Positions 1-64,000 of a stretch of DNA of 64,000 nt are shown piece by piece; the first letter of the stretch is position 1; each line of letters opens with the position of its first letter. The translations under genes were made by a program, and so were the position numbers. Source of the stretch: Sphagnum compactum (lineage: Eukaryota); assembly GCA_965153455.1 (NCBI GenBank), contig OZ234493.1:1798001-1862000 (forward strand). The letters are read 5' to 3'. Under the pieces are notes generated by a model, which saw only the letters and a program-made list of their open reading frames with translations, did not search any database and had not been told where the DNA came from.

Positions 1-2394
1 ACAAATTTACGTGAAAAAAATTGAATAGTCCAATATAAGATAATTCATGTGCTAGTGGTGATTTTTCACATTCATACATAATTTGTATGAATATTTTGGT
101 TTAATGCCAAAAATGCAAAAAATCCTAGAAAATCCCAAAATGAGTTCTAATGTATAACCAAAAATGTTTTTTGGTAAGATTATTTCCTGCACATGTGATT
201 TTCATCTAAAGCTAAACATTTTGAATCCATTAAACATAATTGTTTCATCAAATGGTTTGAAAAATGTGTCCTTTGCCTTACAACTCTTTCTTTCAAAATT
301 TTAAAATTTTGAAATTTTTGTTTAATTTGGTTTTTCATCAAGTTCATCTAATGAACATGTACTTTCATAAAAAAGGGCATGTTTTTGTTGTTAAAAAATT
401 TGAAATCAAATATATGATTTTATGCATTCCTTTTTATTCCTTTTTTAAAAATGTACTTCAGACATTTGATTACTTTAGTTTACAAAACTCAAAATGACAT
501 TTACATAATATCCAAATTATTTTAAAATATTTTTATTAATTAAAAAAACATCATTTTATCTAGTGGCATACAACAATCCATTACAATTATAGTATTGTAA
601 AATAAACAAAAATTCAAAGTTATCTTTTGCAATCTTTTTTTAATTAGACACTCCTTTTTGGTACCCCAATCATGAATGGATTCACACACATAACTATGCC
701 AAAACTTTTCAAGACTAAAATCTTAATTCTTTCACAATTCTATGCCATGGAATTTTGCATTCATCCAACAACTTGTTTTCATTAAGTGAAAGTGTTTCCA
801 AAAGTCATAAACATTCACTTATACCAACCAAAAAGAAATTGAACAAAACATTTCCTAAAGTCTACACATCACATGGCTCCCAATGTGATTCAACATGCAC
901 ATTAATGTGACAAAGATTTTTTTCACATGAATTATCATGTGAAAGTCATGCACATTAATTGAAGTTATGATCATATCATAATATTTTTATGAAATATAAC
1001 CATCAAGTAAATTACCAAACTTAACCCATGGGTAATTACATAAGTAATAATCTAATTACATTAAGTTACATGCCCTCATGAAATACATGGTCAAGATAGG
1101 GAGGAAACTAATCAATGATTGACAAACTTTGACCAAGACCATATTAAAGAAATGGGACCCAATCTTGCCTCGAAATCTCAAACCAAATTGGCACAATCTT
1201 TGGTTGAAAATCATAACGAAAAACAATGCATGATTCATCTAGTTCTTATGGCAAAAAAAACTCTTATAATCAACAAATGGAGAGCAAAGGCAAATCCAAG
1301 GATTGAGGTAAGTCGCTATCATGCAATCATAACACATCAAAAACCATTTTAAACATATTTTGAAAATGTGAAAAAATGTGAAAGGCATGGTCATGGGCAT
1401 TCACATTTTTGCATCGATTGAAATTTCCCTCAACACAGAAAGGCAATGGAAAGGCCTACACATGGAACATTGCGTATTTAACAAAAGGTTGTCGAAGAAA
1501 GTTGAATGTTGTTAGTCAACATGGACACTACTCTATGGGGTTACTATTTGGTTGGATTGTGAGGAATGACCTATGTTTCAACAATCGTTGATGGCTTGAC
1601 AAGAAATACAATAGATGTACCGTAACCTAGGGTCAACAAATAATTTTCTTTTTCAAAAAATGATTTTTTAAAACAAAATTGAAATTATAACCTTTGCCCT
1701 CATCTATTATAATAGTATATATGATACGAGGAATGAAATTATTTTAGAATGTAACCTATGATAATTATGATGATTTTCAACATGTCAACATTATTTTTAC
1801 AAATTTTCATTTCACTATTTTGTGGATTATTCAATGAGAAAACAGACCTTAAGGTAAGGTATTTGGGAAGGCCTAGTGGATTATGGTAGGCTAGAGTGGG
1901 CTAGGACCTTGAATGAGATTGCAAGGTCACCACTACTTAGCAAGCCTTCCTTAAGGAATTCAATGAGACTTGGTGCGCACATCATGCTATTTGTGCTAGA
2001 GATGGCCATAAAGTTCAGTGTGTCTCCTCCAAATGTGGTGACTTTGTGCAGTTTTTCCCCAAAAAACTCCTTTGTAGGAGGATACAAAGCCCCACTCCTT
2101 TTATTGTTACAAAGTGATGAAATTTGACCAAAAAAAACTTCTCTAGATGATGTCTCATTAAGAGAGTTACTTCAAGGGCATTTGATATGCTAATCTATTA
2201 TTTTTCAAGTGGGCTGTACCCATAGCATCTGGATTCCAAGGGGTGAGATAGCTTGCCCTGTATCACACCAATCCAACAAGATCATCATGTCTGGGGACAT
2301 TGGGGGATCAGGGGGAGAACATGCTACAATTAGCACCAATGTGGATGGATGGGACCATTTGATAATAGAGGTAAGTAAACCCTTTCCAACAGAG

Positions 2395-2725
2395 GTGATT
2401 GGTGTAGTTATGATGAATTTGGGAAGTGCCCAGTTGCCTTGGGGAATCACATGATGCCTCAGGCCATGAGGCCAACATTACTATGGATTGGTGATTGACA
2501 TAGGTATGATGAATTTGGGAAGATGGATGCCTTGTTTCTACTTTCTACCCTTTGTCACGAGTAATCAATCATGTGACGCCCAAGGCCATGAGGCCAACAT
2601 TACTTATCGATTGGTGATTGACATAGTTATAATGAATTTGGGAAGATGCCGCGCACGTTTATGCTTTCTACCCTTTGTCAAGGGTAATCATGTGACGCCT
2701 AAGGCCACTAGGCCAAAATTATGGA
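2395..2725. repeat. Three imperfect direct repeats of about 100-125 bp
   Basis: Blocks 'atgaatttgggaag', 'aaggccatgaggccaacattact' and 'attggtgattgacatag' recur two to three times in the same order. Confidence 0.8.
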
Positions 2726-3229
2726 TAAACTCATCAAGTGTTGTTTGAATTAGTTCCAAGTAAACTAAAAAATTGTCTAACATGCTTTTCCTATGTAGAT
2801 TATGTACACCTACCACACATATTTGATGTACACCTTTTATGAGTTTCTTTGCATGTTTCTTTTTTGTCATCCAACTTGTATATTTTATTTGACTGTGCCA
2901 TGTAGGGTAGAATAAGAGAAAGGGTTTTTCTTGTAGTGCACATCACAACATATGAATGTGCAAGGAAAAAATTGGTTGTGATGTATTGGAGGTAATTGAT
3001 GTAAATTTTTAATCCCAAAAAAAGTGGGGACGGTGTGAACCATGTTAGGTTTAAGCTATTAGGGATATAGATGCACTAACCATGTGTAGCCACTTATTTT
3101 GATGGGGTAAAATACTTTGTGCATCACCAAAATTGATGGTCTTTTAAACATTCCTATTGATTTGAAATTTGTTCCACCATTGAAAAACTCAATGTAAGGA
3201 AATCTTTAATAGACCCACCTAAACGGTGC

Positions 3230-4050
3230 ATAAAGGCTTAGGCTTTGAGGGCGTAGACCCTAAATCATAATCTGCAAAACGGAAACCTTATTTCCTATAT
3301 GTCAAGGTTGTAGGCCTCATTTTTTTCTATCTTACATCAAAGACCAATTTCTTGTACCCTAATCCCTAAACTTTATGACCAATGTCCAACTTACTTTTAC
3401 CCACAAACCTCACACCTGAAAAACCCCAACTTTAAATGTTCAACAATTTTGATTATAGATAAATGATGAAGTACAAGGTTTAGGTTGTAGCATATAAGGT
3501 TAAGGTTGAAAAGCATAAGGTCTAACAATTGAGTTGTAGAGGATTTTGATATATGACGTGGAGTTTAAGGTTTAATATTAATTGAGTTGTAGAGGATTTT
3601 GATATATGACATGGAGTTGAAGGTTTCATATTCACGGTAAAAAGATATATTTGATATAAGATATGGAGTTTTAAGGTTTAATATTGACGGTAAAAAGATA
3701 TATTTGATATAAGATATGGAGTTTAAGGTTTCAGATTTAAGGCATAAGAATTAGGTTTTGAATATAGCATGTAAGGGTTAAGGTCTATGTTATTGCATTC
3801 AAATTTGGGGACAAGAAATAAATTTATAGACTTTTAGGGCACATGGCTTAGTGAATAGGATTTAGGCTTGTGCATTCAAGTTATACAATACAGGGTTAAG
3901 GGTTTGGGACTAGATATAAGATGTACATAATACATGGGTTTAGGGTTTAAGATTTTCAGTTGTGCCGCAGAAAACTTTGGATACAAGGCAACAGGTACAC
4001 GGGTAGGGATTTAGGCATATGATATAAGGGACAAGGTTAAGGTCCCACCT
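3230..4050. repeat. Degenerate TTTAGGG/CCCTAAA-like low-complexity region with internal ~50-bp tandem duplications
   Basis: Many gggtttaggg/aggtttaagg variants and ccctaaa near 3258-3370. Duplicated units: 'attgagttgtagaggattttgatatatgac' (3528, 3581) and 'acggtaaaaagatatatttgatataagatatggag' (3634, 3687). Confidence 0.6.
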
Positions 4051-4269
4051 GGATTAATCCTGAGAAAACTTAAGCTTTTCTGTTGGAAAACTGTCCAGTA
4101 ATGGAAGGCAAGGTTGGAATCAAGAAATTGAGAATTGAGAAATCTCCATACTCACCATCAGTAAAGCCGGAACAGTTTACAAGCTTTTCCATGAAGTGAA
4201 AGAAAAAGTTCCAGATATAAGGAATTATAGAAGCAGGAAAAAGAGACAACACAAAAGGGTTGAACTAAA

Positions 4270-4990
4270 CTGAAGAAACAAAAACTAGTATGAAAAAAAG
4301 TGAGAGTTTCTCACTTGTTCAGGGACCTTCACTGTGTACGATAGCAATTTGTATGTCACAACTCCCCCCTGATTTCATCAGCTGCCTACAGTAAGTATAG
4401 GTGGATGCATCCACTAACCTGTGAACTGCATTTTAGTTGCAAGTCCAGAAGCAACAAGAAGACTCAGCCATGACATTGGCGAGCAACCAACAACAGACAA
4501 TGGGAAAACATAGAGAAAAGTTGCGGGGAAAAAACAAAATAGCACACAATAAGAAGAAAAAACCATAGAATAACAGACAAAAAGGGGAAAGTCAAAGAGA
4601 ACCAAGTGAGCACAAAACAGCACCCCACGTGAATTTTGCCATCACACAAACGTGGCATCTGCAGCCAAAGCAATAGATATTGATGAAATTGCAGAAAAAC
4701 CCTCCACAACAACAATTTGAAGGTAGGACAACAGTGATTGCAGCCATAACCTTATGAGATTCACTCACAAAGTGTCTAAACATCATCACTTTGATCACAA
4801 ATAGCAATGATGTACTGCCCTAACCACCCGATGACTTCATCAGCTCCTTACAGAGTGTGTAGATACATACACATCAACCCAGAATCTTGTCAAACCAGAT
4901 TTCAAAATCTGTGCCTTGATTTTCTGTCACATTTCAGAAGCCACAAGAAGACTCAGGTATGATGTTGGCTAGCACTAAGAGACATAGCTA
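4270..4990 (-). mobile_element. Two tandem copies of a Penelope-like element terminal (pLTR-like) segment, no ORF
   Basis: The reverse complements of 4285-4500 and 4800-4980 share 'gct(a/c)gcca...ctgagtcttc...gcttc' and 'ctgta(g/a)g(c/g)agctgatgaa(a/g)tc' with the sequence 3' of the Penelope-like ORF at 8810-9020. Confidence 0.6.
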
Positions 4991-5139
4991 AAGGAAAGAA
5001 GTCAATAGTATCCTCTTTCAAGCTGCAACATGCTTGAAACAAGAGCAGACATAGGAATTCATGCAGTTGGACAAGCCTCACATCATACAGGAATGTTGAA
5101 ACATACCCAACTTTACTAATCCATGCTGAAGTTCCTTTT

Positions 5140-6130
5140 TACCTTGGTTCAATCCACAAGGTAACAGGAATATATGAACAAATGACTAAATGAGGGTGAA
5201 TTCTTCTAGAAAAGAGTGAATGTTTAGAGGATGAGTCTACAACTACTTCACTTGAGTAGGTGTAGTGAGGTTGAAGACCAAACCCTCTGTGTTGATATAG
5301 CACCATTTTACCCTCTCAATTCTTCCCTGGATACAATGACTTCAGCAAACAGGGGGCTATGGAGTGCTTTCATATAATTTAGTAGAGAAACCAACAACCC
5401 AGCACAACATTTGAACATCACACTCCCTATCTTGCATCGAACTTCCAACTGTTCATCCTGAGAACAGATCATGATTGGTTACAGACTAGCGAAAATGCTC
5501 ACTAGAGCTTCCAATTGATACAGATGTACCTAGCAAGCACTGAACAGTTCAACTCAAAACACAACAGACACAAGGCATTACTCCAACTCCATCTTAACAT
5601 AACCGTAAATCTCCTTTGCCAGTTCAAAGAAAAGCTCTTTCGCTGCTCAAATTTCTCATAATTCAATTGGGTCAGCAACTAAAGCAGAAATATCTTGCTG
5701 TCTATGACCAACTCCATGAATCCGTGAAACAAACTTGGAGTTTCTTCTGCAATCTCCTATGATATATTCTGTAAGAAGTCACATTATGTTGCCAAAAAAA
5801 TGAGGCAGGTAAGACAACAGTCCAAGTGAGGAAGATGAATGACACAACTACAAATCTGTTGCCAGAGATTCGAGACTTCGAAGAAATTGTGAAGGAAAAG
5901 AGGCTGCTCTCACACTTACAGTTTTGTGTTGACAACCATCCAGAAATGTCTGGTTGGTGCACAACCCGTCCATGAGCTTAGGCTTCATCAGATACCACAA
6001 GCACAACCAAACACCAAATCTCGAGGGGACCTGAAGTGAGCAGAAAACTTTGAAGACATTTTGATGATTGTAAACATCAGGAAATCAGATTCTGTTTTTT
6101 TCGTTTCCATCATCTCACATTGCTCATCAT
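5140..6130 (-). pseudogene. Possible decayed protein-coding gene of unknown family, divergent from APX
   Basis: Protein-like frame interrupted by in-frame stops (QQDISALVADPIEL*EI*AAKELFFELAKEIYGYVKMELE*...QDEQLEVRCKIGSVMFKCC), with splice-like ends (ccaag|gtaa near 5142). No family recognised. Confidence 0.3.
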
Positions 6131-6354
6131 ATGAATTCAGTTGTCTATTAGGACAAGAAGAATAGGCAACGAGAAGAATTAACGTCACAACCCCCCGGCT
6201 CTCATGGCAATCAAAAGCGGAAGCACCCAAAACCTCCAGGAGAAGAGATCAAAGAGCTGATAAGGCAAGAAACTTGAGTCTACAATCAGTACCTTCTTCA
6301 TCCTGAAATGATCCTCATCACCAAAAACTGCAACACCTTTTGTGCTTTTCTGTA

Positions 6355-6560
6355 CAAACATCTTTCCAGCTCCATGAAGCCATTGTTCAAGATCCAAGAA
6401 GCAGCATCTTTCAAGCTTAATGAAGCAATTGCTCAAGATCCATGAAGCAAATTGCTCAAGATATATGAAGCAGCATCTTTCAAGCTCCATGAAGCAATGT
6501 TCAAGAGTCATGTATCAGCATCTTTCTAGCTACATGAAGAAATTGTTTAAGATCCATAAA
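6355..6560. repeat. Degenerate ~21-23-bp tandem repeat
   Basis: About 9 alternating units of 'catgaagca(g/a)...tcaag(a/c)t'. Confidence 0.7.
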
Positions 6561-7368
6561 CTGAAGTCCTAGCTCTCAAAAAAGAATGGCCTTACGTTGC
6601 AGCACAAGGCTCTCTTTTCACAAGAAAAGCTCGTCAAAGACAGCAACGACACCCAAGAGGGCTGTCAAAAAACACTTCAGAAGAAAAGAAAAAAGTTGCC
6701 AATCTTTTGCAAGGGAATGCGAGGCGATGGGTGCACAACAGAGCACCACCTCTTGCACCTTGGAATGAATGTTGGTCACTACTGCTGTCATCAAGACTAT
6801 TGTTGACAGGCGAGAAATTTTGCTTATCGATTCCACACCAAAGTGCATGAGAGAGGGATGAGAGAGGCTCCAAATAGTTCTTCTCCGCTTGCTGATTGCG
6901 GCGGCGCCATTATCATCTTCTAGGGTTTCCAGAAGAATCGATGCAACTTTTTGCCCCGTTTAGTACAGTGAACGGGTTCACGGCCGGGTTCAGAATCAAG
7001 TCAATAATACACTTTTCGTGACCTAAGCTTGATAAGTGGGAGACAAAGGAGAGATACAACAGAGACACGATAGAGAAAGAGAGAGAGAAGAGAACTTGTT
7101 GGAGTTGCTGATCAAGAGAAAGGAGCGTGAGGCGTAGACTCCTTGAAGCAAAGTGAGGCTTTTGGCAAGCTTGCCTTGTACACAGCCTTTTCGGTGTCTT
7201 TGTGTGTGTATGTGTGTGTGTGTTTTGCAACAAAAGTTTGATCATGGTTCAAGACTTTTGGTTGCAATCTCAACTCTGTGTGTTATCGTTTTCTTTTTGG
7301 TTTCTTCCAGTTCTTTTGCTGATGATTCGGTTTTGGATTGTCGTGGGTTGCAACTCTCAAGAGGCATG

Positions 7369-7416
7369 GTGTGTGTGTGTGTGTGTGTGTGTCTCTCTCT
7401 CTCTCTCTCTCTCTCT
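7369..7416. repeat. Compound (GT)n(CT)n microsatellite upstream of the APX start (likely 5' UTR intron)
   Basis: Directly visible in the sequence. Confidence 0.95.
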
Positions 7417-7874
7417 TTTGCTAGCTTGTCTACTTCTGCGTTGGGTTGTTTGCTGTAGTTCTGAATCCGTCCATAGTCTAGCACAGTCACAAACTCTGCC
7501 AGCTGGATATGATGCTGGGAGCCTGTGGTGCTCTCCAGCAATCAAGCTTCATATGTGGTGGCGAGAGTTTTCTGACTGCGATCGCCGGATCTAGAGTTGG
7601 AAGGCGTTGCCTTCTGTGTTGTAACTTCGGTCTGGTTGTCCAGCCTCCTTAAAAGCGTTATTTGTAGAAGCTTGCTTTATTCTAGTACCATTGAAACTGT
7701 GTAAAAGGCAGATCAGAGATTATTCTACCCATTTTTCTTCCCTGGCCAAGATGCGAAGGTGCGACTGGATGCTTCTGTCACGTGCAGCATGGGTGATGGG
7801 TGTTGCCAGAAGCATATGGGTTGCACTATATTGCAAATGTAGTGTCTAAAGTGCTCATTTGTCTCTCTTGCAGA

Positions 7875-10800
7875 ATGGCTAAGAATTACCCAACAGTGAG
7901 TGCTGAGTATACCACTGCTGTGGAGAAGGCTCGTCGCAAACTGCGAGGTTTGATTGCTGGTATGTTGATCATCCCACTGTTGATGACTCCGGTATGTTAT
8001 CTTGTGCTAGAATTCACAGAGATCCTTACTGGTGGTGATGAGTGAAGCTTGCAAAGTCTCTATGACCTTATAACAACCTAATCATATGATGGTAGGATTA
8101 CCTTACGGAAGTGTATGTTCCATCTAATACGTAGATCTCAGGACCATAAGTTGGTAGTGTGTTTTTAGCAGAATGAAGTTTTGCTGCTTAAGGGATTGTC
8201 AAAATTTTGTTGCGATTTTGAGAAAACTCTGAGTGAGAGTCATTTCCCCTTTGCAAACTTTTGCTTGTTCTCCACTTTTGCTTGCATATACCCAAAAACC
8301 TCTTGCGAGTTGAATTGTACATCTAAAGGCTTCTCTTGTAATTTCTTGGATCTAACTGTGAGCCAGAGTCCTCAAGGTTTATCCTGTGACATTTTTGACA
8401 AACGCTCTCAACCAGAGTATGCAGGTATTGAAATGATTAGAATGCCACACGTTCATTCTAATATCTCAATGACTGCGAAGCTCGGGGTTATCAATAGTCA
8501 ATTTTACAGGTTCTTGAGACTTTGTAGTTGCAAAAAGTTTTTTGTCTTCCAGATGGTCAGTCTTATCGTCTTTCTGAAGGCAAAAGGCTACCCTTTTAAA
8601 GTTCTTCTAAAGAGAACTAGAGGGTTGGTTCTTAAAGAAAAATTCCTCTTTGGAATTTCAGCTTTTGGCATTTTCAGAATGATTTTGCTTCGGGTCATGT
8701 AAGTGGGGAGCTTTCTGTAAGCCCACTTGTTCTTTGTCTTTCCCTGTCCTTTCCCTTTCTGTCTTTCTTTGTTTCTTTGTCTGGTCTTTGTTGTGGTTTT
8801 GTTGTGGTGTCTGTTGCTAGCCAGTAGTATGGCTGAGTCTTCCCGTTGCTTCCAGAATTGCAGCAGAAACTCAGTTCGCAGGTTGGTGCTTGTCACTGGC
8901 CTTTACCCACTGTAGGGAGCTGATGAAGTCAGTGGGGAAGTTGTGATAGTTAAGTCACTATCATACATACTACTGTTGATGGTCCCTGAACAGGTGTGAG
9001 ACTGGCACTTTTGTTCATACCGGTGTGTGTTTTTTGTTTTTAGTTTTGTTTCTTGTCTTCCCTTGTTTGGTTCTTTCTGTGGCTTCCTGAGGAAGTGTTA
9101 GCCTTGCTGTTTCTTCTTCATTGTGAGAACGGATATTTCTCTATTCTCATGAAAGATATTGTTCTCCACCTTTGTCATTGAAATGAACTCATAAGTTAGA
9201 GCCTACCTTAATCATTTGTGTTTAGAAGTTTTCTGATTGATTGTGTGCTGATTGGTGGTGTTGCTAAACATCATCACTGTGAACTGCAGGTAACCCAACT
9301 CCCTAAGGATCTTAATGCTTCATGTAGATGGGAAATGCAAATTTTGTGACCATTAAGGAGCCTTGTCACGAGCTACTTCGATGTTGGTCTGATTTTTATT
9401 TTTGGTTCCATTGTTCTTGTGATGTGCAGAAAAGAATTGTGCTCCTATCATTGTGCGTCTTGCGTAAGTTACTTTCTGATCTTGTCACTCTGTACCATTT
9501 CAATTCTAGTGGGTTTAGGTGATGAAGTTCACTTCTTGGTTTGAACTTGTGTGTCCTAAAGTCCTTGATGCTAAGAATTTTAATTGTTTCTACAGTTATT
9601 GTTGAACATTCTAATGCTTATAGTTGCAGCATGTCAGCTTCAGGATTTGGAGGGTTCCATTGTTGTCCTTCCTTGGGTATCTGAGTACCTCTACTTGCCT
9701 CCTTAGAATATGCCAATGAGTGGTAGGATACCACTGTTGCTCTTGGGAACAGGTGGCATGGTGCTGGTACCTATGACTGCAAGTCCAAGACTGGAGGACC
9801 TTTTGGAACTATAAGGAATGCAGAGGAGCTTGCCCATGGGGCCAATGCTGGCCTTGACATTGCCGTGAAGCTTCTTCAGCCCATCAAGGACCAATTTCCA
9901 ATCATCACATATGCTGATTTTTACCAGGTGCCCTTCTCCTCAAATACAGTCAAATGTTCTCTTCAAAGTCCAGTTCTACTTGCTGGTTTGTATGTGAAGC
10001 CATCTGGCTGTGGAGATTTCTCTGCAATGTTAGAGATATGTTTGCCTGGACTCTGAGCAAATTCTTATGTACTCATCAACACCAACCATTGTCTGATGAA
10101 GTCTGTGAGAAGTAATGGTGACCAGTAACTGACAATCATGATGAAGGTGATAGTCAGCTTTGTGAGGGACACCCACAAGGTTATGACCACAACTGTTTTT
10201 GACATGTTCATTTGGGTGTCACTGGAACTGAGCTTTAGAAAGTGTTATTATGGCATTTTCTCTGCATTCTCTTATGTATGGTCAGACTTAGGTTTCAGAC
10301 ACGAGTTTCCTGATGGTCATGATCCACAATCAATTGCTAGTCTTTGCAAGGCAAATTCCGCATACAGTTTAGAGTTTTGAAGGTGTAGGAGTTACTCAGT
10401 GTGGTCTATGCTTTTGTCTTTCAGCTTGCAGGTGTTGTTGCAGTTGAGATCACTGGTGGGCCTACTATCCCCTTCCACCCAGGAAGAGAGGTATTGATTT
10501 TGACCTTTGCTATGCCTGGAATTCATTGACACTATTGTAGGTATTCCAGTGCTCCTATCTCAGAACTTAACTTGCAGATATGAATGTGGTGGATGTAGAC
10601 CCTGGTTTCTCTTTTTCTAGCTTCTTGTAGAGTTTTTTTGCTTCAAACTGCCTGTTTCTGAAGCCTGAAATTGTCTCTTCCACCCTTGAGTTAAAAAACA
10701 ATTTCGGAGGTTAAATACACCTATGTTCTGAAATCTGTGAAAGACAGCCTTGTGATTTCTCGTTGTTGGCTGTTGATCACTTGTTGTATGCTGGCTCAAC

Positions 10801-12596
10801 ACTACAATGTTTCTTTTTTACTATGGCCTTGGGTTTCAGGATGGACCAGTTTGCCCAGTTGAAGGTCGGCTTCCTGATGCCACTAAAGGTACAGATTAGC
10901 AACCCTGTCAGTCATATTGTTCTCTCAGTCCACCCTTGTATTTGTATTCCTTGTCTGCCCTCTGATGCTTTTGTGTGCAAGACACTTTCTGGATATGAAG
11001 AGATTGATTAATGAAGAAGCCTTTGTTCCATCTCTTGCATCACCACTCATTGCATATAGGGGATTTTGGTTCAGGGGCAGATAATTATTCATGAAATATT
11101 CCTTTTTTGCCTTCATCTACAGCTGAAGACTGCTCATCTATCAACTGCACTCAAAGGTCTTGTCTCTGATTATTTGGTCTGTAGGTGTGGATCATCTTCG
11201 CAATGTGTTTAACGATGGGATGGGTCTGACTGATCTGGATATTGTGACTCTCTCTGGAGCTCACACTCTGGTATGCTCCAAGTTCTTGCTGAAATTGAGG
11301 TGTGTTATTGAGACATGTCTGCAGACATGAGTCAGTATTTTCAACAGTCGACTGAATTCTCACAGGGCATTCTCCTCTGTGGATGCACAGCATGCACTCC
11401 TGTGCTCATGCTATGATGAGATTATGCACTTAAAATGAATGTCTTGGGTAATGCAATTCTGGAATTCATCTCCTCATTGATCTCTGACCCTTCAATTGAA
11501 TGTAACAGGGTAGATGCCACAAGGAACGGTCAGGCTTTGAGGGTGCATGGACTCCAAACCCTCTCCAGTTTGACAACACTTATTTCACGTGAGTGATGGC
11601 TTTTCATTTCAAAGGTGCTTGAGATGAAGGTTTTTTAAGTGTCATATGGCATTTAAAAGAGGTCTTCTCAATCTAAGTTGCTGGATGCTTTTGAACTTTG
11701 GACCTTTCATGATCAAGCACAGGAATGAGATGCAGACATGGTCTGAGGATTCACAAAATGACCCAAGTTTTGTAGTCAACTGGGTAGTAGGTAAATCCTC
11801 CTTGTCTCTTGCTGCCCATGGTTTTGATAAGGAACTGCTGATTTTGGCAGAGAATTGCTGTCTGGAGAGAAGGAAGGTTTAATCCAGCTTCCGTCTGATA
11901 AGGCACTTCTTGAGGATCCTGTCACGCGTGAACTGGTTGAGCTGTATGCCAAGGTTAGCTGGGGCACTGTCTATCCTTTCTCACAACTTGAAAATTGTGG
12001 ATGCATTGATGGATCATGGAGTGAGACCTGTTCCTTCATTAAACCTCTTGTTAACCTTTTTCTGTTACAGGATGAGGATAAGTTTTTTGAGGACTACACC
12101 ATTTCACACTTGAAGTTATCTGAGCTTGGGTATTTTTTTCACCTCCTTCACAAATAACACTCTACTCTGTACTGGTTGATGAGCATGAAACATCTGACAT
12201 TGTTCACTAGTCTTCAGTGTGGGGTTATGGCAGCTAGTCACTGCCATTTATGGTCTGATACTTTCCATGTCATACTTACACAAGGTTATGGGTATCTGTT
12301 GTTATGTTGATTTTGGTTCTGCTGTAACTGACATAATGGGTATCCTTGAAAGTGTTGTAGTTGAAATTTCCTCTGCAGTTGCATAGGTGTGTATATTATA
12401 TAGTCTTCATCCTATTCATAAGAGGAAGTCAATTAAATAGTATTATGTTGCTTCAATGAATCATAACTCTTGGGGCAGTGTGGCTGTAGAAATTGAAGAA
12501 ATGGTTCAGAGTTTGCAGAAATCAAAGTTTGGATTGCCAGATGAATGAGAGGACTGTTTTGTGTGTAATTGTGATCTCAGGTTTGCTGAGGCTTGA
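7875..12596 (+). CDS. APX: Cytosolic L-ascorbate peroxidase, 250 aa. Exons 7875-7959, 9430-9463, 9753-9927, 10425-10490, 10840-10888, 11185-11270, 11509-11588, 11851-11953, 12071-12129, 12581-12596
   Basis: GT-AG splicing gives 753 nt in one frame: [12 protein letters not shown]...[20 protein letters not shown]...[10 protein letters not shown]...[22 protein letters not shown]...QLPSDKALL...LSELGFAEA*. Distal R/W/H and proximal H/W/D residues are present; there is no transit peptide or TM tail. Confidence 0.97.
8181..9150 (+). mobile_element. 5'-truncated Penelope-like retroelement (RT C-terminal/thumb region plus 3' terminal segment) inside APX intron 7960-9429
   Basis: ORF 8181-8702 has IYP..L...FLDL.V......IFDKR...MPHVHSN....[17 protein letters not shown]....F.....L..KGYP, the typical pattern of Penelope RT motif 7 and thumb. 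It is followed by a T-rich tract and a segment repeated elsewhere in the window. Confidence 0.8.
8890..9020 (+). ncRNA. Candidate structured RNA (hammerhead-like CUGAUGA core) in the PLE terminal repeat
   Basis: CTGATGA at 8920-8926 flanked by possible stems (cactggc/gtcagtg; ctttac/gtaggg; tgtgatagt/actatcata). The core recurs at 4375-4381(-), 4837-4843(-) and 10093-10099(+). A canonical GAAA box could not be placed. Confidence 0.4.
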
Positions 12597-13925
12597 ACAG
12601 CTGAAATGGTTACTACACAACTTGGAGGCTTAGGGAGCAGTAAGAGAAAATCAGCTTTTGGTTGGCACTGCCATCAGTGCTATCCATTTGATGATTCTTT
12701 TACAGATTTGGGGGATCTATTTATGATCTTCATATTTGCTATGTAATTTGGTATGAAGAGCCCTGGACTCTGCATTACAATACCATTATTATAATACACT
12801 AGTGTTTATTTAACACTACTATTCTTGAAGTTTTGTTGAAGGGTTTTCCAGGACAAACGTGACACATGAAACAGCCATCATGAGAGAAGGAAATACTTAC
12901 TAAAGCTCTAAGTTGTGTAGTGAAGTCATCGGTGTCTATGCTTGGCTCCTGGATTGGATGGGCCCCTTGAGGAATTATCAAACTACTTGACAAGTTACTT
13001 TCTCCACTGGTGCAGGAGAAATCTTTTCTAAAGTTTGAACATAGAAGTTTATAGAACCATTTTCTAATCAGATAATTGGTGAATTATATGAACAATTTTA
13101 TTTTTGTGGAAGATGCATGAGTACACTGTTTGATAAGGCACAATCTATGAATATGCTTATAAAACCTCTGGTAATGAAATATTGGACACCACCTCCTTTC
13201 CCCAAATTTAGATAAAAACGTGAAGAATGCGAGTCCTTAATTGAAACAAAGAATCACTAATCACCAAATTTTTGTGAAAGTCATGATGAATGATACCAAC
13301 TATGCATCATCAAGGACTATGAAAAAGCAGTGATGAAACTGCCCTAGGATAAAGTGCATTGTGCACAATAAATGCCATAAAATTTGCAGCCATGTCCAAT
13401 GCCTCTGCAAATGAAATATAACAAAACAGCTCAATGCTTATGGTCTAAAAATTATCATGAGAAATAAAAAGTATATTCACATAACCTTTGCCTCTAAGCA
13501 AACTTTGCTAATTGGGATGAAAGCACAAATACATCTTCTTTCTTCCAATCACATTGCAATAGTGAAATGGAAGATGTTTGTTACTTATAAATAAGCTAGA
13601 TAACTAAAGGTAGTTTGGTATAACTCACTTCAATCCTATCCAAGTTATTCGACATCCAAATCCCATATTCTCCCACCGGCTCTTTGAAAAGTGAAGGTGA
13701 CAATTCAGATCCAATTGAAGCACAGCAGAAACTGTATGAAGCAGAAGTTACAAGTGCAAAATTCCAAGTATCAAGTTTGTAAGATACTTGCTCCTAATGT
13801 GTAAAAGCTCTTCACAATAATGTTCTCTTGTTTTTCGCGTGATAACCATGTTATTATGAGTATATGTCCTGTGAATTTGGGCAATTTTACATTGAGGGTA
13901 TTTTCTCTTCTGAGAATCCAGGGCC

Positions 13926-16900
13926 TCATTTAGGATTAGGCTTTTTGATTGTCAGCTCAGCCCGCAAATGCAATACACTATCATGGAAATATTCAGAGTC
14001 TTCTGAAATGAAATGCTGCCAGTTCATCCCAAAAAGGTTTCTGTACCCTACTGCCTTGCCACCAGTAAAAACATAGCTCCCTTTTGATTTCACCATGAAC
14101 TCCCAAGTTGGCTTTGTTCGGGCAGCAAATTCATAGTCCACTGCAAAGCTCATGGACCCCTTCTCCTGTAAACAAAACAGATAATCAACTTCCACTTCAG
14201 GGCTCACAGTCTTCCACAAAAGATGCACAAATTGAAGTTACAATAAAGTTGTCTCTTTTGGCAAGACAGTTGACAAGCCAATCTCCTTACTAACCACAAA
14301 CTGATTATATATATTTGCCAGGGCATGACTCAGCAAGCATAGGAGCACAGGCACCTCCATGTAAAGGATCATAAGGTAACAGAATCCAATGCATTGAGAG
14401 GTGATGATTGTGCAGTGTGCAATTCTACAACGTTCAATGTTTCTTCTATCATGCTATGAATCGTCCAAACTGTTTTAGGTTGCTGTAAAGGACCAGGTTG
14501 CAGAACAAGTAGCACACAAAGGTCCCTATATCAAACTTATAATCTTTTACTCAACCCACCAGTTTAACCTATGTGATTTACAGAAATTAAACACAGTCAG
14601 ATAAAATATATATGTCATCTGACACAAACACTTGAACAACATTGATGTAATTGTGGAACTAATGAGTCAGAAACAGAATTACGAGAGAAAGATCCTGTGA
14701 CCATGCAAGAAGAGGAAACAGCAAAATTACAATTGCAAAGCGTGGCAACAACAGCAGGACCACCAAGAGCAGAGGAGACATGCACATCCTTGATATCTTG
14801 CTATGCCAAGACACCTTCAAGCAGGGGAAAGAAGAAAAAATAGTACACACCTGCATTCCTAGGAAAAGCCCAAAGCATTTGCATTGGCCCTGTTGATCCA
14901 GATTGCAATGGGCAGAGAGAAAGAAGCCTTGACCACCCAAGTGAAATGCTTGGGAATAAACACGGCCTTGTGGAAAAAGAGCACGGCACTCATCGATTTT
15001 GAGATCAAAGAAGACAAGACACTGCTGATATGGAGCATCAAATTCCACCACTTTAACAGGCCTGTATTTATATGCTCTCTCACAATAACGCTTATGCAGA
15101 GTCTCCTCCAGTGCAAGCTGGCGTTGCCGATGTGGTGGTTCTGCACGAAAAAAGAGAGCCTCCAGAACCAGTTTGGATGCCAGCTCATGCTCAAAGTCTG
15201 CACAGTTAAGGACTTTCCTGAGTTTTCGACTTGACATCATTGGAAACCGGATGAGGCAGACTATTCTGGAACCAAGGACTTCTCGCCGTTCTTCAAGTTT
15301 GGAATAATGCTGGCGTGCCCACCTCAATGCGAAATCATAGACAGCATCCTCACTTGGTACTTGTAGGTCATCACTTGAAAGAACTGCTTCAAAACCCGCC
15401 AATGGAAGACCCATTACATCATCACTAAACCTGCATCCATCCCATCACAGTAGAGTATCAACATAAAACCCTCAAACCTCACTACAACTCCAATCAACAA
15501 CTTAAAATGATATGGTCTTGTGACATCCATGACACACTTGACAACCCTACATCATTCCTCCAACCAAAGTAGTCATGGTAAGTAAAAAACCCTACCTTGT
15601 AATATCTTTGTACCGAGAAGCCAAGTAGGAGCGAGCTGCATCTGTTAGGGGTTGTACGGCATCTGCAAGGAGAACACTAGAAGGAAGATCCAAATATAGC
15701 AATGCAGACTCTGCTGTCATAGGCATATTCCGAAGCAAGCGACTGCAATATCGCATACAGGATGCAACCTCATACTTATCTGCAGCCATTAAAACATCAA
15801 GCACAGAGGAGGGTGTGTTCGCATGAACCCTCCCACTGTACATGAACTGCAGCAAATCCATCAATGGCACCTCCTCTGCAACCCATCAAATTTATCAGGA
15901 AAACCCACATCAAAGACCTTGCATCACAAAACTAGGATTGACAACAAGATATTCAGAAGTAACATTCCACTCAGGAAGCTTGCACTGGAGTTTTAATTTG
16001 ATAAGTCTTCACGCCAAAGAATGAATCTGGGTTGTCAAACTTTTCAATTGCACCTTAACAGTTGCTCGTTTGTTGTCTTCAAAATAACAAGGTTACCAAA
16101 CTACTCACCAATTTCAATGCTCTTGTGATTCTGTATGAGGAAAAAAGCGTTCTTTGCCAACAAGGACTGGTAGGTGTAAGCCTGCTTAAACAATGAAGAG
16201 GCCCATTTGGCAGGAGAAAACCCACCTGAAGGAGCAATCCGCAGTGTCACACCCCGTTGTTCCGATTCCCGCATCCCGTTTGAGAACAACTTAATCCATC
16301 AGATTCAACCCATTACATTCAGCACATAAAACTGACAACCTCAATCAAGAGTTTGACAACAATTGTTTGGACCAATTAATATCTCGACAAACAAGCAGGG
16401 GCATGACTGAGGGACAAAACATTCTATGATATAAGAACAAAAGCAATGCCAGCAGCCAGTAGAAAGGCTGCAATAATAGCCTTCACATGTGTGCTTTAAA
16501 ACCTCAGTCTGCATACCTTATAAAAGTAAGGGCTTTTGGCAGCAAGAATTGCTGAGCTTATGTGCACAGATTTGCTTCTGAGTACAGTTGCCGTTTCCAT
16601 GTTCCATGACCCAAAACTTCCAGTTCCATCATCTGCTGAGACCCCAAACCCAACCCTGACATCAGTCACACATCCAAGTCTAACTGTTCTTCATGTGTAC
16701 TAAAGAAATGTAGGATTGAGAATCCAGCAATTGCCTTATGAACATAAGCACTCTCTTTACTGACAGATTTAATAGAACCCTAGAAAGAAATATCTGCATA
16801 AATACTCTCTGAGTATCAATTGCCTTCTGGAGGATGCTCGCTGGCCCAGATTTTCTCATTCAAACAATTTTTAAGGAACAAGAGAACCTCCAGGGCTCGA

Positions 16901-17901
16901 AAACATGCCACTGCCTCCACATGGCTCTTCCTTCATAGCAACACCTTCTTCTTCAGCATCATGGGGTGCTACATCATCATCATTAACAAGCATGACCTGC
17001 TCTTCTTGTCCCTCCACTGATTGTGCCTCTGAAATTTTTCCCAGCAGCTTTGATACACCCTCCACAACTGAACCATCCCATGAGACAAAACCTCTTCAAA
17101 AGAGCTCTCTGCCAAATTTGTTACACAAACTCCTTGCAGTAAAAATGGCAGGTATGACCACTTCCTGCAAGAACATTGCCTATTCCAACCGCCCAATCTT
17201 CATTGGAAGGAAGATATTAAAATAAACCATCCTCAATAGCTGGGATCATTCGAGCAAAGAAAGAGAGAGGTGTTCAACTGCTCTTACAAGACAGATTCCT
17301 TAAAATTCCTCAATGTATGTAAATGGAGTAAGGCACTCAAAGCTTGGAGCAAATTGGCTTACAACCATGCGAAATAACATGGAGGTCAGTGGAAATGATA
17401 TGGCATGAAACTAAACATTGTGGGAGAAAAGCTTGAAAATTTGCTGAACTGCTTGGAATCTGCATGGTAGTAGGAGCTTCAGTGCAAAATGCACGATGAA
17501 CTTTAGGGGTTGAACTGGCCTATTCTTGAATGCACATACTCCTCACAACAAGTAGAGGCTAACATTTGATCTGGATATCCACTACCACTCTCAACAGACT
17601 AACTGTAGCCTTCAATCTCTTGCTAAGAAGATAAACTGGGACATCCTGTGCATCACTGGATTTTATTTGTGGTATATATTTGGTGACTAGGGAAAGGGAG
17701 AAGGAGCATACCTGCTTCTGTATTGTGGTCTGCTCGCCGCCGTTTCTTCTGCCTTGCACAAGAGCTTTCTGCATCGAACTTCTCAGGAACTGCAAGGATA
17801 TCTATCTGAAGCACCCTATCTGAGAAATTGCTGTCATTGAATGCAAATGTGAAGGTCACAGGTGCTGATGCACCCCCACTACTACATCCCTCATGATCCA
17901 T
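13926..17901 (-). CDS. POB1: BTB/POZ-BACK domain protein of the POB1/LRB family, about 526 aa. Exons 17901-17712, 17016-16909, 16635-16517, 16289-16226, 15875-15596, 15430-14851, 14165-13926
   Basis: Spliced frame of 1581 nt with [92 protein letters not shown] and [14 protein letters not shown], matching the Arabidopsis POB1/LRB proteins. Confidence 0.95.
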
Positions 17902-19509
17902 GGGCCGTTTTGTGTTCTTTATGCCAACAGGAAAATCTTAAACCTCTGCCTAACATGCCATGTACTCAGCTCTTTCAGATGTTGAACATTGACTTCTGAC
18001 ACCCTGTCGGAAAGTTTTGCCCATCTCAACACTTCCTTCACCTGTCAAATTTCAGATTCCAAATATGTTACTGGAGCACATTGTTCATCACAAGTTCCAG
18101 ATAACACACCTGCATACTCCAGACACATATCATTGTGAACCAACTTCTTGACCTTCCACCATTGCTGGATAGACATATTTCCATGAGATTGCAGAGAAAG
18201 ATCCACATTAGCAATCTGAAATTCACTGTTATGCCAAAACCTGGAAAAAAAAAACTGGCACAATGAGAACAAGTGTGGTCATGATATTGCGAGTGTAACT
18301 CACAAACTATCAGACCATTGCCATTATCAATGAATAGCAGTAACTAGTGCAATTATTACACACTGACTTCATCGGCTCCCACCAGTGGATGTAGGTAAGT
18401 GTACAAGAATCTACCAAAATTTTAGGCAAACAACTAGACAAATGTTTGTCCTGAGTTTCTTTCAAATATCCAGAAGCAATACCCCACACTCTCACAGCAT
18501 GATTCAGCTAAAAACAGCTTTCCCGCATTAAAAAGCACATAATAGATTGCCCCACAGTGCATGTAGGGAAACCTCTTGCAACACTACAGGACAACAACCA
18601 GGAATGGCTTCTATCCCCTGATCCTGCACGATTCTTGAAAACCGATAACCTAAAAACATAGACAACAACATGAGCAACAGAAAAGAAAAGGGGAAAAATA
18701 CACTTCCTAAAGAACACGAAACAAGCAGCCACTGTGCTATCTAGTGTGTTCATGACCACAGGTATTCTTCCGCAGAGAGTTCTACCTAAAAACAAAAAGC
18801 CACCATGAACAACAGAGAACAATAATGCCATAGCAGCGTCATCACAAGCTTAACGCAAACCCTACAAGCTTCCTCTCAAGGACGAGAAACATCAAACCGT
18901 AGACACCAATACAAAACACAAAACTGACATTCATTTCCAAGAAGATGACCGAATAGGAGGCGCGGCGAATAGAGAAGAGAAGGAGGAGGAAGGCCTGGTA
19001 TCACAAAATACTAGCAAGAACGACGCGGCATTGTTGGTGATGATAAGATAGAGAGATAGAGAGAGGGGGCGGGGGGAAAAAAGTTTAACGGCAGAACACA
19101 AACCTTGTTCACTCATAGTGACAACCTCACATCACGGCTGCAATTCTTGAGAGGGTGGGGGCGATGATGCTGATGATGCATGCATTCATTTTTGCAGTTC
19201 GTCAAGCCGCCATTCCCCTTTTGTCTTCACAATGCTTTTCACTGCTGCTTCTTCTTCTTCTTCTTCTTCTGGTTCTCGAGAGCGTTTGGCGACAAAACCC
19301 TTTCCTGCGATGAGGATGCAGAAGAAGCGAAAGACCTTTACTTTGCTTTCCTTGCGTGTATGATTGGGGCTCTCAAAAGCTGGAAGCCCCAAAAAACAAA
19401 CAAATAGGAGGTGGGCACTGGGAGGGGGAGGCGGAAGGGCGAGGGTGGCCGGGGCTGGGGGGGGGGGGGTGCGGTGGCCAGAACCCAATTCTGGGGTCTT
19501 GGTATCTAC

Positions 19510-22500
19510 CAGTGTTGGGCTGGTTCTCTAATTCTGACGCGGTTCTCACAGTGAGAACCGGTTGACATGGTTGATTGTGAGAACCGGGTGGAGAATCGAC
19601 CTCCGGTTCCCACATGAACGAGAACCGGTTGGGAGAATCGTTCCTCGTTATTTCTAATTTTGGAAACCCGGACAGGTTCTCTCAGAGAACTTACATCTGG
19701 TTCTAGGTAGTTTAAGGTTTAGGGTTCCTAAAGAACGCACTACAGCTTAATGAGGCAGAGGTGTTGTTTAGGGTTAGGGATAGAGAACTTGCATCTGGTT
19801 CTCAGTAGTTTAAGGTTTAGGGTTCCTAAACAGCCGCTGCAGCTTAACGAAGCAAAGGCACTGCTTAGGGTTAGGGGTAAAGAAGAAGTATAAAATTGAA
19901 GCCCATGTTTCATTTTTTGTCACAAAAACTTTTTTTTGTCTTCTAGAGTTGTAGTGATTAGTGATGTTCATTTGTGTTTGTTTGTTTGTTGTTATTGCTT
20001 TGTGTTGCATTTGTTAGATTCTAGTTTTTAGAATTTAGTTTTTTTTTTCATGTTTTTTTCACAATGCTCCTCTCATGTTGATTCTCTGGTGTTGTTCTTC
20101 ACGTTGCTCCTCTCATGTTGCTCCTCGCACTATTTCTCTTGTGCTCCCTCTTCTTGCATTATTGTTCCTTATGAATTATCGTTCTTCTCATGCTGCTGCT
20201 CTTTAGGTGTTGCGACTCCTTTCACGTTGCTACTCTTCTCGCATTGTTACTCCTCTCACACAATTCCTCCTCTCATGCAACTCCTTTCACATTGTAGCTC
20301 TTGCACCGCCCTTCCCATGCAGCAGCTCTCACATTGCTCTTCCCGCGCTACAACTCTCGTGTCACTCCTCTCACACTATAGCTTTTACGCGGCTCTTCTC
20401 ACATTGTAACTTCCATGCAGCTCCTCTCATGTTGCAACTCTCAATTGCTCCTTTCATGTTGTAGCTTTAGCGTTACTCCTCACGCGCTGCCCTTTTCGAA
20501 CTACAGAAGCTATGCGTGCTACTCTTCTCACGTTGCAACTCTTCTCCCGCAACTACTCTTCTCACATTATTTATTTCAAGTACCTACTAGCTTAGCATTT
20601 GTTGCTTTTCTCATGCTGTCATTGATACTCCTTTCACACTATTACTTTGTTTTGCTTAGTTGGTATGGTATTTCACCCCTACCCTTGCCATGTGCAAGTG
20701 AAGCTTAGAGCTTCGACTAAGCTTCGACACCAACTCGAACACCAAAGGTCAGAGCTTGGAACTTCAACACTAACTCGAACACCAAAGGTAAATTACATTG
20801 CATATTTTCATTTTTTGATGTTTTTTTTTAATTGCAACTTCGTTTTATTTTATTTGTTTTGTTGTTTTTTTGTTGTTGTTTCTACTTTGTTTTTTTTTCA
20901 TTTTGTGTTGTTTCTTTTCATTATGTAATTATTTTCTAATTGATGTGTTTTTTTTTTGCAAGATTTTCTAAACTTAAACATAAATTATAAATTTTCTTCA
21001 CCTAGAAAACCCATACATTTTCCAACCTTATAATCCCCAATCCCTAAATTTTTTCTAAGAAAAATACATATCTTATTTTTCTAAAATCTTAGAAGATAGA
21101 TTGCATTTCATAATTGCTTATAAATGTTTTTTAGTCTTTGATAAATAACATTTTGTAATTGTTTGTAGTTGTTTGTAGATGTTAGTTTTTAGTTTTTAGT
21201 TTTTTGATAAGATCATTTATTTATTTTTTCGCTACTCATTAGGGCAGTAATTCTTAATCACAAAACAAATTAATTATTAATCACAAATCTAAGTAATAAT
21301 GGAACAGTTTCTAAAAAATGAAAATACATGTAATGTATTCATGAATGAAATAAGAATATAAGATGAAATGTTGGTAGAACCTAAAGAAATGGTTAGTCTT
21401 CAAACAGAAGGAAAGAGGAATTCAAAAAATAATTAAAAAAATTACTGAAATTACATGCTCATTTGGAAAGGAAATAGTAGAAACGCATTGTGTTGGGCAT
21501 TTTATTGTGTTAATGATAACAAAGAAGTTAGTGCAACAACTCCTCAAACTATGTGATGTATTTTTTGTCACAATAATCTAGTATTGAATATAAATCCAAA
21601 AACACAAGCTAGGAAAGGATTAATCATATATAATTCATCTAATGGCATAGTTGCATTGAGGAAACATGTCAATTTAGATCATCTTAATATTTTAAAAAAA
21701 TTTGAAGAAGAAATGAATTGTCCTTTGAAGGGAGATGAAAGATGACCTTCCAAAAAGAGACCAAATGTTTTTTCTAATTCCATAACTAGTTCTTTTGCTG
21801 TAAAAAAACCTTTTAAATAATATGATGTGCAACAAAAACAATTTCTTGAATATTTGAATCTTTTAATTGTCAAAAACCATCTTCCTTTACAATTTGTAGA
21901 AAGAAATTGGTTAAAAAGATTTAATATGCATTTGTGTCCCAGAATTATTTTTCCTTCAAAAAAACAATTTTGTAATGAATTACTACTCAAATTAGTGGAA
22001 AAACTAAACAATTATATGTTTTACCAACTTTAGTGTGATGTCATTATATAACTAAAAGCTTTGATCTGTGGACGTAAAAAGCTAGCCATGATATTTTTGC
22101 ATTAGTGATTAAATTTTTAGGAGATGATTAGCAACCAAAGCACATTACCCTTGGTCTTTTTGAGCCAATAGACACTATTGGACAAACTTTGGCCAAAAAG
22201 TTGACAGAATTGTTGGACAGTTATGCATTGAGGAGAAAAATAATTGCTTATGTCAAGGATGAAGGATCTAATCTAAACATTATGATTATAGCTTTAAAAT
22301 CAATTGTAAATTGTGATATGTTGAGTTTGGAGGAAAGTTTTCAGGGCATTTATTTTGGGCATGCATTTTCCAAGGCTTGCCAATATGCTACAACGAAGGA
22401 AAAAGTTTGCAAAGACTTACGATATGTGTCAATCAAATTTGTTCAAGGAGATTTGTAAAAATGCATAGTTTCGTTAAAAAAATCTAGAATGGGTAGGCAA

Positions 22501-23350
22501 GAATGGGAAAAGGCATGTAAAAATTCAAGGCTTCCCCCTTGGAAATTGAATACTCCAATGAAGTAAAGGTTATTTTTAAGTTTTTTAAATTTTTTTATGT
22601 GCACATTTTTTGTCAATTTTTCCTTTGCATAACATTTTCTTCATTTTTTTTCAACTATTATTATGCATAATCTAACATTTTCTTTTGTTGTTATAGATTT
22701 GCCAACAAAGTTATCCTTTTCCAAGAAGCTTTGCAGTTCAAAGAAACAATTATATTATGTTACAGTAGGCAAAATTTTGTGAGAATGAATGCAAGAGTAC
22801 CACCTCCTTTGACATGGCACATTTATCGCATCATTGTTGACTTGGCCCTGTTGTGTCTGCTTGTATTTTGAACCAATCTAAGGGTCATTGGTTGTTAAGT
22901 GATGCACTAAATTTTGCCATATCCATGAATCTAAAATTTAGAATTGAAATTGATTCTGAAACCTTTGACAATTTAATGAAAGAAGATGGAAATGTTGCTT
23001 ATGAGTTGTCATGTTAGCCTCCAACATAAAAAAAGGACGTTATTCAGGTTTTGGATTCTTTTCTTTCCTTCTTAAAAAAATATGAAAAAAGGAAGGCCCA
23101 TAATATGTTTTCTTTAATGTTGGACCTTAGATTTAAAACTCTTCGTCTTATGTCCTCACTTATTGGTCGTGAACAAGGTAAGGCAATTGTTGAAAAATAT
23201 GACAAAAAAAATTTATTTCGTATGTTTCTGAAATGTTATTATCATTTGCATCCATTGGTTGAATTTGAAAGGGGTGTTGTTGATGAAAAGGTTGAAAAGG
23301 ACAAGAATTTGGATTTTTTGAAATTACAACAAACACAAATGAGCCAACAT
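19510..23350 (+). mobile_element. Decayed hAT-superfamily DNA transposon (left end, subterminal repeats, fragmented transposase with an intron)
   Basis: Begins CAGTGTTGGG, with gagaaccgg subterminal repeats at 19545-19690. BED-like finger (CWAFYC...CIFCH...LRKHVNLDH), then FDLWT, YVKDEGSNL, FGHAFSKACQYA and MLDLRFK. Many stops and frameshifts; truncated before the dimerisation domain. Confidence 0.85.
20060..20650. repeat. Low-complexity 'ctcctctcatgttg'-type short tandem array inside the hAT element
   Basis: Many degenerate ~15-18-bp units; the overlapping S/L/C/H-rich ORFs are a by-product. Confidence 0.75.
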
Positions 23351-23799
23351 GGAATTGGAATGCGGTTAGAATTGTTTATGGTTTTAGGGACCCTTCTATT
23401 AGGATGGTTGATAAGGAGCGCATTTGTTTATTCCATTGGACTTAATCATTCGATAAGCACACCAAACAACTAATTAGACTTGAGTTGCAAATTGGGCACA
23501 AAACTTTTTGTCACCAATATAAGAATGCCACATCCCTTGGGGAAGTTGATAGTCATTATGTTCTAATTTGTTGCTGACCAATGGCTTTCATTTGGGGTTA
23601 CTTTTAAAGCAGGTGTCCATGAGCTTGGCAATTGGCTTAACTTTTGGCATTTTTGTGTCAGACAGGGAGGTTTCATGGTCGATGTGAGTATTTCTTCTCT
23701 GAACTTCCTATGACTTCCTTTCTTTTCTGTGCATTCAAAACTATAAAATGTCCATTGTCACTCAAGTTCCATTTGCAATCTATCTCATTCTCCATTATA

Positions 23800-25600
23800 A
23801 CATTTCAAATTTTATAATGTTTCTTTTCCTTTGATTTGTAGAAGTTTAATGATGAGGAGTGGGCAAACATGTTCACTTGCAATCAATTCGAAATTGTGCA
23901 TAACATCTAGTTACAGCAATTGGGGAATTGAGGCATTTATCTCTACACAACAATGTCTAACAATTACATTCAAGCTTTCAAACAGTCTACATTGTATAGA
24001 CAATACTTGCGAGGGGGTCTAGCTAGTCATAGACATGATAGGTATGAATTGTTGTTGAGGTGGGCCCAACGGTTTAGTGATCTTGTTAGATTAGCGGCTA
24101 TTGTGGCAAATTACATGTTTGGATATTCCTTTTCGAATTGCATTTCGCACCTTGAGGGGGAGGAGGTTTTTGGGTTTACCAAGCAACCTACTCATCGTCT
24201 TCATGGTGTAGACAATGATTCTCATCGTCCTGACCATGTGAATTTCTCTTGTCCATGAGTAATAAGGTGAAAGCACACTACGAATGAGCCACTTTTCGCC
24301 CAAAAAGTGATGTATAACAAATATAATAGGTGTGTAGTAAATTGAAATCTTGATGGCATTTTTGGGAAACCTTAAACATAAGAAAAAAAACTTTAGAATG
24401 TGCATGACAACATTTTGGAACTCAAAGCTCATTTGGAATCAAAGTTAAGCTTGATCCAATGGTTAGGCGAAGATAATTGAATAAAATCAATGTGCATAAA
24501 GTATATAATGTACATATTTTCAACAACCATAGGGCTTCATGTTTGTGGTTCATGACACATTACCAAACCAAAGAAGAATGGAAAAATAATATAATGCCCA
24601 CTTATAAAATCTTCCTTTTTTTCTTAAGGTAATGGTTTCTTCCCATAAATAAGAGTATATTATGCATTTATTACTCAAGAAGTGCAAAAAACCACATTTT
24701 TTGAATGGATTTTCAACTTCTATATGGTCTTAAATTTAGTTGATGTACATCAATATCATTCACCACCAAAAAATTCATTATAAAACTCCACCCATAACTT
24801 TAATTTTGAAGTATATAATTTGTAATTTTTCATACTTTGTGACGTGTATTTTTTCAACACATATATACTTCATATGTTTAGTTTGTAAATGTTTGTTGGT
24901 GTTTATTTTAAAATAAATTATTTTAAGTCTAAAGTTAATGCAATAAACTTGAAATGAAAAAAATAAATCTAAGATGTGATGTCCACATGTACCCAAAAAA
25001 CCAAATGCAAGATTTCGATATTTGTGACTACAATTTTTGGGGGGTGTCATGTGCTTTCACCCAATAGTTCATGTTGCTTAACTTGATATTGTCAAGGATG
25101 TAGGCCTGTAACAACTGCCCTTTGGTTCCAGTGTTTTTTTACCTTTGGTATCTCAAGGTGGTTTAGAGTTGAAGGAAAATATTTGTGTTGATGGCAAGTG
25201 GCGGATTGTATGTTGCCCACTCAGTTTTGAATTCAATGTTTTACATTCCAAAAAACCACAAGGTTCAAATGCAAAGCAAATATCAACCTTTACAAATTTG
25301 TAAGTGGAACTCTTGTTCCATGTTACTCAAGGTTCTAGGTATAATCTCATAATGGATCACTCGAGCACTATATGCATTGGTTTTGTCTCGATGATCTGAA
25401 CCGTTGTGTTGGTGGGACAATGCAAAATAATGTAATTGCTAGGCCTTCAGTGCTAACCGTATGGCCCATCCAAGAAGGTACTAACTTAGTTCAAAAGGAA
25501 GTAATAATTCTAGAAGAAGCACGGTTTTCCTTTGACGCAGTCGAACTAAAGCAAAACATGAAAAGGCTGGTTGTGGAACCTTAACAATAAATCTATCTTT
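23800..25600 (+). mobile_element. Remnant of a second, unclassified transposon-like coding sequence
   Basis: Protein-like fragments HLEGEEVFGFTK...DSHRPDHVNFSCP (23953-24258) and WFCLDDLNRCVGG...VWPIQEGTNL (25372-25584) amid stops, abutting the truncated hAT. Confidence 0.45.
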
Positions 25601-27547
25601 AAGAATTACATAGATTCAAATGGAAATTTTAACATAATTGTTTAAGATGGTGATTTTAATTTTTTTGGATTTAATGGTGTAATGTAATTTGTTGTCACCA
25701 TGAACTACTTAAAAACCTTTTAGTTTACTTAGGTGTGTTCATTGTCATAACAAATATAAGAATGCAAATGCTTTCAATAATTAAATGGTATTATAGAAAA
25801 TCAAATGTATACATTCAATAAAAAAATCACAAATGTGCACTTTAAGAAAATGACATAAATGTGGAATAGAAGAAATAACAAAATATTTGTGATGGGGTTA
25901 ACTTAAATCTTGTGATGAAAGTTGAAATAGGTATCAAGCCACATTGAAAAGTCAAAGAATCAAAGCCAAAAACAATTTCATGACTTGCTAACACATAATT
26001 TAGGAATGTGATATTCACTTAAACAAAAGGGGATTATGAAAATTACAAAGGGGGATTACAAAATGTAAGTGTTGTTAAAAAGGATTCTAGATATTTATGT
26101 TAATTTACATATTCTTAATTTGAATTTCAATACTTTAAAAGGCCTAAACACTGAAAGCACAACTTGAAAAAAGAAATCATGTCCAAATTGAGTAATATTT
26201 TTTATTGAAAATACAATGATAATTGCTATGAGATATTGGGTTTGCATATCCTAATGAGATATGTTTCCTAGATGTTATATGTTTTTAACTCTTTTGATTA
26301 ACTTCCATGGCATAACTTGGAAGGAGAATACATATTGGGGATTTGGTTCCAATGATGAGCTACAAAGATAATATGGAAGGGAGTACACACATGTACTAAT
26401 GTTGTGAAGGTATTTGGTTTGGAAGGTAAAAATCGGGATTCAGGTTTAGGTTCTTATGATTTAAACTTAAATTGACACCTTTTTGTTAGAACTAACACAA
26501 GAACCAGACCATGGAAAAACCCTTTTGTTAGATCTAAAACTAAAATTTTATAATGAAATATTCATTTTAATTAGTTATTGAACTTTGTACTTACATAAAC
26601 CCTTTTCTTAATTTGTTGTAAAATTTTGTAACCATACAATATCTAACATTTGGGAGTGTGTTGTGTGTACATGGAATTGAACCCAATTTTTTAACTAGAC
26701 CCAAATGTTATTGAATTTGAAAATGTGTGTTAAAGCTAAAATCAAAGGATTTAAAAATTGGAGGAACTTGGTTCAAGCTCCCATTTAGAAAACCTCCAAA
26801 TAAATTGTACAACATCAAAACTAAAAGTAAAAGTTCTTTTTAAAAAGATGAATTACACAAATGGGTACATACAACTTCATACAAGGGTTTGAAATATGTG
26901 AAATTTGTGTTGAATACAAAATTAATGAATGTCAATTACAAATTGAGTTCAAACCTTATGAAGTACTTTGAATCTATGTTCAATGTACAAAGTACATGCA
27001 GAATGCCAAAATGTGTCTTTAATGACTAAAACATTTTACAACTATGTTTTGGTTGTAGTCATGTAGTTGTATTATGTTAATTGTTTAATTTGCAACCATG
27101 ATGTGATTACACTGCAATTACATGACTACATGTTAGTAACTATTTATGAATGAACAACTTATTGATTATGCACCTTTTTTATCCAATTTAGAGGAGAAAA
27201 ATTGTTTCATTTTTATTTGAAAACCTTTATAACCTTCAAAATCATTATTAATGCAAATGTAATACCTTGTCAACTTTGTCCATATTATACAAGTTTAAAT
27301 TTTTCTAATAACATGTCTAAATTTTACATTTTGATGATACAATATTCATTAAAACTCAATACTTAATTTCACGTAATTTTACTATTTCAAAAAAATATTT
27401 TAGAAAAATTTAAGCATTTCAAAAAATTATATAACTAGTTTCCAAGAGGTTGCCAATGTTTAGCAAAAACAAATTACTCATGAAATTTGGCGCAATGTTT
27501 TTTAAAAAATTGAATATTCTAACATGAAGTGATTTTGGAGGTTTCTT

Positions 27548-28528
27548 TGTAACCAAAAGAAAAGGGAAAGGTCAAACAATGATTCGACCCCTCTGTTGAG
27601 TTCACTCTGACATAAATACGAATGGGTGTTCGTCTATTAAACAAACAACATGACAATTGCGCTAATCTAAGTCCAGAGCTTCTGTCTTCTAGTCCTACTA
27701 AAAGCTAATGAGATGCACACATCACCGATGCAAAAGCCCCTTCACTAAACTTCCTTAGACACAGTTTCTACTCATGCAAAACAATAAGACAAAATTTCAG
27801 AGATTAAAATTCATGGCTTGTAATTTACAGAATCTCCCCGATAGCACAAGCTTCCCCACTCCAGTGTGCTCAGCAAAATCATGCATCCTACTCAGCTAAG
27901 TCGCTGGCGCAGCGGAAAGTTTCAGCAACACAGCCAAGCTCTCTACAAAAACAGACATACAGAGTGATATGGCCATACTCTTCTAAGCTCATCTGACCTC
28001 TTTAGCTCTATTTCGGCCTCCTTAAGCAATGATCAGACAGGATCCAAAAACAACTCCCGAGTTCAAAACGCGCTAAAAAATCAGACCTCTCAGTCTATCT
28101 CCTCTCAAGCTTCTCTGCGTGCTCTTTCTAAAAAAAAATGCTCTTTTCTTTGTGTATCTGCCTATCCTTTCATCTCCAGTGCTGATCTCCTGATCGCTCC
28201 CCAAAACCAGCCACCCTTCTAGACCTGCAGCTCTTCCTCCTCTCCGCTTTTCTCCTAGCTTCCATCACAAGCTTCCTTTTTTTCCGTTACTCCGCCGCCG
28301 CCGTGCCTTCCACTTCGGCTCATCAATGCAGCTCCACTCCTTCCCATCATTCGCGCCGCCTCCTTCCTGTACAACATCTCACACACACCCAAAGAGAAAC
28401 CTCCCCATGCACTTCCATGCAGAGGTAATGGAGAGACTGCCGCAGCAAAATGACGGCTAATAAAGCAAACTTAAATCCAAAGATCAGGCATTGTTCACAC
28501 TGGTGTGGTGACCTAATTTCGTGTTACG
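27548..28528 (-). repeat. 3' LTR of the gypsy element
   Basis: Aligns without gaps to 34799-35779, with roughly 21-23 substitutions by manual count. Confidence 0.95.
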
Positions 28529-28569
28529 TATGTAACCCCTTCGTTCTTTAAAAAGCTGAGTCCCTTAGC

Positions 28570-31500
28570 TTTACTCAGTCTGGTGGAACGTGATAGATCT
28601 GGAGATCCCGCCGAAACCTTTCCCACTAGTGTCCGTCAGCATCTCGGATGATGCATACCCGACTGCCTTCTTCAAAGTCAAAGTTTCCTTGCCCATCAAC
28701 ATGCCTTACGAACTGATATGGACCCTCCCAGCTTGTAGATAAAGCTCTTCTCTTTCCTGGTGTCTTCATCTTCACCATCGTCGCCCCTGCAACCAGTCCC
28801 TCAAACAGATGCTTACCTTTCCGAGTGGCATAAGTCTTTCTTTACTGCTTTTGTGCTTGCTCCACATTGAGCAAAATGCTTTCGTGGATGCTTGCAATAA
28901 GCTCCATTTTCTGCAAAAATTGTGCTGCAGCAACCTCCACATCCGCAACATCATCAATCTGAGCAGTCAGAGCGTGCAGGTAATTGTCTGCCCTGAGACG
29001 TGGTGTGCGACCAGTCAGAATCATGAAGGGTGAAAACCTTGTACTAGCCTGGATCCCACATCGGTACCCAAACAGAACCTTAGCTAGAAGCTCGTCCCAA
29101 CAATCCACATTGCCTGGTGTTGCAGCAAGAACAGTGATGCCATGGTTGATGGTCTTGATTATGCGCTCCGCCATCCCATTGCATTGAGGCCACATAGGTG
29201 CAGTGCGCTGATGCTGGATTCCGTAGTTCTTGCACATCATCTCGAATTCTGCAGCCCATTCTGCACCATTGTCAGTGAGTACGAATTTGGGTACTCCATA
29301 CCTGCAGATGATGTCGTCTTCCAAGAATCTGGATGCAGTCTTAGCACTATGATCAGCAACCGCCTTTGCCTCGCACCACTTGGAATAGTGGTCGATGGCC
29401 ACCAAAATGTATTTGTTTCCTGACTTAGTTTCAGGCAATGGTCCTGCAGTGTCCAATGCAACTGTATGGAATAAGTCACAGATAGGAATGCTCTTCAATT
29501 GCTCATCCCCAGAGCGGATACTACCTTTGCTCCTCACCAGTTGGCATTGTTGGCACCTTCTGACTACCATATTAACATTCGCAGTTCGATGATGCTAGAA
29601 GTACCTTCGACGGATCTCAGCCAACGTTCTCTGTTCCCCAAAATGCCCCAGATCTTCATGCGTTTGACTCACCAGGGATATCCTTTCCTCCGGCTTGGGC
29701 ACAAGTAACCCCTTGAAGTAAAGCCTCTGCTCTTTCCAGCAGTAGTTGCTCACCCTCTTTCTGGCCCTCTTGTTCTCCTCAAGGTCTACTGTATCGGGCA
29801 GTACACCTTCTTTCAATAATCCCAAACAAACTGCATCTTTCCAGATGTCAATGCACCTCGCATCCACTTCCTGATCTTCCTCATCATCAGATTCAGTATG
29901 ACTCAACTCATGGTCCCTAAACTCAGCTAGTTCCTGAGCCTCCAATACCAGGTCCAGTTGCTGCCGCTTGTCAAAGTACTGGGGTCTCCTTCTCTTCACC
30001 ACCATTCTCTCACCATCGTCCTACACAAGCTCACCCCCATTTGCAGCTTCTGCTTCACCTGAAACAACCTCCTTGGGTTGCTCTTCTCCTGATACAACGT
30101 CAACTACATATAGCTGATGGCTGCCGTCATACCTATAGTGGTTAATCCCGAAACAATAGGTACGGTGTTGTACTAACTCCCTATCCCTTCTCCTGACACC
30201 AAGCCATTCTGTTTCCTTGCCTGTCCGAACACAGAGAAATTCCTCTTCTCCTGTATGTGCATCAGTTTGAGTGCCTGCAATGTCTTGTATCTCTTATCAT
30301 CATCAGCAGCTGGTCCAATTGGATTCCTACTCAAGGCATCGACATTTGTATGCTTGAGTCCAGGTCGGTGTATTATCGTGAAACTAAAATCTTGTAACAT
30401 ATCTACCCACCTTCCTCTCCTGCCATGCGCATCTGACACCGTAGCCAACCATTCCAGCGGCTTGTGGTCTGTGCGTAGAATAAAATGATTTTTGTGCAAG
30501 TACTGCCTAAAATGCATGACGCCCCAGATCAGCGCGTAGCATTCCCCTTCCATGGGATGGAACTTCCTCTGTGCCTCTGTCAGGCTCTTGCTGGCGTACG
30601 CTACCACCTTCTCAAACCTCCCCTCTTTCTGTGACAATATAGCTCCAACACCCTTGGGCGACCAGTCTACGTCCAGCCAAAATGTTCTTTTGAAATCTGG
30701 TCGTGTGAGTACAGGCGCGCCCACCAGCGCTGCCTTTAACGCCTGGTATGCCTGTTGACAGCCCACATCCCACACAAATGCAACGTCCTTCCTTGTTAAC
30801 TCAAACAAAGGACCTGCCAATCTCGAATAGCCTCGAATATACTTTCGGTAGTAACCTGTCAGACCTAAGAACGACTTGACACTTGTGACAGTCTTCGGTG
30901 TAGAACTGCTTCGATTTTCCTAGGATCCGGTCTGGTGCCCTCCTTGCTTACCACATGGCCCAAAAATGTAATAGTCTTAGCAGCAAAGCAACACTTGTTT
31001 GGGTTCAGTTTAAGATTCACTTCCTTGAGTTTGCAGAGAACTGTATCCAGATGTTGGAGATGCTCCCCCCAACTCTTGCTGTGTACATTGAGGTCATCAA
31101 CGAATACCTTCAGAAACTTGTTGCCCAAATCCTTAAAGACCTCTGACATAGTTTGGGTGAACGTACTCATTGGGTTCTTCAGTCCGAATGGCATAACTAT
31201 CCAGTCATACAATCCAGTCTTAGTAATCAGAGCGATCTTCTTCATGTCCTCTAGAGCCATCCGAATTTGCCAAAAACCAGACTGCAAATCTAAGGCAGTG
31301 AACCATGATGAGTTTCCCAGCTGATCAATCACATCCTCCACGAGTGGCATCGGAAATGAATCTCGACGCATTTATGCATTAAGTGGCTGATAGTCTCCAC
31401 AGAAACGCCTGCTCCCATCTTTCTTCACTGGCAGAGTCACCCAACAGGCATACTCAGAGTTGCTGGGCCTCATCTTACCCAAATTTACCAGGACATCTAT

Positions 31501-33935
31501 TTGCCTTTTTACTTCAGCCTCGTCCCAGTAAGATAATCGACCAGGAGATGCTTTGCAAGGTGGGAATCCTTGCGTATCTATACAATGCTCCCCAATGGTG
31601 CAACAGCCTAGTTCTCCCTTGTTCCAAGCAAAGACATCTTGGTACCGCTCCAGAATTCCCCAGATTTGCTGCTGTTCTTCATCATCCAATTCGGTGTCTA
31701 TCCTGATTCGCTGGCAGATCTCCCTCCACCTATTGTCCATTTCCTAATGGCTGAACGATGCCAATTGCTCAGCGGGTTTGTAATCAGGGTTACCATCTTT
31801 CACCCGGACAGTCTGCAACAGCACTGGAATCGGAGAATTGTGGTCTGTGCTGGGTTGCTGCAACAGCAATGGAATAGGTACGTTATGCGTGGATTCATAC
31901 ATGGCCTGTCTGTCCTGCTCTGCATTAGACACCCATCTGATCCAGTCTGCGTAATCATCCGCATCTGTGACCTCTTTCGCCATGAACCCATCAACCTGCT
32001 CTTGTAGCTCTAGTAGCAGAATTTCTTGCGGCCCTTCTGAGGTCACCAATTCCTCCAACTCAGCATCTCCAAACTCATCCTCGCAATCACTTTGCTTCAA
32101 CTGATTAGACTCCGAATCATAATATTCACTGCTATCAGTACCAGCATCAAAATCCGAGGTGTATGCATCGTCTTCCTTGGTCACAATCGTCTGATCCTGT
32201 CCTGGCATCCAGTCAGAACCTCTATTGGCGCGTGTGTCTTTACAGGTGGTCGACGCCTCTTGCACCAAATCTCCCGAATTCATCCTTTGCAGCAAATTCA
32301 CCACCGTCAACGACAACACCTCCACATTGGTCCCAGGACCATGTCTCACTTGTAGCAGACCTCTATCTACATCCACAACTGCTCCAATTTTCATCAGAAA
32401 GTCCAGTCCAAGCAGCACGTCGTAACTGTCTATGTCCACAACCATAAAGGTCATGGCGCACTGTACGCCTCCTACCTTGACTGTCATCTCATCAATCCGT
32501 CCTAAAGCCTGAGTGACCACTCCCGATGCGATCTTGTAAATTTCAGTCCCTGTCACAAGATGCATCAAGCCCAACTCTCTAACTACAGCTGCAGCCATAA
32601 CAGACATGGAAGCTATAGTATCCACCAGACCTTCAACAACATAGTTGCTGATCTCCACAAGCAAATGCAAAGTCTTGCTTCGATGGGTCTTGTTGATGCA
32701 GATCCTCCTTAGTGACGGAATCGTAGAAACCACTGACACTTGATTCTCAGTCGCTTCTGAATCCCTCTTTCTCCTTGCTAGCTTCACCAAACTTTCAAGG
32801 TGCTCCAATTTTCCAAGAATCATCAGAATAGTTTCCATAGGTGAGAGGGAAATCTTTCCCTTATGAAATGCGAAAGAATTTTGGACCTAACTGCAGTATC
32901 CCGGCTTGCACCAACTCCTTCTCCTACAGTTTTAGGGATCGGCACAGCCCCTCCCGGTGCTACTTCGACAGGAGTTCTCCTTCTCGGCATTCGGGTATAA
33001 GAGAAAAGGTTTTCATTACCACACAACTTATTAAGCTGTTGTTCGGTCGCTGCCTCATCATTAAGCAACACCTCCAAGAAGTTTACTGCCCTAGATTGCG
33101 ATTTCCCATCCTTGGGCTTCTTCTAGCACCGGTCCTCAGAATGCCCCAACCCTGAGCAGAAGGAACATTTTATTCCACAATTCTGTGTCCTATGAGGCAT
33201 TTTGCACTTGGCACATTTCGGCCATGCTTCATTCAACCTTGGACAGGTGGTGGCCATATGGTCCCCTCCTTTGCAGATTTGGCATCCTCCAAACATGGTG
33301 GAAGACTATGAAGCCTCTGGATTAGACACAGCCCCCTTGAAGAAATTGATGAGGGTATTGTTTAGAGCAGTGACCTGTTTCTCCATAATGGTTTGCGAGG
33401 ACTCCTCTTCTTGTTCCTCTTTCAGAGATTCATACGGAGTCTCCCCAAGCTCACCCAGAACTCTCTCTACTTCTGTCGAAGCACCAACTAATTCTTTAAT
33501 GTTTGCATACGTTCTCACCGCACACAATTTTTGAATTTTTGGCCTTAGCCTAGCCAGGAATCTTCGCTTCTGTTCGGCGTCTTGTAGCCGGCCCTTTTGA
33601 AACAATTTGTCGAGACGTTCAAAATACTTTTGAACTCCCTCCTTGGATTCTTGCTTGATGGCATCCAACTTCATCCTGATGTCATCAGCATCAACATCAC
33701 CATACTTCTGCACTATCAACGTCCTCAATTCAGCCCAATCGGCTGGTGCCAGCTGCAACCTCTTGAACCACTCCTTGGCTCGACCCCTCAGATTCAACTT
33801 GGCAATCTTGAAGAGCTTGTCTCCATTCAGGTTTCGCACTTCAGCAGCCATGGTAAGTCGCTCCGCCCAATCATTAACATCCTCATGGTCTCGTCTCCAG
33901 AACAGCTCATCCATTCCCTGGGGATTAGTCATTTT
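28570..33935 (-). pseudogene. gag-pol polyprotein, disrupted by frameshifts and stops
   Basis: Gag (33306-33930) and three Zn knuckles (~33125-33290). Protease LVDTIAS (DTG degenerate). RT LDLQSGFWQ/MPFGLKN/FVDD. RNase H LDVDWS/TDHKPL. Integrase HHCC, DDE (LDTAGP, LTDNG, GMAER) and GPY motif. Confidence 0.93.
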
Positions 33936-34063
33936 GCAAATACGCAGCTGCACACCACAATTGCATACACTCCACACACGGTTCCTCAAATCACAATCAA
34001 ATAACAAAATTGATCAGCTTCTCAGCCGCTTTTGTTCATGTTTGATCTTGAGAAAGACAAACA

Positions 34064-34729
34064 TCACCCGCGCCACTCTGTAAACTTAGACTGAGCTCCT
34101 TCAGCCACTGGTCTCAAAGGTGTAACATTAGAAGCGAAAGTGGAAAAACTCTGCTCATTTGTAGATTCTTGTTGGAATTGCCATTCTCCCTCTTGATTGC
34201 GCCATATCCTCCAGCTCATGAGGTGAGATCTCGATCCACCATGCTCCACCCTGAGTAGGCGATCTCCCTCCTGAAACAAATCTTCCACACCAGGAATATA
34301 CAATCTGACAAAATGGTTAGACGTTACAGCAAGCTTGGGAATCCAGATGTCCCCTAGCCTGAGTACACTATGCTGCCTTTCAGCAAACAAAGGCGTTACC
34401 CTACGCAAGATAGGAGGTGTAGTTGTACTGCGTCTGTAACTGTGAGGTTGATGCCCATCCCCTTGATCCATTTGTCACCTTCAACCAAACTTGAGTGCGA
34501 GTGAAAAACCACTATGAGTTTCTTTTACTGCTATATCTCTAACTCGAGCTTTAGCTGGATCTACTCCTACCAGAGTCACTATTCCAAATCCCAAGAAATG
34601 CAGGACTACAGCTCTTCTCTGGGGTCCATTCTGCGAAGTCAGAAAGTCGAACCTATTGACGAGCTGTTGTTCACGAATCTCTTGTGTCAACTCTTCTACA
34701 TTACCCTCCTCTACACTAGACGAAGACAT
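34064..34729 (-). pseudogene. Extra ORF (~220 aa) between PBS and gag, broken by two in-frame TGA codons
   Basis: ORFs 34481-34729 and 34064-34471 are in the same frame, joined by TGA AGG TGA CAA ATG. Confidence 0.65.
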
Positions 34730-34790
34730 GATACTCCAATTATCATTCTACCTAAACATCCACAGGTTCTACCAAAGCTACATGAACGGA

Positions 34791-34806
34791 ACCAGCTCTG
34801 ATACCA
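34791..34806 (-). other. Primer-binding site complementary to initiator Met tRNA
   Basis: The minus strand reads TGGTATCAGAGCTGGT. Confidence 0.92.
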
Positions 34807-35779
34807 AAAGAAAAGGGAAAGGTCAAACAACGATTCGACCCCTCTGTTGAGTTCACTCTGACATAAATACGAATGGGTGTTCGTCTATTAAACAAACAAC
34901 ATGACAATTGCGCTAATCTAAGTCCAGAGCTTCTGTCTTCTAGTCCTACTAAAAGCTAATGAGATGCACACATCACCGATGCAAAAGCCCCTTCACTAAA
35001 CTTCCTTAGACACAGTTTCTACTCATGCAAAACAATAAGACAAAATTTCAGAGATTAAAATTCATGGCTTGTAATTTACAGAATCTCCCCGATAGCACAA
35101 GCTTCCCCACTCCAGTGTGCTCAGCAAAATCATGCATCCTACTCAGCTAAGTCGCTGGCGCAGCGGAAAGTTTCAGCAACACAGCCAAGCTCTCTACAAA
35201 AACAAACATACAGAGTGATATGGCCATACTCTTCTAAGTTCATCTGACTTTTTTAGCTCTATCTCGGCCTCCTTAAGCAATGATCAGACAGGATCCAAAA
35301 ACAACTCCCGAGTTCAAAACGCGCTCAAAAATCAGACCTCTCAGTCTATCTCCTCTCAAGCTTCTCTACGTGCTCTTTCTAAAAAAAAATGCTCTTTTCT
35401 TTGTGTATCTGCCTATCCTTTCATCTCCAGTGCTGATCTCCTGATCGCTCCCCAAAACCAGCCACCCTTCTAGACCTGCAGCTCCTCCTCCTCTCCGCTT
35501 TTCTCCTAGCTTCCATCACAAGCTTCCTTTTTTTCCGTTACTCCGCCGCTGCCATGCCTTCCACTTCGGCTCATCAATGCAGCTCCACTCCTTCCCATCA
35601 TTCGCGCCGCCTCCTTCCTGTACAACATCTCACACACACCCAGAGGAAAACCTCCCCATGCACTTCCATGCAGAGGTAATGGAGAGACTGCCGCAGCAAA
35701 ATGACGACTAATAAAGCAAACTTAAATCCAAAGATTAGACAATGTTCACACTGGTGTGGCGACCTAATTTTGTGTTACA
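34799..35779 (-). repeat. 5' LTR of the gypsy element (inner end overlaps or is replaced by the PBS)
   Basis: About 98% identical to 27548-28528; the outer end is ...GTTACA followed by the TSD. Confidence 0.93.
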
Positions 35780-38700
35780 TCTTGATGTGGAGGCATGAAA
35801 AATAATAACATTTTCTAAATTTTTAACACTGGTTTTAAGTGTGTAGCCATGATTATAAAAGGTGAATTAAATTTTTTTTTACTCCATATTTAGTTTATAA
35901 CCATATTTAGCTAAATCTACTTAGGGGTGATTTTCATTTTTCAGCTACATAAATAAATCTTACAAAACACATTGTTGCCAATGTTAAATATCATGAGATC
36001 CTTGAGTTCTCTAAAAAAATCCATAAAATTATTAATTATGTAACATTACTTAATATGTTATAAATTTAAAATTTATATTTAGACTAATATTGTACATCAT
36101 AAATAATATTTTTGATATAAAAAGTATATTTTATTTTATTAAATATACAATATTTATGATTTATTATATATCAAAATTTTATAATATTATTTTAAAATCA
36201 AATACAAGTTTTAAGATGTGGGAGATATATCATTTATTTATTATTATATTAGCCATAAAATATTTTCCATTTATAAATCATGTGCTTGAGTTGTTTGTTT
36301 TAATTGTCATTGAAATCTTATTAAATGACAAAATTTAAGTTTTTTTTTTCAAATAAATTTCCATTTTGAAAAGGGAATAAATATAAATGTGTGCATCATT
36401 GAAAAAAATGAAGAATGAGCTATTTATTTTTTGATTTGAATTTTGAACAAAATATCAATAAGAAATTAAATATTAAAATTGGCACTTTTCCAGCATTTTG
36501 AATGAAAAATGGGTTAAATAAAATGCACCTCATTATATTTTCATAACAAAATGATGTGCTTTGTTGATAAAATAATTAATTTCCATCCTTGTGGTCCAAT
36601 GTTCAAACTTCATAGATTGACAAAGTGGTGGTCAACAATGGAATGTTGACTAATATCTTCCATCACAATTTAATAATGGTTTACATCAAAATTAAGAATA
36701 ATATAATAAGTATATATTAAGAATATTGGATCAATTAATCAAATTAAAAACGTAAAAAGATAAAATTTCAATTCAATTTTTTTTGTAATATTTAAGTGGA
36801 CGCCTTTTAATCAAGATTTAAACCAAGGACAATGAAAAATGGGAAATAACAAAAAATAAATATTGCAATGCCAACAAGGAATAACAAAATGGCAATAAAC
36901 AATAGCAGGGGTGTCAAAAATGCATGTTGGAAACATTAAGGGTGTTAGATTATACATGGAAATTTTCTTTTTAAACAATAGGGGACACTCTAAGATGTTG
37001 AGGGTTGAATGCATTAGAGACATAGGCACGAAGAAATACTTAAAGGACATTGTAAGCTCTAAATTTGAACATATTCTATATTTTATATTTTTTTGAACTA
37101 GGGATTGTTGGGAAATAAAGTAGGAAGGATGTTAAAAAGACTCCAAAAACTTGTTTTTAAGGCAATGGATGGCCCCAAAAAAGATTTCATGGGTTTTAAA
37201 ATTGTTAATGTTTTAATATGTGAAAATCAAATTACACATGCTAAAATTAATGGATGTGGATATGATTCATGGAAAATATGTGTGATCATGGATTACCATT
37301 GTTTAGTAATTAATTATTTTTCAAATAATTTATTTAGGTAAAATTTAAATGTATTAATATTTTGATGTTATTTCAATCGATTGTCATTGGTAGTGTGAAA
37401 ACCAAGTTTACTTTAAAATTTAATTTTAATGATGAGTAATTGGAACTAGCATATGGGGGATTTTTTAGAATCCTTCATATGGTTGTCCATGGATCATTCC
37501 AAAAATAATTTAAAAAGTAACTATTTCATTTTCAAGCCTAACTACTTCATTTTTTTCTTAATAACTATTTCATTTTTCTATTAACTTTTCTAATAACTAT
37601 TTCCCACCTTTCTCAATAACTACCTCCATTTTATAACTACCTCGCTCCTTTTCCTTATCCACCAACATGGATATGAAAAAAAATTTTAACATGTGTCTTT
37701 TCATGTTCATGAAATGCATATTAATTTAAATTAAATATGTCATTGACATAAATAATGATGAATTATTGAAAACCATATGAAAATGTAAAGGCTGACTTGT
37801 AAGTGGCATTGTTTTCCAAGTTTTGTATACTTGGAATTTGAGTTGGGATCTTGATATGTTGTAATTTTGGGGAAGGTGAGTGGTTAGCATGTAGCGGGTG
37901 ATCTGAATTTTGGTTCATTTTCGAGGTTTTATGTGATGGGATGTAGTAGGTTTGTTCATGGAATAATGTTGGGTATTGAGTCATCACTTGTCAAGGCCTT
38001 CCAATATCTAAAGATTTGAGAACTGTTTCTGAAGGAGTATTGGACAAACTGCTGGGAATTTCGAGTTTGGCTCTATGTTTGTTGTTTGGAATTTGGGTGT
38101 TTACATATTTGTATTGGGAGTTGGATCCTACCATATGTCAACAACAATGCCACAAAGGAAGGTCATGGTGGCCATGAGACGGGATTCGTACAAATTTGAT
38201 ATCCTTCTTATCTTATCTTTAGGTCAAGAGTCTTGAGAATGTGGATTTGGTGATGTTGTTTCAAGTTAGTAGAGCTTGATTTTAGGTTGCTGATATAAGT
38301 TGGTTCGCGCATTTTTGTTGGAAGTAGAGGAACATATATTAAAGGCAGTTCCGATGCATTTTGTACTGGCCTCCTTTTTGGTGACAATACCTTCCAAAAC
38401 ATAAGTTACCTCCTAGCTTACAAGGCACCGTGGAAATCTACATGATACTTATTACGGCCTTCCAATTCACAGATACAAACTATGTTAATTTATTCATGTT
38501 ATTCAAGTAAACCAAAAGGAATTTCAATGACGAAGATTCATTACACCAAGTTTGGTTAGGACAACTTTGAGTTCCATAAGTTGTTGTGGTGGTCATTTGG
38601 ATAGTTCCAAATTGGAATACGTTTAGCTGATTCTTAAGTCAAGAGGCATGAAATGGTTCTCAACAAACAATATACATGATCAAGTTTTCAATTCCTTTTT

Positions 38701-38799
38701 CATCAAAGTTGCATGCAATGTTATTATTCAACATCCAGTTCAAGTTGCGATCGCGAAGGAGTGATAGGAAGGGTCCTTGTGCTGCGGGTTGAGAGTGGA

Positions 38800-38828
38800 A
38801 TGCAAGCAGAAGCAGAAGAAAGGTTAGA

Positions 38829-38863
<35 letters not shown>

Positions 38864-41800
38864 GAGGTAGTGTAAATAGCAAAAAGGCGAAGGGAGGAAG
38901 CTTTGATCTGGCTGTTGCTTCTTCTTCTTCTCTTCTTCTGGCTCTACCAACATGCCCTCCACCAATAGTCAGGCCCATGGAGATGAATTCGCTACAGATT
39001 TCGCAGTTGAAGATATAGTGCAGTACCCTCTACCAGGCTATGTTGCTCCTGCATCAGTTGCCTTTAGTCCGGACCACAAACTTGTCTCCTACTTGTACAG
39101 TCCTGACAACACGCTAAACAGGAAGGTTTTGCGTTTGACCCTGTCACTTGTCAACGCCACTTGCTCGTCAATCCCCCTGGCGGTGGTGGTGTCGATGAGG
39201 GGAACCTTTCCACTGCTGAGAAACTGCGGGGAGAGAGAGATTGCGGGAGAGGGGTTTTGGTGTGACAAACTACGAGTGGGTCAAGGGAGCTCTTGGTACC
39301 CGTTTGATGGTTCCTCTCACCCGGCGGGGTAATTTCGCTCTTCCGCCTATTTTGAAAACCTTTATGTCTCTTGCCTGAGTCTGGCAAAGTCTTTTGCGAT
39401 CTTTTTGCGAAATGGCTGCAAAACTCTCAAATGACAAAGTCCTTTGTTTCAGATCTGCATCTGCATCAATCCTCTGTGATATTTATGGTAGACTAATCTG
39501 AAGAGTATGAACCAAACTTGGAGCTGACAATAGAAGGTGATGTTGGAAACATATATATGTTCAAGATGGGTCAGAGCTGCGGCTCAGAGTAGCAAGCTCA
39601 TCAACCTTTCTCGATCCACAACTGTCAGCGGATGGATACTCCATTGCCTATGTGTGCGATGAGGAACGTTTTGTTCTCCCTATCAGTGTTGGTGAGCCGA
39701 AGCAAATCACCTTTGCTACACAAGAAACTGGCAAGGTCAGGTGCTGCTTTCCACCAGCCCATTTCTAAGGCATTAACTGAGTTAGGGTTGTGGCCTGTCT
39801 CTGCAAGTTTTTGTTTGTTGAATCCCCTGGTAGATAGGTGCTTGCACATTACAATTGGACTAGTCAGTTCATGGAGCATGGGGATCTGTGTCATTGACCT
39901 ATCATCAACACCACCCCTGGGCAATCTAGTGGAACATAAATTTGTGGAAGAAGAAAGAAAACCGCGTGAAGTCATCACTTCTGGAAATATGGCAGTAGCT
40001 CACAGGGTGAAGATATAATGCAGTCATGTGGTGAGCAAGAGATCTTTCTTTTGGTCTCCTTCTGCAGGTTGTGTTGGAGGTTGACAGTTCTTTGCCTCTC
40101 TTGTTGTCATATGATGGTCTCAGGTATTATCAGTGGCAGTGGGGTGAGTAACTGGCAACCACTGCTCTGTCCTCCAAGTCCTCAAAATCTCATGATGTTC
40201 ACATAAGTTTATCTCTCATTTTTGCTAATGTGTTAGGGTATGATTTCTGTGTGCAGACACATGAACTTGCTGAATACATTGCACAGGTACCTACCAATGC
40301 AATTTCTGAGACCTTTGAAGTGTATGTCAACATTCTTTCAGCTTAGTAACAGTTGCTAAAACACAATTCAGAATCTGTCATCATAGCTGCAGCACATTCT
40401 GAATCTCAAATTAAGAACAAAGCCCATAGTTTGAACTGGCAAAGAACTGGTTGAACTCATTAACAGATTGTAGGTGGCCCGGTGGCAAATTCTTGAAGAA
40501 GAAAATTAGAGTTCAGCATTCACTTGGTCTCAAATTTCCACATTTGAGTGTTTGAGATCCATCTTTGAGCAATTTAGATTCAAGGCAGCTTGCTCCTCTT
40601 CCATTGTGTTGTTGTCATCCCCTCCCAACTCTCCTCTTCATGGGGTCTACGGTGTCCTAGTTTTCTCCCACTCAAGGAGTGTGCTTTGACATTTTGACAT
40701 CTTACAACATTGCCAGCCTCCTGTAAAATAACCCTCTAACCAGCTTGTGTTTGTTTATTCTGAGTCTTCTTGGTATTATTGTTGGTGTGGTGAACTAGGA
40801 AGAGATGGAGAGAAGAACTGGATTTTGGTGTCACCTGATAGTCAGAATTTGCTGTAGTAGATGCTACAGGAATCCCACCATTCCTGATCATGTACCAGGG
40901 GAAATCAAAATTGGGAGGTGAGGCAGAGGAGGATCATGTGTACCCATTTGCAGGTCACCCAGATGTCAAGGTGTGCCTAGCTGTAGTGCCAGCCAGTGGT
41001 GGCAATACCACCTGGATGGATCTTCATGTAGGAAAAGGAGGGAAGGAGGATGAAGAAGAAGCTTAGCATGAGTCACATGGCTGTCTGAAAACTTCCTGAC
41101 TACCCAAATCCAAAAATGGGCTTAGATAAAACTCAAGGTTTTTGAAGTTTGATATACAGACAGGAAAGAGGGAGCTGGTGGTGGTTGAGGAGAGCAATGT
41201 TTGCATGACTGTTTCACCCCACTCTGCAAGGGGCAGGGTCAACTTCAGGGTGGGTTCATTTGGGCAAGTGAACAAACTGGGTACCACCATCTCGAGGGGG
41301 ATAGTCGAGGGGCTCAACTTGGGGCTATCACTCAATGTAGCTGGATTGTGGAGCAAGTAGCTGGGTCAAATGAAACTGCAGGTATCCTCTATTTCACAGC
41401 AACATATGACAGTCCTCTTGAGACACATCTCTATAGTACCAACCTGTTTGTGGAATTTGATTGGTCACCACTGAAGCTGAAGCGTCTAACAGAAGGGTGC
41501 CACAATGTAGTTCTAGACCATAATATACACAGATTTGTTGACATTCATGACTCATTAATCTCTCCACCAAGAGTACTCCTATGCACTAGAAGATGGGAGC
41601 ATTCTGGTCTCAATATATGAACAACCAGGCACCACTCCCTGCACAGGGAGGTTCCAACTAGTGAGGTTGTGAAAATCACTGCAAGTGATGGTACCGAACT
41701 TCATGGAGCTGTATATAAGCCTGATGCAGGCCAGTTTGGGCAGCCCCCTTCCTAGGCTGTAGTGAGTGTGTATGAGGGGCCTAATGTACAGACCGTATGC

Positions 41801-42820
41801 AACTCATGGATGAATACTGTTGACATGCGTGCTCAATATCTTTGGAGCTGAGGCATCCTTGTGTGGAAGGTCAGTCTTCTTTCATTCCTCATAGTGAAGC
41901 TCTGGGCAGACCGGTAAACTAATTTAATCCTACCTGCACAATTTAGCCAGAAAAAGTTAGTAAGTGGCTTTCAGGCTTCATAGTTCATCCCTGTTATGCA
42001 CTCAGGATCAAATATAGTTCAATTCTGTACAATGCCATTCTTGTTTGGAGAAATGGAAAGCTCTGCACATATTTGCTAAGAGGAAGACAGTAGCTGGCAC
42101 TGAGTCTGGCATTATGTCTGGAAAGTTTGTTATATAGACTATAGTAGTACTCCTCTAGGAGGATTCAAGCTTACTAGACATCATGTTTGATATGGAAGCA
42201 GGGAAAAGGCAGGAATATGGAAACCGAAAAAAAGGCCTGCCAAGGGTATTGATGTGTGAACTAATGTCTTCCTGTTTGTGTGATGAATGAGCGTAGCTGG
42301 ACAACAGAGGGAGCACTCATCGTGGTCTTATGTTTTATAGAGCTGTGAAGCATAAATTGGGCAAAGTGGATGTTGAGGACCAAGCGGCAGGTGTTCAGTG
42401 GCTAAATAGTCAGGGTTTAAACAATGTAGGCATTTATGGGTGGAGCTATGGTGGCTACGTGGCAGTCATGGCACTAGCCCACTGCCCTGAAATGTTTCAA
42501 TGTGCAGTTGCTAGTGCTCCTGTCACAGCCTGGGATGGTTACGATACCCACTACACTGAAAAGTACATGGGATCTCCAGCAAGTAATCCAGTGAGATTTG
42601 AGCAGAGCTCTGTAATGTATCATGTGCACCAGATTACAGGCAAACTCTTATTGGTTCATGGCATGATTGATGAGAATGTCCATTTTCATCATACAGCTTG
42701 ACTTATGCTCTCACAGCAGCAGGGAAAGAGTACAAGCTCCCAAATGAATGGCACATGTCACGGGGAGACCGAATTTACATGGAGGAGCAAATCTGCAATT
42801 TTCTGGAAAGGTATCTATGA
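38800..42820 (+). pseudogene. Unprocessed pseudogene of a dipeptidyl-peptidase IV-like (prolyl oligopeptidase S9B) gene
   Basis: [73 protein letters not shown] and [10 protein letters not shown]. Frameshifts near 38950, 39130, 39235 and 41200-41330; in-frame stops at 41753, 41849 and 42699. GT-AG introns are retained. Confidence 0.92.
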
Positions 42821-45800
42821 GTGAAACCCAGAGGTCTTTTCCTCCACCTCATTCTTTGATGTACAACAATAATAATCAGGTATCACGTGACAACTTCCCC
42901 TAGATATTTTGTGGAAAGACCCGCAAATGTTTTAGATTCCCCCCTTGGTGTATATGGTGATAAGATATACTTATGCTTTTGTACATTGATGCCTTCAGGT
43001 TTCAATGAGATGTGATTGCAAGTGCCAAAAATAGTCAACATCTGTATGACCCAGTTTTTTCTTCATGTAAGTTGACTTACCGATAACCCATGAAATGCAA
43101 AATGCATTGCCAGTACAGTTAAATACTGTTTCTCCAAACTGTGTTATCCTTGAGATTGTGTGCATATTTCTTTTTGGATTAGTGGGGACTTTGGAGGTTT
43201 GGTTCTCAACCAACATCAACCATCTCAAGTCACATATAAATCTCTCCTCATACATTTAATAATTATTTGAATCTGCCTGTATTTGAGTAGAATGGAATAA
43301 TGTTCTCCTTAGTGTCCCAAGCATTTCGAGTCATATGGGGCTAAGAGCTTTCTGTCACAAGCTCCTTGAGGCTGTTCTATACGTGTCCAAGGGTGCCAAA
43401 TTAGGAGGTCCATTTTATGTAGCCCCAAGGCTAGGGTATTCCCAAAACAAGGGCCTTGGGATTAGGGGGTAGCCAGTGTCAAGCCCCGCAATTTGGGAAT
43501 GCCCACCACCATGGGGTTTACTCATCACAAAGCAAAGGTGAAGACTGTCATGAACCTCAACATTCATTGATCATGAGTTGGAGGACAGGGAGGGTACTTA
43601 TGCCTACTCCTTTGGAGTGGGAGACATCTTATGAATAAGATCCCTCCTGCTCTAAAGAATAACAATATTGTGGTTATTTCTTCCTTGTTCTAGAAGCAAA
43701 ATTATAGTATATCCATGTTCTTTGTCTGAAGCAATATTTTATTTGAGAATACTGTAGTGATATGGTATACCCTGCACTTTTTGAAAAATGCAATTAATTA
43801 AATTTTCCTGTCTAACTTTCCTGCAGCAGTGGGAGACAATTGTTTTCGGCTCACATACAACCTTTCACTAATTAATTTCTGATCCTGCAGCTTTACTTTT
43901 CTCGCCCAAAAAAAAAGAAAGGATGGAAACTCAGCAATATAATCCATGGGAATTGCTCCACTAGAAACTTTTATCATTTTCCTATGAAAGGTCTTCCTGT
44001 AAATGGTTCAGACGATAATTGTTTTCCCACAGCCCTAAAAATAATTAATATTGTGAAGGTTTTAACATGTCACCACGGTAATTGAGATCATGAATAAAAA
44101 TATAAAATTGCACACAATTCCAATTGTTGTAGCCTAACCTCAAATTTGTCACTTTAGAAACAAATGATTACCTTTTTCATTTTTTTTGTTTGCATAGTGA
44201 AATTATTATATATTTCAAACTTCCAGTTTTTTTCAAAATTTGTGATATAGTGAATGTACATATTGAAAACATTAGATGCATGTATAAAACACAGCTTTGT
44301 GTTCTTCACTTATGATGTATTTCCATTGTGCTTTTATGAACGGAGATTTTCTGATCATAACAACTTTTCATTATTCAAAGGCATTATGTGTCATCATCTA
44401 ATGTCAAATTATCATTCAAAAACATCACAATAAATATCACATATTGTACATTGTAATGGATGAAATCACAAAGTTTACATCACATGTCATGAGTCATAGG
44501 TTTTTGAGTGAGAAAATCATAAAACGCTTGTACTATAGTACACATTTTCAGTATGGTTGCAGCTTTCCAATGGAAAGTGCATCCATGCGACAAGGAACAA
44601 GGCTTTATGTCAATGATGTTCTATTAGGTTGCTATGATCACAATAGCCTAAGAGAAAGAGACCGTTACTTAATAACCCTAAATTATCCTTGACTTAAGGT
44701 AATGATCATAACAACCCCTTCACTTCATTAAACATTATTGCTACCAAATCCAAAATGACATGTGGAGGATTGTGGAATAGATAAAGTACATTTTGAACTT
44801 TAGTCACAAAGCCAAATACATATTGTCATAGTTGCTTCTTTTGCAATGGGCAATATTTGTTTGCTCTTCACAAGGAAAAGAGAAAACCAATGTCATAGGA
44901 AGTTCCTCATGGAGCTACTGCTATTGCAATTTGTCATCTCTTCTCTGGAAAATCATCCATTTTGACACCTTGGGACTCTAAATTTCAATTGTTTTTGGAT
45001 TAAAGGTTCGACGCATTATTCAATGATGAAAATAAGGCTAAATTGTAGCTACTCCACAACATCTCAATTTATTAAAATAAAAAGTCTTATTACTAAATTT
45101 CAGTACCACCCAAAAAAAAACTCCAAAAAGAAAAAGAAGAAAAACTCAAAATACGACCAATAGTTTGTTAAAAAAAAACACAAGAAGTTTGATGAAATCA
45201 TATTTAACTCAAGCAAAACGCAACATTTGAATGAAAATAAAAGTACAAAATCTTTCAAAACTTAAGGATGAATTTTTGAGAACTTAAGGAAGACTTGGCT
45301 ACCAGCTTGTCATAAGCCCCTTATTTGGGAATACCCTTGGACACTGGGATGTTACCCTCCATTTATAACCCAAGCTATAGAGCATGCTACTTATTAGTGG
45401 AATCTTAGAGGAGTCATTATATATAGCCACTGTTAATCAAGCGATAAAGAAGGCTTCCACAGAGAGCTGATCTGAACTTATGTATATATATACAACTCAA
45501 CATCTCCAAGTTGAGGAACTTCCAAAGGAATAACTTTGCAAAGTCCAGAGCAGTTTTATTAAGTTTTTTTTAGCAAAAACGTCGAAATGTGACATGGTTT
45601 TCTGAAAAGGGAATATTTTTTCACTAATTCCTTTTTAAACAGTCACCAAATTGTGATAGAAAACTGTTCTTTCTGGGGAGGGTGTCACTACATTCATGTC
45701 TGCTGGCTACACATTCAAAGTTCTCTGGCAATAAGTCACCAGTTAAGTTGAAATCTATTTAGGGATGCGCGTCACTCTGGATCCATCACAGAATTAAAAC

Positions 45801-46214
45801 AAAAAACAAAACATTGACCCAGAGAATAGTTTGCTTACTATGTGATTTGTAATTTTGTACAATCAATATGAGGATTAGAAGAGAATGGTATTCACGACAT
45901 AGTCAAAAACCCAAAAAGATCAGAACTCAAAACCGGCCAAAAAATATAAGTCAGCTAGTAAGTTGCTGCTGCTTCTCATGATGAATTCCACAAATTAGGT
46001 CAATCCGTACTGCAGCAGCTGCTGCCTTAGTACTGCTGCTGCTGCTGCAGAAGACATTTAAGAGGCCTGCAAGGTGCAAAGCAATGATTGAATTTGCTGC
46101 TAACGACAGCCGAAATCTGCACTGAACTAAGTCTTTAATAATGTCCATACAGTCGCTCTGCTTTCTACAATTTTAAAATATCAAGTACTCACATTTCCAG
46201 CTACATGTCTGGAA

Positions 46215-46580
46215 CAGTGTTGGGCGGGTATAAACTTTTGAACTTACTAGTTGATATCTTTTAAAAAAAGTTCATACAAGCCTGGAACTGGTATTGGATT
46301 AAAAATAAAATAAAATCATACCAGCCTGATACTGGTATTGTATTTTTAAAAAAATTTCACACGAGCCTGGTCTTGTATTGGATCTTTAAAGAAAACTCAT
46401 ATGAGCCTGATTCTGGTTTTGAAATGTTTTTGGTCTTGGTATTGGATATTTAAAAAACAATCAAATGAGCCTGATACTGGTATTGAAATGTTTTTGGTCT
46501 TGGTATTGGATCTTCAAAAACAAAAAATCATATGAGCCTGATTCTGGTATTGAAATGTTTTAGAAGATTCAATATTGGAT
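46215..46580 (+). mobile_element. hAT-type non-autonomous element end with tandem subterminal repeats
   Basis: Starts CAGTGTTGGGC (same as 19510), followed by about 6 copies of 'tca(t/a)a(t/c)gagcctg...tggtattg'. Confidence 0.6.
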
Positions 46581-46729
46581 TATTCCATTATTTCATGACT
46601 ACTGCAATGTCTCAGGTGTCTGGTTAATTGTCAAACTGGGTGTGTAGTATTGCCATCTGCAGGACATAAAAAAACCTAATGAGTTTGAAATTACCAAGAG
46701 ATGATGAGCTAGCTGATCATGATGTTGAT

Positions 46730-46880
46730 CAGGGTTCTGTTTTCTCCCAATTTTGTGAGGTAGCCAATTGGTGATCATCCATAAGAAGATTTAGCCAAAT
46801 TTGACTATAGACCATATACGAAAATAGAAAAATTTAAGAATCCTTTTATGTTTTGGCTACCTGCTGGAACCCTGTTGTAA
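46730..46880 (+). repeat. Copy of a dispersed non-autonomous repeat; other copies at ~58030-58305(-), ~61050-61340(-), ~62883-63030(+) and split by the gypsy insertion (27525-27547 plus 35780-35975)
   Basis: Shared blocks 'aattttgtga(g/t)gtagc', 'gatcatccataaga', 'atttagccaaa' and 'aagtgattttggaggttt'. Confidence 0.7.
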
Positions 46881-47389
46881 GGCTTCAAATCTGGAACATC
46901 TGAAGTCAAAAGCTCCATTAGCATGACCATCCCATGTTGAGGGTGCAGCTAGCTGGGATGCAGATTGCGTCCCTTTCCATTCGCATAAAGTGCCCATGCT
47001 GAAAGTGCGGCTAGAGGTGCAGCTTGCGAGTCTTGCAATGTGGGTTCAGTTAAACTTCCAAAGTTGAAGGTGCAGCTCCCCAATGGAAAGACAGCCATAT
47101 ACAGACTCATCTATCGAAGTCATGAAGAACTGTGTAGGCTGTGGCTGAATATGATCAGCTGGCTGCTGCATCATACTGATCCAGAGAATGTTAAGCTGAT
47201 CTGATCAGTTGTATGTATTCATGTGCACCTCAAGTGGCCAAATCTATTATATCCGGCTTGGTCACTGGATCACACCTACGTATACTGATCATCTGCATTT
47301 ACTGTGGTTCAAAACCAGAAGGTGAATCGTGTTCCAAGCTGTTATACTAAACTCATGTGTGTTACCTAGTTTAAATCTGGTGCTACCCT

Positions 47390-50300
47390 TCATGATCTGG
47401 TGGGATTGAGGCTTGCTTCCAAATTTGGCTTCCATGATGAAGCAAAAATGGCTACCTGGCTCTTCCACGTTAGAAATAGTCCGCTTTCGTTACTTGCTAG
47501 TCCCCACCCCTCCTTGTACCTGCAACAATTCATGCACTGCCCGGATCAGTTTTAAACGGAGAGTAATTCGAATAAACCTAAATTGCCTTGCTTGCTGCTG
47601 CATGTGACACACTGATATAAACTGATCAGATCTAAAATTGATCAAAGTTTCAATCTAGTTTTAAATTTCATTTCAAACTTATATATATAAATATATACAG
47701 GACTCTTGAGACTAGTAGTTGAGTTTGTTCTGATCCGTCAATTGTCCTGATTATGCCTGCGCGGGTGTTGATCAGGAATGATGTACAAATGGCAAACTGC
47801 TGCAAGGTCAAGGTCCTGATGACATCAGGATCACTCCGTGCACGAGCTGGTCAGGATGATCTGGATAATTATTTTCGGATTTTGGCCTGCTTTTGTAAGA
47901 ACTCAACAACATTGAGATTCATCTTGTTAAGTCTTCAGAGACTTCCCCTGAGATTTTGATGTAACGTTCAGACCTCGTTCAGTGCTAGAGTGATGGGGAG
48001 TTCGACGTTTCGTACCTTTTGAGAAGGGCACGGACGTCGTCAACGACGTCGTCACTGAATGGAGATCGCAGTAAGCCCACAGTTTGGAAGCGAGTGGCCC
48101 ACCGTGATCCTGGCTCTTGCCGTTGCTCGTTTTCAGATGGGTCGCAGGCCAGAAGATTGACCATATTCCGCGCGCACGTACGTTCCAGCGTCAGGCGATC
48201 GTTGCTGGCGCGCGGAAAGCTCTCCTCCAGGCTGTCGAAAAGGAGGGAGTAGTAACGGAGCGCCTCGCGGAAGTACGTGAAAAAATCTGGGGACGACACC
48301 AGGTCCACCTCGTCCTCCACTATTGTTATTATCTAGTGAGAGCAACAGGTGCAGATCTTTAAACAGCGCCCTTCAACGTCGAAGATCCACGTACAGAAAA
48401 CAGAAAAAATTGAAAACAAAACGAAACGAAAGTTTTAAACAATTTACAGTACCCACTTATAAGACTCGACCAGCTTCATGCACTTAGTGTGATGTTGGCT
48501 CTCCATGCTAATTCTCAGAAGGGTTGATTTTTCACAAAGTATTTGGAGGTTCCTTTAGACATCGAAGGATATCGATAATGAAACCAGAAGAATAGAATGT
48601 GATTTTCTCACACGAAAAGCCCCTGCTCAGGACACATATGTGCCATTGCCTAGTGAGATCATATTGCCATTTGAATGTAATGTATGCCACAATATATACC
48701 ACATGTTGTATATCACATAGTGCACATTGTAACACGGATAAATCCACAAAGTTTATGTACATGTGTCATGAGCCAGGGCTTTTGTGTGAGAAAAAACTAC
48801 ATTCTCTCATATTGCCAAACTGAAATTCGTTGGTTGTAATGCAATCACTAAGACATTGATGATCAATGGTAGCGGAGTTAATGTTTTGAGCACGAGTGAC
48901 CAGACTGATCATAGTTTATATATATATATATGTATAGGCAGCCGGCGGCTGTATTTTATACCTTGGGGTTGGCGTCTTTGAAGGTGTAAAGAACGATATC
49001 GCGAGGACTGTGATTCTTATCGTCTGGGATGGTTTCCGGAACATGGTGGAGGGTGTGGATGCAATTGATAGCAAGAGCTTCATCTTCCCTCAGCTTCAGT
49101 TCTGCAATCTCCAGCGTCTCCAATTGCGGCTTTTGCATCAAGGTAAACTCGAAGGGCACGCCCATGAGTCGCGCGAATCGCTCCAGTCTCGTCATGATCT
49201 GCCTCATCACCTCCATTGCCGATTCCTGTTTGGAGATCACAATGATCGTCAGCCGCAGGTGTGGAGTTCCCTCAGCCCTAGTCGCAAGCGCTTCGAATAG
49301 CATCGGCCATTGCGTGCAAAAGGTGACGCTTATGTCTACGATGTGTATCTTCATCTCGCCTTCAAAGGCCTCCATCATCGCTCCATTACCTGCGACATGT
49401 CCAAATGTTGTCCATGGACTTGCTTCCTGCACTCCCGCCCGTCCATCGATGATCTGCCTGGTCAGCTAGAGTTCTAGTACGCAGAACTGACAATATTCGA
49501 GAAACAAAGTCGACATCCTAGCAAAATGCTGGATTGAGGAAGGAACCTAAAAAATGTTTTAAGAGTTGTGTGATGTAGCGGTCACAGTTTTCAGATCACA
49601 AAAGAATTCAAGACGAGAATCATAGTACTTATAGTCGATCTCCGGATTCCATCTTGATGCATGCAGAAACTTCTTGCTCTTCTGTTGCATGTCACAGCTT
49701 ATGGTGGTGAGGGTGTGAACTCTGTTGGATCTAGTACCTGGTAGGTGAGGATCATTTTACGCACAGATTCGAAAGTATGGTTTTTCTCTGCAGCTGCAGA
49801 GAGAATGCTATGGCAGCGGGCTCCAGTATTCGTGATCCTGCAGAAAAGCGCCTGCAGGAAGTAGGACGCCAGTCTCTGGTCATAGTCTCCATAAGGAGAA
49901 GCCAGCTCGTTCAGAACCCACATAAGGTTTTGAACGCGAGGAGTGTCACTTGTGGCGATGGCCCTTGCGCACTCGAGCAACAGATTTGGCGCCCAATGCT
50001 GATCACCTTCGTCGCCTGAGCTGGTCGATGCAGCTGCAGGCTGCGCCGCGGAGCTACTTGCCTGCTGCTGCGCAGCTGCTATCGGGTTCAGAAATGATGT
50101 GAAACCCGAAAGCGCCATAGTACTGTCGTTGATAATCTCTTGTTTTGTTGCAGCGATTCGTTGTGAACTCAAATCCTGCTCCCATTGCTGCTGTCTCTCA
50201 TGATGACTTTGATGTTCAGTCCAAGGATCGTGCTGCGGAGGCCTTGCTGCAGACCGAAGTTCGAACGATTCTTCGAGCTTGAACAGCGGAATATTCATCT

Positions 50301-50625
50301 CGTGTCTAGCAGCTGCTGGGTCATGATCGACCGATCTCAAGTTGGAAAATTGTGGTCTTTGGGTCGAGGTTGATGCAACCCCGTAACTCGATCCTGCTGT
50401 ACGCTGCTGCTGATCCTGCAGACCCAAAACCGTGAAGCCGTGATGTTGTTGTATATATTCACTCGCATGCGTGACTGTTGATCGTCTGGTGTTGTCGAAT
50501 ATATTACGCGAGGCCTCGGCCTCCTCAGAGCGGACAGAGCTTGTGGCTGTGGTGCCCATGGAATTGAGGTCCCTGACTTGCTCAATTTCGGGATACTCCA
50601 CCTGTTCTGACGAGAACTTGTCCAT
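47390..50625 (-). CDS. SHR: SHORT-ROOT-like GRAS transcription factor, 599 aa. Exons 50625-49738, 49426-48962, 48332-48016, 47519-47390
   Basis: 1800-nt spliced frame: [102 protein letters not shown]|YKEGW and FLTWK...ASSWKP, diagnostic of the SHR clade. Confidence 0.95.
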
Positions 50626-50857
50626 AACATCATAAATATACTCTCGTCAACAACAACTTCGCCGGCAAACCGTCGAAAACTCCTGAGCTGTTACACTCTT
50701 CAGCCTAGCTGTATAACTACTTAAAATTCCGATCTTTGCAGCGATCCTGATCCCGAGCTGTTTCAGGCGGGGCCACGCTGGAGCACAGAATATTGTCAAC
50801 ATAAGACTAAGGCTCGTCCATCTTACAACGCTCATGAGGATGTTCAAGCTGCATTGA

Positions 50858-51304
50858 TCAACAAGATTTCTTTATATGCCGTCGAGCTAGCTCTCTGCAG
50901 CTAGTATTAAACTTCTTGCAGCCATCCTCAGCTAGCTGATCTATGCAGCTAGTCTTCAACTTCATGTAGCCATCTGCGGCTAGCTGATCAGCTATGCAGC
51001 TAGTCTTAAACTTCTTGCAGCCATGCTCAGATAGCTGATCTATGCAGCTAGTCTTCAACTTCTTGGAGCCATGCTCGGCCAGCTCTATGCAGCTAGCCTT
51101 AAACTTCATGCAGCTATACTCAGCTAGCTCTATGCAGCTAGTTTTAAACTTCATGCAGCCATGCTCAGCTAGCTCTATGCGGCTATTCTTAAACTTCTTG
51201 CAGCCATTCTCAGCTAGTTGATCTATGCACCTAGTGTTAAACCTCATGCAGCCATGCTCATCGACCCATATAACCTGGCTAGCATTTTCAGTTTGAATTG
51301 ACAT
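50858..51304 (-). CDS. 148-aa ATG-initiated ORF made of about 8 Cys-containing 15-17-aa tandem repeats, upstream of SHR (possible uORF/peptide, or non-coding repeat)
   Basis: Units of 45, 48 and 51 nt (consensus (DQ/E)LAEHGC(K/M)KFKTSCI). All length differences are multiples of 3 and there is no stop in this frame. Confidence 0.45.
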   Translation of the reverse strand: MSIQTENASQVIWVDEHGCMRFNTRCIDQLAENGCKKFKNSRIELAEHGCMKFKTSCIELAEYSCMKFKASCIELAEHGSKKLKTSCIDQLSEHGCKKFKTSCIADQLAADGYMKLKTSCIDQLAEDGCKKFNTSCRELARRHIKKSC

Positions 51305-51555
51305 AAAACATCATTCGATCAGTCCCTGTGCCTCTTTTAAGTATGTGCATTGTTCGAACTCCGAATAAACTAGATTCCGTTAGCGTATCTATCTCGAACA
51401 ATCCACTCGAAGACCCATGTGTTTGCAAGTGATTCAAAATCTGGGCCCAGTCATACCAGCATCTGCAGATTCAAAGCGATCAAACTTCTGATCAAACTCG
51501 GCCCCGCGCAGCTCGATCATGGTAGTAGCTACATACTAATACACCTAGATCTAGA

Positions 51556-51567
51556 CTTTTATATATA
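51556..51567 (-). promoter_or_regulatory. Candidate TATA box for the SHR-like transcript
   Basis: TATATATAAAAG on the minus strand, about 930 bp upstream of the SHR ATG. Confidence 0.35.
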
Positions 51568-52272
51568 TCAGTTCATCAGAGTAATATCTATAGGCTACCA
51601 GCAATAGCAGCTTGTAATCATACTCATGCAGCACCCACTGCAGATGATGCGAAGCCAGCTGCTGGATTAATAGCGTTGATGCTGCAGCAAGCAGGTCCGT
51701 GCAGCATATAGCTAATTTTTTTCTACTCGCTGGTGGTGGTGGTGGTGTTGGTGGTACTCCAGCAGCTTCATGGTTTGCAGATTATCAAATTAAATGTGCA
51801 GCTAGCTAGCTAGCGGCTGCCTGCAATTTCTAGACTGGAACTAGTACTTGGAGCGATCGAGCTTACAGCTGCAGGAGTTTTCCGAGCCTTGAATTGCAGC
51901 TAGCAGCAGCTTCCTCCCAATCGTCTGTTCTAGTCTTGTTTGTTGCCTGGCTAGCGCCTCCCGCTAGTGCCTTGTCTCTCTCATTTGGCCAGCAGCTGGA
52001 TCGATCCATGGAGAAACTGCTGGCTGCAGACTGCTTGCTTGCTTACGTGCAGTCAGGGAGGTAGCAGTAACAGCCGTCTGCACAGCTAGCTGCAAGTTAT
52101 CTAGGGCATGAAGCAGGTTGTCTGGTTGCTCTGGTAGCACTTTAAAGTGTCCGAAACGAGCGGGCTCAATGGCGCGCGAGTAATGGGCTTTGTTCCCCTT
52201 ACGCCAAGTTCAAACCGGTGTTGGCCGGGGCGCCCTTGTCATGGGCTTTGTTCCCTTATGCCAAGTTCAAAC

Positions 52273-53149
52273 CAGTATTGGGTTATTGTGACAACACCGT
52301 GTTATCAACTTGGTTGCCGATAACCTAGAATGGTTATTGATTATTTTATAACCAACTTTAATAATCTATCAGCTAGTTATTGAATCTTCAAATTTTAATA
52401 ATCTACCCGGATTATTGGCATTTCATCTGGGCAGATTATTAATCCTAAATATCTAGATTTGTTTATGATAGGAAAAACAAACCAAAAAGAAGCTTAAAAC
52501 CTACCCTGCCTAGGCAATATAACCAGTGATTTTCAAGGTGAGTATAACCCTTATGCATTATCAGAGGTTATTAGTAAAAAAATTAATCAAGTAAATTGGC
52601 AGCTATGGTAGTACTTCAACACTAAAATTGATAATTGATGGGTTTAAAATTTTCAAATTTTTTTGATAACCTACCCATCTGGTTATTGAAAAAAACAATG
52701 ACTAGCCAATGCTACTTCAAACCAATTATTGAGTTTTGACCCAATTCTCAAGCTAGTTATTAAAAAACCTTTTACCTCGTATTTGCTTTTCTCTATAGCT
52801 TGTTAAATTGATAATAAGATCTAGTACTGAATTTTCAAAACTCTAATAACTTAGCTAGATGACTCGATTACTCAATCCAGTCAGTTATGAAAAGAAAAGA
52901 ATAGTTTTAATTTTAATTTTCAAGAAAACCTTATGATCAACTAATAAGCAGCAGGATAACAAGTGGTAATCACCTGATTATTTGATATTCTACCCTAATG
53001 CATGATCAATAGTTATTACCTTATTTTTTGATAACTTACATGGCAATCAATTTGTTATATAATGATGTTGATGACCTTGTGATCCCAAAAAAAAAAAAAA
53101 AAACCTACCCAATGGTGATTAAAAAAAAGGCAATAACTGACCAACACTG
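52273..53149. mobile_element. hAT-type MITE/non-autonomous element
   Basis: Imperfect TIRs cagtattgg-gttattg / caataactgaccaacactg; flanks GTTCAAAC and GGTCACAC (6/8 match, 8-bp TSD-like); internal ataacc/ggttatt motifs. Confidence 0.7.
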
Positions 53150-53639
53150 GGTCACACCAACAAACAGTTTAAAATGGAAATACTACATATTAAAGTTCCC
53201 AGAATTTTTTCTGATCCCAGTGTGAACACTAATTGACAACACCTGCTCAGTTATGAACATTGCTCAAAATCTGGGACAAAATGAAAAATGATGCTCAGTC
53301 CTGTCTTGTCTCTACCTTACGGCAGAGCCAACAAGGCACTGACACTTGGCAAGTTTATACAGGGTGTTTAACCGGAGGCCAGAGTGAACCAGCACACACC
53401 AGTGCACCATCCACTGTATGGCCGTTGTGACTCTGGTGTGGATGAACCTCAACTGAGTTAATATCTGGTTTCAACTTATTGACTCATTCTGTAAGAAGTA
53501 GGTCCAATATATAGGTAGATAGTAGGAAAATAGGTGATTAATTGGTAAGTAGATAGGCGAGGGCTGTTTTTACCACCTATTAACAATCTGCGAGTTGTTT
53601 GGTAGTAGTTAGCTGTAGTAAAAAAAGAAAAGAAAACAA

Positions 53640-56600
53640 AGCTAACCACCATGGTTAGCCAAGGACTTGGAACCCACTAGAAAACTATTTCTTGACCATT
53701 TATCATCCATCTTTCATGGTGCATGCTTTTTCACTCTGGTGGAGCCAAACAAACTTTAGACATTCAAACCATTGTCAATTGGTTATCATAACCTTTTGAT
53801 CATGCATCCCAATTGCTTTGAAGTAAGAGGTGCAGCTAGCATTTAAATTTTCTTTAGATCACATAGTGTGAAACTCGAATGATGTTTGGCATTTCTTTTA
53901 CTTTTCTCCAAGTAGTGCCTTCTTTTGCTTGCTCAAAAGGGAAGGGTGGGCATAGGGAGACTATGATTTGGTTACAAAGGTTTTTGTCTAGTAATTGGGA
54001 GGAGTTTCAAGTGGAACATTTGTTGCATGCACAAGCCCTATTAGCTATTTTATCTTTGGTCCCTTCCCTTGGTTCAAATGGTGCCTTTTCTTCATCCTTT
54101 TCTTCTCATTCAAGACCCCATTGTCTTTATCAAAGTCTAGCCTTAAGGCGAACATTGGAATACGTTTGTGTTGTGAGGGCTTTTGCCCCCATGGTGCCAA
54201 CTTTGACCTCTTCAGAGAACATTATTGCTTTGTAGACTTTTCATCCTTTGGAATCATCCTTTAGGAATTGTGTGCTACAAGTGGGTAGTGGTCTTAGTTC
54301 ATACCTTTTGTCTGTTCTTTTTATGTTCCACAATTCCTTTTTTTTTCTTTAGTCATCATTCCTCTTAGGGTGATATATTCGTTATTCAGTCCTCCATTGG
54401 CACCCATTGAAGGGATCCTTTGGATGATCCTTTTTTTGCACACATTTTTTAATTCAACTGGGCTTTTTCCATCTTAGAACACTCGAAAGAACCTAGCCCT
54501 AGGAATCTCCCAAATATGTGAATGGGGGTCGAATCAAAGAAGGTTAATGGCATTAAAAACCCGAGAATGGGGGGAAATAATGGAAAAGGTAATGAAGCTC
54601 ATGGGCAAACAACAAATGAAAATGCCATTTACACATTCCCCAATTTATGATAGGCATTTGTGTGTTGAACATAATCGTCCAAATCATCATGGAAAAAAAA
54701 AATATGAAAAAAAAGAACCTCAAAGGAACACCTAAAACTTTAATGCCCTTAGCAAGGGTACAGAAACTTGATGGAAGCGAAAACCCTCAAACATGAAAGA
54801 GAACTGAAGTAAATCCAATGATGTGTGTGTGTCTAGGCTCACCTTAGGTGGGCTCATGACCTACTACTTTTGGTTGTTCAAGTTTTTATCCCACCATTTG
54901 AACAACTATTAAAAAGATGAGTGAATCGTCTTCAAGAGAACACCTTAGAGAGCGTGCACGAACATTCATTTTTTGACGCACCCCCAAACTCCTTGGTAGA
55001 CTCAACTCCGAGTTTAAATGTGAAAACAGCGGAAGGATGAAGAGTTGGGGCACGCTCCTTGGCTCGTAGCATTTCGGGGATACAAGGGCGTGTTAGACCT
55101 CAAGGATAGGGACTAGGAAGATGATAAGCAAGTCAATTACTCACACAGACCTACATAAACCAAACAATAAGTTGTGCATAGCTGAAGCATTTTTGGTGCA
55201 TGGACAAGCCATGGGTAAATACGAACTCACAAGACTCACCACGGCCCGAACTTGGGGGAAGCCGCCACCTTCCCGTTTATAGCATTTTCTATGCCTAGCC
55301 ATGGGACTAGCACCCAAATGTCATTTTGTCCCGGGACTCCCAAATGGGAGTCCTGAAATTCCCAAAATTGGGAGTCTTGCGATTTTAGAGGTGCATAATT
55401 TTGTGTTTAGACCTTCGATTGAGGTGAGGTCTAAAACAAAGTTGTAGCTTTTGTTGAGAGCTTTTCAACGGTATGTGGCACACCACTGCATGCAAGGAAA
55501 TCGGGGTGATTTCCAACTTTTGGTGATCGGGAATCAAATTGCCAATTTGACTCCTGACTCTTCTTTTGACTAAAACTTGTGTTTTAATTATCCAAATGGG
55601 TCATGAAAGCCCATTTTAGACATTTACGTTCTAAGAGCTTCTAATGATATAAGGAAGTTCTCAATCCAATGAGTTTTGGACCCCTATAATTGCCTTTTGA
55701 AGATTCGGGGGTCCATTGGGTTTCCAACTCCCAAAGTGGGAACTCATTTGGGAGTTTGGGGGTTTCATTCCCTCACATTTTCTTGCACTCCCGAGAGCAT
55801 GAAATGTGACTCTCGGGCTCACTCTTGGCCCGCACCTTTGCAAGCCCTTTGCTTTGGTTGCGAGCCCAAGGCTAGGGTTGTGACATTTTTCAACATCATT
55901 TTAGATTTATTTTCAGATTATCATTACATTTGGCTAAGATCATGTGCAGGCTTAGGCTTGAATGCTTGGTTCTTTACTTGCTTAGTCATCCCATATTTTA
56001 AGATGGCCTTTAACATTTTCTCTTCACCAAATTGGGCCTCCCTCATCCCATGGCTCATAATTTTTTTCAATGCATATGTTGCCAATCCATAAATTCGACA
56101 AGGATACATTTACTTTGTTGTGTTCATAAAAGAAAATACATGGACACACATGATGTAGTTCAAAAAATTTCACCTCCATTATTAAGGATGCCAAGTTCCA
56201 TGTTTTGTGCGAATAAACACACCTTTTCCAAGTGCTATCTTTTTAGTCATCGTGGTGATGATTGGATATTGTGTTTACAATAGATGGTATTTGCACTTTG
56301 GCAGATGTAGTTAGCAATGACTCGACTCATGCAAATCTCGTTTTATAAGTCACTTCTTCTGAAGGATTGGTTGTAACGATTACAACTTAGATAAAGGTTG
56401 TGTCATATTGCGACCGACACTTTAAGGATGATTTCATCCCTCTAATAGTAGAGATATTTGAATGTTTACATCAATAGGTGAACAACTTTTTTTATCGATG
56501 TGTCAACATGGCATGGTCAACCAAAGGCTTTAGAAATTGTCCTCTTTCGATTATATATTCATTTTATAGGTAGGAATTGTTAATGACTTTTCAAAGAGTT

Positions 56601-56890
56601 CAAGCTGCCACTATTTTGCATCAGGTAGTTGTGATAGGAAGAGAGACCTTTTCTAAGCTTGGTGTCCTTCTAAACTTTTTGCTCATCTCCTTGCACAACT
56701 TGCTTTGTGCTATTGATAATGAGATTAGATCCTAGGTTTCGAGTTTACCCTCTTAGGGCTCCTCATTGTGCATTTTGTGATTTTGGGTGTGGTCTTTTGT
56801 TTTAACTTTGGTCCTTTCTTTTTCTTCTCTTGTTCTCTTGCCAGGTGTTTTTCCTTTATTTATTTATTTATTTATTTTAGTTCACAACAA
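53640..56890 (+). mobile_element. Decayed CRE-like (restriction-like endonuclease) non-LTR retrotransposon with the RT core missing
   Basis: LRSCAGLGLNAW...LPHP...CICCQSINSTRIHLLCC...THDVV (CCHC finger) and ADVV...K..SY.DRH..DDFIPLIVEIFE...TFQRVQA (RLE C-terminus), then a T-rich 3' end. Confidence 0.75.
54974..55885. mobile_element. Solo LTR (912 bp) with 5-bp TSD TTTTT, nested in the CRE-like element
   Basis: TGACGCAC...GTTGTGACA termini (TG...CA) with TTTTT on both sides. Removing it restores the host frame HEHSFFNIILD. Confidence 0.88.
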
Positions 56891-59608
56891 ACATGAAAGG
56901 TTTTTTCCAATGTTGCTTTGGTATCAAATTTATAAGATACCAGCCTGGTGTTGGTATCAAAATTCATTTTATTTTAAGATACCAGGCCAGTACTATTATT
57001 TTGATATTTTCTGAACTTTCACCAGTCTGGTCCTGGTACGGAGTCCACAACTGATTTTTGGCTAGTATGCAGCAGGTATATACTTGATACTGAGACTTGT
57101 ATAAAAGTGATACAATGCTGGTATTGCCTCAGCTCATATGAAACTGATCTTTTCCGTGTTACTAATGTTGATTTTGAAGCAGGCTACCAAACCAACATTG
57201 GTTTTTTCTCATAAGGTTGGGAATGTTTTGACTCTAAACTGTGTGGGGGGATGCTAATCAATGGGTTTGGTGATGAGAGTTTGTGTCCTACGTTTAAAGT
57301 ATTTCCATCTCATAATTGTAAACTACAGCTTTTTAACAAAAGGAACTTAGTGTTTAATGTTCAATGTCTTGATCCATAAAAATTAAAAAGTTCACTTCAA
57401 ATAATAAAAATAATAGTTAATTTTTTTTTAATGTTGGCCAATCATAAGAACTTTTAAGCATATGAAATTATCTTTCACAATAAATGCTATTTACCTACCT
57501 TGGGATCATTGCCAGCAACTTCTAGTTCAAATCATTTTGTTTTTTTTTCAGCTCCATTAACCCTTCTTATTTGAAAATATGGTAGTTTTGACAATTGATA
57601 AATATAGGTAAGTTGTTTGTAAACGAAATAAACATCTTTGACCTATATTTTCAAATGCCTTGTTTCTTTCAGCCATATTTTCAAGAAATTTTTTAGGGTT
57701 GTTTATTTTCTGAATTTTTATAAATTCTACCTCTAAAGTAATCAATCATCAAGTACCTTATTTTGAAGTCAAGTCATTTCTGTAGAACATTAAGTGATTC
57801 CCCCTGTGGTAACATTTTCCTGTAAAAGAGTAGACCTAGTAATACTTCATGATTAGTGAACTCATTGGAAAGTGGGCAACACAACCTGGTCGGTGGTTAT
57901 GGTCCACCCCGAGATTTTCATAAAAATTGAAATTATAGTTTTGAGCTTCCTGTACTAGGAGCAAGAGTCACTTCACACTGACAAGATCCAGATTTTACAG
58001 CTTACATAATGCTCAGCCTTTTATTACTAGTGAAAATTTTGAAAATAAAGTGATTTTGGAGGTTTTGAATTGTCAAAAGTGAGAGGGGAAAAAAAGTGAA
58101 ACTTGACAGAATTCTATAATTGGTTTTCATTGCATAGCCAATAATAGAGAAAGGATGAGTAAAGATTTGTATTTCATATCTGGTTTTATCGTAAGATTTT
58201 GGCTAAATCTTCCGAGGGATGAACACCACTTTTTCTACATTTTCCTTAGGATGATTGCCACATTGGCTGAAAACAAAAATTTCCCAAAAGAAAAAAAAAC
58301 ACTGCTACTTCATGTAAGAGGCCTGTAGGAAGTGTAATGTGCCTCCTGTCTTTTGAGGAGGCATCATTATTAAGGTGTATAATTTGCACTCCAAACACAT
58401 TAGGAAATTTCTCCGAGTTTTAGTTATCCTTCTGCTGAAGGACAGACTATGGCCACAGAGATGATGGCAGGTTAAGGTGAGCTCCCCAATGCTCATTTCT
58501 CTGGAAAATTGGTGTATATCATTCCAGTAACTACTTATTTCCATTTTCCGGAGAAATGGGGAGTGTTGATGTCAGTTTGAAGCTAATAATTGGCTGTCTA
58601 TTATAGCCCCTAATATGATTCTTTGACTGGTCAATGAAGTCGTTATATCATCTAACATATGAAGGCGAATTGTGGGTTCGGTTCCAAAATACATAATTAC
58701 CTTAGCCTCTCACACATCTGATGAGTGTCAACTAATGGCTTTTGTTGCAGTGATCTTTTGCAAAATTGCAACCTCAAAACTTTAAAAGGAATAGTCTGTC
58801 AGGAAATCCCTTTACTCAGGGGAAAAAAAAAAAAAAAAGGTCCCCAAATTTTTGAGGACAAAGCTTTTTTTCAAGAAATTGCGCCATTTTTTGCACAATT
58901 GTTGTTGGATCTGGAAACCTGAAGTATAGACTTTTTTCACCAGGCTTTCCCCATTTAGCATAAGTTAGTGACACATTTGTATCATTCAAACTGTAGGCTA
59001 CGTGAAACCTGAAAATTTGGATTTGGAGAAGTTTTTTCACCACGTTTTGTGCACACTTTAGGTTCATGTTATTGTGACCTAGACCTGAGTTTTCACCCGT
59101 TTGTTGGAACTTACACAAGAACCGAACTGTGAAATTAGTCTTTTGCTAAATTCAAAATTAGAATTATGAAAAAACACCCTTGAACATAAGGTTAGGTTCT
59201 TGATTAGGTGAGCAAGTTGATTTCTTTTGACATGTAGGTAGGTAGTTGTAGGTAGGTAGCTAATAATTTTAGTTAGTTGTTGAAATGTATACCTATATAC
59301 ACCCCCATTTTAATTTGTTATTAAACTCTGTACTCATAAAATCTCTAGCATAGGGGAGTGTGTACATGAAACTAACCATATTAAACCATATTTCATCTAA
59401 ATTTGCTTCCTTGTGGAAAAACTCTCCAATCTTTCAACCTCACAAAATTGGGGGAAAAAAGTCCCTGATTGTGAGTGCTTTAGAATTTTGCCCCATCTTT
59501 TAAAGTGCCTCTGACATTGATAGCAATTTCTGCCCCTTAATGCTGCAATATTTATGGTATTCATGTAGCATGATGCTTCTAGAACTTGAGTGAGGGCCTC
59601 TTGAACCC

Positions 59609-59792
59609 TATGATGGAGCACCCTGGAACAGATTCACCCATCAAAAACCTGGGTCAAACCATTGAACCATATGATGGAGCACCCTGGAACAGATTCACCC
59701 ATCAAAAACCTGGGTCAAACCATTGAACCATATGATGGAGCACCCTGGAACAGATTCACCCATCAAAAACCTGGGTCAAACCATTGAACCAT
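59609..59792. repeat. Perfect 3 x 61-bp tandem repeat
   Basis: tatgatggagcaccctggaacagattcacccatcaaaaacctgggtcaaaccattgaacca at 59609, 59670 and 59731. Confidence 0.97.
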
Positions 59793-60529
59793 TTGTGTCC
59801 GTGTAACAATGATAGACATTGTTGAGCATCTCCTCAAAGTGGCGTGAAGAAGTGGGTAAAGTGGGTCCAGCAGTTCTGTGATCTGATGTCAATATACAGT
59901 GCAATCTACAACCCTAGCAAAAACCCAGGACCAAAACGGAATGAAGTTCTTCTCTTCAAAACACTACCAGTGATGCAGTCTCTAGGAACTTCCTAGCACC
60001 CCACACATAAACACTACACAATGCCAGTCCCTTCCCTTTGTTAGAGAAAAACACTACCCTAAACAAATGTTGCTTCATAGTTTGGAAGCAAATCTGTACT
60101 TTTGTTCTGAGACCCACTAGAATAGCTGCTTCAAACTCATATTTCCTAAGTTATGCAGGGTCTAACTTAGTTTACTGATGAGAACTCCTCAAGGCTTCCC
60201 TTCTAACAATTTCCTTAGTCATGTTGGCTCTTCTGCACTGGTAGGCCCAAGCCTGTTCCCCCTATGTTGTATATTTTTGTGTAGTTTTTACACTAAGACC
60301 AGGTCCACTAGTAACCAAAGATGGCCTGTACCCCATACTTTGAATGGAGTACAGCCTTCAAACAATATGAAAATTGGTTTGGACCTGGGTTGGCAGGGTT
60401 GCGGGTATGAGGCAGGTTCTCCAGTCCATTTTGGGTCAGGTTTTGAGATATCAAAATCCGGGAGGTTCGGAATTTTGTTGACACCAGCTTTGGATCTGAG
60501 CCTTGCAACTAGCTAGCCTCTTGCTAAAA

Positions 60530-60937
60530 TCCATTGCCCACATACCAGATAGGTTATGAAAAATAGTTTAAAATTTAAACTTTGACAGTTATCAATATCA
60601 ATCTCAAAGTAATTCCCCTGCTTATCAATTTACCCAGATAATGACAATTGGTTATAAGATTTTTAAGATTTTAAACTGTTTATAATCTCTTTTTTTAAAA
60701 TCGGTTTTCTCTATTTTCTATCATAAACATGGTTAGTGTTTTAGGATTGAGAACCTACCTGGATGATAACCAGGTCATCCAGGTAGGTAATTAAGATTTG
60801 AAAATTCAATACCAGGTAAGTAAGTTATTTATCAGTTTTCAAAAAAATCAATAATACCCCACTGTTGGGTTTTTGATACCCAGCCCTGGACCCGGCCAGT
60901 TACCTGGGTCAAAAAAGCAATAACTAGCCAACACTGG
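60530..60937. mobile_element. Partial copy of the same hAT-type MITE family as 52273-53149
   Basis: Ends caataactagccaacactg followed by GTTAAAAC; same ataacc/ggttat motifs. Confidence 0.6.
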
Positions 60938-63900
60938 TTAAAACAATGAATGTGGAGAGTGTCACGATTTGCCTCTGTTGAGGGACATTTGAAAGGAATT
61001 GGATTGCATTCTCAACATAAGAACCAAGAATCCCACTTTGAAAAATCATCATTGACATGGAAGCAACGTCTCTTTTGCTGAATTTCGACCCTGAAAAATA
61101 TGATTTTGACCTATACAAAGGGATTGTTATGGAAAAAAATGGCCCAAATTTGCCAGACTTCAAAGGATAAAAAATTTCCAAATTGCCAGGTTTTTACAAT
61201 ATGGTTCCAGTAAGTAACCAAGAATATAAAAGGATTCTCAGTTTGCTCTACTTTCATATCTAGTATGTAGCCAACTTTGGCTAAGTCACTTTTGGACGAT
61301 CACCACTTTGACTACATCACAAAATTCTTCAAAGAAACCCTGCATGGAATATTGATCTACTTTGATAATCAATTAGTCTTCACAAAACAAGATAAGAACT
61401 ATAGTCAAAATGGTTAGGCCTAATTAGTACTTAGTGCAGGTCAATAAATCTTGCCTTTCAAAATTAGCACATACCTTTTAACAAGTGGTCAGACAGTTCA
61501 CAGACAATTTGCAGGTCCCAAACTGAAATCTGGAACCTACATCATCATTCTATATATACGGATGGTTCCATCTTACAGTAAAGTGTATATAGTACCCTGA
61601 CCGATGACCCTGACCCTAAAGAAAGTTGCAAACACTAGCTAGTTGTTTGTTCAATTTCCAGGACTTTAACTTAATGAATTTGTCAGCCTTTGAAAAAATA
61701 GTGAAGATACTTGTGAGAGTTTGGGGTGCTTGGTTTTGGTTTTTCTTGTTTGTTTTCAGTGTCGTTGCTAATAAATATTGCATGGTGTGGGGGTGCAATC
61801 GATTGATTGCATGTAAGTGTTGTTACTGGTGTAAGTAATAGTCAAATTGGCCAACTATGAAATCGTCATTGATTGGGTCAAGATGTTGGAGACTTGCAGG
61901 CTAGTTGCACATCCTAATGTGTGTCATGCATTTATTGTCTTTGGTTGGTTAATTTGCTGTCAATTCCAGTGGCTTAAAAGCTTTAGCAACCATGGACCTT
62001 TATTTGTCTTTAGTGAAATACCAACCCGTTTGTGCCTTCTGTTTGAATTGGTAAGGAGGGAAGGTCTAACTTCTTTCCAACAAAACAACAAAATTAATTA
62101 TATGTAAGAAATGCTTGTTGCTTGTGCTTTAACCGTGCTGTCCAGATATCCAGATAAATCTCGATATCAAAAGGCATAATTTCCGGATATGGATAAAACC
62201 ATATCTGGTTATTAAGGTTGTCAAAATTCCCAATATGCATATGCTTTAGTGTTTAAGAACTTAGAATCCTCATGTGACTCCCTCCTTTTGCATGGCAGCA
62301 TATATTGAGTATCAACACTTTTCCAAGCTCCTTGAGCTTTTATCGTTGAATTTTGCTCTCACATTTTTTTGAGCTTCTTGTTTAGTGCTCTTTTTGTTTT
62401 GTGTTTGAGCTTCAACTCTTGGATTCAAGCTCATGTTGTCTTTGTTCTGGGAGGCTAGGTTGTAAAAAATTCCAGAAACAACAAGAATTGGAAATTGATA
62501 TGCATAACCTTTAGGCATATCTGTTTTTTGTTTCAAAAAATAAAAAATTGAATTATTCAAAGGAAGAAAAATAAAATTGAATGTGTAATTACTAGTAACT
62601 GGCTGCTGTAGAAAATTGCATATTTTTTTATTCATATCATTCCTTGTAATATATATATCCTTTATTGGTATCCATAGGTTAGGTTTAAAAGCTGATAACT
62701 GGACAACACTAGTCTTAACCATTACATTGTACTACCTTATTCTCCCTGTTGCCTGAGAGTATGCTTCAGAAGAGAAGTTGGTTGGCTAAGTACTTGAGGC
62801 CAAAAACATCCCTGAACCCATAGAGCATTGTGGATTAAATATCAATTCGACTAAACAGTTTTCACCCAAATAGGAATCATGCACCAGTGTTTTTGTTTCA
62901 ATTTTGTGATGTAGCATGAGTGATGATCATCCATAAGACAATTAAGTCAAAATTGACTGTAAACAAAATATGAAAATAAAAACATGTAATGCATAATTGT
63001 ATACTGTTACCAGAACCTGATGTAGAAGCTGGATTTTTAACAAGAAAGAAGTTGACATGTGGTGATCAAAGGCCCCTCAAAAGCACTAATTTGTCACATG
63101 TGTACAAGCTATATTATTATTGAAAACATATCTTTAAAAACGGCTCTAGCTGTCCTCAATGAGTTGCAGGTTCCAAATGAACATTTGGGTGATCTTTGTG
63201 ACATGTGGAGCTTGCTTTGGAAACATATGTGGCTATAGGACATGATTGCCATAATAGTACCCTTCAGCCTCCATATAGGATCGACACATTTTTCAGCCAG
63301 TCTTTACTCTTGGAAATTTTTCTTTTCTTTGCAGATAGCGAAACTTTGGGTTCATTGCATTTCAATGAACTTAAGGCTAGTAGCCCATGCTTCTATTAAT
63401 TGTATTATCTGAATCTATTGAGGTTGCCTTGCAAGTAGTAGTTTGTGTAATTACCCACTACTCACGCTAGATGTTGTAGATTATAGCCAACCATTCTATA
63501 AAGGTAATCACCAAAAGGCACATCAATCCATAAAATATACTTTCAATAGAAGGGCAATTAAATTACATATGTTTCAATGCTTTCAAAATGGTCACATCTC
63601 AAAATGAGGAAATAGCCCTATATGGTGAAAAGTCATTCAATTACACCTAATTCAACATAAATGTTCTCGTTGTTTGTATTAATGGTCAATCGTTGACCAT
63701 CAACTAAACAATGAAATAGATTAGATTAAGAAAGAGTGAAACACAAAATTCAAACCACATTAACCCTCAATAAAGAGAGCTAAATTATCTAGATAAAAAA
63801 ATGCTAACAAGATAAAGAAAAATATAGAATAGCTAAGTTGTGAAAAGCGGCATTGAGTGCCCACGACAAGGGAGCTATAATCAACCACTGAGACTATAAA

Positions 63901-64000
63901 AATCCTGAGTTCGTCGGAGTAAAGTATATTAGATATGCAACATGTGTTGACAATAAAAGATCATTTTTCTCATTAAAAGTATAAGTTATTTTTTAACATG

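Follow-up and report, generated by a model that had tools for sequence, protein, structure and literature searches.

This locus raises the question of whether a short sequence containing CUGAUGA, the core of hammerhead ribozymes, marks a new self-cleaving RNA in the genome of the moss Sphagnum compactum. The window analysed here is a stretch of 64,000 nucleotides (contig OZ234493.1, positions 1,798,001 to 1,862,000; all coordinates below count from its first letter). An earlier note on this DNA had described a recurrent structured RNA around the core, placed it in Penelope-like elements, and proposed a variant, extended or split hammerhead or an undescribed self-cleaving RNA. Its observation is partly confirmed and its interpretation partly supported by our analysis, which replaces an apparent new ribozyme with something more ordinary, namely a defined, covarying 3'-UTR domain in an active-looking, very abundant Penelope-like element of a moss.

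Recurrence of the motif

The motif is recurrent, as had been claimed. With at most one mismatch, CTGATGAAGTC occurs six times in the window (at 8920+, 10093+, 4833-, 4371-, 18365- and 5981-), compared with 1.66 +/- 1.27 occurrences after shuffling of the window, where a count of six was reached in 1 of 100 shuffles. The match at 5981-5991(-) is called a copy neither by nhmmer nor by the covariance model described below and may be due to chance. Also present are the ctgagtcttc box upstream of the core, which occupies 8833-8842 in copy A (Table 1), and the downstream stretch common to copies A and B. CTGATGA, at 8920-8926 in copy A, is found in 44 of 45 young copies, and CTGANGA in 8 of 19 diverged copies; GAGTCTTC is kept in 43 of the 45 young copies. 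The supposed lack of a GAAA box was an error: AGAAAC is conserved at 8865-8870, about 55 nt upstream of CUGAUGA, and is kept in 41 of the 45 young and 5 of the 19 diverged copies. Among the diverged copies the most conserved block is 8915-8938, where the best 11-mers have a mean majority fraction of 0.79 compared with mostly 0.4-0.7 elsewhere, and, independently, other subfamilies are represented by DNA and RNA contigs that agree with copy A over 8905-8938 only and then diverge (loose ends at 8905 and 8938). The copies are pieces of transposable-element copies and not separate motifs, and the divergence of neighbouring sequence noted earlier reflects different subfamilies.

Table 1. Features of the element copy carrying copy A, predicted helices of its 3'-UTR domain, and other copies of the domain in the window
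Feature	Positions	Strand	Evidence and remarks
5'-truncated Penelope-like retrotransposon copy, probably N-terminal-nuclease type	8284..9163	+	within first coding intron of a peroxidase gene
C-terminal remnant of reverse-transcriptase ORF (P0001)	8286..8702	+	stop TAA 8700-8702
3' UTR, first part, pyrimidine-rich	8703..8814	+	direct reading; aligned in 45 distinct young copies
Copy A of structured 3'-UTR domain	8815..9020	+	nhmmer 1.4e-51 (seed member); fold supported
P1, 5' strand	8822..8831	+	pairs with 8966-8975, closing the multi-helix domain
SL1	8833..8874	+	folds of three lineage consensus sequences and copy A; pair counts of helices 2-4
SL2, variable arm	8881..8901	+	8 bp in copy A; about 40 nt longer in second lineage
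SL3	8906..8936	+	stem CCCACUG (8906-8912)/CAGUGGG (8930-8936)
SL4	8942..8965	+	UGUGAUAG/CUAUCAUA
SL5 hairpin	8988..9016	+	directly 3' of the P1-closed domain
Element 3' tail	9021..9163	+	terminates in ...AUGAAAGAUAU, without poly(A)
Copy B	4288..4485	-	nhmmer 7.7e-41 (profile from young family only); R1 81.3 bits, seed member
Copy C, second lineage	4740..4975	-	nhmmer 1.1e-11; R1 84.8 bits, seed member
Copy D, second lineage	9968..10190	+	nhmmer E 0.66 (profile from young family only), 4e-34 as seed member; R1 77.1 bits, seed member
Copy E, second lineage, CCGAUGA	18275..18527	-	nhmmer 2.3e-7; R1 93.5 bits, seed member
Sixth copy, decayed, SL3-SL5 part	12160..12288	+	R1 34.3 bits, E 2.2e-6 (filters off), outside all seeds; nhmmer 8.4e-8 over 12214-12290

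Copies as parts of one retrotransposon family

The motif copies are pieces of the 3' UTR of a single retrotransposon family, not independent RNA genes. Copy A lies in an intron (7958 to 9429) that is removed by splicing in 338 RNA reads. The limits of its element are based on blastn comparison of the window with 80 related loci: similarity begins at 8284 (52 alignments) and stops in the region 8958-9166, with ends piling up at 9158-9166, and positions 8350-8650 are covered by all 80 loci. The proteins P0002-P0010, with 49-80% identity to the ORF remnant P0001, contain reverse transcriptase (RT) motifs and share its end point; tblastn detected no second RT remnant elsewhere in the window. The 80 loci are the best of at least 431 stretches that encode relatives of the remnant among 600 candidates in a metagenome collection, and all 80 align across the stop codon and 3' UTR to a sharp 3' end. 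The extent of 5' truncation varies, and most copies are solitary and 5'-truncated. Young copies are 83-94% identical over their full length, with nearly uniform conservation.

Copy B contains CUGAUGAAAUC at 4371-4381, and its element is truncated near the stop codon; the 3' end of copy C, near 4680, adjoins the start of that element in head-to-tail orientation. Copy D lies in the intron after exon 9753-9928 and is composite, being preceded by the 3' end of another copy (10009-10039). Beyond these head-to-tail pairs (C then B, and composite D), 4 of 46 3' junctions lead into an older copy, and 14 of 16 extra copies near an RT-bearing copy are on the same strand as that copy. Such tandem or partly tandem copies (pseudo-LTRs), together with the lack of a canonical hammerhead, agree with the Naiad/Chlamys type.

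The element is probably a high-copy member of the Chlamys/Naiad type of Penelope-like elements, judging by the order of the nuclease and the reverse transcriptase. In locus L001 the ORF pieces lie in the order expected for this type, with the nuclease on the N-terminal side. A GIY-YIG-like motif can be read by eye in its translation upstream of the RT motifs, as can the candidates "GCACC" for CxC and "GTKF" for GxKF (motif names CxC and GxKF/Y as used in PMC8557442). The ORF pieces of L001 itself have no Pfam match. Among 12 full-length relatives of 940-1220 aa, Pfam GIY-YIG is found near the N-terminus in seven at E<0.01 (two above the curated cut-off), and a weak RVT_1 match near the C-terminus in five, all below the cut-off. 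A PDB sequence search found nothing, the N-terminal piece as query retrieved no longer proteins, and viral contigs contained neither a relative of the ORF nor a match to the motif. A protein atlas provided leads only, in the form of RT clusters with HTH_animal and DUF8422.

The element is transcribed in sense. In raw poly(A) RNA reads its depth is 126-1053, nearly all of it sense (for example, 1053 compared with 1.9); these reads originate from other copies, because the unique intron flanks have depth 0. The reads do not stop at the 3' end of the element but continue into flanks of differing sequence, with loose ends at 9159 and 9160 (agreement 0.45-0.49), and 3'-end formation is therefore not simple.

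The Penelope-like context suggested earlier is correct. The copies are joined without a break to an RT ORF, which argues against small RNA genes or polymerase III units carried in repeats. Two such units can be imagined, a box C/D snoRNA with CUGAUGA serving as box C and a CUGA some 65 nt further on as box D, or the tRNA-derived head of a SINE with an A-box-like TGGCTGAGTC and a B-box-like AGTTCGCAGG. The intronic position of copies on the sense strand of the host gene, a snoRNA-like locus nearby (6035-6119) and the similar spacing of CUGA after the motif in both lineages would fit this explanation, which we nevertheless consider hardly credible: in none of the copies is the motif overlapped by a snoRNA match from Rfam, the boxes have no adjoining terminal stem, and there is no conserved guide stretch, the sequence before CUGA differing between copies A and B. 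As for the SINE, ARAGORN reports no tRNA gene and the B-box-like stretch is not kept in the second lineage. The second-lineage UGAUGA, considered as a box C', is the 3' strand of helix P1. A conserved exon or duplicated gene part as the source of the motif was likewise rejected. The sole snoRNA match in the vicinity is a weak one to U3 (15.9 bits, E 8.3) beside copy E.

Architecture of the 3'-UTR domain

The domain is predicted to span about 200 nt, in which a closing helix P1 surrounds four arms, SL1 to SL4, and is followed by a fifth hairpin, SL5 (Table 1). The strands of P1 are CAGUAGUAUG/CAUACUACUG in the young lineage and CAUCAUGA/UCAUGAUG in the other lineage, and 8 of its 10 pairs have changed on both sides among 19 copies. 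The base of SL1 is formed by CUGAGU (8833-8838) with ACUCAG (8869-8874), above which C8839, the C of the GUC box, is bulged; the upper helices are UUC (8840-8842) with GAA (8866-8868) and GUUGC (8845-8849) with GCAGC (8860-8864). The GUC and AGAAAC boxes consequently lie together inside SL1, paired with each other. CUGAUGA is located within the 17-nt loop of SL3 (UAGGGAGCUGAUGAAGU, 8913-8929).

The arms differ in how they are supported. Covariation is clear in SL4, in which one pair is AU in 38, GU in 15 and GC in 12 sequences and the next is UA in 56 and CG in 10, and which is 82% paired in the 19-copy alignment; in SL5 both-sided changes are found in 7 of 9 pairs. In SL3, 90.4% of the alignment cells pair (76 distinct sequences), but the changes are mostly from C-G to U-G and both-sided in four cells only, which makes conservation, together with such C-G to U-G changes, the main support for this stem. 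Compensatory changes maintain the helices of the domain, and the SL3 loop retains its sequence.

Statistical support for the nested fold

The same nested fold is the minimum free energy structure of copy A, of the young consensus and of the second-lineage consensus, and the consensus of older first-lineage copies retains SL3, SL4 and SL5. For copy A the energy is -73.5 kcal/mol, with a modest z of -1.98 that was equalled by 8 of 200 shuffles. In the 19 diverged copies, 69.3% of cells pair, compared with 64.9 +/- 0.9 in shuffled alignments (0 of 500), and 66 cells show both-sided changes compared with 40.3 (0 of 500; slid controls 34-50%). A covariance model spanning SL3-SL5 (R1 in Table 1) gave 94 matches (76 distinct), in which 85.0% of cells pair compared with 78.6 shuffled (0 of 500) and 85 cells changed on both sides compared with 25.9 (0 of 500; slid controls 36-63%), figures obtained on an alignment fitted to the structure. 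RNAalifold predicted no pairs from the gappy 19-sequence alignment. The covariation stems from only about three lineages, because most copies decay neutrally; two decayed copies lack the CUGAUGAAGUC segment. In the young lineage a change from GUGAC to GCAGC improved the apical stem of SL1 and removed the only possible helix II. Selection favours the nested fold, and the claim of a recurrent structured RNA holds for diverged and young copies alike.

Two other pairings lack support. For the hairpin ctttac/gtaggg, proposed earlier to precede the core, 59.1% of cells pair; shuffling gives 57.0, and the observed value is matched in 118 of 500 cases. Pairing of a head box CUGAGUCUUC with GAAGUCAG was rejected: 74.4% of cells are paired, but 335 of 500 shuffles match this value.

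The same comparison bears on the possibility that the block has no function and is conserved only through recent shared ancestry or exchange of segments by template switching. Such an explanation could account for the near-uniform conservation of the young copies, yet we regard it as very improbable. The block is retained by lineages with unalignable flanks, in which compensatory changes also preserve P1, SL4 and SL5; moreover, among the joints listed (reads of at least 88% likeness) there is no abundant variant without the block.

Search for hammerheads and other self-cleaving RNA

None of the Rfam ribozyme classes searched, including hammerhead, twister, pistol, hatchet, HDV-like and other ribozymes, reaches the gathering score, either in the window or across 108 kb from 20 loci, and none has a match at E<=10 over positions 3500-19500 or at E<=5 in L029, a copy of nearly full length. 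A relaxed descriptor of the three canonical hammerhead topologies, with stems of at least 3 bp adjoining the core, matches none of the 19 diverged and none of the 45 young copies; a type II hammerhead using the local hairpins as helices I and III also gave no descriptor match. The strand order GUC, GAAAC, CUGAUGA is no circular permutation of the hammerhead (types I, II and III). With a different fold covarying as well, the earlier proposal of a variant, extended or split hammerhead is not supported, and neither is another known self-cleaving RNA.

A further possibility is a ribozyme with the parts of a hammerhead in a non-cyclic strand order, self-cleaving in an undescribed wiring. Its helix III would be the base of SL1 (GAGU/ACUC), with C8839 as the cleavage-site C17, and its helix I would join UUCCC (8840-8844) to GGGAG (8915-8919) of the SL3 loop, a pairing that would bring CUGAUGA beside GAA. 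Given the order of the boxes, such a fold would be a pseudoknot outside the three known circular permutations, and its core (the GAGUC-UUCCC, GAAAC and CUGAUGA strands) would assemble only when the SL3 loop docks onto an opened internal loop of SL1. We judge this scheme very improbable, even though the three boxes are all conserved in young copies, 41 of 45 of which allow a helix III (mostly 8 bp) and a helix I (mostly 5 bp) to flank a GUC directly beside the boxes, the second-lineage GUCA that follows CUGAUGAA could pair with the UGAC preceding AGAAAC, and hammerheads are described from other Penelope-like clades (PMC4209133, PMC8557442). Apart from the non-cyclic order, the failure of all 64 copies to fit a canonical topology and the lack of an Rfam match, the young family, evidently the most active one, has no helix II (0 bp, reaching 2 bp when an A.A is skipped). 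The hammerhead-like helices I and II have no pair with both-sided changes and are equalled by 311 of 500 shuffles, and in the covariation-supported fold GUC pairs with GAAAC. Finally, no pile-up of molecule starts or ends is seen in the raw poly(A) reads, a type of library that could miss cleaved fragments, and steps in RNA depth track steps in DNA depth. If the scheme were true, the RNA would switch between two conformations, one nested and stable and the other self-cleaving, and would do so in a clade thought to have lost its hammerheads.

Possible function of the domain

By analogy with other retrotransposons, we favour the reading, with a probability of roughly 55%, that CUGAUGA belongs to the apical loop of SL3 in a conserved 3'-UTR domain that is most likely recognised in cis by the RT. 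The element's own reverse transcriptase would bind the domain in its transcript and position the bound transcript for target-primed reverse transcription. Recognition of this kind would explain why the domain is kept in every 5'-truncated copy and conserved in the master copies of different lineages. The GUC, GAAAC and CUGAUGA boxes would then owe their place to the new fold instead of to catalysis, and would be there by coincidence or as a remnant of the hammerhead that other Penelope-like elements usually carry. Against recognition through the 3' UTR counts the one Penelope-like element examined in vitro, described in PMC11167929, which required RNA at the pLTR-ORF junction and not a 3'-UTR domain.

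The domain could also act at the RNA level without being recognised by the RT, in translation, packaging, export from the nucleus, or the formation or protection of a 3' end that is not polyadenylated. There is no poly(A) at the end of the element, which lies 140 nt after the domain, and its reads run past that end; nothing specific speaks for any of these roles, there is no tRNA-like structure, and no known processing motif is found in Rfam. We consider a role of this type unlikely, though worth keeping in mind. Under the preferred reading, recognition by the RT, the domain is a concrete candidate for the RNA recognised by the reverse transcriptase of this clade.

Comparison with known systems

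R2, "stringent" LINEs and their partner SINEs have structured 3' UTRs that are recognised by their own reverse transcriptase. The moss domain resembles them in being a 3'-UTR domain kept in all 5'-truncated copies, with structure more conserved than sequence except in key loops. There is no relation in sequence or in Rfam, and recognition by the RT would apply here by analogy.

Plant retrozymes, described in PMC11722881 as non-autonomous LTR elements with type III hammerheads, are likewise plant repeats with a recurrent CUGAUGA core. Unlike them, the moss copies match no hammerhead, lack LTRs, give no sign of circular RNA and are joined to an RT ORF.

Hammerhead ribozymes occur in the pseudo-LTRs of Penelope-like elements according to Cervera and de la Pena (2014, PMC4209133). 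The class of element is the same, and CUGAUGA, GAAAC and GUC are also found in the untranslated part that ends the element. Whereas the ribozymes described there are canonical, the moss domain has a non-permutable order of boxes, no helix II in the young family and no Rfam match, and another fold covaries. Chlamys/Naiad elements are reported by Craig et al. (2021, PMC8557442) to be without canonical hammerheads, and the same source describes "HHR_core" and "HHR_half_core" motifs, the 3' UTR of some Naiad/Chlamys elements containing the core's first half and the other half lying at a distance of 35-50 nt, to one side or the other. The moss element is of the same clade type, with an N-terminal nuclease, and shows this situation, with AGAAAC about 55 nt upstream of CUGAUGA; no fold is given for the half-cores in the main paper, whereas the moss domain has one. 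The hosts listed in that clade-defining paper are green algae, Chara, spike mosses and a slime mould, and mosses enter its listing as BLASTP hits only, of the nuclease-less type, which adds to the interest of a moss element. The domain offers a clean case of hammerhead boxes surviving in a fold that is not a hammerhead, and it bears on why these elements lost a ribozyme that other Penelope-like elements keep.

Recurrence of the motif in the window

Allowing at most one mismatch, CTGATGAAGTC occurs at six sites in the window (8920+, 10093+, 4833-, 4371-, 18365- and 5981-), compared with 1.66 +/- 1.27 sites in shuffled sequences, where six were reached in 1 of 100 shuffles. The motif location given in an earlier note made from the sequence alone is borne out, and the upstream box ctgagtcttc and the downstream stretch common to copies A and B, both described there, are present. 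The same note had reported no GAAA box, which is contradicted by a conserved AGAAAC at 8865-8870, and a hairpin directly before the core, which finds no support when copies are compared. Repeat finding and blastn link 8805-9045 (+) to 4263-4495 (-), 4817-4974 (-) and 18356-18415 (-).

Copy A lies inside an intron (7958->9429) whose splicing-out is seen in 338 RNA reads; RNA runs containing this stretch carry moss or plant metagenome labels. The window is plant nuclear DNA, and a peroxidase-family gene on its + strand is read as ascorbate-peroxidase-like (exon 9754-9927 scores 19.4 bits against Pfam peroxidase, below the cut-off).

Domain copies and other features of the window
Feature	Position	Strand	Content
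Copy A	8815-9020	+	copy of the domain
Copy B	4288-4485	-	copy of the domain
Copy C	4740-4975	-	second lineage
Copy D	9968-10190	+	second lineage
Copy E	18275-18527	-	second lineage
Sixth copy	12160-12288	+	absent from every seed
ORF remnant P0001	8169-8702		immediately upstream of copy A
Ty3-type LTR retrotransposon	28842-34474	-	gag, protease, RT, RNase H, integrase; degenerate, because spread across eight or more stop-bounded ORFs
GRAS-family gene	48956-50646	-	host gene, appears as two ORFs
Dipeptidyl-peptidase/S9 peptidase gene, exons	41189-42701	+	host gene
BACK-domain exon	14659-15444	-	host gene

Short tandem-repeat arrays (units of ~120, 53, 46-69 and 98 nt) and (TG)n/(CT)n microsatellites occur at 2394-2723, 3527-3737, 6335-6560, 19684-19884 and 7190-7410, close to where the peroxidase gene and a minus-strand locus have their divergent promoters. 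A candidate box C/D snoRNA at 6035-6119 (-) resembles plant snoR160, matching it over the full length with a terminal stem GUGAG/CUCAC (score 35.9 bits against a gathering score of 42, E 0.009), and the surrounding stretch without long ORFs may be a snoRNA host transcript.

The retroelement family

Relatives of the ORF remnant contain reverse-transcriptase motifs and share its stop position, and the gene model P0003 continues into copy-A sequence. An ORF-alignment scan of the metagenome collection found at least 431 ORF relatives among 600 candidate stretches; in the locus set, the best 80 of these, all 80 loci cover 8350-8650 and about 56 reach 9150. Similarity starts at 8284 in the window and ends sharply at 9158-9166 across the loci, and the domain therefore lies inside the 3' UTR (8703-9163) of a 5'-truncated retroelement. 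The 5' truncation point varies from copy to copy; at the other end the copies carry ...AUGAAAGAUAU and no poly(A), and the flanks beyond it are unrelated. The abundance of the family is clearly very high: in the DNA run, summed contig word depth, which does not equal copy number, is ~50 in unique flanks, 12,000-20,000 over the ORF part and as much as 73,800 at 8914-8969. In one 367-aa gene model, P0007, a DEAD-box helicase domain (Pfam 146.7 bits) is fused to a piece that shares 99% identity with the window ORF remnant; either part of the element has been exonised, or the model, which lies on a 1.5-kb contig, is chimeric.

Read by eye, the longest locus (L001) has a GIY-YIG-like segment and, after it, CxC-like and GxKF motifs, with the RT motifs further downstream; no Pfam model matches its own pieces. 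In an exhaustive HMMER search, relatives of 940-1220 aa align to the N-terminal piece close to their own N-termini; Pfam GIY-YIG is found at that site at E<0.01 in 7 of the 12 relatives scanned (above the cut-off in two), and a weak RVT_1 lies close to the C-terminus in five. Such an architecture is the one that marks Penelope-like elements of the Naiad/Chlamys clade.

Lineages and fold of the RNA domain

A profile of the young family finds copies B, C and E in the window and another ~25 diverged copies in the loci, and a second round added further copies. Two main lineages are distinguished by one arm, which is longer in one of them, and by the last hairpin. Across an alignment of 19 mutually diverged copies (A2), the most conserved stretch is 8915-8938; among loose ends, other-lineage contigs resemble copy A over 8905-8938 only.

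Copy A and the young and second-lineage majority sequences all take one nested architecture in RNAfold; the older first-lineage majority sequence retains SL3, SL4 and SL5. Four arms are closed by P1 (8822-8831 with 8966-8975). In SL1 the GUC box pairs with the AGAAAC box (CUGAGU/ACUCAG, bulged C 8839, UUC/GAA, then an apical stem); SL2 is a variable arm, SL3 has the stem CCCACUG/CAGUGGG and the loop UAGGGAGCUGAUGAAGU, SL4 follows, and SL5 stands just 3' of P1.

In A2, 69.3% of cells are paired compared with 64.9 +/- 0.9 in shuffles and 34-50% in slid-partner controls, and both-side changes occur in 66 cells compared with 40.3 (0 of 500 shuffles as good in either measure). P1 differs almost wholly between lineages with complementarity kept, 8 of its 10 pairs showing both-side changes. 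A covariance model of SL3-SL5 gave 94 matches in 399,562 bases, including the sixth window copy; their alignment, which is fitted to the structure, is 85.0% paired compared with 78.6 in shuffles (0/500), with both-side changes in 85 cells compared with 25.9. Covariation there is clear in SL4 and SL5; SL3 is mainly invariant, its changes being mostly C-G to U-G and compensatory in just 4 cells. RNAalifold predicted zero pairs on the gappy A2, and the folding z-score of copy A is -1.98. The earlier note's reading of a recurrent structured RNA is upheld.

Two decayed older-lineage copies (L011:3500-3603 and L072:3732-3832 (-)) lack 9-11 nt covering CUGAUGAAGUC and keep the flanking stem halves; if inherited, this loss would mean that the motif was absent from a sublineage that still transposed. 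Among reads aligned at 88% likeness, none of these deletions reached 10%.

Hammerhead readings and RNA ends

The earlier proposal of a variant, extended or split hammerhead finds no support. No Rfam ribozyme reached the gathering score, E<=10 around any window copy or E<=5 in L029, the locus with the most complete element; a canonical-topology descriptor matched 0/19 diverged and 0/45 young copies; and the order of GUC, GAAAC and CUGAUGA strands is no circular permutation of a hammerhead. A hammerhead rewired to this order is very improbable. In 41 of 45 young copies it could form helices III and I beside the boxes, yet helix II has 0-2 bp, helices I and II have zero both-side changes, with 311 of 500 shuffles equal or better, and ribozyme matches and molecule-end pile-ups (the latter a weak test) are both absent. 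The GUGAC that stands before AGAAAC in the second lineage is changed to GCAGC in the young one, which strengthened the SL1 apical stem and removed the sole helix II candidate.

In same-species raw poly(A) reads the element has a depth of 126-1053, almost wholly sense (1053 compared with 1.9 on the other strand at 8914-8969, RNA run X22), with 0 in the intron flanks, and depth steps parallel those of the DNA run. No pile-up of molecule starts or ends is listed over the element, which argues against efficient cleavage in vivo, a poly(A) library being a weak test. Reads in X22 (8242-9193) extend beyond the element's 3' end, where they enter many unlike flanks; sense-strand RNA and varied 3' flanks suggest own promoter activity plus read-through, not random host transcription. 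Twenty-one raw reads from X22 join 8995 back to 8878 with one extra T, and may represent a genomic copy that was rearranged, an effect of the shared CAGGT on the alignment, or back-joined RNA.

Role and comparison with known elements

The identity of the domain seems settled: it is conserved and structured, and belongs to the 3' UTR of a Penelope-like element of the N-terminal-nuclease type. It would most likely serve as a cis element recognised by the element's own reverse transcriptase for target-primed reverse transcription, a role that would explain why all truncated copies keep the domain and why its helices, like the SL3 loop, are conserved in independent lineages. A point against this role is that RNA at the pLTR-ORF junction was used by the one Penelope-like element that has been tested in vitro (PMC11167929). 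Competing explanations, besides the rewired hammerhead, are another RNA-level role for the domain, a small RNA gene, or no function. According to the clade-defining paper (PMC8557442), Naiad/Chlamys elements are without canonical hammerheads, and some have a CUGANGA half-core in the 3' UTR with GAAA 35-50 nt off on either side.

Head-to-tail copies are frequent, in the window (4680-4975 then 4125-4660 (-); 9945-10285 (+)) and in loci L005, L011, L012 and L074. Copy B's element starts directly at the 3' end of copy C, and the 3' end of another copy (10009-10039) precedes copy D. Young-copy 3' junctions pass directly into an older copy in 4 of 46 cases, and of 16 extra domain copies lying no more than 2.5 kb from an RT-bearing copy, 14 are on its strand. 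Upstream of the most complete element, L029:1-335 is the 3' part of an older copy in the same orientation, with a degenerate core and the 3'-end motif near 300-335; this is a pseudo-LTR-like arrangement. The head-to-tail copies recall the partial tandems of Penelope-like elements.
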